Source of the DNA: Tubiluchus corallicola
Lineage: Eukaryota; Animalia; Priapulida
Reading direction: 5' to 3'
DNA length: 64,000 bases
Assembly (NCBI GenBank): GCA_030141605.1
Contig: JAQGDQ010000124.1
Location: forward strand, 62,001 to 126,000
Positions 1 to 64,000 of this stretch are shown here, in pieces. The notes below the pieces were generated by a model that worked only from the letters and a program-made list of their open reading frames with translations, had not been told where the DNA came from and searched no databases. Each line of letters begins with the position of its first letter. The stretch's first letter is position 1. The translations under genes were made by a program, and so were the position numbers.

Positions 1-223
1 TCTGAATATTCTGACATATAGTCTTAAAATAACTCTCCGCCCACAAAGGTTTGTATCAGTCTCTTGCTATCATAGTCATGCATATTATAAATAATTATGG
101 TCATTTATTCTCTTCCTGACCAAAATCCGTTAGCTGCTTTGACTTGTGCTGCTTCGATGAAAGAAGCATCTTGCAACACTGGATAAGAATAAATTGAAGG
201 AAGTCGGATAATTATGTTGTCTT

Positions 224-400
224 ATGTTGGCTAATATTTATCTGACTCCTGAAGCTATACGCTGTCTTTACAAATCCATCATTCGACCTTGTGTTGAATA
301 CTGCAGTGTCAAGCAAGCTGGTGCCTCAGCTTGCTACGTTAATCCACATGACAGACTGCAAAACTGTACTGTCAATCTGGTTAGACTTGATTTTGTACAG
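224..400 (+). mobile_element. Degenerate non-LTR (LINE, CR1/L2/Jockey-like) RT C-terminal fragment in PWP2 intron
   Basis: ORF peptide LYKSIIRPCVEYCS...AGAS...HDRLQN resembles the LYKxxIRPxLEYCSxVW...LDRxQ thumb-region motif of LINE RTs. Boundaries approximate. Confidence 0.6.
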
Positions 401-655
401 ATGTGGCCATTTGCCAACTTTGGTGATTACAGTTTCATGTTTTCATTTTATCATGCAGACAGACACAGATAGACAGTCACGCACACTGATGCAACTAAAC
501 GCAACAAGTGTTACACTATATTGTTGGTGTTGCTGAACAAAACAACCAAATAGTTACCTACCCTAAGTGCAATTCATTTAAAACAGTTTATTAATTCATA
601 GTTTTTTTAACAAAATGTCAGTCTTAACTGTTCAATCCCAGTACTAGCCATTTAC

Positions 656-3600
656 CTGAATCGACAACAATGAGTGTAATACCGTCTGGAGACAATGCAA
701 CGCAGTCAATGTTACACCGGCTTTCAATGGGTAGAGTTTCTGACCGATTACTGTAAGATCACAACAGAAAATTAGAAAAAGTTGGTTTTATTTTCTCTAA
801 TTTGTCAACATATATATAAACAGCAAACATAGTAGAATTAAAAAAGTTAAAATTGAGCAAATATCATATCAACATGTATAAATGGTAAAAAGTAGCTGTA
901 CTGTAGCCTTTAAATATTAAATCAAAGGCTACAGTCATCACTAAATCATTAAAGGAAAAGTCAAGTCTTCTGGGAAGTTAGGCTCATTTTAATGCTTGGG
1001 AAAAATGTTAGAACTTAGAATTAAACTGTGACAAAAGCCTCCAGTAATCAGTGAAATCAGTTTTTTCAAAGTCGTGATCATTTCACACTTGGGTGCTCTC
1101 ACTTTGAACGCCAATTCTCCTAGCAATGATATCTTTCATTGCCTGAAGAAAAGCAAAGCACTGTAAATTCCGTCAAAAATATTATAAGTTTTTTTTACAT
1201 TACAAATTAGACAGTTAACTTTGTGATACTTTTACACGAACATTACTTGACTTGCAGAAGTTTGAATTAGCTTAAGCAGCACGCACTTATGGAAAGTAAT
1301 GATACACTTACGAAAAGTCACAAAGTCCACCAGTTAGTCATAATTTTGAAGTGGATGGTGGCTACCACTGCGTCTGAAAACTTCTATGCAATGGCAGTAT
1401 TAAAATTACCTTTATGCTTTACAGACAGTTTTTTGCGAATTTCTTTATTACATTTTTCTAAGTTTAAGTGATAACAGTAAAATAATCTCAACATGTTAAG
1501 TGATTTGTGCCTTCTTTTAAGTAATCACTAACTGGCATACGCTTCTTATACATTACGCTGCTAGCCGGGGGATTCAGCACTTAGTAGTGGTATTCAGTAT
1601 GAAATATCATGGAGTGAGAGAATTTAACATCATATTTTTTCAAGGATACTCTTCAGAAATGCGACACGGAACTGGCAAAGATGGCCGACCAACATTTCAA
1701 ATACATTATGCATCCTCATGCAAGAAAATAATTTTGTAAATAATTGGAAATAGTACCAACAACAGTTCAAAAACTAACTTAAAATATAAAGTAACATGGC
1801 ATTCCTTTCAAACAAGAAAATTGTGTGTTATGGGCCAAATTACCCATATAATTAGTTTCCTGTTTTGCCTAAATTCATTTTTTATTTTCCCAATTGAAGA
1901 AGCCATCAACTTGACTGGACAGGTAAGCAGTTGCTGGTAGATTGGTAGATTGGTTATTGCAGAGACCTGGCACCTTGTTTACAAACTTACTTGTAATGTT
2001 GGTGAAAAAATGCAATTTTTATGTTAGAAACTTCATGTCACGCTTCATGAATAGTGTGCTCTACATGGGTAGCCAAATGAAATAAGTAATTTAAGTTATA
2101 AATCTATTGTTTGTTAATTCGACAGCGATTTTTCTCTGCAACTTTTGTTCAAATTTCTGTAAATTTATATTATTACAAATTTTATATAATTTTTTTTCCT
2201 TTATAAAATAAAGACCGCAGTAAATGCCTTATGCAAGGAAACTTTGTGTTTGCTGTCTTTGCATTATGTTACATTGTTTTAGTTCAAACTATCCAAAACT
2301 ATCTAAAATCTACACACCGCTTTTAATCAATTGATTGTACACAGTTTTACTAATTTAACATCAATATTTATTTAACTCATTACCAACACTTAATAGCCAT
2401 GCATTATATTCTGTAATATCTATTTCTCTTGCATTACAGCCTAAGGTATTATTAATCAGTTATGTATAACTGCATACCAAGGTTATGACTAAATAAAAAA
2501 CATGTGTTTAGGCAAAAAGAAAACAAGAAAATTTTAGAAAATTTCTTTCATGATTAACCACAGTTTGCACAAAGTTTATATAAGAGTGACAGGTAAAATA
2601 TTTTGTGTTTTTTGTTATTGTTGTTAATGACCCATAAAATCTTACTTTTTTAGATCAAAGATGCTAAGTCTGTTACCAACAGGGCTGAGTAGTCGACTTC
2701 CGTCCAGGGAGAAAGTGAGGTTACCCGAATGATATACTGTACCAAGCAAGTTGGCAAACTACAATATACAAAACACAGCCAGTACAATAAAATATTCAAC
2801 TTCAAAGAAATAGCGTCATGCTGTACTAAATAGGCTGTAATCTATATTACAAAGCAACTAGGCCTATGGTCCAAATACGATTATAATCTTACTTGATTGT
2901 AAATTTTGCAGTAATTGTAATCGTAATCGTTTTCATAAAACGAAAAATCACAATCACAGTCGAAATCAATGTAATCGCTTTCTGTAACTCCTACCAATCA
3001 TTTGGGATCACTCCACCATCCTTCCTCCCCTCCCACCTTTGCCTATGGGTGGGGTGGGGGAAGGATTGTAAAATGATCACAAATAATTGACTGGGTGGAA
3101 CATAATACCCTTGTGTTTTTTCTCCAAAATTTCACGGATTGATTTTCAATCGCAAATAGATTTTTATGTGTTTAATAGTTATGATCGGTCAACAGGCAGA
3201 ACTGCCTAACAGAGGGCACAAACGGATATGATATGATTCAATCTAGCCATAACACAATGCCTGATTCACTTATATCAGACAATGTCAATCATACTTAATG
3301 TACATTAATTGTGTGTACAAATTAGTTCATATTTCCTCTGATTTTCCTCTTATCTGACTGAAGTATATGCACAAACATGACTAAATCTTCACTACCTCAA
3401 AAGGCTAGCATCAATAATTTCAGCGATAATGCAGTTCACCTGATCACAGGTCTGATAAAGGGTAGAATATGTTCTAATTGCAATCTGCATGAAAGCCAAC
3501 TTTAAAACAATGCGTAAAATAATTTCGATTAGTTGCTGTTATACTATCACAGCATCTAGAGTTAAAAATACATGAATTCTTCAAAAAAATCGTTTAATAC

Positions 3601-4052
3601 CATAAATCACGGAATATCATGCCAAACATGGTCGTCACAGTTAACATTTTCTCTCATTACAGTTATGTAGTGATTATGTGTGCAGCTTGTTTTCTAGATC
3701 AACCCTTGACAATTACAATAAAACCTGATCCGTACAAGTTGATACAACTAATGGTAACCTGTCACTCATGAAACTGTGAACCACGAAAAAGACAGCATAC
3801 TACGAAATGCATGCTAGCAAATCACATATTATGTAATGTTATCAAGAGTCCGTCTTCTACAATTATGGCAGAATAAGTTATCAGAATGCTCAGCTGCTTT
3901 TATACTGTATAAAGAGAATAAACCAAAGACCTATTACGAAAGGTGTTATGCGGCGCAATCTGAATCGTAATTTGACCATTCAGTACAGTACAAACTATTT
4001 AAAGTATATACTAAAATTAATGCTGAAAACTTACTTTATACGAAAACTTCAT
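656..4052 (-). CDS. PWP2: Periodic tryptophan protein 2 / UTP1 (WD40 SSU processome factor), 5' exons; gene continues beyond window start
   Basis: Exons 4052-4035 (MKFSYK|GTAAGT), 2758-2646 (FANLLGTVYHSGNLTFSLDGSRLLSPVGNRLSIFDLKN) and 750-656 (NRSETLPIESRCNIDCVALSPDGITLIVVDS). All GT-AG with compatible phases 0/2/1. Matches the recalled PWP2 N-terminus MKFAYRFSNLLGTVY...SPVGNRVTVFDLKNNKS.TLP....N..C..LSPDG. Confidence 0.93.
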
Positions 4053-4249
4053 TACATTCGACACTGTATTACTTTTAGAAATAAATGTTATTCAAACTTT
4101 AAGATATAGAATTATGGCTTATAAAATTAGACTTCATTTCACAAAAATTTTGCGTATATACAAAAATTCATAAATTACTGCTACGAGATTTACAGCTCTA
4201 CATCATTATGTGAATATGTGCTGCTATCGGCAAATCATAAATAAATGAA

Positions 4250-4630
4250 TGTGATGAACGTAATATGGACGCGATGGACGTCTATTCACTAATTTAACGG
4301 GCGTGATGAACGTTGTTAAAGTAAAAATCATACGGCAAAAATTAACCAAATTGATTTGCACGTAACTATATGGAGTCTATTATGTTTAAAGTAACGTTCA
4401 GTGGGCGCTAAACGTTAAGCCCACGACGAAAACAATTAAGTTCATTAAATTATTGAGAATGGACGCTCGAAATAAAATCTACCGCATTCAAATACACATA
4501 CAAAATGGACGTTCACTGCGTTGAAATACACATACGTAAATCACGTCCATCAAAGTGAGTGGACTCTCAAAATTACGTTCAACGTGTCCAAAATTACGTT
4601 CAACAAGTCCATCAAATTAGGGACACTCGC
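4250..4630. repeat. Degenerate foldback/MITE-like element with subterminal repeats upstream of PWP2
   Basis: Left GATGAACGTAATATGGACGCGATGGACGT is the approximate reverse complement of right ACGTTCAACGTGTCCAAAATTACGTTCAAC; GAACGT/ACGTTC units recur. Ends not defined. Confidence 0.45.
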
Positions 4631-6496
4631 TGCAATAGCAGAATCGTACAATCACGTGTTGAACTATCGAATAGTGTTGGTTGGGCACCATTTACCGCAT
4701 TAGCTGAAGCACCGCAGTTGTGCTACTACGCATGTTAAATTTCGGGACAACGGAATATATCCGTTACGTCGCTTACGTGTAGCTAGTAGCTACTAGCTAC
4801 GTTTATGCGTAGCGGTTAGGACAATCTCTGCAGACAACAAGTTCGGTATGGGCAGCCCAAATAACGCATTGGTGATTTCGCTTATCTTTTTAGCTTTTAC
4901 CAATTTTTCACCTTGTAAGCACCTTGAGTTCGGTATCAAATTTTAATTAATTGGGGGTTTGTAACAATTTGTTTAATTACCACAAGATTGTAATAATTTG
5001 TTTCCGCACTAATTAATATTAAAATATATAAAAGTGGATTAAATTTGGTGAAGCATCTAGTTTAATTTTAAAAAGTGTAAAAGTTGTAAACATTTTGAAA
5101 AGATCCCATGCAGTGTTTATGAACTTTTGTCAAATCTAGCTTTGCACCAAGTTCAAACCATACTTTGGTATCTTTTTTGTGTATATAGTAAAAACTATTT
5201 GAGTTTTTCGGAGCAACACTTAACCATATAGGATAAGTGCTTGAATGATGTGACAAAAACTTGCTTTTCATAAAATAAGTCATTCCTGCTATAGCTCAGC
5301 TAGGTCTTATATTCAACATGTATTTTAGTTGTCTAATAAGTAATATTATTGTACATTAACGTGTTGACTCTGAATTAATGGTACTATCATTATATTTTAT
5401 TTTATTGAATAAATATTTTATATTTAAATAATTATTTAAAGTAATATTTTAAATTATTATTATTAATTGAACAAGAGAACAGATTGCTACGACTAAGATA
5501 AACTTCAATTTCTGCTGCAGGATTTGGGCCGCCTGTGCACCATCTTAAACGATTTATTACACCACTACACTAAAAAAAACGACATACAAAGGACGTTGTA
5601 AATGTAATATTTATAAAGTAATTGGTAAATACCGCACCTGCCCGTGTGCACTGTATCATAGGTTGGACCAAGTACCACACTGTGCGGAAGATGGGCAGGT
5701 AAGGCAACTGGCGTCCAACAAAAGAATCAATTGAATTCAATCTTGTTTATTACACATATACGGCTTAACAAGTCGCTGGCATAAAAAGAAAAGACTTAAC
5801 TACTGCATTTACAAAAATTATATATACATATCAATCGCTGTTTACAAATAGATATTGACATAGACATGGACATAGCTATAGACATTTTTATAAAAGGAAA
5901 AATAGAAAACTTATAAATTTGCTCACAGTGAATGAAGACATATATAAAAATGAGTATGCAGTGAATATCACATAATTAACATTATTTTCAGAACATTGAT
6001 AGGTAGGCATACTAATATTTACAAAGAGAAGAAAAAGAAGTATTCTGTATATAATTTGATATCTTACTATGTTAAAAAAACAAGAATAAAGGTACTTATT
6101 GTGTTTTCCAAATCATAATGGAAATATTAAAGTTCATCAAAAAAGTACATAATATTGATAAAAATTACTTAATAAACATAATGTAGGAAAATAAATATAT
6201 AAATGTACATTATCAGTGAGTGCAACAGTAAGTATTATGGTTATCTTGGGGACTTGAGTCAAATATTATTAGCTAGGGTAATGTAAAAAACACAAGATTA
6301 GACAACTTTAGAGAACGTTTGAAAAGGTGCAATTAGCCAAATATTACAATAATTATTATTAGTTTAATTATTTTTGAGTAATCAGTTGTTGTCTCTTTAA
6401 AGAACATTTTCATAAAATTCTCCTAGCATGATTATCATTAAATTTTGTATCGAAGGCCGAGAATAGGTAGATCACGGTCGATAGTTACACGCATGC

Positions 6497-6566
6497 CCAC
6501 GTGAGTGTAAATTAATAAAACAGATTTTGATTCGCTGATACAACTATATTTTTGGTACTAACCAAT
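6497..6566 (+). promoter_or_regulatory. Putative V-ATPase c proximal promoter: E-box CCACGTGA and CCAAT box
   Basis: CACGTG at 6498-6503 and CCAAT at 6562-6566, about 140-210 nt upstream of the ATG. V-ATPase genes are established MiT/TFE (TFEB/Mitf) targets. Confidence 0.4.
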
Positions 6567-6707
6567 CACGGCTTTTGAAACAAAGTGCAGGACCGCATGA
6601 TTCAGGTCATTCATGTCGCCCATTTCTCTGCTATTTTCTTCAAGAACATCTGACTTTTTTCCTTCGCGGTTTTATTTTCATTTATTGAATTTTCAACCAC
6701 TGTAAAG

Positions 6708-9700
6708 ATGACAGAACCAATCTACGCGCCTTTCTTTGGTGTTATGGGTGCTTCTGCTGCCATGGTATTCAGTGGTATGTTCATTTAATTTTTACCGAAG
6801 TTGAAACTAAAATTTTCCACATGTTACCATTTGATAATATTAGTGTGGCAGTCAGCTTCTGGAATACGGTGCTAAACATATTATAGTTATTTCGTTACTT
6901 TTGACAATTGCTCAGAAGTTACTATACACTATTTTTGCTCAAGCTACGGTACGGTGTTAAGATTGCAGCAATTCATATTGTATGGATAGCGTTGACCTTG
7001 GGGTTGGTGATTATGGGTAACGAGTAACAGCTTATATACTATTGTTTGTTGATCAAAGTTGCAGGGTCGATGATATCGGTGTTGCTCGATGATGAAGTGT
7101 AAAAAACCCATGCAGTGGCACCGAGTTAAGGAATTTTTTTGGCAGGACAATCGCGCGAAATCATTAATACTACCAAAGTGCATTGCATTTAAATGATGTA
7201 AAGTATGTGCCAATTAAGTATATTCATTGCAATTAGATTTTGTATTGATTTGGCTTAGGTAGCTTTATGAAGCTGAATTGCAGGGGTATTGTCACTGAAA
7301 TGTGGAATACATAAGTTAGTGCAAGTTTGTGATTTTTTCTCACTTTTTTCTTTCAGCTCTTGGGGCAGCTTATGGTACAGCGAAATCAGGAACAGGAATA
7401 GCTGCAATGTCTGTAATGCGACCAGAGCTTATCATGAAATCCATCATTCCCGTAGTTATGGCTGGAATCGTTGCCATTTATGGACTTGTAGTGGGTGTTC
7501 TTATAGCTAATGGAGTTGCTCCCACAGAAGGCGGCAAATATACTTTATTCAAGTGCGTAGATAACTTTTATAGTGTTGATTACAGGTCCTGCTGCTAGGG
7601 GTTGACGAAATAACATAGTAATCTCTTGTAGGGATGTCACGAAGCTTCGACAGAACCGGAGCTTCGAAACCAAATCCGAATCGGAGCTTTGATTCAATCT
7701 GGTGAACTTTTGGTGTTACTTTAGATCCAATCTGATTCGGCAGAGGCGTTTTAAAAAAATCCGGTTTAGCTTTAGCTGCGGAGGCGATTCGATGGCACTT
7801 TATTATAAAGGCATTACAGCATATATATATATACCGCATTACCATTTTAACTGCTAGTTTCAACAAAAACGATAAGATCTCTTTTATTACTTTGATCGAA
7901 CGTGTATTCGCTAACAATACACATTGCTAGACAAACGTGGATTTTTGTCATCCACATTAAACGGACACATGGCGTGTAGATAAAGGTACCGCAGGGAATT
8001 TTTTGACTAACAGATTTTATATTGTTAGTCACCAGCAGAAAAAAATCTGTTACAAAATAATTAAATTATCTGTAATCTTTATTATTGCATAATTACTGTT
8101 AAACGTGAAAGACATTGCTGTCCTACCAATCTGTCATAATTTAGTTGAAACTGTGTAGATTTGAATAAGATCCAGATTCGAAAATGATTTTAAACTGAGA
8201 TTTGGATTTGATCCGGATTGGAAAGTTATTATAAAATGAGATTCGTTGTACATTCAGATTCAGTAATTTCAAATTCGTGACATCCCTGACCTGTTGCTGG
8301 TAACATTAGTCAAAAAACTTTGGTTGGCCAAGGATTGAACAGTTTAATGTTAATTGGTTTGCAAAGCCCTTTATGTGCAAGTATGATTTTGTACTGTTAC
8401 TACTATATAAACAGCTTAACCACCTTTACACTAGGCAGAAATTACTCTATCCATAACATACTTTTTATCCAGATCTTATGTGAACAGTTGCACAGCCACA
8501 AAGACCACCTTGGGTGCTTTCAGTGACTGTATCTCGTATGTAGCCTCAGAAGATGTAGACATCTAGGACACAGATTAATTTTTAATGTAAACAGAGTATA
8601 TACCCATCCTGTGTTCTTTTGCTGCCAACAATAACAATACTTCTGTTTCCGTCTAATCGCCCAGGTAATTTTTTCATCACGCATCCTTCCGGGAATTTTA
8701 TCATTTTTTTGTACGTTCATGTACTTACCTGACGCAGTCATATGAGCGTATTTTTTCATTTAAAACATAAAACGCAGTAATTATTATAACATTGTTGTTT
8801 TGGCGAGAGTGCAGCCATGTTTTTGCAAAGCTAACTCTTAGCTAAGGTTTCCATTTTGTATGATGCTGATTATTGTATTGGAGGCTAAAAGTATCATTTT
8901 TTCCACCAAATTTTTGTATTGATGGCCCAGTAGTGTTGCCGTGCATTGAAAAAATTCAAAACATTGCTGCTAAACAGTGGGAAATAAATGAACTTTGATT
9001 TCCACGATTCAGCTTTAAATATTAACAAAGCTTACAAATTATTGTAAAAAAATCCTCTTGTGATACTGACATGTTTTGAACTCATAAGGTCAGACAGAAA
9101 CTAATTTTTTTCAGCTGGCCTCGTACACTGCATATGGAAAAGTACATTTGCATATGGAAATCCTAACAGTATGTTTTAATGGCACAGAGCCAAAATAAGT
9201 CTGCATATCTACACGTAGCGTAAACAGGGGTACGAGTGGATGAAGGCATTAAGAGATTCCAGTATGTGTCCTGTATCTTCTCCGCATTGTGAACAGGACT
9301 TTAGAGGCACAACAGATGTCTTTTAGAGTAATTGTAAAATATTAGATTTATCACCAACTTTCACACCTTGTGATTGATGTGCTGAGAGAAACAACACTTA
9401 ATAATAAAACCTGAAATGTTTCTAGTAATTGATTCTGGATGATTCATGATTGTAGAACACCTTTACGGCTAAATTCTGAGTATCGGGCAAAAGTCACACT
9501 TGAGCCAGGGCTCCTTCTTGGCAGGGCTATTCTGCCAGTTATCTGATCTATCTTTTGCATGAACTGTGTTGTGTGAACTGAGACAGCTTACAACTCAATT
9601 GCTTATAGTGTGCACTTTTGTTATTTTCATTGCTTATTGCTAATGCACATATACATTCAAGAAACTTGAAGTTCATTTGTTTCAGGGGTTTTGCCGATTT

Positions 9701-9899
9701 TGGAGCAGGTTTGAGTGTTGGTTTGAGCGGTCTTGCGGCCGGATTTGCTATAGGAATAGTCGGAGACGCCGGCGTAAGAGGAACAGCTCAGCAGCCTAGA
9801 CTATTTGTTGGCATGATCCTAATTCTTATCTTTGCTGAAGTTTTGGGTCTTTATGGATTAATCGTTAGCCTGATTTTGATCACAAAGCAAACACAATAA
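6708..9899 (+). CDS. ATP6V0C: V-type proton ATPase 16 kDa proteolipid subunit c (Vha16)
   Basis: Exons 6708-6774 ([22 protein letters not shown]), 7357-7552 ([37 protein letters not shown]...) and 9686-9899 (...[38 protein letters not shown]...stop). GT-AG junctions in frame; the proton-carrying Glu in IFAEVLG is intact. Confidence 0.98.
7629..8288. mobile_element. Non-autonomous hAT-like MITE in V-ATPase c intron 2
   Basis: TIR AGGGATGTCACGAA (7630-7643) / TTCGTGACATCCCT (8274-8287). 8-bp flanks ATCTCTTG / ACCTGTTG (6/8 identical, degenerate TSD). TTCGA/ATCCG subterminal repeats. Confidence 0.75.
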
Positions 9900-12800
9900 G
9901 TTGTATGACATTAAAAGTGTTAGCGAAAACGGTATAATGTAATTGTTGTGTTAGATGGAAAATGAACATTGTTCAGAACCGTGGCTTTCATTTACAAGTT
10001 ACAAGGTTGGATAAATTTTAAACTTTAACATGCACATAATAAATTACTAGATGTTGAGTATCAGTAGCACGAGCAGAATAACATGAATTTCCGTACATGT
10101 TGGTTTTTAAGCCAAAAAAGCACTGTTAAAATTATAAATTATTGTACAAACTTGGTTAGATGTGTCAGCCTTGTGCTTTGTTTCTTAACTCCTAACGTTT
10201 TAGAAATACATAAGAAATGCAAGGTTGTTGTATAATTTTGGTTTCTGAGAATCATCTCGAGAACCACAATTCGAATTGTATAATAAAATGAAATAGTTGT
10301 TTATGTTATTGCCCTGAAAATATTATAATTAATTAATGAAATGTAAATTTTGATTCATCTATGTTATATGTGTACAATATTTGCATGTGACGTTAAATAG
10401 AAGTAGAATCAATGTGCCCCAAGGTTATGGCATTGAAGGTTACAATAGGTGTTAACGCTTTCTTGTCTCTTAATACTGGTTTGACAACTCTATGCTTATC
10501 TCCAATCTGTGTTAATTTCCTTGTGCATGTAATGGCCTTATAGCAAGTGGCCTATTTTCCTTTAGAACTGGATACCATAAAACTGGGCAAAATTAAATGC
10601 CTGTTGTTGTTGGAAAGCATTAGCTGGAGAAATGGTTAGTATCAAGTACAGTATGCAGTGTGATGTTTAAATACTTTTGTGATGCAATAAAAAAGGAAGT
10701 CTATGAAGAAATGATATTTAATATTTTAAATTTTCACTGCAGAACTTTGACTGTTGACAAAAAGCGTAAATCACATGAGAATCAAAATAAATGTGGTTTA
10801 TATTCCCAGAGGCCTTAATAATGTTAGAAAACGTGCTAAAAAAATAAAAAGCTAAAATAAAAGCAGGCCAATTTTTCATTATTATACGGAATCTTGAATT
10901 TTTCTATGAAAACTTACATAATTTTTTCACTCGTCTGCAAAACTTCCGACTGGCAAAAATAAAAAGGGACAAGAACGTAAAATGTGTTCTGTAATTAAGC
11001 ACTAGCTGATCACCCGATAACTACTGCTAATTAATGCATAATCGTATTTTAATTGTACTCTACAATGTATAAGTTTATGTATTTGTGTTAGGGTTAGTGG
11101 CAGAGCATTGAGCACTTTTCTGTTTTCACTCACTGTTGATTACATATAGTTTTACATTGCTAGCTGCACTACGTTAAACATGATGTGTAGTACACATGTA
11201 GTTTACTTTGGAATTGCTGTTAAGTTAGTACCCTAGTTTTTGCACTCTTTGACTGTCTGTGGTAAATATAAATTATATTATGTACGTGCATCGTGTCAAA
11301 GTGAGTTCCTGTCTGTATTTTGTGATTTCTTTTGAGCAAAGGGTAAAAGCGCAAAATCAAAAAGAAACTGGGGAAATTGAACTGTAAGACAGCGATTAAC
11401 GATTAAATTGAAAACTTGACATGAAATAAAAGGTCAGTGCTGATGACCCGAATAAGTAGTGTTAACTGTTTTGTTACCACTTTGCAAATGAAGTGAAGTC
11501 TAATGTTGTTGTTAGAGAACTTGCACTATGTTTAGTGATTGCACCAGTTTCTGTGTTTACTTAAAAGTATCTTTATATGTAGATTGCTAATTAATTATAA
11601 CGTAATTGTGTGTAAATTGAAGCTTTTTTGTTTTAAGAACAGCAATTTTTTCTTTTCTGAAATGTAAAAAAATGCAGCAACTATGTTGGTACCATTTCCA
11701 TTTTATTCCAACCTATGATCACAATTATTTATCTAAATTCTAGAAGATACGTTCAACTGTAAATTGTAAACCAGAAACATAATTTAGGTAAAATTTCACA
11801 GCAAATAACATAGTTAGATTATACATATGTAGCTTAATTTTTAGATTGTCAATGTCGAGTGAACGCATTTGCAGTATTGTTAATTATTGGATTTCTGAAC
11901 AAACCTACAGTTAATTAGATATATAAAACAAAAATCTGGGAAGAAATTATGAAATATGAAGCAGGGACATGGAAGGCAATCCTCACATTGCAGCTAACTA
12001 ATCTAATACATATAAGCCATTAGCACCTTGTGATCATAACTTTGCAGGTTAGTCGACAGCACTTGGTCCTTAGTCACTACATCACTGAAAATCCAAACTA
12101 GATATACCTGTACTTAAATGATATTAAATTATTATTTTGATCAAAGCTAAGACTAGTAACAGGAAAACTAAATGTCTTACATGAAATTTGGGAGACAAGT
12201 CCCCTTTTCTTTACAAAACTGTAACAAATATTAAAGGGAAAGAAAAGGGACTTGTAAAGTGCAGCTTAAACAATTTCCATACAAATTACAAAGTGATATT
12301 GCATGGCACCGTGCTTACCTAATTGACAAGCTGTGTAATTGAAAAAGAAAATTCTTAAATGTTTGCGCCAATTGGTAAACTTCAGTGCTTGTATCACCAT
12401 CCCAATATGAACCACTGGCTGGTCAAAAAAACTATTGACTTTATTGACAATACCGTATAAAGTAATTTATACTTTTGCTTAGCTAGCGAGGAGTGTCCTG
12501 ATTACTTTTTCAAACTACACAATGTTGTATAAACTTACAATTCAAATGGCACCGCCTAACTGTCATAGCGGGCAAGTTTTTATTCAGCGTTATCTACTCA
12601 AGCCCTGTGTGGAATTAGACAGCATGTCAGTGATACATAATTTCAAGGCAATTTTTTCCAGGTTTATTTACGAAGAGTGTTTTCTTGCTCTTTAAGAATG
12701 CACCTCTAATTTTAAATAGCAGCACGTACATATACTTTGTTAGAAATATTGGGTGAGCACACCTGTCAATTCATCAGATTTCTCAAACCAGTGCTCATTA

Positions 12801-13951
12801 TAAAGTGTCACTTGGTGATAAAAATATGAAGTGCTTCAAATAATGAAGTATGCAGTTTGAAATGCAAATGCAATTGATATCACAAACTACAACTTTAACG
12901 ACAATATAAAGCATATTTTGGTAATCTCATCGACTGTTACTAATACGTACAATTTGTTGAAGCTAAGTACTACACAATATATCTACCGCTTTTGCAATAA
13001 CTGACATTACATTTGCCTTTTACTTAGTAAATTGACTACAATAGTTCAAATACTAGAAGCAGTACCATTATTTCAAATTAATACTACATGTGACAATACA
13101 ACGTTCTATATAAAATTTTCAACTAAAATAAAATAGAATGCGTAGGTATTAACTAACTTTTCATAATAAAACAAATTAATAACAACATTGATAAATATAT
13201 ATATATAGTTCAATAAAAGTCAACATTTATTATTACGGCACAATTATGCCGTATGTCGCAAGCAAGTGATCACAGTTATAAATATTATAATGAGCAAATT
13301 TTTATGCTTCCAGAAAATATGAGATCACTGGATACATGGTCAAGATGATTAGCAAGTGGTATGTAGTGTAACAGTGAATTGAACGCCATAACCTTAATAT
13401 AGAATTACTATGTAAACAATGCCAAATAATATGTTATTAGCAAGAGGCCAAATAACTGAAAACTTCCAGTTGCAGTATTCACATTAAATGGAGATTCTCA
13501 TACTGTGAGCCAAAAGCTCGATTTGAGATTGCAAAAACAGACTAGCATGTCACATGGTTGATGAATCACAAACTATTAATGAAAATTATTAACAAGCACA
13601 AAACAAATGAGAGGAACAAAGCAGTCCAATAAGCTCGAAGATTTCATCAATGATATTCCAAATATTCACTGATAAATTAATAATATGCAACATTGTGTAG
13701 CAAGGCACATTTAAGCAAATGAGAAACTTCGATCTCTGAATGTATATAACTTGTAATCTGCACCTTACATAAGTATCTAAACAATCTATATCTACGTATA
13801 GAAATAATATGGTACTCAATATACATACATATGTATAGCTCTGCAACACTTTCCAAAAAAACAGACTATATAGGGGCAGCAGTAGAGGCCATTATACTAT
13901 AAATAAAATACTACTAAAATCAAACTTGCCTTCTTCAAAATATAAACATTC

Positions 13952-13976
13952 ATATATATATATATATATATATATA
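13952..13976. repeat. (TA)n microsatellite just 3' of the MFSD6-like stop
   Basis: Directly visible ATATATAT run. Confidence 0.9.
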
Positions 13977-14007
13977 TGTTGGGAACAATTATTCAGAAAA
14001 TACTAAG

Positions 14008-17000
14008 TTAAGTGGACAGCAAGTTCTGATATGTCAGTGCCTGCTCGAAGTTCTCTTTACCTGGGTTCGAATTCAAGGCTTCCTTTGTTGGTTCTAACAT
14101 CTCTTCGTTGTTCACTTCAATATCTTTTTTGTCAGCACCTGGTATATCGTCACCTTCTTCCGAAGGAGATCCGGTAACAGGGGTTATAAATAGTTGTGCT
14201 ATGGCATAGAGGCAGCAACAAATGATGGCGGCGATACCGAAACATCGAAACGTAATAGCACCTCCGTACGCCTCGTATATGAAACCTCCTATCAAACTAC
14301 CAAAACCTGAGCCTAAAAAATAGAATATCCCGGTATTATAATATTATATGTAAAAGATAATAATAAAACGAGGTATTACTGTTGCTTTTAGCCCTGTTAA
14401 ATTGTAGTTCAGGATTGTCTGTCATCTATCCATATACCACAAGCAAACATAATATTATTGATTTTCCATATACCACTACAGAACATGGCACAATAATGTT
14501 TAACACAAAAGAAAACACGTAAGTCGTGATACAAAGTTGGTGCAGCTTTACCACCTCAAATAGTTTACTAATGCACCATCAACAATTATTGTATAAAGGC
14601 AGTAATACGTGTCGTGGAAAGCAATGTTTTGCTATGAAACTCACTGGCAACAGTAGCTGTAGATACCAACGTGTTGTAAGCCTGAACATAATTCAGCTTA
14701 TCTCATCATGAAATTTCAATGGACATTACAAACCCATATGAATCAGCAGACATATTCTACAAAGCCACATTTAGCAACGGGTATAAATGCGTAGAATTCA
14801 GCAATATGAAATTTGAATACGAGTCAAACACTTTTCAAATACTGCTTACCTATTCCGTCAAACAAACCGGCGACGAATGCTTGCATAGTGGCCGCCGTTC
14901 CTTTAGGTGAGATGAGATTGCAATATGATACGGCAGTGGCATACATCAGCCCAAATGATGGCCCGTGAAAGAGATTCATTGCAAGTGCCCACCACGGATT
15001 TCTCATAAAAGAGAAGATGATAAATCGAGCACCATATGCCAAAAAGGCAATATAAAAGCATCTAACATGTCCTATTTTCTTTATCATGTAGCCAGAGATG
15101 AAAAAGAACGGTAATTCACATACAGTCTCTGCAGTTAAATCAAAACCGAACAGCAGTTCTGTAGCACCCAAATCACCTAGATACCACAAACTAAATGTTA
15201 TTAATGCTCCAAATTGCATCCCAAGTGCTATAACTGCAAGCAGAAATACAACTACAGCTGGCTTTCGGCAAATTTTAAACACATCTTTGGCAATATTTTG
15301 TGACTGGTATTCTACTTTTACTGTAAGTGTGAGATTAATTATAACCACTATTACCATAAAACCAAAATACAAATAAAAAGCAGGATTGAAGTTCATGTAC
15401 TCGGCATTATTTATCCGTCGAACTTCTGACATCACAATGCCAGTAATCGAAGCAAAAACACCCCATCCAAATGTGCCCCATAGTCTTTGCTTTCCATAAT
15501 CTTCATCCTTTTCACCAAGATACACAAATGTTATCATGTCAAGCATGGAAATATTTGACAAAAAGAATATTTTAGATAAAATATACAGTACAAGCAAGGC
15601 CCAGAATTCCCAGACTAATCGGACTCCCTTCTCAGACTGCCCCACGACGGCACATTGCAACATATCAGCCTTACATTTGACCGTGCAAAAAGCGAGATGG
15701 TTATTGGCATGTTCTACTGCATCACATATAGACGAAAAACTCCCTGCATCTCTTGGAGTAACTCTATAAGTATTGCAATATAAATCGGCAATTACATCTA
15801 TGGAATCTCCACTTGCATTTTTGCTTAAACTAACATTGTCTGTAACAGTATCAAAGTTTGAGGATGTGTTAAAAAGTTCTACTGCGTGCCCATTATCAAC
15901 GATGGGTTCAGAAACTAACAACTTAATATTCAACTCAACGTCACTCGTTTTTAAAGCAGTTCCATTTGCAGAAGAATTAAACACTGGACACACTAATTCG
16001 CATGACTGAGGTTCTGTCACTTTCAACAATATACAATCATGACAGTACAGCAGTTCAGCTGACAAACTGTCTTCTGAGCACTCTGGTGTAACCTGGTGGG
16101 AAAATCTATGGCGATGAATCGGTGGCACCAGCAAAATTGCCATGAAAAATGCTGTCATCAGAAATATGCTGACTAACAGGACCATTTTGTGCGCACGCAA
16201 GTAATCTGCCACTGCACCAACTAAAGGCTTGCCTAACACAGCTGTGAAAGGGATGATAGTGTAGATGATTCCAACCTCTAGTGGATTCCATCCTTCCTCC
16301 TTTAGGTAAATAGCAAGGAATGGGACGAGGCACGCTACACCTGTAAATGCAACAAAATAGTATTATAAACAAGAAACAAATATATAAGCAATTTAAGATT
16401 CATCAAAAAACGATTTCTCACAAAAATTAACTTTCAAAATGTTTTCAAAAGCCTCAAGATTTTTGTCGAGAGTCTTGAAGCTTCTGACCGTGGTATTGTA
16501 GGACAGTTAAAAACATTCAATACAAAAAGTATGAAAACAAAATTTATCTAGGTTTAACAGATAAACAAAGTATGACAACAAACGAAAGCAGGGTAAAACA
16601 TGACAATGACAGCTTCGATTGGTGCGATTTATATCATAGTGAGGATTTTTGTTACCATGCAACACAATGTAATGCAAAGCAATGCAATGCAAAATAATGC
16701 AATGCAATGCAACCAAATATAACACAATGTAATATAGCATATTGCAATTAATAATAATAAATTCTGTCAATGATATGATATAACCAAACAAGAAAAATTT
16801 AAACGATACCAATACTTTATTGATCTGGCCTATGCTACAAAATGCAATTACTAGCTAAAAGACAAACTAATAGAATTATAGATTAGTGGCGTAATTGCAT
16901 TCGTGTGGCAAGCTATATTGATCTGAGCAGTGGCGCAAGAATTACTGCTCGTTAATGAGGTTTCAGATTTACTGTGGGCAGCTAGCTGCTGTATGAGTTC

Positions 17001-19973
17001 ATGTGTATCCACTAACTTATAAAGATCTAACTTAAAACAAAAAAGTTGCATAAAAAGTTGAGTCTTTAACTGAAAAACATCAATAAGTATAAGAAGCTCG
17101 CACAACTGCATACATAGTTAAAATCATTTAATGAAAATTATGAAACCAATTGCAAGAATGTATTTACCAGTTATACAGAAACTCATATATTTTGCTAACT
17201 TATTCATTATAACCATAACTAGTCACAATCAAATTTTTGGCTATTTCTTCTGGTAAATACCAACAAACAAAATTAAACAGTTTGCAATAAATAATAACGG
17301 TTTATGCTGTTATCACTTTTCAAATATGCCATTCATTTGTATATATATATAATTGTATAATATATATATGTATAATATATATTAAAATTGCAGAGGTAAA
17401 ATTACACTTACATAAAGCCTGAAAGATAAAGCTTAAATATATATAGATATATATATATATATGCGTGTGTGTAATTTTGCAGCTTTATCTTTCAGGCTTT
17501 ATGTAAGTGTAATTTTACCTCTGCAATTTTAATACCTATAATATTATTATATAAGTTGATTTCTTTTCAATTGCTCTTCTAGTATCATACCAATAGATTC
17601 TTTCTGTGTTACTTACAGATGTGCACTTCTTGATTGACAGTGGATTCTAGAATGATCTGATACATCTCACCAAAAAATATCAGCATCTTTATTGTATCAT
17701 TGGTTTTGCCGATTTATAATACTTTAAAAAAAATACAGTGTCCGTTTCACGTAATGAGCGGCTACAGAAAAATGGCAGGTGTTGTGCTAAGTAAAAGATT
17801 TAACAGTCCAAGGAGACGATAACGTTCAGGTTGCTAATTTTAGACCTTCTCAACTACTTACAGAATACCTAGATTATGTCAAGAAGGTATTGTTCAGCAA
17901 TTCCTAGATTGTATTTTTCATTGCTCAAGATAAAGAATAAATGGCAGTGGCCTTAACACCAAAATGACACATCCTGCAAAACAGGAAACTAAATATTGTG
18001 ACCTGAATACAGCTCACAGATAATGTCGCTTATCCTGGTAGTGCATGCATTTTGACCAAGAATGCTGAGAAGTTAACTGAAAAATGACAAACTTCCAAGT
18101 CTGACACACTGACAAACACAATTAAAATACTGCTTAACAAACTAACAACAAACAGAACTAAAAAGTACAAAAGAACTCCTACAATAACTGAACCACCCAC
18201 TTATTTAATGCAAAAGTTGTGATTATTCTTACAACAATTTATTCTAGGGAAAAAATTTATTAATTTTATAATTACTGTGATTCGTTATAATGCTTAAACC
18301 AAACAATGCTTAGCCTGATAGATTAATAAAGTTTGAACAGCAAACTGATGTAAGACAGTAATGCAATCCCCAGGTTTATCTGCATTTGATCAATCACTCT
18401 AACACTCTTTGCTTAATTATGATAATCATCATCGTACCAGTTATGTCTATTGTAGAAATTGGGTAAACAGAATTCTAAAATTAAAGAAATCTGCCTTCAA
18501 GACAGGTAAACACAGCAGTAATCCTGTCTAGTAAAAACTAGGCATTGCTATGCCTAGAATGATAGCTGTAGTGACTTTTTCTCAAAATTTATCAAAGGAT
18601 GTTTATTGAACAAGCTCGCATTGTTAAAATAATATTGATGCAATGTTAAATTTGGGGTATAATAGTCGTAAATAAGTTAGCATAATTCGATTTGTCAGTA
18701 CAAATCATTGTCATTGTAAGACATTGTACTTTTAAGTTTTGTTTGTTATCAATTTGTACCGTATTTTAGTTGCATTTGTCAGTGTGCCACCCTGGGAAAT
18801 AAGCCATTTTTGCTTAATTTCCCAACGTTCTTGCCAAAATATGTGCACAACCAGGAAAAGTGACATTATGAAGTGAATCCACTTCACGCACTGTAACAAA
18901 AATTCTTGCATAATTTTTACAGTCTTTTTAATTTTTTTACAATTTCTAAGCAACACTTTAAGGACAGTAAACAATTAACAATTGATGATCTTGTTAAGTA
19001 CAATATATTGCAATATTTATGCACAAAACCCACTTTAATTTGTTTCCACAATTTTTTATAAATCCTGTAAACACTACTATACCACCAGTACACTACTACT
19101 ACATATACTACTATACTACACCACAATACTAGCTATAATGAATATTATGTTAGATATTGCAGAACCTATGTTGCTAAACAATTTGTTTCTTTCGTAGGTC
19201 CCAATGTTTGGAATTCTGTTTCTTGTAATATCAGAACAGTATCACGCCAACCTAGATTTAAGAAGGAGATGAAAACATATCTCTTAAATACATATTAGGT
19301 GGATTTGGTCTTCAACTTTTCTTTCCATATTGCGTTCACCACGTTGGTTGCCACTCACAGTCCATCCCTATATATATAAGTAGTGACTTAGCCTTTTCAC
19401 TGCATTTTCATCATTATCACCTCATCATTTTTTAAATTTTTCCTACAACTTTTAGCTTTTTTCTTCTCTTCTACTTACATTACTTACTTATACCCTAATT
19501 TTACCGTCGTGTCATCTCTTTTATCCTACCCCTAACACCTAACAACACACCATGCATTGATTGCAGTTGGGCTTTCCAAGTTTTAGCTTTTAGCTCAGCT
19601 GCAAGAAATTACATCATTTGCTCACTAACTGACTGCTCACTTCATAAGTAATTGCAATTTTGTTTTCAGTTTGTGTAATTGTATGTAATATATCCAATTA
19701 TGTAATTGTAAAGGTATTTTTATCTAATAAACAAATAATAATAAAAAAGGCTAATTTCATAGGAAAAATAACAAAAACAAGAAATAAATAGGAAAAACAA
19801 GTCACCGCATGCACTATTTGTCTGTCATAATAATTATATTTTGAAGAGGGTTGTTGTACAGATTAACCTAGTAGCAAAAACATAAAAAACGTTTACAAAT
19901 ACGTACCCGCATAAAAGAAAAAGTGGTAGCACTTAATAGGAAGAAGTTTCCTGTTCACTTGTCCGCACTTCAT
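14008..19973 (-). CDS. MFSD6: Major facilitator superfamily transporter, MFSD6-like (620 aa)
   Basis: Exons 19973-19907 (MKCGQVNRKLLPIKCYHFFFYA), 16340-14850 and 14312-14008; total 1863 nt, in frame, GT-AG. Family-typical motifs LLPIK..F, YGKQRLWGTFGWG, ELPFFF.SG, TAATMQ, and a large Cys/N-glycosylation-rich insert after TM3. Exact ortholog vs paralog not determinable. Confidence 0.88.
16657..16747. repeat. Degenerate (AATGC)n pentanucleotide repeat
   Basis: aatgcaatgc...aatgcaatgcaatgc; explains the spurious HCIAL-repeat ORF 16507-16812. Confidence 0.75.
17380..17534. repeat. Perfect 54-bp inverted repeat around a (TA)n-rich 47-nt loop
   Basis: 17380-17433 is the exact reverse complement of 17481-17534. 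Confidence 0.95.
19158..19748 (+). mobile_element. 5'-truncated LINE (CR1/L2-type) 3' end in MFSD6-like intron
   Basis: 19158-19298 translates CRTYVAKQFVSFVGPNVWNSVSCNIRTVSRQPRFKKEMKTYLLNTY*, like the GP..WN.L...IR......FK..LK..L C-terminus of CR1/L2 ORF2. Followed by a UTR ending in an AATAAACAAATAATAATAAAAAA tail. Confidence 0.65.
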
Positions 19974-20377
19974 TGTTGTCACATCTTGTTGCTACGCCAA
20001 TGCATGTTTTGTGCGGTGAGTGCTATGAACTGATTTAATGATCTGCTTTGGGAGATTCCATCACGATAGTTACACTATCAAGATGCCTGCAACTGAAAAT
20101 TAAATACTGCATTTAAAATAAATAAGTTTTTCAATTATTTTTGCAATGTACACGTTTTATAATCTTGTCTACTAAAAGGATTTTCAAGTCAGCTGACTCT
20201 GGAAAACAACATTTTCTAGTACTTGACTCACAGTGGTTGCAGTGTTTGTTTTGCTGCAACCGGCACGCACTGGGCACAGGAAGTTGAGCTATTTTACCGG
20301 ATGAGCATATTATGGCCTCGGTTTCTACTGCACGCTCGTCCAACACAATTACTATCATGCGCCCCTTAAACTTCCCT

Positions 20378-20792
20378 TGCAAAAAGGGTGCATATCCATT
20401 ATGACAGAAAGCCACAAGTTCTTTAATGAGAGACACAAATGTAAAGTAGAATATTGTAATGGTCAGCTCATATAAGTATTGATTGCTGGGATTATTCTGA
20501 TAGATCAGTTGTGCTTGGTGAAGGGTTGGTCAGGTGAATCAGGAGAAAATGGGTGTGAATGCAGCTTTAGCTGCACTAAATAACAATCGGTAAAACGAAT
20601 TCACATAGGTGGCAAATCCCCGTGTCCACGTGCATCTGTAAGGTCTTTATGGTCATCCATTCTTGACACATCTTACTTTTGAGTATAGCCATACTTGTGT
20701 TGGTGGAGCCCGGACATTTCCTGCAAAGGGGTGCATATCCCTTATGACAGAAAGCCACAAGTTCTTTAATGAGAGACAAAAATGTACAGTAG
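20378..20792. repeat. ~70-bp direct repeat pair (20378-20449 and 20722-20792)
   Basis: GGGTGCATATCC[A/C]TTATGACAGAAAGCCACAAGTTCTTTAATGAGAGACA[C/A]AAATGTA is present twice, about 344 nt apart. Confidence 0.9.
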
Positions 20793-21879
20793 TGCCAACA
20801 AACATATGTGATGCAAATGATTGTAACTTAGTTTCTATTTTATCATTATGTAGGACATTCAAGGACATCGGCAGAGTTGAAAGGTATATTCCGCTTCTGA
20901 CAATAAAATTTAATATTAAACACTTACACAGAAAGGGCTGCAATTTTGTCGACAGTTTATTTAAAATATGAAAGACTAAAGTGTTTGGCATAAAGCAGTG
21001 TACTGATACATGTGTTATTGCTGTAAGTCACTACACTGAGGTAAGAAAGAAGTTAGCATCTGAGATACATGAGCAGTTAGCATATGGCATCATCGATTTA
21101 GCGCTTAATTCTAGGTGTGTGATAGGTCTACACACATCTAGGTATGGCCATGACTAGACTGACCAGAATCGTTCATCTGGTGATAAATATGCTTGCACCT
21201 GATTACAAAAAAAAAACCGAATCAACAATGCTGTGGAGAAACAAAACGATATTAAACCATACAAGCACAGTGACCATGATAGACGCAGATAAGTTGAAAA
21301 CCAAAACTTCAGAATGTGTGTGTAAAATATGCAGTAACTGAGATAGGCCCATGAAAATACGGCATTGCAATAACAAACCCTTTATTAGTGATTTTTATAT
21401 TCTGTTTCACTTCAAGTATAATGTTATGTTTTGTAATTCGAAAACTTCTCTGTAGCTGCTCAAATGCCTTGTGCTTTACACACTGTTTAGCTTTCCTACT
21501 GAAACTTAACTTTTTATATTTTATAGTTGCATGTTGTTATAAATGTTAACTCCTAATAATGGTCTGCTACTCAATGGAAAGCGCAATTTTTCTAAAAGTC
21601 AAATGTTACTTTTCCCTTCAAGTATTAAATAATGTACCTTAATACTTCTATATGTTAAAACCCATGTCTATAAAGTGATATCTGGACTGTTAAATTTTTA
21701 CAAAATGTGGTAAGCACAGCCTGTGGCACTGCTGTTTATGATGATTTTACATTGACATATAGATTTGAGAACGGCACATGTTATTTATTCTGTGTAGTCT
21801 TTGGTGTTGGATAATTTTGAGATAATTGAACAATAAATGCTTGACAAAAACTATATGAGATTAAGACATTTCATCTGAG

Positions 21880-23960
21880 GTGCCAACTGGTTACAACATC
21901 AGTTAGAACAATGAGAAGAAACTTTGAACGAAAATTGTCGGAAGAATGTGGAAATAATCCTAAAGCATTCTGGGCATATGTAAATTCTAACTTATTGAAA
22001 AAAGAAGGAGTGAGACCCCTAAAAAGAGAGGATGGTAGTATTGCCACTACTAATCAAGATAAGACTAATGAACTACAGAACTTTTTCACATCTGTTTACA
22101 CAAACGAAGATACAAGTCAAATTTCTCAATTACTACCATTAAATGAACATAAGCTTGAAGTATGTAGCATCAGTGAATTAGAGTTTCGTATAAAAGTTAA
22201 AAATATGAAGGCTAATAAATCTATGAACCCTGATGGAATATATGCAAGAATAATTAAGAATAATGAAGATATCCTTATCAGTCCCATGCTACAGAGATTG
22301 AAACCAAAGTTTATCCAGTGGTGTATTACCACAGAGCTGGAAAATGGCCACTGTTTCTGCTATCCACAAGAAAGGTGAAAGAGACTTAGCAAAAAAATTA
22401 CAGACCTATGAGTCTGACATCAGTTGTTTGTAGAAGGAATACTAAGGGGTAAAAGGTACTAAGGGCTGCAACTTTATTACCGAACATAACCTCATTAGTG
22501 ACAGTCAACATGGCTTCAAAACTGGTAGATCTTCCATTATAAACCTATTAGTTTCACTTGAAGAATGGATGGACTTACTCGATAATAAAGGTGAAGTTAA
22601 GGTAATCTATTAAGATTTTTTAAAAGCGTTTGATCGAGTCCCCCATCTGAGGCTGCTCCAAAAATTTGAGTCATGTGGAATTTGCATACAAAACATGGAT
22701 TAATACACTCTTGTACAAATTAATTGAACCAACATATAAAAATGAATGAAAATTCGCTTTTTCTCTTATAATTCAAAACACTTTCATTTAATCGCTCTTG
22801 TAATTTCCCTTATATAATATAGTCCAGTGATTCTTTATCAGTTTCTCAACTCATTTTGCCATGAATTGCATCATGGTACCACATCTAGATGATGGCATCT
22901 ATCAGCTCCTGCCTGGTGGTACAAGTCGGTCTCTCACAAGCACAACTTAACAATTAACCACAAATTTTCAATTGGATTTAAATCCGAAGAGTTGCCAGGC
23001 TAGTACATTTTCGTGTTCTCGTTTGCAAGAAATTTTTGACAACTTTTCCCAAGGAACATCAGGGAAGATCTTTGGTATCCCTGGAATCCTTCTGTTTATC
23101 AGAACCGGAATACATTGCTGCAATCATACCAGTAAGAATATGCAAATTAGGCCAATTTATGTAAGAAATACTGTTTAGGGGGTTTGATAACGCGCAAGTC
23201 TCAGTTCAGGGCTGAAAAATACCATGAGGAGGGGAAGGAAAAATGCAGTAAAATCTATCAGTGGTTCAATTAATTTGCACAATGGTGTAGTTTTCTTTGT
23301 GACAGGAAGCAATGTGTAATAGCCAATGGGCATGAATCAGAATGGGCTAATGTCATCAGCGGTATACATCAGGAAGTGTCCTTGGACCTATTTTATTTAC
23401 TATTTACATGAATGATCAACAGCATGCTTAAATTTCAAAATCATATAAATAATGTTGTTAAACATAGAAGACTGATCTTTATCAAGCGTAGCTTTTCTTA
23501 TCTTGATGGATCGATGATGACCAAGCTATACAAGTTAATGGTTCACCCTATATTGGATTATAGTGATTTGATATGGAGTCCAAGTCGCCAAGACATGATA
23601 AGGAAAATTAAATATACAACGTCGAGCTACTAGACTCGTGCCCGCTGTTTCTCATTTATCATATCTTGCAAGACATAAGAGTCTGGGCCTTACAACTCTG
23701 TCTTAATTCAACAAGACTTAATTCAAACATTTCGTATCCTTAAAAGTACAGAAACCATCAACAGCAAAATATTTTTTCACCGACAGATACATCATGGTAC
23801 AAGAGGTCAATCCTACAAAATTAAGAACAGAACAGTTCCCAAAAGGTGGAGCAGGAGGGATACATTTGCAATTCGCGTAATTAATGAATGGAACATGCTG
23901 CCTGACACTGTAGTTCAAGCCTCTAATCCTGCCCAGTTCAAAATTCGTCTGAAAAAAACA
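21880..23960 (+). mobile_element. Degenerate CR1-like LINE ORF2 (reverse transcriptase) interrupted by a Tc1 element
   Basis: NPKAFWAYVNS, YRPMSLTSVVC, QHGFKTGRS, KAFDRVPH, then after removing the insert WINSFLCDRKQCVIANG...SG..QG(fs)VLGPILFTIYMND, then KLYKLMVHPILDYSDLIWSP and RVINEWNMLP. Frameshifts present; the YADD region is deleted. Confidence 0.9.
22706..23287 (-). mobile_element. Internally deleted Tc1/mariner (IS630-Tc1) DNA transposon
   Basis: 26-bp TIRs CACTCTTGTACAAATTAATTGAACCA / TGGTTCAATTAATTTGCACAATGGTG. TA TSD at 22704-5 and 23288-9. Minus-strand remnant PGNSSDLNPIENLWLIVK...TRQELIDAII (Tc1 DDE motif SPDLNPIE). Confidence 0.92.
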
Positions 23961-23994
23961 CTGCAAATGCGATCCAGAAAAATATATAAACAAT

Positions 23995-24344
23995 AGGTGG
24001 CCTATTTCAGCGCGGGGGAGTCGGGATACTTCCCCGGGGCCTCGCGCCAAGGTAACATTTCTTTTGCTTTATGCGAACATACTGCCACCTCTCTCCCTCT
24101 CTCTTGCCGAACGCGCGCCGTTTGCCAGTATTAAGGACTGGTTTTGAGAATAAAGCAGTTTTTCTTTCGATTGTTCTTTCCTTTAACAACTGTATAACTC
24201 CATATTTTCTCTTCGAAAATGCTTTTACGGCGATCTAGCAGTTCAAAAATTTTCTGGGCGCCAATCATGGTGGCGACGCCACCCTCCGAGGGGGCCACAC
24301 ACGCCCCACTCCCCCGGGCCTCGCTTAGGCTGAAATAGGCCCTG
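23995..24344. mobile_element. GC-rich MITE (hAT-like ends)
   Basis: TIR GGCCTATTTCAGC (23999-24011) / GCTGAAATAGGCC (24329-24341); right end CCCTG; CCCCGGG[G]CCTCGC occurs near both ends. No clear TSD. Confidence 0.65.
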
Positions 24345-24350
24345 AATTAT

Positions 24351-24667
24351 TAATTACCAATAATTACCTTGTATTCACAGTTGTACACTATACAATTCGT
24401 ATCGCCATCATGTTTGTGTGTGTAGTCACGTGACGAATTTCGTACTGCTTTATGCATTATCAGGGCCTAACTTAACAGGCACGTGACACACTGTTGCCTT
24501 AACCGCTTTTACGAAATAAAGATAAAACCTTTACTTTTATAATCTAATAATACTACAGTAATAAATAAAAATAATGGGCGCTATTACACTTTCGCACATC
24601 CTACTTTTGTCTAGTTTATTACTCGTATAGTGTACAACTGTGAATACAACGTAATTATTGGTAATTA
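24351..24667. repeat. 43-bp inverted repeat (1 mismatch) enclosing a GTCACGTGAC palindrome
   Basis: 24351-24393 vs reverse complement of 24625-24667: 42/43 identical. GTCACGTGAC at 24425-24434. Confidence 0.9.
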
Positions 24668-27600
24668 TACACTATATATATGAGTAAATTACAACGAGAT
24701 TATTTGAATAAAATATGCCGTCTTCCAATTACTGCGTAACATAAATACTTATCCCACCAGGTGCTTGAGCAAACTTTTTTGCAGCAGCAGTTACAATTAT
24801 CAGCCACTAACAATACAAAACGTTAAACAAAAGATTAGTAATACTGTTTGATGAAATAATCCTGTTGCCAACAATGTAATGAAAACCAGTTACCGATGAT
24901 AATGTGACAAAGTACAACTGGCAAGGGTCACAACTGGCAGCAAGGGCTGTTTGACGCAAGATAAGAATGATTTAAATGTCTTTTGCATTTTTGTGCATGC
25001 ATTTTATGCACATATATTATGTGGTAATTTCAGTGTTTTTATGTGTATATTAAATACAATGAGTTTTTCCTACTAGGGAGAACTTATATCAGTTGTAAAA
25101 CTGTTTGTTTCAAACCTAGCATATGTTGCACCTTCAATAAATTATGTTTAAACCAAACACAATGAATGTTGTTAAGGGTTGGTTTTTCTTATAAAGAGGT
25201 CAGCTTTTAATTAGCTGTTATGAAACTGACTTCGTGTTTACAGGCTACAAAAGCTGAACATTTTTTATGCATTTAAATATTACTTGTAGTCGAGATTTGC
25301 TAATGTGTTTTCAACGGACAGGTTTCTGGAAAGTACAAAAATTTAGTCAGAATGCTGTTGTTGTATGTAATTTTGTTGTTATTTGTTCCAAATGACTAAA
25401 TCACCAGTATCAGAAGGTGGCAAATCACCCATCAATTTCAACATTAATTACAAAAAGACTTAGGTGCTCTTCCACCACAAAAGTAGAAAGTTGTGACCCA
25501 TAATGAAAGTTATTTAGTTCAAAAGGTCAACAAATTTATTACAAATTATTACAGCCAAACGATGTATAAATAAAAGAAACTAGTACATGCTGTCAGCTAT
25601 TGTCAGGTAGTAAATGCAAAAAAGAATATTGCACTCAATATCAAGAAAAAGTTGAAAGGGTGCAAAAGCGAGGATAACAGCCAATGACCAGTTAGGGTCC
25701 TAGGGACATTCTGTTCAGAATTACGTACACAGCAAACAGGTTAAAATATGATAGTTATGTAATTTCACTCATTTACTTTTGCAGAGGCAATAAGAATATC
25801 AACCTGGAATATTATCCCGAATTCGGGTATGCTACCTCTTGTGCCTGGAATAGGACAATACCAATTTGAGTTTCCAGATGAATATAGCTTCGAGAAATTT
25901 TGATGATCGGCAGAAATATAAATATTGTACTAACGGCCAACTTATTATTAGTTCATATGACATGTAAATGTTCGTCACTTTTAACTTTTCTGTGTAAGAG
26001 AGATTATATGGGATCGACTAACTGCTCTAAAAACTGCTGAGCAAAGCAATTTTGCAATTAATGTGACACAGAGCTGCATTCCATAAAATCAAATTGTGTG
26101 CCCGGCAGCTTTAGTAGCCCACCGCCGTTTTAGTCATAAAAAAGATATTTAAATATCATTGGCCATATTATCGTGGTCTTAATTGTCTGATCATATTTAC
26201 CTGATAGTTTAACATATGTTATCTTCAAGTCTTTACTTATATTGCTACACCTTAACATTTGAAAACAGAAGCATTTTCTGCGAACAGTAATTCACTTATC
26301 CATATTTCAGTTATCATGAACTTGTAACTTGTTCACATTTCAATTACCGTAAACTTGTAAGTAGGCTTTCAGTATTGAAGTTCTTCATAACTAACTATTA
26401 TACCACACCTTTTCTTGGTAAGGTTAGTGTTTAAAAGATCTGGAGTAGTGTTAGCTGACTGTAGTTTAAAATTGAGTTAACAGATGGAAAAATATCCACG
26501 AGTTTGAAAACTTGAAGACATGTGTACCTGCCAAGCAGCTAATATCTAAACCTAATTAGTCTTCACATGGCAGAATAGCAACTATTCAGCTAAGTGATTA
26601 GCTAATTAGCATCAAGGTAAAAAGGAATTTACTTGATAAATTCAAAAATATGAAGCATTTTATAGGCAACTTCCAAGAGTGTGTAGTTATTTTCACATGT
26701 GCTATTGTCAAATGCATTCTTTTGCATGGCCAAATTAACAGTGTTTTCACTATTGTATCTTCTTAATACATGCAACTGAATCACTGCATTCGTTTGGTCG
26801 TGTTTCTCAGATCTGTGGTGTTTTCTTATTTATTTGTTATATGTTGTTTACTTTTCCATAAAAGTTAAATCTAAAGGTGTTTAATTAGAATTCTTAAATA
26901 AAGAACTTCTAAAGTGAAAAGCTTTTATTGGAATCTTTTATTTTTCTCAAAAGTGCACAGAAGTTTCATCCCAACCATTACAATTATTAATTAAAATTGT
27001 TGACACAAAAACAATTTCAAAATATACAAACGAATACTAACATAACAATAATTACAATTATTCTGATATGTACATGGTCCCTTATTGCATATATATCATG
27101 TTGTTACCATAAAGAATTCGCATAGAGTAACTATAATATCAAAACAATTTGATATCAAAAACTCGGGGACCTTTAAGGCCATTTTAAGTCATAAGTACAT
27201 GCATCAAATTTTACTTTAACAAATGTGACATAAAAGTATAACAATAAACAGTCATCATCTCTGCTTCTGTTTAACTAGTTGGGAATGCAAAGCATTGGGT
27301 AATCGAGTTTCTTCGCCCAGCTGGCTGCATATCTCATTTAGAACACTATTTACCATTGTCAAGAAGTCCATTTCTTTGTTTCAACAAATTTTAGAATTGT
27401 GAGAAAAGTCTATTGTGATGTCACAATATTAGAAACATAAAAAATTACTGCATGAAGAATAGCAAAGAAGGAAAACGACAACAACGTCATAGTGAATCAG
27501 ACCTCTTTATAAAGTTATTTCATAGAATAACCCAAAAACACAGAATCGGGGCTGCAAGTTTAATAATTAAAATAGCTAATCAAGGCACTTTAAAATCATT

Positions 27601-29453
27601 TTTATGCAAAAAACATTAAAACTGGAATCTGCTTAATTAAGTATAAGAAAATACGAGCATTTTATAAAATTCTTAAATAGTGAGAAACTGGACTAACTAA
27701 AAATATAATTTTAATTTTCCCAACAATGTACAAGCACCACAAATCTATTTAACAACTTCCAGCTAGTGAGACTGCATAACTTAAGAAGAGTGTAGTTGGA
27801 CTAATGTGGTGGTTAATTAAAATTACTACTATCTACAATAAAACAGCATTAACGCTCCACTTTCAATAGAAAAAAATCAGAATTCCCGTACTGGTAAATT
27901 AATAGCAATTCTCCACAAAAACATTGATGTAAGAAGGACTTGTTAACATGAGATTAAAAAAGCTCACGGTGCTCTTTCTGCCATTTCTGGTCGCTGTTTG
28001 TGAAAATTGCAAGCAATACTTTTTGGAAACTATGCCTCTGTCGAAAGCGTGATAATTACAGCCTTGGCATTAGCTTGTTATTGTAGTGTTAGATGAAAAA
28101 GGAAGCACAGATACTGCGTGCACGACATTTTGCAGGGGACAGAACAATGTGGCACATATCATCATTTAGTGAAAGACTAATAAAATTAAATTAAGAATGA
28201 TATTAGTATTCAACAGAAGCAAGTATTGACATAATACTGAAATATGCTCACTTCTGTTCAAGTCATTACAAATCAGGCCCCATGTACGTAGTGTAATCTT
28301 AACAAGCATTTGCTAAGGTCCTTCGAAAATTCTCTATTTTGCCAAGAAAAGCTTAAATAAATTATTTTCTTAAAAATCATGCAACTTTTAACTACAGTTA
28401 AGTGAGCCAGGTTTAAGAAGTGACCAAACTCACATTCAGTCAATCAGGTAATATTTTCACCTTGTATTTCCAAATTATTGCGAGTCACACCAACTAACGG
28501 CTGGCAACAGTTATCTACTGCATCGTGTTTGTGAAATTTATGCTAATACATCGGTAGATTTAAATGGCATTCCATTTGCATCAAGAAATCGATTATAATT
28601 GCATAAAAAGTAATGGTAAAAAAATATTATATTACACGCAACATATGTTGACAATTTCATACTACATTTACTGTATGTAATAAATTGGCAAAAACGTCCA
28701 ATAGCATAAATAAGTAATGAAAAACGCACTCCAATATGATCTCACTTATCTAGCACCTCATTTACCTGTGAAAGCCAGGCACTGCAGGATTTTTTAAATG
28801 CCACCTTTCAAGGCTTTTAAATCAGTGACCCTTTAACCATGCAAATATTAAGTGACAAGAGCTGGCACATGCAGGCTTGTAACTCGATACAGTCAGCTGT
28901 CATGCACTGAGCGATCCTGACTCATAATGAAATGATCTGATGTTGGTTGCGATTGCTAATACAGTCTCATATAAATCTAATTCAAAATAATGGGAAATAC
29001 CAATGCTGCATGGCACATTCTTTCCTGTTACACTGCAGTCTAGCCTTACAGAATGACAATAGAGCAACGTACAATAAATAGACAAGTTAAAAAATGATCT
29101 CGTTCACTCTGTAATACTAATGGGTAAAATCATTATAAATATGATGAGACAATATGAACTTTGTACTTGACAATACAAATTGAGTACTTGTATTTCATGC
29201 TAGTTAACGTATTTCAGTCATCCGAATATTTCACTTGTCTGACAAAGGCTTGGTCTAAAGACAACTGGATCAGTGAGAACATACTGTGTTCACATCGGAA
29301 AATAATTACTTCCGATGCCTACAATTAAGTACCTGAATTTTGTGGCTTTTAACAAATTAGAGTCAGCCGGACAAGGTTCAGTCTGAAGACATGCAGATAA
29401 GTGAGGACACACTGTATTCTCATTGGAAAATTACAGAAGAGCGAAACGGGCAA

Positions 29454-32400
29454 CTAGTAAGCATCAAGTGCTGTTACATTGAAAAACTCGAACTGCCATT
29501 TCTGTGTAGGTGATTGTTTATCACACTCGCTCATGAACACTTCATGCATTTCAGGATTTGAGTCCAGGCAGTGCTTTGTGACACTGTGGAACAGCTGCAT
29601 GCTATGCTGAAATTGATGAAATCAATATGAAACATATAAAGTGAAGCTCATTAAATTAGTGACTGGGAAAGCAAAGCTTCACAACACAGTAAACACAAAG
29701 ACCCACAGGTAGACTGGCTTCTTTATTTAACCTAATGTTTCAGCCTCTCAACCAATGTCATAATTATAGGTAACCACCTACATGTGTATTTAAGCCAAAC
29801 ACAGTAACTATAATTATACTTCAAGACCAGAAACACATTATCAAGATTACACATGATTATATCACTGGCACATTAGGTCAAATAAAGATGTCTTGTTATT
29901 TATAGGTGCTTGTATTTTCTTTTTCAATGAAGCACATCATGCATATAATTAAATTTAAGTCGACTTGATTTTATCAAATTTGAGGGAAAATGACTTGTGA
30001 ATTGATTTCAGACGAGAGCTAAGCCAGTCTTACCCAATCTTGTTTAAAAACCTTTTAAATTTGTTAACGATCTATTTTTAAAGAATAAATAAATTCAGTA
30101 TTACACGAGCAAACTGTACAAATTACCCCACTTCTTTTCTGGTAACATAACACTTTCAGACAACTAATATAAGGCAAAATGATATAACTTTAGGCAAAAA
30201 CGTTGCATTTGAAATTCATGGAAGCATTTGTCTCTTAAATTTAGTGACACGATTACACTTACGTATAAGTATTTCCACTGTTGATTTCCACGCATTCCGT
30301 GACAGTGGTAGAGTATTACAGGTGCACGTTCTCCACCGCTTGACACATCAAAACAAACTGTGCGCTTGAATGGCTTCAGATCTTTTTGCCAACCCAAAAT
30401 GAAATGCTAAAAACACAAGCAGATCACCTGTTACACAGTAAAATAGCTCAGCCTTTGGGATTACAATTTCCGTTGTAACGTTTTGTTAAATTAATGATAC
30501 GAATAGTAGATTGTCTCAGTGATAATAAATATATACCAGTGATTTTGTACATATGTAGTACATTTCATACAAAGATAACACAATAAGAAAACACTGATGG
30601 AACAGAGTTACTAGAAAAGTATACAAAAATATGGAAAAGATAACGGAAATACAAAATGCAATATAGTTTTGCTTATATAAATTTGTTTCAGTTTACTTAC
30701 AAGACAAATGAATGAGGCAACTATAAATGGAGGGCACTGCAAAAAATTTGATTCTACGAAAAATGTAACCAGGATTGTTTTTAAACTATATGTACAATAA
30801 ATAATTAGTACATGTTGAACAACACAACACAAAAGCTGTAAAGTATTGTTGCCTAAGGAAAATTATTGACATGAACACATGTATCTTGTTTAGATGAACT
30901 TTCCTATTTTCATTCGCCATACTGATTCTGGCTGTTTACCTCATTGAGGGATATACGCACATCCAAACGTGGTTAAGAAGCCTCTGTGAGTTCAGTAGCT
31001 CAGTTCAAAAGCGAGCAAAGTCTCGGTCTTACCACAAACATCATGATTACATAGGTCTGCCATTGAAGCTGGATTTCGAGTTATAGTGCGTCAAAAGTTT
31101 TAAAGAAAATTAAAAGGCAGGAAGATGAGACATAAAAGCTTTTTGCTTGCCATCAATCTTTAGACCCCCTGGGAAAGAGTTAAAATGCAATTTACACAAT
31201 TTTTGTGATTCCCAGGTGACCTCATTGGGAAAAAGTCAAAACATATTTAAATAACTTTAATTCCCAAGTTGTTGCCTGCATAGAACAAAATTAAGTGCTG
31301 CTGAAAATTTTGTGAAGTAAGAAGCGAAAAGCGATTTTCTAAGACGAAACTTCCTGTCGGCACATGCATAATTAAATACTTTTAGTTACAACTCGTTCAT
31401 GCAACTAAAAGCTGTATTGTTTTATAATCACATTTTTTAGTTGTATTTTTATTAGTTTTTTGCATACTTTGCATGTGTTTTACTCTACAGCATCTAAGCA
31501 CCTACAAGATGAGATTTTACACTTTAAAGACTAAAAAATTTAAACTTAACTGAAATAAGTGTGCACACTTAATTATTTACCTGTTCTCCACCTTGACCAG
31601 GTGAATCCTTAATACAAGAAGCCAATCCAAATCGTTCATTTGCTCCTTTAAATTGGGTATCAATACAGAGATTGCTTACAGGATTCCTTAGCTGGAATAA
31701 TGGAAATTATTAATAAGTAATAATAATTGAATAAATATTAATAATAATAATTTCTTAATTATTAACTATAATAATCTTCATTCCTTATTTCACTGCAATA
31801 TTCAATAGCATTCCTTGTGTAATCAAAACACCACTAGAATTTGATACTATAAAAATGAAAACTTTACAGTTTTTCAGGAATGTATGTTAGTAGTATGTTC
31901 AACTCGTCTTGAATCACTTTGTTACACAATTTCCTGTGTTCAGGGTTGATGCAGAGGCTAAGAATAGTAGTTACACCACTCTAGCTCACAAGTAAGCTTT
32001 AAATATATGCAGCTTATAATGCTCCGCTAATCTTGTCAACAGATGGCACCACGTTATGCATATTGTATTAATATTGCCGCTATTGGCAGCACTGGTGTTG
32101 CCCTCTACCAAATTTGTTATCGAACTAACAGAAGCAAAATATGTATAAGGTAATGTAGCATTAGTAGTATTATATAACACATATACACACATATATATAC
32201 ATATATACATATAAATAATTCTATAAAAATAATATAAATATATAAAATGTATATATAAATAAACTTTAATTCATTAACCTTTGAAGTGAAAATTGAGGAC
32301 TCTAACTTGTGTACACTTATCTGACTGTTTTGTGATTTGTCTATGGTGAAATTTAACACACCTCTTTACACCGCCAAACTCGCTAGAATACCAACTTCTT

Positions 32401-35400
32401 CCCAGTACAAGTGGGTGGTATAACCAGGTTTGACTGTTAACAACACTGGCGTTTGTAAAAATGTTATGAACTAACAGAAGCTAATGCACTGTAACTTGAA
32501 AATTACAATTATGAAAAATTTATCTTCACACTATATTTTAAATAAATAACAAAACAGGCTAAACAAAAGCACTGACTTACTTCCCCAGTGGCAAAGTCTG
32601 GAGGTTCCTTAGGAGGGTATTTCTTTGGCTGATCGAAGGCTATTTCCTCCATGAACCACTTGAAGGATTTGCACTTTAGTTTTTCTCTCAGGTTCTTCTG
32701 TTCGGTTATGTTTCCGGGATCAAGGTCGCGATAATGAGGGCGCCGCATGTATAAATAGTCCTTGTACTCGTCCATCCAGACTTCCGCAACTCGTTTATAA
32801 TTCTAAATAGTTGCAGAAAACATTGACAATTAAAAGCATTTGCTGGCAATCTTTTCTGATTACGGTTTCAGTGTTTACAGGTTGTCCGAAATTAATATAA
32901 TTAGTAGCAACTACCAATTTTAGTTCAATTTTGAGACATTTATACAGGTCACAAAATTTCCAATTTATTTAGTTACTGCAACTGTAATTGAAAAACTTTT
33001 CCATTGTAATTGAGTACACTCAAATGTAAACAAGCACAAATCTCAATCAAAATGGTACATTTATAAATTTTATCAACAGAAAAAATTTTGCAATCCAAAT
33101 ATATGCTTCAGTAACATTTAACAACAAAAGTGCTTACCTGCTCATAAAAAATTACAATCAGCTGATAAAATCAACTTATAAGCAAAAGGGTTAATTTTCT
33201 ACAATTATGTGCAACCATTAGTAGAACAACACCAAGAAGGAACAAAGAACAAGCTTACTCTGCCTACAAAGTCCCCAATGCCTGGGTTAGGAAAAGGTGC
33301 AAACTTGCGATAGATGTGCCCGACTCGAGAGCAAGGTGCATCAACCATCTCACCCCTACACTGCCAGATCTATAGAAATGCAAGCAGAAGTTTTTAGTTA
33401 AAAAACAAAAGCTTGAAAAGCTTGACGCTACGTCACCATGCTCTCGAAGAGGCCACTTGGTGAATAGGATGTTACCAAAATGCAGCTCCAAATTAGCAGG
33501 TTATTTGTATGAAAAGTGGTGGCTAAAGTTGTAAGATCTCAGCCAGTTTAACTGATCTGAATCTCTCTGCCATATTAATTCTGACACCGATGAAGCTTTT
33601 TGCCAAGTTTTAGATCTTCAACTGATTAGAAAGTTACTTGTAACTACTTGCTCTAACTTTATCTGCACAATCTATGTACTGTACGGAGCAAGAGTAGGTC
33701 AAATCTCTTTACTGATTTACTTTTGAAGCAACTAAAATCACATTATGGACCCTATTTGATATGTGTTACCCCATTTTTTCAAATGTATCAAGTAAGACTT
33801 GAAGAAATATAAAGTAAGCATTAATGTATTTTTGAAAAAGAGGAGTAAGAAGTACAAAGCTAGCCTTATTAGAACAGCAACAGAACCAAATCGAACTTGC
33901 AACTGGAATTTTTCTTCGACCTTCAATTTTTCAATGTTTTATGCAACATGTCCACTCATTTTTTCCCTTATTTAGTCGCAGTGGCTTTCGTTGAAAGGCG
34001 ACTACTTAAAAACTAATTGTCTACCTGCTATGTCATACTATCTATTTAAATCTTGCTTCTAACTCTTGCTACCTTTCAAGTGGCAGCTACATTTAGTAGA
34101 AAAATATCTTAACAACTACGGCTTACAATTATATAACGCATAGTGCACAAGACACTGTTTACAGTAGTATCACAGTTAGTTTAGGTTAGAGAGATCGAAA
34201 AATTCCTGCTGAAAGACTAAAAGTGAGATAAGATTTACTTCTAAAAAAGACATTGTGATACTGCTGTTACGTTGTTAATGCTACAACTAATAGTGATGAA
34301 TGATAAGTATACAGAAGATTAGTAAGACAGTTAAAAGGTGGTGTGCATTGTTAGGTATTTAGGATAGATTTGGGCAAGGCACTTACTCTAGTAATGAAAT
34401 CTCCAAGTTCAGGAGGATTAGGTATAGGAGAAAATAAGCGATAAACATGGCCAATTCGAGAGCATGGTGCATCAATCAATGCACCATGACACATCCAAAT
34501 CTACGAACATACAAATATCTCATTAGCGATAACGAGTTCTGAGAAAAATAATAATTGTTTCTCGGGAATTTTTAACACAGCATGACACTAAAATGTTTTA
34601 AGCCATTTATCATTATAATTACTATACTAGTGTTTTTATGAAGTCAGAATTTAATTAAACTAAAAACTCAACTGTACAAAAAGTTGAGAGTACATTGATT
34701 TCTGTGTGGATTTTGATATGACACACCCATGCTCTCCAGCGGGCCAGAAGAAAAAAGTACAGAGAGAGAGAAAGTAAAGAGTTAAAGGAAGAAGTGAAAG
34801 TGAAGCTGAAGCAACAGTTCCATTTCAAAAACGAAAACTGTTGATAAATTAGTGTAGAGGTGATTCCATTGTAATGGTTCATACTGAATTTAGGACTAAT
34901 ACAAAGCAAGTGAAGTGAGTAACAGATGTTCCTCGTTCTTTTGTCATTTCTTAGCTGACTGACACTAAGCTATTGTCCCAGAATCCAAGGCAACAAATCT
35001 ACATTTGATTCTTAATATAAGTGCTATGTAAAACTTGAAGAATGGTGTGGTTGGTTTGTGTATGCTGACTGAGAGAGTGGCCAGCCACACTTACTCGACC
35101 AATAAAATCTCCAATAGCAGGAGGGGCTCTAATGGGAGAATGACGGTATATGTGGCCAATTCGAGAGCAAGGTGCGTCAATCATTTTACCATGGCACATC
35201 CAAACCTATGAACACAATAACGTAAGTTTTCACAAGAACCATGCAAGATGTGCAAAAGCTGTACATAGATGCTACAACTACCGATGCTACTACTGATAAA
35301 TGGTTGACCAGAAAAATCCCTCTAACTAAATTCATAGCCCTTTATTATGGTAAAGGCATTTGTAAACGAGCCCTCCACTGTTTCTCTAGGAATGACAGGT

Positions 35401-38400
35401 AAAAACCACTAAAATTGGCAGTGTTTCGCTCACTGCTAGAACACCAACTAGAAACACCATCTTAGTGGCACTTGGGTTGCAAATGTATAACTTTTTGAAA
35501 GGAGAAACCAACTCACACGGTGATGTGGGTCTCTTTTACGATCTCCTTTACTATTTACAAACACCTTTACCAAGATGAAGGGTTACAACTTAATTTGGGG
35601 GAATATTTCTTCTGGACGACCCTGTAGTTTATCAGAAACAAGTGACAAGTGTTAGATCAGAATACCCCACCAGAGGGAGACAGCATTGCGCTGTTAACTC
35701 CACTCACTTTCCACAGAAAGTTTCCATGCTCCCGAGAGGAAGCAAATGGATTAAATGATCTATAAACATGACCAATGCGCGAACACGGAGCATCCATTAT
35801 ATAACCATGACATTGCCAAATCTAAAGAAGTATATAGCAAAAATTCGACAGCTTATAATCATTTGCATTTAATCACATAGAGTTTCGATTTTAAAAACTC
35901 TTAAACACGTAAATACAGTCAGGTACATTGTTCAACAAAGTAAAACATTTAGCAATTTCTTGCTAAACTGAAGGCTTTTACTATCATTATTGACTAGAAG
36001 AATGATACGTTTAATTATTTAACTTATTCTCAAAATTATTTGTTGACAAAGGAATAAGCCTGCAATTATGAAATTATCCAAACCTGATTATTGTGCATCT
36101 ATTCTATCAAGCTATAATTATTACACTGAAAGATAAATATCTATTAATATACAGTCTGTAAATCCTTACATTTATTTAAATCAGTCAATTATTTATATCA
36201 TATCTTCTGATAGCAACAACACCATCAGAAATAAACATCATATTACCAAGTTTGAAATACAATAAAATTGCAAGTTTTCTGTTTAAAAATTTCGAAAGAT
36301 CTCCCAAAACATGTTACTTTGCCAGAAGATGCAAAATGTAATAATAGTAACAGTACATTCTGAAATATCTGATTATTGTACAATTATGCAAAATGACATA
36401 TTTACTAGATGCGAAACCAGCATTTACCAGTTCACAAACGCAAGTGAATAAATAAGTCAATGAAATTATGTGCACATTTTACCTTGAAAGATAATTCGTA
36501 CTGCTCTCCACCCCAAACATCCAAACCAGGGTCATAGCCACCAAGTTCCCAGAAAAAGGACCTGTCTATGGCAAATAATCCTCCAGCCATTACAGGACTC
36601 CTACAAGCAGACAATATGATGTAAATTTTAATTTGAGCTGTTAATAAATTAAATTAAAGTATGAACCCGACTTTCTGCCAAGAACACAAACTAGTCAGAA
36701 CCTCCACTTGCTTAAACACAACAAGTATGATGATGTTGCTTATTTATATATACCTCCATAGGTGTTCGCACAACCACATGAAGCATCTAATTGAACCTCT
36801 ACTAAACCAGATAAAGCATGATAATTGCTTATGTTTGCATAACAGCGGATTTTATGTAGCATTCAAAGGTAAGTATTGACTGAAACTTTGGAATATTACA
36901 CACAACGTTTTAATAATCAGGTGTAAATATTTCAAATGCATCTAATTACATGTATGTGCTAGCATGCACACATTTTCATGCAATAACTTACTTGAAAGGC
37001 TGCGGCATGTTTACTAAATCTTCTTGTAACAACGGGAGTCGTTTGTAGTAGAATTCCCAGTCAAAAGACCCCCTAGCACCCTCGTCCTGAGCTCGATATG
37101 CAAATGTTTCATAGTCAATCACATCAATAAATGGACAGACAGCTGTACGTCGGTTTACAGCTATAGGATCTGAAAGAAAATTTGTACAGAAACTGCAAAG
37201 TAGCATTCAGATCTGGAAAAAAACTGTGAAAAGTCATTGTACAACAAAAAATACGGAAATTATTAATAGCAGCAAACAGAAAAATAAAAGTTGTAAATGT
37301 ACTGCAGGGTTAATATATTGCAATTAATTATTGGAAATCAAGCTTGATTGTCGCTTTACTTCATACCTTGCACATACCTTAATCTATCGAATAATCTTAT
37401 TGTCCATACAGATAATGTACGTCACAAACAATATGCTATGTAACACAGAATAGATAGTTACTGAACTTCATAATTTTGATTTTGGTCAACTGACAAAGAC
37501 TTTATGAAGAGGCTTATAATCATAGCCGCAAAATAAGCCGGGACACACCGATCCTTGTTTTTGATGAAAGCCGAAGATAAACAATTTTTCCCAGTTGGTA
37601 TGAATGTACCAAGTTTGATGGAAATGGGATCAGTGGTTTCAGATGCACAATGTAAAGAATTTGTATAAACAAATCTCCTCACTTTTTGGGTACAATGAGG
37701 AGAAATTGGAGATAAAAAGTAGAAATGACTAAATATAATATTGAAAATTATGCAAAGCATAACAAGTTTATTGTACCGATAACAAACTATGCTATAAAAA
37801 TGTATGCAAAGCATTCTTAGTTTTTGCAAAAAGTACTTTTAGACACAGAAAGGTACTTTGTATAAAAGTGGAAATCTTTCATGCCAGGCAAGTCAGACAA
37901 AAGATGTTTTTCTTTCATTCGTTTTACCATTAATATATTGCACAACACAAGTACAAATTAAACGCAAGAAAGCGAAAAACGAGGTTATTTAATATAACTA
38001 TTAGCACATTACACTTAGTGCATTATTGATTACATCATAATAGATGACTTTTTTTATTTACCTAATAATGGAGGTAACCAGTTGATATTAGCTTCACAAT
38101 GTGAATCTAGGAAGATCAATACATCACCAGTAGCTGCCTTTGCTCCTAACAGACGTGCTCGTATTAGACCCTCTCTTTTCTTTGCTCGCACCACTCTAGC
38201 CTTTGGAATGTTTTCTTTTAAATAGTTGTCTAAGAAGTCTTTTAAAAATTCTAAATAAATACAAAAATAATTACAGATAGTTAAGTAATAAGAATTTGGG
38301 TTCATCGCCTTCACCACGATCGACTCAATAAATCTCATGAATATATGAATTAAAGAATAAAGCTTTCTGGTTAAGTTAATTTACATTCACAAGTCATATA

Positions 38401-41400
38401 AAAATGGTGACTATACACTATACATTAAGCAAAATCTATTTCGAAACAATAAGACCTTCATAAACCAAAATACCACTCAGTAGAGCTCAGACCTCCAGCA
38501 AGGCCTGCAAAGTACAATTCACTACTACACAGTTGCTTAAGTTAAAATGCCACAAATTGTTCTGACCAATAACAATGAAAACATAACTCAATGGCATAGG
38601 TAACCATAGAACCTTTGAAACATTAATTGACGTTTAGACAGGTATCATCTCCATTGTCTACCGTAGTTTTAACTTTCTTAGCATTAGTGCTGCATTTGGT
38701 CTTCCGGCAGTCTTAAGGCACATTCAGACTAGTGAGTTTTGTCACCAAGTTAATTTGCCAAGTAACTCACAAGCATGTTGAGACTAGAAAGCAAGACTTG
38801 CTGTGAGTTACTGCGAGTCACTCTCTATTCACTGCGAGAAGTGTCGAAAGTAACTCACAGAGGCGCTCACACTAGACAGTAACTTGCAGGAAATTAACTC
38901 GCAGCAACTGTCGGAGAGTTTGGAATAAATTATCGGCAGGAACTTGCAAAGCAGTTCACAATGCAAGTTTGCTGTCAGAGAGAAAACTCGTGACAGAACA
39001 CTTGCTAGTCTGAATGCACCTATTAGGAAAGGTGAGTTAACCCCAGCTTGAACCCTTGCATCCGTTTGGGAAGTAGGGTAGGAGATTAGCAGCGGAAACC
39101 TGAAACTGCCCAGGTGAATTTCACCCTGATGACCACCACATTTATGCATTTTTCTATATTTAACATTTTATTTGATACAAAACCCAAGATATGTGAAACA
39201 ACAGTAAACAATTACAAATACCAATTACTCTGTATCAACGCATTTAACTGTAACCAATCGTAAACAGTGACTACATGGCTATTTTAGTTTAGTTTATTCA
39301 ATTCAATCATCCCAATAATGTTTCAAAGGTAACCAACCATTTTATGTGTTGTTTTTACTGCGACTATCATTTCACGTTGTAGCCTGTGCACCTATTTGTA
39401 TTTGAAATGAAAACTAAGCACAGGAAAACTGGCGCACACAAAAATACTTCACTCCAATGCATGAAACCCCATAATATTTATTGTACAGCATCATACGTTC
39501 CTAACCTTTATTGCTAAAATCATCTACTAAGATTATCTCTTTTATAAGGTGTGGTGGAGATCTGTTAATAACACTCCATACAGTACGTAGGAGGGTTGAA
39601 ATATGTTCGTTATGGAATGGTACAACTATACTAGCATCAGGTAGTTTCTCTAGGTACTTCATTGTCTTGCAGCTAAAAGAAAATCAAACAAAAACGTTCA
39701 TACATCATTTTTCAGTTGCAACTGCTATCAGGTTAGTAACTACTTATATGGATGAGCTGTACCAATTCACTGATCAAGCCAATGCTCAGGATTATAATTA
39801 GTGCAATGTTCAAATTAACATTTTTTACTTCTTAAAAATTTGCCCTTAACTCGGTATCCACTTATACAAAACAAGAGATATTTAGCTAAATATGAAAGTG
39901 TTAGAATTTTAAACAAATTTTAGCAAAAAGCCATCTTAACATATGGGCATGCTTTGCCCTGAGGGACGCATAAGCATAGTGGCCCCATAGTAATCCATGT
40001 ATGCTGTGGCTTGCTGTCAATAAATAAATACCATGCTATACTAAGCTATAAATATTTGTTATTATGTTACAAGTGGACATTTGCATTAGTCAAACATTTG
40101 CTGTACAGCACGTTTTTTAATGTTTAAACACTGATTTTGTTGGAAGCACCAACATTATGTTTATTTTATTGACCATTTACATTTTTATTCTTGTGAGTGG
40201 TTGTGTAGTTAGGAGCCCCAGTACACTGTTCTGCCCGGGGGCAATAATAGTGTTAAGGCGGTCCAGAAAATCGCAATTGAACAACTTTCATCACAATTGA
40301 TTTTAGACCATATGTAATACGGCATGTCAAACAAATGTACAGGATTCCAGTATACATTTTAAAAGTCAACAGTATCTTCCTTTTGCATATGACAGTTGTA
40401 CAGTCAGATGTCAATGTGTATTCACCATTAACATCTGAGGTGATATTAAATTTCGTGACAAAATACGGTGCCAACATAATTCTGAACAGCATAGATGCCG
40501 AACTTTAATCTGATAACCTATATCTATTTAATTATAGGAAATTAAAAAAGCCTCTAAGTGTATGTATTGCATACAGATGTAGCTAGCATTTAATAAACTT
40601 CACAAAAATCTTTATAAACTTGAAATTAAGAGTTGCAAACACTAAGATTAAAACGGTCTGGTATAATTTTTATACAAAGTTCATGTATATGGTACACATA
40701 GCAAATGCACAATATCCGTACCTGTACAGAAATTAAATAACATGCTAACAAAGTCAATATGTAGATAATATAAGAAAGTTAGATAATAAAATTTACATTA
40801 CAAAGGCTTACCCCGTATGCCGTATGTCAGCTATAGACCGGTTCAATGGTATTTTGTCACTGGCAAGAGCATTAAATCCATTAACTTTATACAATTCCTG
40901 CTTCTCAGACTCGTCTGACGGTGATAAAACCAAAGCAACACCATGTTCCCCGGGTCCTGGGATAAAACACAAATGAACACAAACAAACTGATTTTAAAAT
41001 CATTCAAACATTTATTTTTAAAATTTACAAAAAATGCTCAGTTTTTTAAAGGAGAAGAAAAGAGAACTTTAAAGTACATCCCAAAATCCCAAAAACTATC
41101 CAAACAAAGTTATATTACATGGAAAGCTTCATTTCAGCTGACAAAATCCATGAAGGACAAAAGCTCTTGTGAAAAAAAAATTGAGACTTTTGGGCGCTTT
41201 GTCTTCTTTACAATTATTTTACTTGGCATAATGATTACCTGTTTGAAAGACTTATATAATTGGAAAACAAAAATTCTTTAAAATTTAAAATATTCGCACA
41301 ACCTAGTAAAACAGCACAACATTACCATCCCAGTGTGCACCACTGTTTCACCAAAAAACACATTGTTGTCCTTATCGACTATATAAAGTAATTAAAACTT

Positions 41401-44400
41401 TTGCTTCGTTAGCAAAAACTGTGCTACGAATGCTATGATTCTTTTTCAAACCTTTCACAATGTTATCTAAACTTATTTCAGACAACTTGCCATTAAAATG
41501 GTTGTACTTAACGACCATCGCAGGAGTTTAAACTTACATGTTTACACAGCATTACTGCTAACACAAGCTTTGTATTCAATAAGACAGTATGTCAGTGATA
41601 CAAAATCTCAAAAAGATTTTTTAAATTTTATTTATGAAGAGTGTTTCTTGTGCTTTAACAAAACATTTTGTACACAAACCTTTAAGGAAATGAGGAACAA
41701 CAGTTGCTACATTGTACGTTAATTCTGATAAATGCCTACAGCAGTAAATTAGGTTAATTTAAATATGTTTATACTGAAAATTGAAAAGCAGCAAAAATGT
41801 CACTGAAAATGAATGTAAATATGAAATGTGAGACATTCGTGCATTTGCTTGATAAAAGCACATTTTCATATCGGAAAGAAATACACGTGAAAAAAGAATT
41901 GTAAACATAAAAAAATGAAAAACCATTATCAGATGCAGTCAGCCATGTTGCATGCAGTCACATGCATTTATGATAAGAAACTTTGAAATACAAAACTAAA
42001 CCATATTAAATAAATATTGAAGTCTTTAACACGTAATCTACACTAGACATTTCTTATTTTAGCGGTGAAAGATCAAAAGCAACTGGACATGGCATCACGC
42101 TGGACACATAAGCAATGTTAAGCTCTCCAAACTTCCAAAAGTTTCGCTTTTCCGCAAGAATAAACAAACACAGGACAAGAAATAACTGTGAGGACTCTCA
42201 CGCAGGATGTCCTGCAGTTAGAAGACTTACTCCTAGTCTTACAGAGTTTCAGAACCCTGGTCATGTGGTGCTACAGTCAGTGAAAATGCTAAGCTGGCTG
42301 CGACACTCTGACAAGCAAAATAAAAATGAAAACATTCCGAACCTACAGCTGTCCAAAAGTAAGTAAAAATAAAATATAAAATGTCACATCTTAAGCAACA
42401 AAACGCTTGTAAGCACACAAGTTTGATATTACTCTATTTTAATCAAGTGTCAGACAAAAAGACAGCTGCCCTTTTACATAAATACATAAAACCATGACTC
42501 TCAGCTACTACTGAAATATAATCTGTTAAAATCCAAATAAATAAAATGCCACTTTTCAACTTTCGAGGACGTTAACCCCAAACAATCTTAATCTAATACT
42601 TTCATTAGCGCAAAGAAGTTCTAATTCTGTTTAAAATTACCAGGCCTGTAAAATAGATCGGCAGATGGCCTGCAGATTATAAGATAAAGATCGATGCCAC
42701 ATTGCAGCATGCTTCTTGCTAACAAGAATAATGGTCCATGTAAGACAATTGATGCCTCGCTTGGCTGGTTGGGTTGTGAGACAGACAAATACAAAAATAA
42801 CTTAAGAAGCCACTAGAGGAAAACTGAGCACTGCTAATGTATTTTGTTTAGAACAGGTCTTGAAACTGGTCAAGCTCATCGTGTAGAATGATCAAGTTAC
42901 TATTGTTACTATGGTCGGTACATTTGCAGGAATGTACATTCACTGCAGTGAAGTTCAGGAACTAGGCAACCATACTGCATTTATTAAACAATGCTAAACT
43001 GCTTTAAAATATAAAACAATTGATCTGCATGCAAAAGAAAGGCTTTGAAAGAAACAGTAACACTTTTTTGCATTATCTTAATTTAAATACTGTAAACACA
43101 AATTTTTTGTGAACTTTTATTTTTAAATTGCGAGAGTATAAACATTTTTGACAATTTTGTAAACATTTTATTTTACTCCCCAATTTCTTTTTATTGTGGG
43201 ATTTCCAAATATTTTTAAGAATCTCCAGAAAATTATCTGGAAAGTTGACAAGTATAGCACACCGGTTCAATACCACTAACAAACTCGTCTAGCTCAATAG
43301 TAATAACAGCTGAATAATCAAGCTATCAAGTAAAACAATAAAAAGCCAGCCAACTTGTCTGAACCTACAATTGGGTACAAATGACTTCAACATATTTGCA
43401 CAGGCCGAGGAGTTTCTATTTTGCAAGAACTGTTTACATTAGTTAACAAGACCACGAGGTGCCGCAGAAATGAATTGATTTATTGCTGGCTTCAAGCTAT
43501 TTGATATAATGTCGCTCTCATTTCCGGGCTGCTGGCAAAAACAGCTAGAAAACAAGACTGTCTTAGTTGATCAAGAAGCCGAAACAAACACGGAAATGAG
43601 TAACAGACGAGTATTAAACTGAAACCATTTGCACTGTTGCTGAAGCCATTTGCACTGTTGCTGCAACATTAATTATGACAACCGGTTCAGGCAAACCAAC
43701 ATTAATGTCTTGAGAGACATCCATATATATTTTCAGACATTCTCACACTTCAACAAAAAGCTCTTTCGCAGCGCAAAAAATGCCAAAATTTTAATTAACT
43801 AGCTAGTACATCGCAAAAAATATGTCACTAACAGTAAGAAACCAGAATTTTTTGATCATTATCAGTCAAGCTAAAACCCAGTTTGCTGAAGAAGCAAACT
43901 TTGAAAAACTCAGAACTAATCGGGATTTGAACTAGAAAATTGGAAGTTAGCATACGGCGATGATGCTAACTTATGACTGCACCAAATAAGTGATGGATTT
44001 AAGTAGTAAACAGTTATTTTTCTCACATACAAAGGCCTAACGTATATATGCTTTTCAGTTTTGAAAAGTGAACTTTTTGTGTCTACATAATACTGTTATA
44101 ACTATGAAATGCCAGTTATTAGCATAATGAAATTAGTTACTAAACAATCACCTTCTCTCTTTTGTTCTTGTTCAATAGCTTTGTAATCATGCCAGTCTAT
44201 TCTTTTCCCACCAAATTTTGCATCTTGAAACTTCAGCACCTGAGAAGAAGAGGAAAATGTATGCATATAAATTTGGATTGTGAAAAACTGTAACGTTTTG
44301 TAGTATAGCATTCGACTTCTGTACAACAAGCATGAACCACTAAGCCATGCAGGCACAAACTACTATTAAGCAGAATTTCCAAAGAGAGACAGGTTCATCA

Positions 44401-45885
44401 TACTTTTGAGAGTCAGCAAATTTTAAAATAATTTGAAAACTATGAAATGAAAAACTGGTCTATTTACCGGGCAGTAGTCTAGTACCTTTGCAGCAGTAAT
44501 TTAGATTGAACACAGCCACATTATTAGTTTCTTTATTAATTGTCCCAGTTCTGGCTGAGGACCGACCAAAAGCTAGTTTAAACATATTAACACTTACATC
44601 TCACATATCAAATTAAATGCACTTTTAATGTCAAGTTTTGCAAAACTAGCATTTAATCAAAGAAGCACATTAATTTTTTACAGTCGACGTATTATCCAAA
44701 TACCTTTACACACAGCAAATGAATATTTTATTACTTCTACGTAATGCAGTTTGATAATACTATTAAGTGATACAAAGGAGAAGCATGGCAGCAGTGAAGC
44801 CAGTGAAACATTGGTTACATTATATACAGAGCTGCAAATGATTTAAAACCTCTATACTGCACTGCTTCTGTAGACAATGAAAACTGCAAAGCTAATGCAA
44901 TGACTGTAATTTTTAAGTTTAGTTAACAATTTTAAATGATCTTTAGGTACATTAAGGACATGTGCTAACTGTCAAGTCAGGAGACTAACTACTTCTGATC
45001 AAAGACAACAAATTACTAGGCAGACATTAGTTAGACCAGACTGATAGCTTAAATACAATACTTCAGCTAGAGTTTTAATAGATGATTTTTTATAGTAAAA
45101 AGAGTCACACCCATTGTCATTATAAGAATTAGTATTGACAAGAAAATGTAACAAGGAGCAAGTCTTAGACTAATTTTTTACTTTGTTTCCATGCATATTT
45201 TTTAAACGGCTTGGCACAAGTCACAATACAGCAGTCAACTATTTTACGAAAGGTGCATAGTGCAACGAGACCAAAACCTAGTTCATTCTCAAAAATAATT
45301 GACTAAGATGAGTTTTCGAACTGGCACGGGTACCACAGAGCTTTTCATTTGGATGTGTATACTTACATATTCTCTACAGCAGGCAAAGTAAAATAACAGG
45401 ACAGCAGTATTGCCTGGTACAACCACATAAACATGATTTTCCTGACAGTAATTCAAGCATTTACAAACCAGGTATAGCAGTACTTAACTTCTGTAGCAAA
45501 GCACACACAGTGACTACTCATGTGTAAGCACATTATGTCGTAACCGTGTTCAAGATTACCTTATTTCTATGCAGATCTAAGGAAATTTTTTACACAGGTA
45601 TAAAATTTCAGACAAGACAATGGCAAATAACTACCTATTAATTATACGTTGACATACCTTTGAATATTTGTCACTAAGCACTTCACCATTCTGAGATTTC
45701 TCTGGTAATATGTTCTGAGATTTAGATTTAACTGCCTCATTGCCTTTTAGCAACTCCCTTAGCTGGAGTGTGTTTGCATGATCAGGGAATAGCAAACGTA
45801 ATGTTAGAGGTCCAAATGTCAAGAGCACAGTCAAAAAGATGAGCCACTTTATTAACGTCACCGTATTTCTCCTCATTGTGTGCAT
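29454..45885 (-). CDS. GALNT10: Polypeptide N-acetylgalactosaminyltransferase, GALNT10/pgant6/gly-10 subfamily (617-618 aa per isoform)
   Basis: Exons 45885-45658, 44239-44152, 40956-40812, 39672-39506, 38250-38062, 37169-36992, 36600-36483, [one of 8a-8d], 32802-32581, 31691-31581, 30406-30263, 29606-29454 (TAG). All GT-AG and phase-compatible. N-terminal TM anchor, [21 protein letters not shown] (DxH), [34 protein letters not shown], and a ricin-B lectin with NQQW/TQKW. Confidence 0.95.
33259..33369 (-). CDS. GALNT10: GALNT alternative exon 8d: [37 protein letters not shown]
   Basis: ttctatag|ATC...AGA|gtaagc, 111 nt, phase 0-0; closest to the arthropod pgant6-type loop as I recall it (KF.PFPNPG.GDF.G.N). 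Confidence 0.92.
33434..33456 (-). promoter_or_regulatory. Intronic element antisense to GALNT exon 8 core (candidate selector / splicing-regulatory pairing site, upstream of 8d)
   Basis: Plus strand CACCATGCTCTCGAAgaGGCCAC equals the sense sequence of exon 8c CACCATGCTCTCGAAttGGCCAT, so in the pre-mRNA it is complementary (15 bp + 6 bp). Function inferred. Confidence 0.6.
34387..34500 (-). CDS. GALNT10: GALNT alternative exon 8c: [38 protein letters not shown]
   Basis: ttcgtag|ATT...AGA|gtaagt, 114 nt, phase 0-0; CTAAT branch-point-like motif about 25 nt upstream of the acceptor. Confidence 0.9.
34727..34746 (-). promoter_or_regulatory. Second intronic element antisense to GALNT exon 8 core (upstream of 8c)
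   Basis: Plus strand CCATGCTCTC-cagcg-GGCCA; same two blocks and same 5-nt spacing as exon CCATGCTCTC-gaatt-GGCCA. Confidence 0.5.
35095..35205 (-). CDS. GALNT10: GALNT alternative exon 8b: [37 protein letters not shown]
   Basis: ttcatag|GTT...CGA|gtaagt, 111 nt, phase 0-0, open frame. Confidence 0.9.
35293..35635. repeat. Long imperfect foldback in the intron between exons 8a and 8b
   Basis: 35293-35366 pairs with 35554-35635; inner core TGGTAAAGGCATTTGTAAA vs TGGTAAAGGTGTTTGTAAA; several sub-hairpins in the loop. Confidence 0.8.
35708..35821 (-). CDS. GALNT10: GALNT alternative exon 8a: [38 protein letters not shown]
   Basis: ctttag|ATT...AAA|gtgagt, 114 nt, phase 0-0, open frame. Confidence 0.88.
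38717..39020. mobile_element. MITE, possibly PIF/Harbinger-derived, in GALNT intron
   Basis: TIR GGCACATTCAGACTAGTGAG / CTTGCTAGTCTGAATGCACC (16/20); TAA/TAT flanks; internal AACTCGC/AACTTGC repeats. Confidence 0.65.
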
Positions 45886-46114
45886 ACAGTCAGTGACACA
45901 TATCGCTCATTTAGTAACATCTGCTGCAGCCTGCTTAAACATCATGCTCCTGTATAATTAATGCACCCACTTCAACACTTAGACTACAACAGCTTCACTG
46001 CAGCTCCAGCTTTGCCACACAACCTGGCTTCATTACATCTACATGATGGATATCTTCTCTGAAAACAGCGAAGAAAGTACATGTAAACTATCATTAAGTA
46101 CTGTGCGATTCTCG

Positions 46115-46358
46115 CAGGTATGTGTGCGGAGTACGTGTGCATATATATGGCGTGCATGGGAACTATACGTGTATGTTCTGTATGTGTATGTTCCATGAAC
46201 GCGGAGTATGTATGGATGCATGAGGCATTCGTGCGGAGTATGTGTGACAGCATGTGGGATGCGTGCGAAGTGTGTGTGCACGCATGTGGGAAGCGTGCAG
46301 AATGTGTGCCCATGCATGAGGGATGTGTGTGCATGTATTGGCATGTGTGTGGAGTGTA
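46115..46358. repeat. Low-complexity TG/GTATGTGTGCGGA-like degenerate minisatellite
   Basis: Repeated gtatgtgtg/gcggagta units; source of several overlapping His/Cys/Val-rich spurious ORFs. Confidence 0.8.
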
Positions 46359-49300
46359 TCTCAATGATTTACACCTCAACCGTTGCAATCTAAAGTGATC
46401 ACAGGAATGAGACTTTTATCAGTCATGATTATAACATCAAAAATTCATTTACTAGATCTTCCTAAACTTATTGCCGTACCCTACACAAGTGTTAACCCAC
46501 TACTTTCATAAGTTCCCTTTACATCAGCATGACTAGTTTACATCCTTGAATGAAAAACAGTGTGATTTTGTTGCTGCTAACATAATGCTCGTGTTGCATA
46601 TCAGCTGAAAGTTTCTGAAGCATGTAGAAGAATCAAGTACTAAACTAAATTAGCTCGTATTTCACTGCCACAAATTTCATTGCATTGTTGAACAGCAGTT
46701 AAAGTATAAAAACAAAGCTATACAAGCAGAATCAGATATTAAAAAATCAATGGTTTACAGATATGAAACTCATCTTATGAAATATTTTTAACACAGTAAA
46801 AAGACAAATAATACAAAGTATGATAAAAAGAATATGTGTGCTTGCAAGGCAAACTCATCCATAAGTCGACAATTAACCTTTTCTAGCTATTCACATATCC
46901 TGAATCTCCGTTTCACGAGGATCATTTTGATACCAAGCTCATTGCTCTATGTTATTTCTAAGTTCAGATAATCCACGTTGAAGTTGAGGTGCACACTATG
47001 CACTGAAAAACATAATCTTGAGAAAATTGCTGTCAAAGTCAGCCATTGGTTTTTGTCGCGTCTCTACAAAACACTTAGCAACCGTACAAAAGTGTTGATG
47101 TTATGGACTTTGCAAGAACACATTGAAGTTATGTTTACATCCAGTAGATGGCTCTTTCTGACGAAGATCTGGTCTTGTCAACACAAAAAACCCAAAGCAA
47201 AATTAATGCTTCCACGAGCTACTATCGGAGTTTGAAAATACAAGTTTTTTACAATTGCAGTACTAGTTTCTATCCATAAAAGTGGGCATGGGGTTTGAAC
47301 ATGAGATTTTTGGTATTTTTTGGACATTTTCTTGATAATTTCATGCTAGAATATAAAAGTCCAATATATTTACCGTTGGTTTTTCTAAACACAAAAAAAT
47401 TCACATTTGAACAAATTTTTGGTGCATTCTTCTTTGAAGCACCATAACGTAGTTCTAACTATGTTGACTAATGGTTTGGGTTTACAAGCATACATATCAT
47501 CCTTGTTGCTTACTTGCATACTTCAGACAAATGATATTTCAGATATATGATGACAAATCACTCTTACAGACCAAAGTGCTGATAGATTGCAACACAACGA
47601 AAATTTCTCTAGATTTCATGAAACACATGCGTACTGTGATAGAGAAACTGCAGATTACCATCTGGGGAAACATGCTGCAATGCATTACTTTTAAATCTAA
47701 TCTTAGACACAACATATTTCAGTTTAATGACCAAGGCCAGAAATTATCTTACACTGTTACTGTACATTACTGTAACTGTCAAGAATATTACAGGATTTGA
47801 TGATTATTCAACGATAATCTGAGATGACATCAATCCTTCCAGTAATTTATAAATGTTTCTAATAAGCCACCATATTTTTTTAAAGATAGAACACATAATT
47901 ATAGACAACATCACAAGATAATTGAAAAACAAAACAAAATTCTGTACCAAAATCTACACTGCTGAGTTATTTCCGGATTAAATATCAATACAAAGCAAAT
48001 AAATTTAATAATTTTTTTCGTATGAAAGCGGGGCTGAGAAAAGCAGTGCAGATGTGGCAATTCAGTGGAGAGTCTTCATCTACCACAAGTTAAAACGCAG
48101 GACAATCATTTGGTCTTACATCACAATTTTGTGGCCTTCACAGCGTGCAAGGTGGTTTTATAAAGCGAAGTTTGGATTTAAAAAACAATGGATTATATTA
48201 AGTTAAAGTATTATACAGTTGTAATTATAATTATAACATTATAATTAATTTTTAGTTGCTGGCCTTTCACCTATAACTAAAACTAAAAAATAATTTAAAC
48301 CCACACAGTAACTAAAAATTAATTAAATGTTACAACTTTATATATATTATTATTATAATAAAGGGCATTAAAGTATGCAATAGAACGTTGCAATTTGATT
48401 ACACATCAGTTTACAACAAAAGAAGTGGAGTTGCTAGTCTGGATTAATTCATTACAGTTGTATCGTACTAATATTTCTATTAACAAGTGAAAACAAATGA
48501 ATTCTATTTCTAATTCAAGAAGATTGCAAAACTACTGTGCGAGCACAACACAAACTTGTTCAAGCTTACAGTCTCAGTAACCATTGCCGCTGATTACATT
48601 GCTATTTATTAGATGAAGTACTTCAAGTAGGGTACATCAATATATCAGTAAATACATATGCAAGTCGCGCAATTAATTACACTATTTTAACAACAAGGAC
48701 TTATTTCAAATAAGACTTTATTGACTTACATTTCCAGAACAATGTAACCTCTATTAAAAACCAACGTTACGAACGCCACGTTATCAACAAACTTGAGCAA
48801 TTTCCAGTCCAGCAATAAAAGAAACCTTTCTAGCAACAAGCGACCAAGTCATAGTTCAGCGTAAAAGTGGATCATCGAATACAGTCTTACAGGCGTGTAT
48901 GCTGTATAGTGGACCCAATAGCAATGAGCAAAGGACCATTGGCATTCATTGCCATTGGACACTTCTGTGTTATGCATAATTGCAGGATGCTTTTGATTTA
49001 CAACGGTTTTCATTTACACATATTACTTATTCTTGTACTTTTTGGTAAATTTAATAACTAGCATAGTGGGCTAGGACGGTGGCAAAATTCACTGCTAGGG
49101 CTGATTCCCAGGTAGGCAACACTGTGTTCATATCCAAGCACAGTGTTGGAGGCAAAATCACGTCAGCAGAAGAAAACATTAAAAAATTATGACCTTGATT
49201 AATTTGAATAGTTAAATGACGAACGGATTTCAAACTCAACAAAACTTACATGACATTGTAGCAGTGACACTTTTAAGCTATACATGTACACTATAATTAT

Positions 49301-51358
49301 ACCGGCATTTTCTATTTGACACAACTGAACCAAAAGATGCTATACTGTCACAGATATTCACCAATGTCCATCATGTTCAGATAAACACGTTGTCAATACA
49401 TGCATTTTTTGAAATGGATGAAAGATCACAAGACTAATTCAAACCTAAAAATGATCAATTTTAATGCTAAACAAAAAAATGAAAAAACAAGACTAGTTGA
49501 AATTCCCTTTAAATTTAGGCTGAATCAGATTTAATATTTGGCTGAAACACGACTAATCTAATGTCTGCGAAGAAATGTACAAAAATTTTAAATAAATCAA
49601 TAAGTATACAATTATGAGCCCCTCTCCTGAGCATGACATAATTAATGTCTGGCACAGCAAGAAAATGAAGCACTATTACTGGTCTTTTAAGTTTAATTTG
49701 TATTTTAAGATGGAGATTTTTGTAGTGAATGAAAAATCACTTTGAGTTAGAACCTAAAAAAATAATTAATATCCAATTTAGGGCTTTCGATTTTGATAGA
49801 GTACAATAGGCATGATTGATGCTAGCTGTGATAATTTGGAGTGAAATCAAGTAATTTCCATTGCTGACTACAACACTTTCTGGAACAATATACAAATGCT
49901 ACAAAAGTTGCTGCTATAGTAATCAGCAAAGCGTTTTCGTAAGCACATACAACATGTTTAACTACATCAACAACAGCAGCAATAGCAATGACTATGACAA
50001 TGAATCTTAAATATAGATAGCGTGGCAAAATAACAAAGTCAGCAACAGAAACAAGTAATAATATATGTACTAATAGCTTTAATTTTTTTAATATTAGATA
50101 AGAAGGATATGGCAATAGCTGGCTTGGTATGTGCATTGTGCATGCTCACAGGGGCAAACTAAGGGTCTAACTGGTTTAAAGCATCTGCAAACGAAGTTGC
50201 TGTACTTATTAGCTAATATTCCCAGCTATAAACTCAAATTTATTCACCCGGAATATTTAAGCACAGAACTTTGACTATTTGATTAAATATTAGCTCGCTC
50301 ACAAATAAAATCAGACTCATGCACTGAATCAGCATAGAATCAGATTACCAGCAAACTTCTTGGAAACTATAATGTTATGGAGCTGTTCTTCAGTTTTTGT
50401 GTAGATCTATCAACAGCATTATCTTTACTCCTGGCAAATTAAAATGATTTTGTTTATCGTGTGTTTTTGCTTTGATTAGCTAACAGGCGAGTTGTTGTTT
50501 GTTAATCGTGGCTATCTCTGATGAGGATTCTAAAACGTTTGACAAGGGAAATATGTTGCATGTCTTAATGTCCTTCTCTTACAAGTGTCGTTCTTACAAG
50601 TTCAAATTACAGTGTAAAAAACAGACAGTACCCAAGTTACCTAAGTGGTCAAGGCTATCTTGTGCAAAATATATATGGCTTAGTATTCTGTGTCCAAATG
50701 TGGATACATTTTGAAAAACTAAAATTAATGTTTCGTGTTCAGTATACGTGTAATTGTTCAAGTGCTTACTGGCAATGCGCAAAATAGAAAAACAAAATAC
50801 TTGTAATTTAGCATATTCATGCATGCTCTTGTAAATATTATTATTACTTTAGCAAATTTTATCTATAGTCTTTAAACAACTTTTAAAGGTATCCAGAACA
50901 AAGCAGAAGAAGGCACAATCTGGTCATTAACAAGTTTCCAGTATTAACATTTATATTTGTATTTGTTGCAAAATGAATGATATTTTTATGTGTTCTGCAC
51001 GCAGCAGCAGTGTTTTACATTGCTAAGAGCAGTTGTTGCAATAAGGCCCACTCTTGGTAGTTTGATGCCCTAGGCAAAAATATTTTTAGCACCCCTCCTC
51101 AACTGAGACTACTTCCCATTATACTTCCCATGCATCCCACCGACAAAATTGAAATTTTGCAGTATAATAATAAAGCATAATGATACCTGTGCATTAGGAC
51201 TACACTTGCATTGCAGTGTACTAATTAACTGTAGTTTGTTACGTATCTACCGCTCGTGTTAATGTCATTTGAAATTGAACTTATGACCTGACTGAGACTC
51301 CCGGGTCTTCGTGACTAATTTGTAAGCCTCAAAAATATCATAAATTACTGTAAGTACA

Positions 51359-51427
51359 TAATTATTATTATTATTATCATCATCATTATCATCATCATAA
51401 TTATTATTATCATCATCATCTTCATCC
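51359..51427. repeat. (ATT)n/(ATC)n compound microsatellite
   Basis: Directly visible. Confidence 0.9.
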
Positions 51428-52692
51428 TAATTAGTATAAGTATGGTTGTAATAATGTACTTTTCCTCTTCGAGTACTGTAATTTATGATAATGGTTAGAC
51501 ATTGGTGCTTAGCGGTGCCGCGAGGAAAGAAATTTACTTGAATAAAATTACAGAAAGAATAACTGTATTACTCTGTCTGCCGCCTCATTGCCGTAAACAG
51601 GTATAAAATGCTTTCGGGCATGGAGCGTGGGATGTGGATTATGTTGTTCTGTTGTTGTGTATCGGAATTCTGAGATAATCTGAAGTTCTATAAAAAAGAT
51701 ATAATTTTGTTCCTAATAGTGTAAGTTTTAACCAGAAAACGATTTTGGGCAAGTTGATGTACCGGTTCCTCGGAGGTAGGCGTAGTAGTAGTACGTGAAA
51801 ATTGAGTTTAACATTCAGTGATTCAATGCCACTAACTGCTAGATTAAGCTAATGTGCCAGACCATTTTGATTTCTTAGGTGAATATACTGGATGTTTTTT
51901 ATGCAGAATTAATTTGCCGTTGCTGTTCTTAAAGTTGATGTTAAACTAGTTGGAGAAAATAAATGTTCTATGTTTAAAGCAAGTCAGATTATAATTTTGA
52001 TTGATTGATTGAATATCTTTATTGACATAAACATATGACTAAGTGTTTCGCTAATTAGCACGGAATTATTTCCTGGTAAAAAATCCCAGAGGCACAGATA
52101 AGAGGCCTGGGGAAGAACTGGATTGACAGGCATGTTAGATTTTAGAAATCAAGTGAATAAAATAATTAGAATAGAAGAGAAATGACTGAAAGCACCTTGA
52201 AGCATAAAAGTTAAAACTATTGACAAAAGAGCAACATGTACTGATGTAGCACAGATGAGGCACAACTGCAAATGTTAATCTAATTTAGCCTTAGGGTAAT
52301 TATTGTAAGCTTGATGTCTTTCTTAATATGTGTTGTAGATTCCCTGCTAAAAAGAAGCTTATAAGCCAAATTCCACTGAAGAGTGTTTTGAAATGCAGTG
52401 ATGTATCACTAGCAGTAATATGTGGCTGTAACTGATTGTTTAATACTATTTTACTAAGATGAGATCTTAGACTAGCTTTGCCTTGTTGAGCCAGTAAGTC
52501 AAATGGTAGACCATATGCCATAAAAGCACAGTTTCTAGGTTTAATCCCTGACTGACTTGTAATTTTTCAGTGCCTTCTTTTTTAATTAATTATTGTAAGT
52601 GTGATGTCTTTCTGAATATGGTATCGTGAAGGTTTCAAATAATGATTTTTGTGAGTTATAGCATCAGCACATGAAGCAAATTATGGTTCAGA

Positions 52693-53105
52693 TAGGGGTG
52701 CACCAAATGCACGTTTTCATCAACCGAACCAAAACCAATTTTTGTTATTTTGGGTGCCACCGAACCGAAGCTTAGCCAATTGATCGGCTGTGCTGCCAAA
52801 TCGAATTCCAAATAAAATATCAAATTAAATTGATATTTACCAATTCCTGACCAAAGCCGAACCAAATCTTCTTGTAATTCTAATCAGCAAGTATAATAGT
52901 ATAGTAGAATAGGCAAATAGTATTATAAGGAAATTCGGTTTGTTTAATATAATTTTCACCGATTGTGGCACTTATTAAAAAAATAATTTTGGAATACAGA
53001 AGGTTCACCGACTCTTTGGTGATTACAACCTTAAGTTTACCAGACCAGATTTTTATACTGATATTTGGGGAAAATTCCATTATCCAAGTATTCGGTGCAT
53101 CCCTA
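52693..53105. mobile_element. Non-autonomous hAT-like MITE
   Basis: TIR TAGGGGTGCACCAAAT / ATTCGGTGCATCCCTA. 8-bp TSD GGTTCAGA / GGCTCAGA (7/8). CCGAA subterminal repeats. Confidence 0.8.
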
Positions 53106-56031
53106 GGCTCAGAGTTTGACTTGAGCTAAAAGATCTGCTTTGGAATGAATCGGCCTAATGTCTCAATTTAAGGCATCAGAAAACTAATCGTAAAATTTAG
53201 CGAAACTTCATTTTAGGCTGATCTTGGGAAGGAATTTATTTTAGTTCTAAGCTCCTCTGCGACAAAAGGAAATAATTTCAGTTCCAACTTCTATTTTGTT
53301 ACAAAAAAATTCTCGAAGACGAACTCTTTTTACAGCCCCGGTAGTTTGTGTAACTTGAAGGACTGTCCTCTTGTTAATCATGTATACTGTCTATATAATG
53401 TTGTTCATCTCTTTTAGTACTCTTTACATATGTCACAGTTATGTTCCTAATTTCCTAAGCTTTAGTTTTTCCCTGCAGTAACTTTTTTGTCTACTGACCA
53501 TAGGTCTTTTGATACCATGCCTTACAGGATGTCAAAGTTGCCATCGGGGATGATTGTCGCGTATTGATGTGTAAAAAATAGTAGTAAACGCAAGTGGCTC
53601 AACATGAGGTGCAATCAATACAACCCAAATCACATAAGTATTGTATAGAAGTAGGCTACTATATACATAAAAGTTCACTATCTAGATAGTAGATAGTAGA
53701 TAGACCTAATTATAAGTGACGGGATGTATACGTATAAGTGTAACAAAATGTAGACCTGTGAATGTGCTTAGTACGTTCAGTATTGGAACTTGAGGGAAAA
53801 ATTTCATTCAGTTATTGAAATGATCATTGCTTTATTAATTGAAAGTACTACTGTTTGATGTTTGTATTTGAATCATCCCGGTCTTACTTGCAATGTTCAT
53901 GGAATTTAACAGTAATTCAATTAGGTTTTGCTTTGTGTTTTATTTGGTTCAAACAGGCTGAAACGTCATGTTTTCCTTTTCTCTATTGTATTGTATAGTG
54001 ATATTGTATTAATCTGGCTTTAATTTAACTGCAGTTCAACAGGTTTGGCAATTCACTAGGGTTTAGACATGGCTTATAAAACTAGTTTAGTCATAAAAGT
54101 CGTTTTTTTTGCTTGTGACTTAGTGTGAGCTGCCACCCGGTATTGCTTATCTAAGTGAACAAGGTGTTATTTGGTATGTCACGCGTAAAATATTTCTAGT
54201 ATGCCCCACAGCCATGCAAAGTTCGCGCTAAATAGATAGTACTTAACAAGTTAATTGCATGTGATGAGCTTTGCCCATAAATACATCTAGTCACATTATA
54301 TCAATGTTCTGTTTTAAAATTACAATCATTATAACTTAAACTCTCCTGATATAAATAGTATTAAATAGGATGTGCCATTACCTTAACTGTTTTGTTTAAT
54401 TTACCAAATTGCACACATTGACAAGTACTAAAGCTAATTTAAGTTGAAAGCTACACTTTCACACAATCTTGATCATTCTAGCAAAAAGCGAAACAGATGA
54501 GTTGCATTTTAAATTCCAGTGTAAACTTGGAAATCCTTTTTCAAAAAGCTTTGCCCAAGGTCAAGTTAGGCATATATGTCAAACTCAACTTATGCTCTTT
54601 CAAATTTCGACGAATTTTGCACTGCTAGCTGTAATCTTCTTAACAGTTTTCCAATTCTAAAAGATTTTTTACAATACTGGTTTTAGAGCCTTTTTAACAA
54701 TTATTTAGCAGAGCAGATCATTGTACATCATAAAGTTTTTACTTGTTTTTTGTGCAGGCATAATGGCAGAAAATGGCAAAAGTTTTTGCAGATCATTTTC
54801 ACATGTCTAGAGTCAATTTACTCGTAAGCAATTGTAATTATTCTGTACTTGTGTGCATGTGTGATGCATACAAGTAGGCCTAGACATTTTATTATGTTGC
54901 TATGATATCGCAAATTATGGTACTGGACTACTGGTAGCATAAATATTTATTGCTTTTTATAGCACTATATGGTTGTTTTCTACTGATAATAGAACCAAGT
55001 TTGTTCTGTACTCATTTGTGAAATAGACCAGTTATCTCACTCTGACAAAAAGTTTATAAAATACCTTTATTTAGTTTTGGGAGAAATTGCAGCCATAATT
55101 TAAAATTGCAAGTGTTTGGCAAAATTTTAAAGCTTGGCAAATTAGCAGCCCAGACCAAAAAGTGCAATTTTCTGCAGGTAAACCTCCACTATGGTTGAAT
55201 AGAGAGGGCACCTGTAGCGTAATTAATCCAATCTGTCTACATGTCCATCTCTGATTTACATACAGCCTGCAGAGTTGAAATTTTACACGTTGCTTAAGTA
55301 TGGCGTCTTAGATTTTGTGGTTAATGTGTTCATAATCTGTACACAAATGACTACACTAATCACTTCAACGGTACTGCAAATGTGTGTCTGCTGTCTGACT
55401 TCACAATGAAGTAAGCCTGGCAAATGTATTGCGTTGAGTGCACGTGGAAAACTACAGCTAGGTTCTTACTTATCAAATTTCATATTAAACTCAGAATTAC
55501 AAATTTACCATATGCGGTATGCAACAGACACAAATTTGTTCACATAGGCATTTGGTGTCATCTCTGGCTTCCCCCCTCTGTATCCCTTCCTTGAAACTTC
55601 ATTTTGCAAATTTTATAAGTTTGATTTTACAATTTGGCTATGTGCCTTTTTCACGTGTCTGAAGTTGATTTATGTGCAAAAACTGCTTTCACATATTCAG
55701 TTTGCTTTAAAGTGTTTTCCGTGTAAATTGTGTTGAATGATGATTGCTGAGCAGAAAGAAACTGGCATCTGCTGACTAAGGCAACAGTTATTGATTAGTC
55801 ATGTCTGTAGTTTAATGCTTGGCTTGGGGGCAGTGTCTGATAGGTCTCACTCTAACCTTACACAGTGTTTATTATGACTCTCTCAGAAAAAATATTACGA
55901 GTATTGCTATAAGCCTGTGTGTGTCATTCGTTTGTAAATCAGCATTCATCTTGCAGGTGTTTCTGTGCGAAGTCTGTTGAAGCCATGTGAAGAAACAATC
56001 TACTAGTTAATTCTACCTGACAAGCGAAGCC

Positions 56032-59000
56032 ATGGCTGCAACCTCAGCAGTGTGCAATGTTATGTTTAGAGTTGTTCTACCTCTTTGCCTGCTGTGTGGT
56101 TTGTATTGAATTTTGTTGATTCTATTTTACGTGAACTACTGAATTCTATTTTTGTTGTGGTCTGAGGAATGCATGTCTTTGCCGCCATGAAAGTCAAAAC
56201 ATCATGATTCATAAGTTTCATTGAGTGACATTTAAAGGTGATATTGCTCTAAAAAGTACAAAAAAACTTTAATGGTTATGAATTAGAATTGCAAATGTAT
56301 TATGCAGATAATGTCAAATAGGATAATACTTCTCCTATTTGACATTAGGCTTTTCAATTGTGAATTCATGTTTGCTTTCTGTATATTTAGTTACAATTGC
56401 GGCAGCTGTACATACTAAAATCCAACTTTTTTGGCTGTCTTATTAATTGCCATTAATTGTTCAATTAATAACAGAATCAATGTTATTGAATATTTCAGCA
56501 ACAATATTCCGTTTTAATGGATTATCATTCGTCTATGGTCTCCTGCTGCTCATCTCCGCCCTTCTACCAGGACCGACTTACCAAACTATGGCTAGTAAGT
56601 AGAAATATTGCCTTTTGATTTGCTTGCTTATATAAAGTACTCATTTTTTCTAAATTTAGAAACACATTTGCATTTGGGGCGACATATAGCCAGCATCTGC
56701 AAAGAAATATTTTTCTAACATTTACAAGGACCACATTAATTTCACATATTTCTGGTGCTGTTATTACACTAAGTGTGGTTAACATGGGTAGTTCATTAAG
56801 TCTTAACTACTATCTCCAGCTAGAAAACACTTTCTGATATATGTGTTTTTTGTATCTTGAATTCTTAGTAAGGGGAAAGATAAAAATCTGACTTGATTTA
56901 AAATCAATTTTTTTGTATTTTGTCAACAACAACTACTGAATGGAATGCCGTTTTCAAAATTTTAATGTCTTTTGCTTCTCTCTACAGGTCACACTGGGCG
57001 CTACCTGAGAACGGTTACAGCGTTGTCATGCCTGTTTGGCATAGCACAGCTTGTTTTTCATGTTACGCTACTGTGCATGCCACCGTATTCTCAACATTTG
57101 CCTAACTGTAAGTGTTTAATTAGCATTCAGAGGTTTTATTAATTATTTTTTATATCGTAAGTTAACATGTTGCTGATGTGGTTTTGTAGTCCTTTTCTCA
57201 ACTATAAGTAAAATGTTAAACCAAAATGTCGCTTTGAAATTGAGAAAATACTTTTTACACAACACAGTCAGGAAACACTATATTTTGAGCAAATTGTTTT
57301 AGTTTTCTTTCTACTTTTTTTAGGTACCAGAGCAGAAAAAATTGTACGACAAATTGGCTTCCAAAGGTAGGCTAATAAACATTTTAAATGTTTCTACATT
57401 GCAATATTCTTAATTCGTTTAAGCTTATTCAGTTTAGCTAGCACGTATGGCAGGGTTAAGGATGTTGTTGTTACCCAAATTAGTTTTGATTAAAACAAAT
57501 AATTATTTTCTTGGCAAGTTTTTTTGTTTTTATGGAGACACATCACTTACTGTCATTTAATGTATATATATATACACAAACAGATCCCAAGCTATTAATT
57601 TGAAGCTCAATCACTATATTAAAGTCAAATTTTTCGTGCACAAAATTATGCAACAGTTTTTATCATGCACATCACTTTGTGTTATTGTTTGAGGTATTTA
57701 TATTTAATACTGGTTTTGAGTTTTACCATTTTCAATATAGCATTCGTATATTGGTTAGCATATTGCTTGAATGCTTTACATTTATAGAACTTGTTTTTAG
57801 AAGCATTCAGTATTTACTGTGAAATGTATATTTCAGGCTTAATGGTGCCACTGTCATTGAAGCTCTTAGACAACTAATGCCTGACATAGGCATGATTGTG
57901 ATCTCTATATTAACATTCGTATTGTGTTCAAAAGTCCCGGTGCCGGATGTAAATGACTTATCAGACTCTTCAAACGAAATAGCGGCGACTAAAACACAGA
58001 GGATACGACGTCCTAGTGCATCGCACATGGTTGCAATATATCTGGGAGAGTTGTTTGTAGTGTTAATGCTTGTGATAGCTGGAGTTATATATCCATCTGT
58101 GCTCTCATCTGTGTATTTCCTGTCATTCCTCGGTATAGCCACCTGGTGGTCGTGTTACAAGTCACTCGGATGCAGGTTCTCTTATGTGCGCGTTATCATC
58201 ATGGTTTATACGGGACTGCATTTGCTTCTCATCTACCTGTACCAGTTTGAATTCTTTCAGGAAGCTTTGGATCATGAAAGTCTTCCCGCCAGGTGAGTGC
58301 TTGCAACAGGTGATAGTCACATTTTTCTCTTTACTGTACATTTCCACGGTTTCATATCTAAGTAAATGAATTGCAGATATTAAATGCTGTAGTGATGTTA
58401 TTCCTATTACAATATAGTAGATAATTTGTTTGTTCTGCATACACCAAGTGCCAAAAAGCAGATACAGGTTTAATTAGTTGATGCGTTTTGAATTTAGCAA
58501 TTATTGTTTCAGATAAGACTAGGTTAAACAAATTGAATTACATTGCATCCTGTGTAAGTTTCTGTTGTGGCTGTCTATTCAATGATATATATGCAGAAAA
58601 TAAATAAATTATAGCTTCAAATTTTCCATTAACAAAATTATGTCGTACAAAAATGTTTTATAATTACTTGTTTGAGGTGTATAGTACATACAAAAATAGC
58701 TCTCTGCAAATTTTGGGCATCCAGTTTTTTCTTTTATGTTGAAGTGACATGTAAAATGCTTTTTGAAAACAACTATTTGCCATTTTTGATGCATCATAGA
58801 GTCATCATTCCAGAAAATGTCATGTATGGTTTAGTTTTACGGCATTTCTTCTTTTATTTTTTCCCATATGCATACCTTTCACTGCATACAAGCTCGCGTC
58901 AGCTTCACACCACTTACTGGAACACATAATAGCAATTCCAAGAACTATGTCTATCTTACAAGTCAATAAAAAATCTTTCAAGATGTTCTTTCACGACAGA

Positions 59001-60282
59001 TTTGAAGTGTACCTGCTAGAGTAGTCATTACTTGAAGTTTCTTGCTGCTCTTCAACTCTTTGTGTGCATTAATAGTGTTGCCATTGGCTTCTGTTAAAGA
59101 CTGTTATAATAGTCACCCGTAGCTCGTTGATTAAAGCAGCTGTTACTTTAACACTTTGCTATCATTTATGATCCATTACTGAGAAATGCAGCTGGAACAA
59201 TGTACATTCTTCAGAGAGATTCTGTCAGCACCTTTACTGAGATCTTTGTCTTAATTCATGACAAATTCTCATGTACATCATGTACTATTCAGAGAGCTTA
59301 GTTTTTTTTTTAAATAACTAGAACGAATCCTTCCAGCAAAGTTTGAGGCTTTGGCAGAAGATCATAAGTAATAAGTCTTTTCATAGTTTCGCAATGTGTA
59401 TGCGCAGTTGCTCTAGGTCAAAGATTAAGTGTACCACAGCAATGCATCTTAACTACAACCGTCACGTGACCTGGGTAAAGCAAAACTGCCTGCGGTGTCA
59501 GCTCAGTAATATCAGTTGGTTTACATGGACTTTACTTAATTATGAACTAGTCTGTGCGTAGAGTGATTTGCTAGCAGGATCTTGCTTGGGAACAATAAAA
59601 AATGAACTAGGTAACCTTCTAGTTAGCTGTTAAAACTGTTACTATTATAATAGCATGCGCTGCAAGGCGTTGTCAAGTGTACACAAATGCGTTGTCTGGT
59701 ACACTTATCCTTTGACCTTTTCACGTTCACATCAGTCACCGGAACTGTGAAAAAGCTTATTGACAGTTTGCACATTGTTTCATACTAAAAATATAATATA
59801 ATTTGTAACAATGGCTTCTGAGTTTCACTATTGTACTACAATGGGAGTAATGCTCTACATAATTTAAAATGCGATAAGGCATTTGATAAAATATCTGATG
59901 TAAAGTTTTCAAGCACTGTTTCCGTCTTTCCAAAACACCAATATTTTCTGTAAAAGATTAACCGTAATAAACAATTGACAATGTCTTGAATATTAGTTAA
60001 AAGGAAGCTCTATTAATACAAGTAGAATATATTCAATATATGCTGGTTTTTTAGAATTGGTCTTCCTAGTATCCAGCATACTTAGATTTCTGTTATTAAT
60101 TATGATTTCTCTTATTTTATTTCAGGTTACTAGGATTAACTACACTAGTTGATTTCAGCTGCACTAGTCCACTTTCATTTGACTTTGCGCAAAACAGCTG
60201 GCCTGCATTCGTAAATCCATTCTGCCTCTTGATTTCCTATTGGCTATTAGCAACCGAGACACGGTGGTGGACGCGAATACCT
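56032..60282 (+). CDS. PIEZO: Piezo-type mechanosensitive ion channel, N-terminal exons; gene continues beyond window end
   Basis: Exons 56032-56098 (MAATSAVCNVMFRVVLPLCLLC), 56499-56594 (ATIFRFNGLSFVYGLLLL...LPGP), 56988-57107 (SHTGRYLR...), 57324-57366 (...RQIGFQR), 57837-58292 (L...LMPDIG...AGVIYPSVLSSVYFLSFLGIATWWSC...HLLLIYLYQF...PAR) and 60126-60282 (LLGL...WPAFVNP). GT-AG and phase-compatible; motifs match the Piezo N-terminus (FR.N..S.VY, GHTGR, PS..S.VY, ARLLGL). Confidence 0.93.
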
Positions 60283-63200
60283 GTGAGTATAACAAAGTAG
60301 TAATCCTTGTGTAATAAGTAGGCTATTTCCCAGTTACTAACTATGTAATTTGAATTCAGTAATTGCTTTAGGTATTTTTTATCACTGTGAATGCTAGAAG
60401 TTAATAAACCATTGCAGTTTATGTCACAACAACTGTTAACTTTGTGGTTAATGAGTTGAAGAAAAGAAAAGCTGAAAAGTTGTGAACCAATCAGAACTTG
60501 AAAGCGAGACCCTGGGATTAGAACTTCCATTTCTTGCCTCTTGAGCTAATGATTCAGCATGACACAGTAGGTCTAAGTTCTCATCCTTATGGCACACAGT
60601 CCAACAGTGCCAGCTGTGCCATTGTCACACTAGTGTGATCTGCGCTTTGGATATTTGCATTCTGGAAATTGGTTGCCCTTTGCAAAAGATGCAGCAAAAG
60701 TGCAAACAAACATTTGAGCTTTCAATTTTTAAGAAGTGGGTTAGCACTCATTTTGCATTCTTACTATCACCAAACCATGTTGGCAGAGCTTGAACTTGCT
60801 ATTGAATGAAAGTGATTAAGTTAAAATATAAGATTGGCAAATAATAAATCATGAGCATGCAAACCATATCTGTGGATATATGACTGTAACTGGCTAAGTA
60901 AATCATGCCAGTTGACAGTATATGCAGCTACATCATTGTGCTTCAGTCTGCCTTCTGTTTGAAAGCAATTGCCTATGTAAATATCGTGTGATGGAGACTC
61001 ATCAAGTACCCTCACTGTAACGCTATTAGCAATGAGAATGCTGCACGTTAATCACTCGCTGGCACTCATACTCCTTCATAGAAATCTGCCTTCAGCAAGC
61101 CATTGAAATGGAAATTGAGATCGTGAAATCAGGGTCATTTGTATCTATTGAATGTTAGTTTCTTTCTACTTGTACTTCGTTATCTTGAATACTAGTTGAG
61201 AGGCAGTGGGGGCTAGTAAGTAAACTTCAATCAATTCTGGTATTGTTATCCACGAACAGATGACCAAATTTGTGTTTTATTCTTTAGAAGAGCCTCTTTA
61301 GTATAATAAAGGGTCAAGATTCAGTGCAAACATAGAATTGTAATAACTACGTAGAAATTCTTGGTTTTTTCAAATTAATGTAGACAGCTCTACACACAAA
61401 CGACATTCGACTTGTGCGTCAAGAAAATTTGCAGCATTGTCAAGTCATTTTATACAGTTGTGAGTTTGACACTGCTTGCAGATTGGCACTATGTGGCCCA
61501 AAAAATGTGACCTTGTTCTCTTGCCTTCAGGACTTTAGCACTTCTGTTTATTTTCCTTGTTTAACAAAAGCAGTCTGTGTTTGTTTTTGTGTAAAACTTT
61601 GTTGAACCCCAATTTGAGCTTTATTTTACTTCTAAAAGTATATATTGACTTTATGCCTGCATTTGTAATATATAAACCTTGATTATATGTATATGAAATA
61701 ATGAACATTCTTTATTCCAAAAATTATTTTATAAAGTTAGTCTATAAGCAGTTTTATTATATTCCTATTCTCTCATTCACTCTTTTTCATTTAGTTTCTC
61801 ATACAATAGTTGTCTATGGGTTGTTTCTTGCCAGTTTATCTGTGCGTTTACATACATACACTGTACAGTGTTGCACCAAGAAGTTCACCAGTGTCTATCT
61901 ATCTATCTACTACAACGCACTTCTTCACTTTGCTCCTCTGACAATACCGTTCTTTAGCTGCTTGCCAGCTTAATTGTTAGTACATTTTATTACTTACCTC
62001 CATGCTTACTTATGCAGTTAAATAGGGTAAAACAATTACTGGTTATATGAAGGTAAAGAATTATCTGAATACATTGCACTGATTTAATTGGGCAGGTAAT
62101 ATAAAGTAACGCTTCTGTACGTTTTACTTGACTTGTAGAACCAGTGCCGTAATTTGATAATTTCTTGAATTCTTTCCCACACAATGTCGCAGACAATTCT
62201 GGTACCGTAACATACATTGTAAAACATGAAAAAATGCATGAATTTGCTGATTTATGTTAAATGGAAGCATTTCAATAGTTTCTAGAGATTTGGTTGCCTG
62301 TACCTAAAGCACTGTCATCGGTAAGTCTTCAGTGTTTAAAGATATTTGTCTCTTGTTGGGTTTTAGTCCCTTGATTGGTTTGACAGTGGATATGCACTAG
62401 AATGCTTTGTTAACATCATCTTGGTGTGCTCTCTGGTGTGCTTGTATGTTCCTGGGTTTGTTCCAAGCTGGTGGGGGTTTTAATTAATTTCTGTAACTGT
62501 TAATGCAGTTGTAGATTTTTTGTCAAGATATTCAAAGTTAGACATATCTGTTTATCCTTTTTAACTGCTACTTACAGTTCTTGTTATAACTGTCCTTTGC
62601 TTCATAGTTCTCAGTGATAGCTGTTAATTTTTTATTTTCTGATGAAACAAGGTTTTATCGATTAACTGCAAAAGAACGCTTTGGAATACAGTTTGATTTT
62701 CGTTTCCGCCTTTTGTATGAGTAGAATTATGCATTAATTAATAGATTCTAGACTGACAGCATTTTTATGAAGTATTAAATCTGTCCTATAAATTTGATAT
62801 GGCATTAACAGAATCATTTTCCGGTGAGAAATTTGTGAAATTAAGAATTGCTTGTGTTATGTTTTTTATTAAATTATATTCTTGTTTTCCCAGGATTGTG
62901 CAAAGTGTTACTAATTTTGTATACTTTTATGTCATTCTTATCGATGGTCTTCATGTTTCACTAAAATTTTTGGAAAACTACGTTAACTTACTAATTAGTT
63001 ATATTTCTGGGTGTATTGTTCTTGTTACTGGCATTATGATTACGACGATTCCCCAAGGGAATCAACTTGCAAAATTTTGGCATGTGTGTGTGATGTCTAT
63101 TAAAGAGATTTGTGTCATGAATGTTGTTTGCAGTTGTTTGATCTGGTAGTAAAATCTGCAGAATTTGTCTTATACTGCAGTATATGTTTGTAAACACAGG

Positions 63201-64000
63201 ATCGGTAGCGTACATTATGGTGAAAGAGCAAGCGTCTTTGTCTGTTTGTAAACAACTACTTGTATTTGTAAATAATATATGTTGTCAGTTTGTCAATGTT
63301 GATTAACAGGCTAGCTCTGAATATTTAATTTATGAGTTTAATAAACTTCATTGTGGGGTTATATGGGTCATTCAGGTCAAATGATATGTATGAGAGTAAT
63401 GAGTAGAGTAATGCACAACAAAGTAAAAGGTAATAAGAATTTGAAATCACGATGGAAGATGTAAATTTTAGTGAAATGTTTTTGTCCTTGTGGCCTGTTT
63501 TCAAATCTTAGCTGACATTTTGCTAGTACTTTTATTAAATATAAGCTTGCATTTTTTTGTTTTTTCTGCTTTTGCATTTTTCTCGTACCTGTTTTAATAT
63601 TTGTTAGTTTTTAGTTTACAGATGATGGGGCTCTTGAGAGTGAAAGCTACTGTTCGTGTAATACCTATTTAAACTTGCTGCATATGTTTATTTTTCTGTG
63701 CAAAAATGATTTTTTTTGATATTTTTAAGTGTTTTTTCTTGAAATTTTCTCACACCAGCAGAACCTTCACTTTCTGAATCATTCATGCAGTGTTTCAGCT
63801 GTAGTATTTACAGTACTGTGATGTTAAACACATTCGTGATTGGCATCGGAATTCTTAACAGAATTTAATATCCCAGTTTCATCAATAATTTCAACTGCAA
63901 ATGTCACGAACTGTTTTTATTTTTACTGCGAACATTTTTAACTCTCACACGATCTTACATTATTGATTTTGAATGTGTGACACTATTCCCGGGTTGTATA

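What the first reader, a model, noticed from the sequence alone, without database searches (positions are those of the whole stretch)
33259..35821. Four-way mutually exclusive exon cassette that swaps the catalytic flexible loop of a GALNT10/pgant6-type O-GalNAc transferase
Seen: four tandem paralogous exons (8a 35821-35708, 8b 35205-35095, 8c 34500-34387, 8d 33369-33259) lie between the exon ending ...ELSFK and the exon starting [11 protein letters not shown]. Each has a good AG/GT, phase 0-0 and no stop. The first half is conserved ([IV]W.C.G...DAPCSR[IV]GH[IV]YR) while the second half diverges: [17 protein letters not shown] / [16 protein letters not shown] / [17 protein letters not shown] / [16 protein letters not shown]. 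Established: in GalNAc-Ts the GH His is the third Mn2+ ligand (His359 in human GalNAc-T2), and the residues after it form the flexible loop that closes over UDP-GalNAc and contacts the acceptor peptide. Inference: only one copy fits the fold, so one gene could yield four enzymes with different active-site loops, diversifying O-glycosylation specificity by splicing. The splice switch I recall in Drosophila PGANT9 affects the lectin domain, not this loop. I cannot confirm whether this catalytic-loop cassette has been described.
Basis: partly seen in the sequence, partly recalled or inferred. Interest (0 to 1): 0.9.

Follow-up and report, generated by a model that had tools for sequence, protein, structure and literature searches.

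The report
Four swappable glycosyltransferase active-site exons
A gene for an enzyme that starts mucin-type sugar chains, likely from a priapulid worm, carries four intact versions of the exon for its active-site lid, three of them shared with another priapulid, so one gene likely makes several enzymes with different target preferences, and two backwards copies of the exon in the introns are predicted to fold onto unused versions and may help pick one at a time.

Summary
Confirmed: four intact paralogous exons (114/111/114/111 nt, AG/GT, phase 0) in a 12-exon GALNT10/pgant6-type gene. They carry the third Mn-ligand His and the flexible loop. RNA-like contigs join exon 7 directly to 8c and to 8d. 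The nearest homologue is from Priapulus caudatus (70% identity, sister in the tree). Its RefSeq isoforms differ only here and match the loops of 8a (17/18), 8c (15/18) and 8d (17/17); a fourth skips all. 8b has no orthologue or transcript seen. Strict exclusivity is not shown.

The idea is in print: Drosophila PGANT5A/B swap a segment starting at the same residue, and the residue that sets their specificity is S/H/L/K here. This scan noted similar cassettes in octopus and sea urchin.

New here: two intronic antisense elements (34750-34712, 33458-33420) are the top two of 15,911 windows for pairing with the 5' halves of 8b, 8c and 8d. Two blockers for three exons would leave one free. This is untested, 8a is unexplained, and equilibrium folding favours 8b although 8c and 8d are spliced. 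New variant of a known kind; interest 0.55.

The parts
45658..45876 (-). coding exon 1 (ATG, transmembrane anchor, stem)
   Evidence: gene model; 26/73 aa identical to the Priapulus orthologue
39506..44239 (-). exons 2-4 (44239-44152, 40956-40812, 39672-39506)
   Evidence: AG/GT and open frame
38062..38250 (-). exon 5, holds the DSH metal-binding motif
36992..37169 (-). exon 6
36483..36600 (-). exon 7 (ends ELSFK, phase 0), constitutive upstream exon
   Evidence: its donor is the common end of both RNA joints
35708..35821 (-). alternative exon 8a, loop [18 protein letters not shown]
   Evidence: loop 17/18 identical to Priapulus isoform X2; no joint seen
35305..35615 (-). long stem in the 8a-8b intron (arms about 35610-35554 and 35366-35310), role unknown
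   Evidence: -110 kcal/mol, z -8.0 on the transcribed strand, z -5.9 on the other
35095..35205 (-). alternative exon 8b, loop [17 protein letters not shown]; closest to 8c
   Evidence: 74% DNA identity to 8c; no orthologue among 388 motif-bearing proteins; no joint seen
34712..34750 (-). antisense element A in the 8b-8c intron, complementary to nt ~22-55 of 8b, 8c, 8d
34387..34500 (-). alternative exon 8c, loop [18 protein letters not shown]; has its own 10-11 bp hairpin at 34488-34463
   Evidence: joint exon7-8c; 15/18 to Priapulus X1; hairpin
33420..33458 (-). antisense element B in the 8c-8d intron, 50-90 nt upstream of the 8d acceptor; 15/15 perfect match to 8c
   Evidence: nhmmer E 0.0095
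33259..33369 (-). alternative exon 8d, the ancestral loop [17 protein letters not shown]
   Evidence: joint exon7-8d; 17/17 to Priapulus X3; this type makes up 247 of 392 motif hits
32581..32802 (-). exon 9 (starts [11 protein letters not shown]), constitutive downstream exon
29454..31691 (-). exons 10-12 (31691-31581, 30406-30263, 29606-29454), lectin domain and stop
   Evidence: Pfam PF00652 on the orthologue

Best explanation
This is a cluster of four tandem-duplicated exons in a GalNAc-T10/pgant6-type gene, of which at least 8c and 8d are spliced to exon 7, and which likely act as an either-or cassette giving enzymes that share everything but a core strand, the Mn-binding His and the active-site lid, and so likely prefer different acceptor peptides. 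Shown: anatomy, two upstream joints, three orthologous single-exon protein models in Priapulus, position in the fold. Inferred: one exon per working message, and different specificity by analogy with PGANT5A/B. Proposed choice mechanism (about 0.45): elements A and B each pair with the coding 5' half of 8b, 8c or 8d and silence it by masking the exon and looping in one of its splice sites. Every non-crossing arrangement leaves one of the three free. Folding in order of transcription (A on 8b, then B on 8c) would make the ancestral 8d the default. How 8a is chosen or silenced is not explained.
For: Joints 33369-36483 and 34500-36483 with CT..AC ends in run X2. Priapulus isoforms X1-X4 differ only in residues 379-416; loops 17/18, 15/18, 17/17 identical against 70% for the whole protein; 0 of the 4 full-length models holds two copies. 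AlphaFold2 models of the 8a-type and 8c-type Priapulus proteins keep the fold (mean pLDDT 88.2, 89.1) with the loop block 401-410 at 65 and 80; top fold match GalNAc-T10 2d7i, rmsd 2.2. PGANT5 residue 420 = T1 A349 and exon position 1 = T1 327, so the PGANT5 variable segment (398-457) starts at the same residue and its specificity residue 419 is exon position 22: S, H, L, K in 8a-8d. Elements: ranks 1 and 2 of 15,911 windows for each of 8b, 8c, 8d; B beats 300 of 300 shuffles for these three but not for 8a (69/300) or 8 constitutive exons (52-282/300); real codons pair better than synonymous recodings (A: 3, 2, 10 of 400; B: 3, 0, 20 of 400; 8a 251 and 207 of 400); all five one-exon-free states lie at -479 to -494 kcal/mol against -468 with the cores unpaired. 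Frame, intron length and GT-AG ends rule out NMD, steric and U12 enforcement, so some other enforcement is needed.
Against: The equilibrium ensemble of the 8b-8d region puts 0.94 on the state that masks both 8c and 8d, yet those two are the ones seen spliced: a plain equilibrium model fails. 8a has no such element (not in the top 7). Priapulus has a model that skips all copies (X4), so exactly-one is not absolute. The 8c contig ends inside 8c at 34415, so 8c-then-8d inclusion is not excluded. X2 is only guessed to be RNA and is 93-98% alike on the three exon contigs, perhaps another population or species. RefSeq XP records are predictions; their RNA support was not seen. For 8d the second element (-39.0) is barely ahead of background (-37.4). 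Shared synonymous codons could come from gene conversion; only 1 of 6 pairs reached P 0.026, uncorrected. No enzyme data exist for any of these isoforms.
Confidence: 0.72

Rival explanations
1. The cassette is real but is steered by splicing proteins and splice-site strength; A and B are neutral inverted scraps of an exon, and the exons share codons through gene conversion.
For: Equilibrium folding does not match the exons seen spliced. 8a is handled without an element. First halves look homogenised within a species: all four window exons have DAP where Priapulus has DTP, DTP, DIP, and 8c matches its paralogues at 13-16/20. B-8b is nearly as stable on the opposite strand (-44.6 against -44.2). 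No conservation data for the introns.
Against: There are two elements, both on the transcribed strand and both inside the cassette, out of 64 kb on two strands. All 8 element-exon duplexes are more stable on the transcribed strand, G-U 12 against A-C 3, though 8 of the 12 come from 8a. The three listed substitutions that fall inside the helices keep the pairs; this is weak, as 141 differences were not shown.
Confidence: 0.4
2. The working cassette is three-way; 8b is a lineage-limited copy of 8c that is rarely or never used.
For: No 8b-type loop among 388 motif-bearing proteins, best 10 identities; none among the 5 members of the Priapulus cluster; 8b is closest to 8c (74% DNA).
Against: 8b is open, keeps the invariant W, C, G, DAPCSR, GH, YR, P, G, F at 26% DNA divergence from 8c, has AG/GTAAGT, and its codons pair with both elements.
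Confidence: 0.25
3. The alternative exons tune or switch off activity rather than change acceptor preference: the unusual loops (8a above all) close poorly, and skipping gives a dead enzyme.
For: The 8a-type loop is the least confidently modelled part of the catalytic domain (pLDDT 65); a skip-all model lacking the His exists.
Against: 8a and 8c loops are conserved residue by residue between two animals whose proteins are 30% apart, which suggests specific contacts; all keep the Mn ligand; in PGANT5 loop changes shifted preference, not on/off.
Confidence: 0.15

Closest known systems
Priapulus caudatus RefSeq isoforms XP_014664811.1 (X1), XP_014664812.1 (X2), XP_014664813.1 (X3), XP_014664815.1 (X4)
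   Same: Orthologous gene (sister 100/100); X1 = 8c type, X2 = 8a type, X3 = 8d type; they differ only in this exon.
   Different: Automatic predictions without a paper found; no 8b type listed; include a skip-all form; intron DNA could not be read here.
Drosophila PGANT5A/B (PMC12776162, preprint; abstract, sections 3 and 7, passages read)
   Same: Splicing swaps the catalytic flexible loop; the segment starts at the same homologous residue; one loop residue (419) shifts acceptor preference 1.6-2.7-fold, and that position differs in all four exons here.
   Different: GalNAc-T1 subfamily, two-way, 60 residues including a helix-turn-helix, with loops differing at three residues; here T10/pgant6 subfamily, four-way, 37-38 residues, loops only 4-11 of 17-18 identical.
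C. elegans gly-5 exons 9a/b/c and gly-6 exons 8a/b (PMC4165533, passages); GALNT13/Pgant5/gly-5 as recurrent tandem-exon genes (PMC9741552, one passage)
   Same: Mutually exclusive 3n exons of 102-111 nt in GalNAc-T genes, up to three-way, shown experimentally.
Human ATE1 exons 7a/7b, element R3 competing for R1 and R4 (PMC7797038, passages)
   Same: One intronic element between the exons pairs with either copy and silences it: one blocker fewer than exons.
   Different: ATE1 targets are intronic and cover the 3' splice sites; here the targets are coding sequence about 22-55 nt inside the exons, with two blockers for three exons, and nothing is tested.
Dscam1 docking site/selector and intron-exon balancer pairings (PMC12962786, PMC6071210, passages)
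   Same: Competing RNA pairings in a tandem exon cluster; intron-to-exon pairings are known.
   Different: One upstream docking site activates the chosen exon and balancers bias the choice; here the elements are interspersed antisense copies of the repeated exon itself.
Drosophila PGANT9A/B (PMC6115407, passages)
   Same: Alternative exon changes GalNAc-T substrate preference in a tissue-specific way.
   Different: Lectin alpha subdomain, not the catalytic loop.

Membership tests
Polypeptide GalNAc-transferase (GT27), T10/pgant6 type | N-terminal membrane anchor, GT-A domain, C-terminal ricin-type lectin domain | tested here: met
   model; Pfam PF00535, PF02709, PF00652 on the orthologue; AF2
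Polypeptide GalNAc-transferase (GT27), T10/pgant6 type | DxH motif plus third Mn-ligand His | tested here: met
   DSH in exon 5; His18 in all four exons maps to T2 His359
Polypeptide GalNAc-transferase (GT27), T10/pgant6 type | closest solved relative is GalNAc-T10 | tested here: met
   2d7i first
Polypeptide GalNAc-transferase (GT27), T10/pgant6 type | transfers GalNAc to Ser/Thr | not testable with these tools
   needs an assay
Tandem-duplicated mutually exclusive exon cluster | adjacent homologous exons of like length and phase with intact splice sites | tested here: met
Tandem-duplicated mutually exclusive exon cluster | each copy is spliced to the same upstream exon | tested here: inconclusive
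   2 of 4 seen (8c, 8d); 8a only through the Priapulus model; 8b not at all
Tandem-duplicated mutually exclusive exon cluster | never two copies in one message | tested here: inconclusive
   0 of 4 Priapulus models has two, 1 has none; no downstream joints were laid
Tandem-duplicated mutually exclusive exon cluster | alternative copies conserved between species | tested here: met
   3 of 4 copies
PGANT5A/B-type catalytic-loop switch | variable segment holds the flexible loop and differs at the PGANT5-419 position | tested here: met
   numbering through T1: S/H/L/K
PGANT5A/B-type catalytic-loop switch | GalNAc-T1 subfamily gene, segment extends over helix-turn-helix | tested here: not met
   T10 type; exon ends at the start of the helix. 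Works like it, not the same event
Dscam-type docking site/selector system | one docking site in a flanking intron pairing with intronic selectors beside each exon | tested here: not met
   the strong pairings found are intron-to-exon from two interspersed elements; no such flanking site stood out among the 25 longest of 139 inverted repeats
ATE1-type competing blocker | intronic element between the exons complementary to more than one copy | tested here: met
ATE1-type competing blocker | targets overlap the 3' splice sites | tested here: not met
   targets lie inside the exons; splice sites would be looped in, not paired
ATE1-type competing blocker | conservation with compensatory change, or mutational proof | not testable with these tools
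   no genome of a relative was available (only proteins from Priapulus)

The most novel reading that the evidence does not exclude
Priapulids keep a four-way switch for the whole active-site lid of a GalNAc-T, and choice among 8b-8d is enforced by 'musical chairs': two intronic antisense copies of the repeated exon each mask one coding exon, leaving exactly one free and forcing the exons' synonymous codons to evolve together. That would be a compact, countable N-minus-1 rule for mutually exclusive splicing with coding targets, and a natural four-loop panel on one scaffold for reading how the loop sets O-glycosylation specificity.
Probability: 0.4. Interest if true: 0.75.

Novelty: new variant of a known kind. 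Interest (0 to 1): 0.55.

Why it matters
How GalNAc-T isoenzymes choose acceptor sites without a consensus motif is still open. Four natural loops on an otherwise identical enzyme, three held almost unchanged across 30% protein divergence, isolate the loop's contribution better than comparing paralogues. With PGANT5 it shows the same exon start being duplicated independently in two subfamilies. If elements A and B work as predicted, they extend the ATE1-type blocker logic to several exons with coding targets, testable in a 4-kb minigene.

Tried and rejected
No whole genome is held, so no genome-wide control. No RNA holder was listed for the stretch. In X2, 10 records were laid and 8 shown; 8a, 8b, exons 5, 6, 9 and all downstream joints had no cover at 88% likeness: no evidence either way; contig depths (76, 36.7) were not used to rank exons. 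Word-index searches for 8a-type full-length proteins and for short 8a/8b/8c-type ORFs returned no candidates; weak, since isoforms hide inside 90% clusters. The profile search listed 150 of 599 hits; none had an 8a-, 8b- or 8c-type loop. Twenty further clusters besides the first ten and nine of the first ten showed no swapped loop among listed members; the variant wasp-like fragments P0420/P0421 differ throughout and are other species; Tubulanus and Anabrus isoform pairs differ elsewhere. The 3' half of 8a resembles the elements, but as a third blocker it is not better than recoded controls (20-150 of 400): rejected. Gene conversion test: 1 of 6 pairs nominally significant: undecided. NMD, steric hindrance and U2/U12 incompatibility rejected from lengths and ends. 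The 8a-8b stem may be an old inverted-repeat element: 2 of 398 background windows fold as well, and it has no second copy in the window. Paper searches found nothing on this gene or on priapulid GalNAc-T splicing; the library lacks most subscription papers, and supplements of PMC9741552 and PMC12776162 were not opened and may list more cases.
Full report
Observation. I built a 12-exon model from 45876 to 29454; the seven upstream exons sum to 1104 nt, so the cassette is phase 0-0, and each copy gives an open 614-615 aa protein. The copies are 59-74% alike as DNA and there is no fifth sense copy in the window.

What the exon encodes. 8d aligns to human GalNAc-T2 342-372 and T10 320-348. PMC4432651 (passages) names Asp224, His226 and His359 as Mn ligands, Arg362-Ser373 as the flexible loop, and Phe361, His365, Ser373 and Phe377 among peptide contacts; all but the first two fall in this exon. 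AlphaFold2 models of the Priapulus 8a-type and 8c-type proteins (72-row alignments) place the exon over strand 385-397, the loop and the start of helix 413-425; mean pLDDT 88.2 and 89.1, loop block 65 and 80. The best fold match is GalNAc-T10, 2d7i. That two copies cannot fit is inferred from the core strand; it was not modelled.

Is it used? Run X2 (guessed RNA, same species label, contigs only) has two joints with CT..AC ends, 33369-36483 and 34500-36483: exon 7 joined straight to 8d and to 8c. Its three exon contigs differ from the window at 2/110, 3/86 and 8/113 letters. No downstream joint was laid and the 8c contig stops inside 8c, so exclusivity is not shown in this organism.

Is it conserved? 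The nearest protein is from Priapulus caudatus, 70% identical over the whole length and sister to the window protein at 100/100 in a tree of 32 rows, 31 of them chosen from the 183 proteins then held. The window is therefore probably another priapulid or a close relative (inference). The Priapulus cluster has 5 members; four are RefSeq isoforms X1-X4 differing only at residues 379-416. X2 matches the 8a loop at 17/18, X1 the 8c loop at 15/18, X3 the 8d loop at 17/17; X4 skips the exon. An unused exon would not survive such divergence, so 8a, 8c and 8d are under selection. 8b has no counterpart. Among 431 proteins held, 388 carry the exon motif; of 392 motif hits 247 are 8d-type, one 8a-type and one 8c-type (both Priapulus), 143 none of these. 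So 8d is the ancestral loop and the others look priapulid-limited as far as these searches reach. Many single-exon ORFs from other animals end at the same donor, so the exon is an old symmetric module.

What is known. The PGANT5 preprint (PMC12776162; abstract, sections 3 and 7, passages) shows that Drosophila isoforms A and B differ in residues 398-457, including the loop, are tissue-biased, and that residue 419 (D or K) shifts kcat/KM 1.6-2.7-fold on mucin repeats. Its S420 equals T1 A349; exon position 1 equals T1 327. So PGANT5 398 is the first residue of this exon and 419 is position 22, which reads S, H, L and K in 8a-8d. C. elegans gly-5 has three and gly-6 two mutually exclusive exons (PMC4165533, passages), and GALNT13/Pgant5/gly-5 is listed as a recurrent case (PMC9741552, one passage). 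PGANT9 switches the lectin domain (PMC6115407, passages). Two earlier notes of this scan describe catalytic-domain cassettes in octopus and sea urchin (not checked). Six paper searches found nothing on this cassette.

How is one exon chosen? All four are multiples of three, introns are 456-1017 nt and all ends are GT-AG, so NMD, steric hindrance and U12 incompatibility do not apply. A DNA profile of the exons found an antisense partial copy at 33416-33458 (E 0.0095), and a duplex scan found a second at about 34750-34712. Against 15,911 windows from both strands of the 64 kb, these two rank first and second for the 5' half of 8b (-44.8, -41.5; next -35.1), 8c (-48.2, -40.0; next -35.1, its own hairpin) and 8d (-44.8, -39.0; next -37.4), and neither is in the top 7 for 8a. 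B beats all 300 shuffles for 8b, 8c, 8d, not for 8a or 8 constitutive exons. The real codons pair better than synonymous recodings in 8b, 8c, 8d (0-20 of 400 reach it) but not in 8a (207-251 of 400). Both elements mismatch the exons at the same spot, which suggests a common origin. With two elements and three targets, each of five non-crossing arrangements leaves one exon free; they fold at -479 to -494 kcal/mol against -468 with the cores unpaired. The closest tested system is ATE1, where one intronic element pairs with either of two 3' splice-site regions (PMC7797038, passages); intron-to-exon pairings are known in Dscam1 as balancers (PMC12962786, passages); duplication of one arm of a stem is a proposed origin (PMC6071210, passages).

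Against the RNA model. At equilibrium the calculation gives 0.94 to A on 8d plus B on 8c, which frees 8b, yet 8c and 8d are the exons seen spliced; only folding in transcription order (A on 8b, then B on 8c) would favour 8d, and that is my inference. 8a is unexplained: its 3' half resembles the elements but fails the recoding control. A strong stem in the 8a-8b intron (z -8.0; z -5.9 on the other strand) may matter or may be a decayed inverted repeat. Gene conversion could explain the shared codons. The substitutions seen in X1 and X2 inside the helices keep the pairs, but they are three, from 40 listed rows with 141 not shown. No intron DNA of a relative could be read, so conservation is untested.

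Verdict. The cassette is real, partly transcribed and three-quarters conserved (0.72 for a working either-or specificity switch). It works like PGANT5A/B but is a separate event in another subfamily, wider and more divergent; three isoforms already stand in RefSeq without comment. The antisense blockers are the new and uncertain part (about 0.45). New variant of a known kind; interest 0.55.

Noticed in passing
window 14008-16362 (-): Major facilitator superfamily gene, one 512-aa open stretch (Pfam MFS_1_like, E 1e-77).
   Followed up: partly
window 57823-58296 (+): Exon of a Piezo channel gene (Pfam Piezo_TM1-24, E 3e-36).
   Followed up: partly
window 21845-22378 (+): 177-aa frame that looks by eye like a LINE retroelement fragment; no Pfam match.
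   Followed up: partly
window 18020-18869 and 24351-24667: Long inverted-repeat pairs (151 nt at 76%; 43 nt at 98%), probably small transposon remnants.
   Followed up: no
window 38276-39397 and 41081-41641: High-copy repeats in introns of this gene, by depth in run X1.
   Followed up: no
exons 8a-8d, first 20 codons: First halves look homogenised within each species (DAP in all four here; DTP, DTP, DIP in Priapulus; CHG in 8a-8c only here) while the loops follow orthology: gene conversion or co-evolution with elements A and B.
   Followed up: partly
window 35092-35048 (-): A weaker local pairing of 8b with the intron just past its donor (-29 kcal/mol, third of 602 windows; present in the fold).
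   Followed up: no
protein P0121 (Priapulus X4): RefSeq model that skips the whole cassette in frame and lacks the third Mn ligand; would be inactive.
   Followed up: partly
proteins P0184, P0334 (Anopheles albimanus): Two GalNAc-T catalytic domains in one 1017- or 1236-aa record; perhaps neighbouring genes fused by annotation.
   Followed up: no

Follow-up and report, generated by a model that had tools for sequence, protein, structure and literature searches.

Tandem exon-8 copies interleaved with candidate antisense blockers in a GALNT10-type gene of the priapulid Tubiluchus corallicola

The window, a stretch of 64,000 nucleotides of Tubiluchus corallicola DNA, carries on its minus strand a GALNT10-type polypeptide GalNAc-transferase gene in which exon 8 occurs in four homologous tandem copies (8a, 8b, 8c, and 8d) between exon 7 and exon 9 (Table 1). 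The gene product combines a GT-A domain with a ricin lectin domain (Pfam), and human GalNAc-T10 is the top solved-structure match of the orthologue P0122 (E 1e-195; runner-up 2e-138) and likewise the first match of exon 8d alone; best structure match and domain composition both place the gene in the GALNT10 subfamily. The nearest whole protein is that of Priapulus caudatus, with a summed tblastn score of 1147 versus 1009 for the best non-Priapulus protein. Exon 9 taken by itself (88%) points to a spider, an origin that was rejected on this score and on the match of the 8a and 8c loops to Priapulus. The four copies measure 114, 111, 114, and 111 nt, all splice sites are GT-AG, and the inter-exon introns span 502, 594, and 1017 nt; the whole cluster is only 2.6 kb long. 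These dimensions agree with the first-pass annotation, which had set aside frame and U12 sites and called short-intron hindrance unlikely. With exons of 3n length, GT-AG sites, and introns of 502–1017 nt, explanations based on reading frame, U12 sites, or steric hindrance across a short intron are inapplicable. Distal branch points were considered and rejected, the preceding AG lying only 18–53 nt before each acceptor.

Table 1 Features of the exon-8 cluster, with exon-8 cores of other loci (positions in the window unless a locus is named)
Feature	Position	Strand	Remarks
Exon 7, constitutive	36483..36602	-	tblastn with Priapulus protein; run X6 joints start at 36483; 5' end approximate
Exon 8a, 114 nt	35708..35821	-	core codons unlike 8b/8c/8d; not an element target
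E_a, weak third antisense copy within exon 8a (S-R-E-H-G codons)	35720..35745	-	motif 35724-35733
Exon 8b, 111 nt	35095..35205	-	target core 35152-35178
E_c, antisense element in the 8b–8c intron	34714..34747	-	-41.0/-39.0/-44.6 kcal/mol with 8b/8c/8d
Exon 8c, 114 nt	34387..34500	-	target core 34447-34473; run X6 has its joint with exon 7
E_d, antisense element in the 8c–8d intron	33422..33457	-	-44.6/-46.8/-39.0 kcal/mol with 8b/8c/8d
Exon 8d, 111 nt	33259..33369	-	target core 33316-33342; joined to exon 7 in run X6
Exon 9, constitutive	32581..32802	-	sequence and tblastn matches
Tandem exon-8 cores in other loci	L003 1664, 2354, 3746; L015 423, 1018; L038 2513, about 3012

Residues 1–31 of the exon align to residues 342–372 of GalNAc-T2, in which His359 binds the metal and Arg362–Ser373 form a flexible loop, as described in PMC4432651. 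Exon His18 therefore corresponds to His359 and the variable half of the exon to the flexible loop, and swapping one exon-8 copy for another would exchange the His359 region and the Arg362–Ser373 loop of the enzyme. Exon 8d is the form common to most GALNT10 proteins. The four named P. caudatus isoforms comprise one 8c-type, one 8a-type, one 8d-type, and one without exon 8. Exon 8a is identical to isoform X2 at 31 of 38 residues, and the best match of 8c is isoform X1. Exons 8a, 8c, and 8d thus predate the split from P. caudatus; an 8b counterpart is absent from all four named isoforms, and 8b may have arisen later, as a duplicate of 8c. The D-A-P of the window is replaced by D-I-P or D-T-P in P. 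caudatus, in which one scaffold carries XP_014664811-815. Isoform X4 (P0121), which skips every exon-8 copy, would be without the metal-binding His. Contigs of run X6, which we take to be RNA by guess, contain joints of exon 7 to 8c and of exon 7 to 8d; the joints listed include none to 8a or 8b or between exon-8 copies, bearing in mind that contigs cannot show absence. Alternative use of the copies is seen both in these joints and in the P. caudatus models, three of which carry one exon 8 and the fourth none. That the copies strictly exclude one another is inferred from two contigs together with these four models.

Neither exon 8c nor the 8a region of P0123 found a match in protein searches, and none of the 72 loci recovered in a metagenome scan has an 8a-, 8b-, or 8c-type loop, so the scan yielded no intron orthologous to those of the cluster. 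Tandem exon-8 copies are present in GALNT10 loci of other animals (L003, L015, L038, L067, and L072), where the standard exon is often preceded by a copy with an F-N-P-type loop, the type of 8a. Duplication of exon 8 is recurrent or ancient.

Two intronic elements, E_c and E_d, are antisense to the coding cores of 8b, 8c, and 8d and alternate with the exons in the order b–E_c–c–E_d–d. Where the first-pass annotation had located a repeated motif, we found an identical 10-nt block, a 5-nt spacer, and an identical 5-nt block in both introns, 65–87 nt upstream of the 8d start in E_d and 227–246 nt upstream of the 8c start in E_c. The ungapped pairs it had counted for E_d (15+6 with 8c, 4+10+6 with 8b) were recovered, as were the weaker pairing of E_d with 8d and the contrast between GC-rich elements (56–59% GC) and AT-rich introns (35% GC). 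Our analysis adds to that annotation that E_c is longer, that 8a is no target, and that 8a itself contains a weaker third copy of the motif. The exon–intron duplexes are imperfect, 27–31 bp long, and their helices span exon nt 28–54, away from the splice sites. Each element fits the rival exons better than the exon directly downstream of it, and the best partner of E_c is 8d, an exon further downstream, of which specific bases are matched.

The pairing exceeds chance, as a comparison with shuffled controls, proposed in the first-pass annotation, makes clear. In five of the six pairs with 8b, 8c, and 8d, not one of 500 dinucleotide shuffles paired as strongly as the real sequence, and for E_d–8d 4/500 did so; the duplexes with 8a (−29.3 kcal/mol for E_d, −25.4 kcal/mol for E_c) are at chance level, with 80/500 and 203/500 shuffles reaching the observed energy. 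When 30-nt windows across 29400–40000 were scanned against the 27-nt cores, E_d and E_c took the first two ranks for 8b, 8c, and 8d, the next-best windows (−24.9, −23.9, and −25.6, respectively) trailing the elements by 8–18 kcal/mol. The six strongest pairings within 32560–36620 all join an element to an exon core, and the top intron–intron pairing reaches −26.8. 

An inverted repeat at the acceptor of exon 9 (32810–32836 with 33921–33947) lies outside the 45 strongest pairings and was rejected as a candidate.

Control sequences gave lower values. For 107 27-mers from nine constitutive exons, no pairing within 2.5 kb exceeded 0.60 of the perfect duplex (best z −5.8). For 76 cores from 72 further loci, 57 of these cores being distinct and some taken from transcripts, the ceiling was 0.57 (best z −5.3); the elements here attain 0.70–0.78, with z −6.6 to −7.1. 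A 10-letter motif, picked after seeing the data, occurs six times in 64 kb versus 0.12 expected, and all six copies fall inside the cluster on strictly alternating strands: three in the cores, two in the intronic elements, and one in 8a. The antisense elements are a real feature and, judged from sequence, likely functional.

A rival reading is neutral debris: remnants of a template switch or a short inverted duplication that multiplied when the exons did. We consider it highly improbable. Outside the element, the E_c and E_d flanks are unrelated (101/200 shuffles score equally well), so the shared part is the complementary segment alone, and the persistence of two or three copies of a 20–30 nt segment between unrelated flanks argues against debris. 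Synonymous recoding of the exons reached the E_d value in 0, 0, and 37 of 1000 cases for 8b, 8c, and 8d, and the E_c value in 2, 3, and 11 of 1000; for 8a, 469/1000 and 540/1000 recodings were as good as observed. The A, C, S, and R codons are identical in 8b, 8c, and 8d, and 8a differs at all four. Measured against an expectation from 483 codons of the gene, identical codons among 8b, 8c, and 8d number 17/25 in the core (9.9 expected) and 20/42 outside it (16.8 expected), and in pairs with 8a 5/26 in the core (10.3 expected) and 18/31 outside (13.5 expected), the pairs in both comparisons not being independent. The nine-letter C-S-R string is present in 3/57 distinct cores from other loci. 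Exons 8c and 8d are older than the P. caudatus split yet have these rare core codons in common, and the elements carry G opposite target positions that vary between C and U, both of which are hard to reconcile with debris. On its side are the partial self-complementarity of the exon 8 start and core (an 11-bp hairpin in 8c), which eases such matches, the lack of such elements in other animals' clusters, and a conservation signal in run X5 that is not significant: the E_d core is changed at 1/25 positions versus 12/72 in the flank (one-sided p 0.098; one contig, depth 3, with 14/20 differences listed and E_c not covered).

Runs X4, X5, and X6 contain at least five substitutions in the pairing arms (33431, 33452, 34735, 34447, and 34465), all compatible with pairing to 8c; the one at 33431 costs one pair with 8b. 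All five are transitions, a class of change that by chance leaves pairing intact in about half of cases. The changes are one-sided and in close relatives, and for most of them the run concerned did not show the partner site. They lend the pairing weak support.

Intronic sequences that pair with exons are also familiar from RNA editing, where such editing-complementary sequences (ECS) form exon–intron duplexes for ADAR. E_c and E_d might act in this way, for example in an Ile to Val recoding at exon codon 16, a reading that we regard as improbable. Imperfect duplexes of 27–31 bp would suit it, the A of Ile16 stands opposite C when E_c is paired with 8b or 8c, and in RNA sense run X6 differs from the window sequence by an A-to-G-type change at 34465, within the duplex. 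That change is synonymous, however, and X6 differs at many further sites in the manner of a relative; its T>C sites are 33283, seen in DNA runs too, and 34465, with none at Ile16, although minor variants are lost in contigs. Nor does editing by itself predict the preference for rival exons.

The first-pass annotation had proposed a docking/selector-like mechanism with the exon itself as docking site. Part of this stands, since the pairing is non-random, prefers rival exons, and has no separate docking site of similar strength beside it. The docking/selector picture as such fits less well than blocking, because the pairing is many-to-many, runs in both directions, and leaves 8a and 8b without an intronic selector. 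In its explicit form, E_c and E_d would pair with the upstream exon core, loop it out, and activate the next exon, with downstream pairing a by-product of homology. Both elements do precede an acceptor (E_d by 65–87 nt, that of 8d), E_d favours the upstream 8c and 8b over 8d, and upstream pairings form first in prefix folds; against this, the best partner of E_c is the downstream 8d, with 8d-specific bases matched, and nothing in the selector model silences downstream exons. We consider it unlikely. The docking/selector systems of Dscam1, 14-3-3, Mhc, and MRP1, as described in PMC6071210, resemble the cluster in their competing pairings among tandem exons. They have one intronic docking site and many intronic selectors, and pairing activates, whereas here one of the arms lies in the exon, both are apparently duplicated, and the predicted effect of pairing is repression. 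No single intronic docking site outside the variable exons was found, and elements stand only before 8c and 8d rather than beside every variable exon. The duplication model of Ivanov and Pervouchine, in which the arms of a stem-loop are duplicated, could yield such a layout (PMC6071210).

We propose that E_c and E_d are competing blockers that would pair with two of 8b, 8c, and 8d and leave the third free for splicing, a reading to which we give an even chance. Each core would take one element at a time; with two elements and three targets, any fold in which both elements are paired therefore frees one core. Pairing of E_c with 8b and E_d with 8c would free 8d, E_c–8b with E_d–8d would free 8c, and either E_c–8c with E_d–8d or the nested E_c–8d with E_d–8c would free 8b. 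Leftward pairing would loop out the donor of the bound exon, rightward pairing would enclose its acceptor, and in both cases the bound exon would presumably be repressed. The products would be enzymes differing in the flexible loop. Exon 8a would stand outside the blocker system and need other control; being unblocked, it means that the blocker model does not cover the whole cluster.

Long-range folding energies are rough, and within that limit the unconstrained minimum-energy fold and ensemble (2631 nt) contain the nested E_c–8d and 8c–E_d pairings with 8b free. Constrained folds gave −681.1 and −676.9 with 8b free, −677.8 and −670.9 with 8d free, and −669.5 with 8c free, the five two-blocker states spanning at most 11.6 kcal/mol. 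Prefix folds ending after E_c or 8c form b–E_c, and those ending after E_d form nested E_d–b and E_c–c. E_d and 8d can also form a local hairpin (−53.8 kcal/mol; 1/200 shuffles) that encloses the 8d acceptor and ties up its pyrimidine tract. Equilibrium favours the 8b-free state and the joints seen are those of 8c and 8d, so the model leans on kinetics. The b–E_c helix would form first during transcription, making E_d the main switch between 8c and 8d; we give even odds to transcription order and repression by pairing acting in this way. Separately, the H-G-A-L and D-A-P-C codons of exon 8c form an internal hairpin of ~11 bp (34462–34489, minus strand), with which E_c and E_d both compete for the 5' half of the core.

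The closest tested precedent is human ATE1 (PMC7797038). Its element R3, located between exons 7a and 7b, binds one of two similar elements, R1 or R4, and hinders one 3' splice site; loss of R3 led to double inclusion in experiments, and there the blocking logic works for two exons. In both systems an element lying between neighbouring exons is complementary to the homologous segment on either side of it (here E_c to those of 8b and 8c, and E_d to those of 8c and 8d). ATE1 has one blocker and two targets, whereas the cluster has two candidate blockers, three targets, and a predicted function. The ATE1 targets are intronic and overlap 3' splice sites; those here are active-site codons at exon nt 28–54 and do not, though the E_d–8d hairpin encloses the 8d acceptor.

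The exon as a pairing partner has precedent in the Ubs and Dbs balancers of Dscam1 exon 6, in which an intronic element pairs with exonic sequences (PMC12962786; PMC8791459). They share with E_c and E_d a competitive intron–exon pairing within a tandem exon cluster. Judged by the text descriptions, each balancer is one upstream element inside a docking-selector system and tunes ratios; the elements here alternate with the exons and target the same homologous core, and a separate docking-selector system in which they would be embedded was not found. Real pairing might still only bias isoform ratios, as balancers do, with exclusivity arising from proteins or exon-definition competition. We think this quite unlikely. 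It would accommodate the absence of 8a from the pairing system and the conservation of other intronic blocks in run X5 (33122–33170 and 34133–34193). Tandem copies in L003, L015, and L038 (two or three each) likewise have no comparable antisense element in their contigs (best z −4.6), so GALNT10 clusters may not need them. Two blockers for three targets in strict alternation suit exclusivity better, however, a separate docking system is not found among the strongest cluster pairings, and the motifs ACTAAY (1.36 vs 1.39 per kb) and TGCATG (1 match) are not enriched in the cluster.

Mutually exclusive exons are described for other GalNAc-transferases, namely human GALNT13, fly Pgant5, and C. elegans gly-5 and gly-6 (PMC9741552; PMC4165533). 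The C. elegans genes resemble the cluster in their tandem duplicated 3n exons of about 102–111 nt in the same enzyme family; all four belong to another subfamily, the cluster here being GALNT10. According to the same texts, introns of 34 nt (gly-5 9b/9c) and 11 nt (gly-6 8a/8b) allow steric exclusion there, which is inapplicable to introns of 502–1017 nt. In the open-access literature searched, neither this cluster nor RNA pairing in GALNT splicing nor n−1 or interleaved exonic blockers turned up. Splicing by competing structures is already known; what appears new is the predicted use of several interleaved blockers against coding cores. Docking/selector models, as discussed in PMC6071210, leave the silencing of exons downstream of the chosen one unexplained. 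If the blocker model is true, blockers that bind either neighbour would explain this silencing by counting, ATE1-type logic would extend from two exons to three with its target shifted into coding sequence, and exon choice would be RNA-guided in a priapulid. The switch would likely tune enzyme specificity, as predicted from the exchange of the His359 region and flexible loop.

A more general counting scheme ('musical chairs') would have n exons alternate with n−1 antisense copies of the coding core, so that a saturated fold frees exactly one exon without a docking site or repressor protein. Its third blocker would be the S-R-E-H-G codons of 8a, and pairing would have shaped one loop peptide as well as synonymous codon choice in the active site. 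We regard this scheme as rather unlikely. The third copy, E_a, pairs with −20 to −27 kcal/mol, and its recoding test gave 0.14, 0.11, and 0.02 for 8b, 8c, and 8d. Three-blocker folds lie 13–16 kcal/mol above the minimum, and E_a is self-paired in a local hairpin; for these three reasons its role as a working blocker is doubtful.

Several further features of the introns were observed. A pyrimidine tract of ~60 nt leads directly into E_c (34718–34810, minus strand), and the 3' half of E_c agrees at 11/12 letters, in sense orientation, with the beginning of exon 8c; the region is possibly a relic acceptor or a decayed fifth exon copy. The minus-strand block 33122–33170, covered by the run X5 contig with 7 differences in 49 positions, contains an AG, 24 in-frame letters (33161–33138), and a consensus donor, and could be a microexon or recursive site. 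The block 34133–34193 (minus strand) is alignable in run X5, where the adjoining 122 nt are not, and contains ACTAAC/CTAAC motifs at 34179–34189, which we take to be of STAR-protein type. In the 8a–8b intron, the segment 35310–35632 holds an inverted repeat with a 20-bp stem (35347–35368 with 35552–35573; −26.8 kcal/mol) that overlaps a stretch of high copy number in runs X1 and X4 and is probably a small mobile element.
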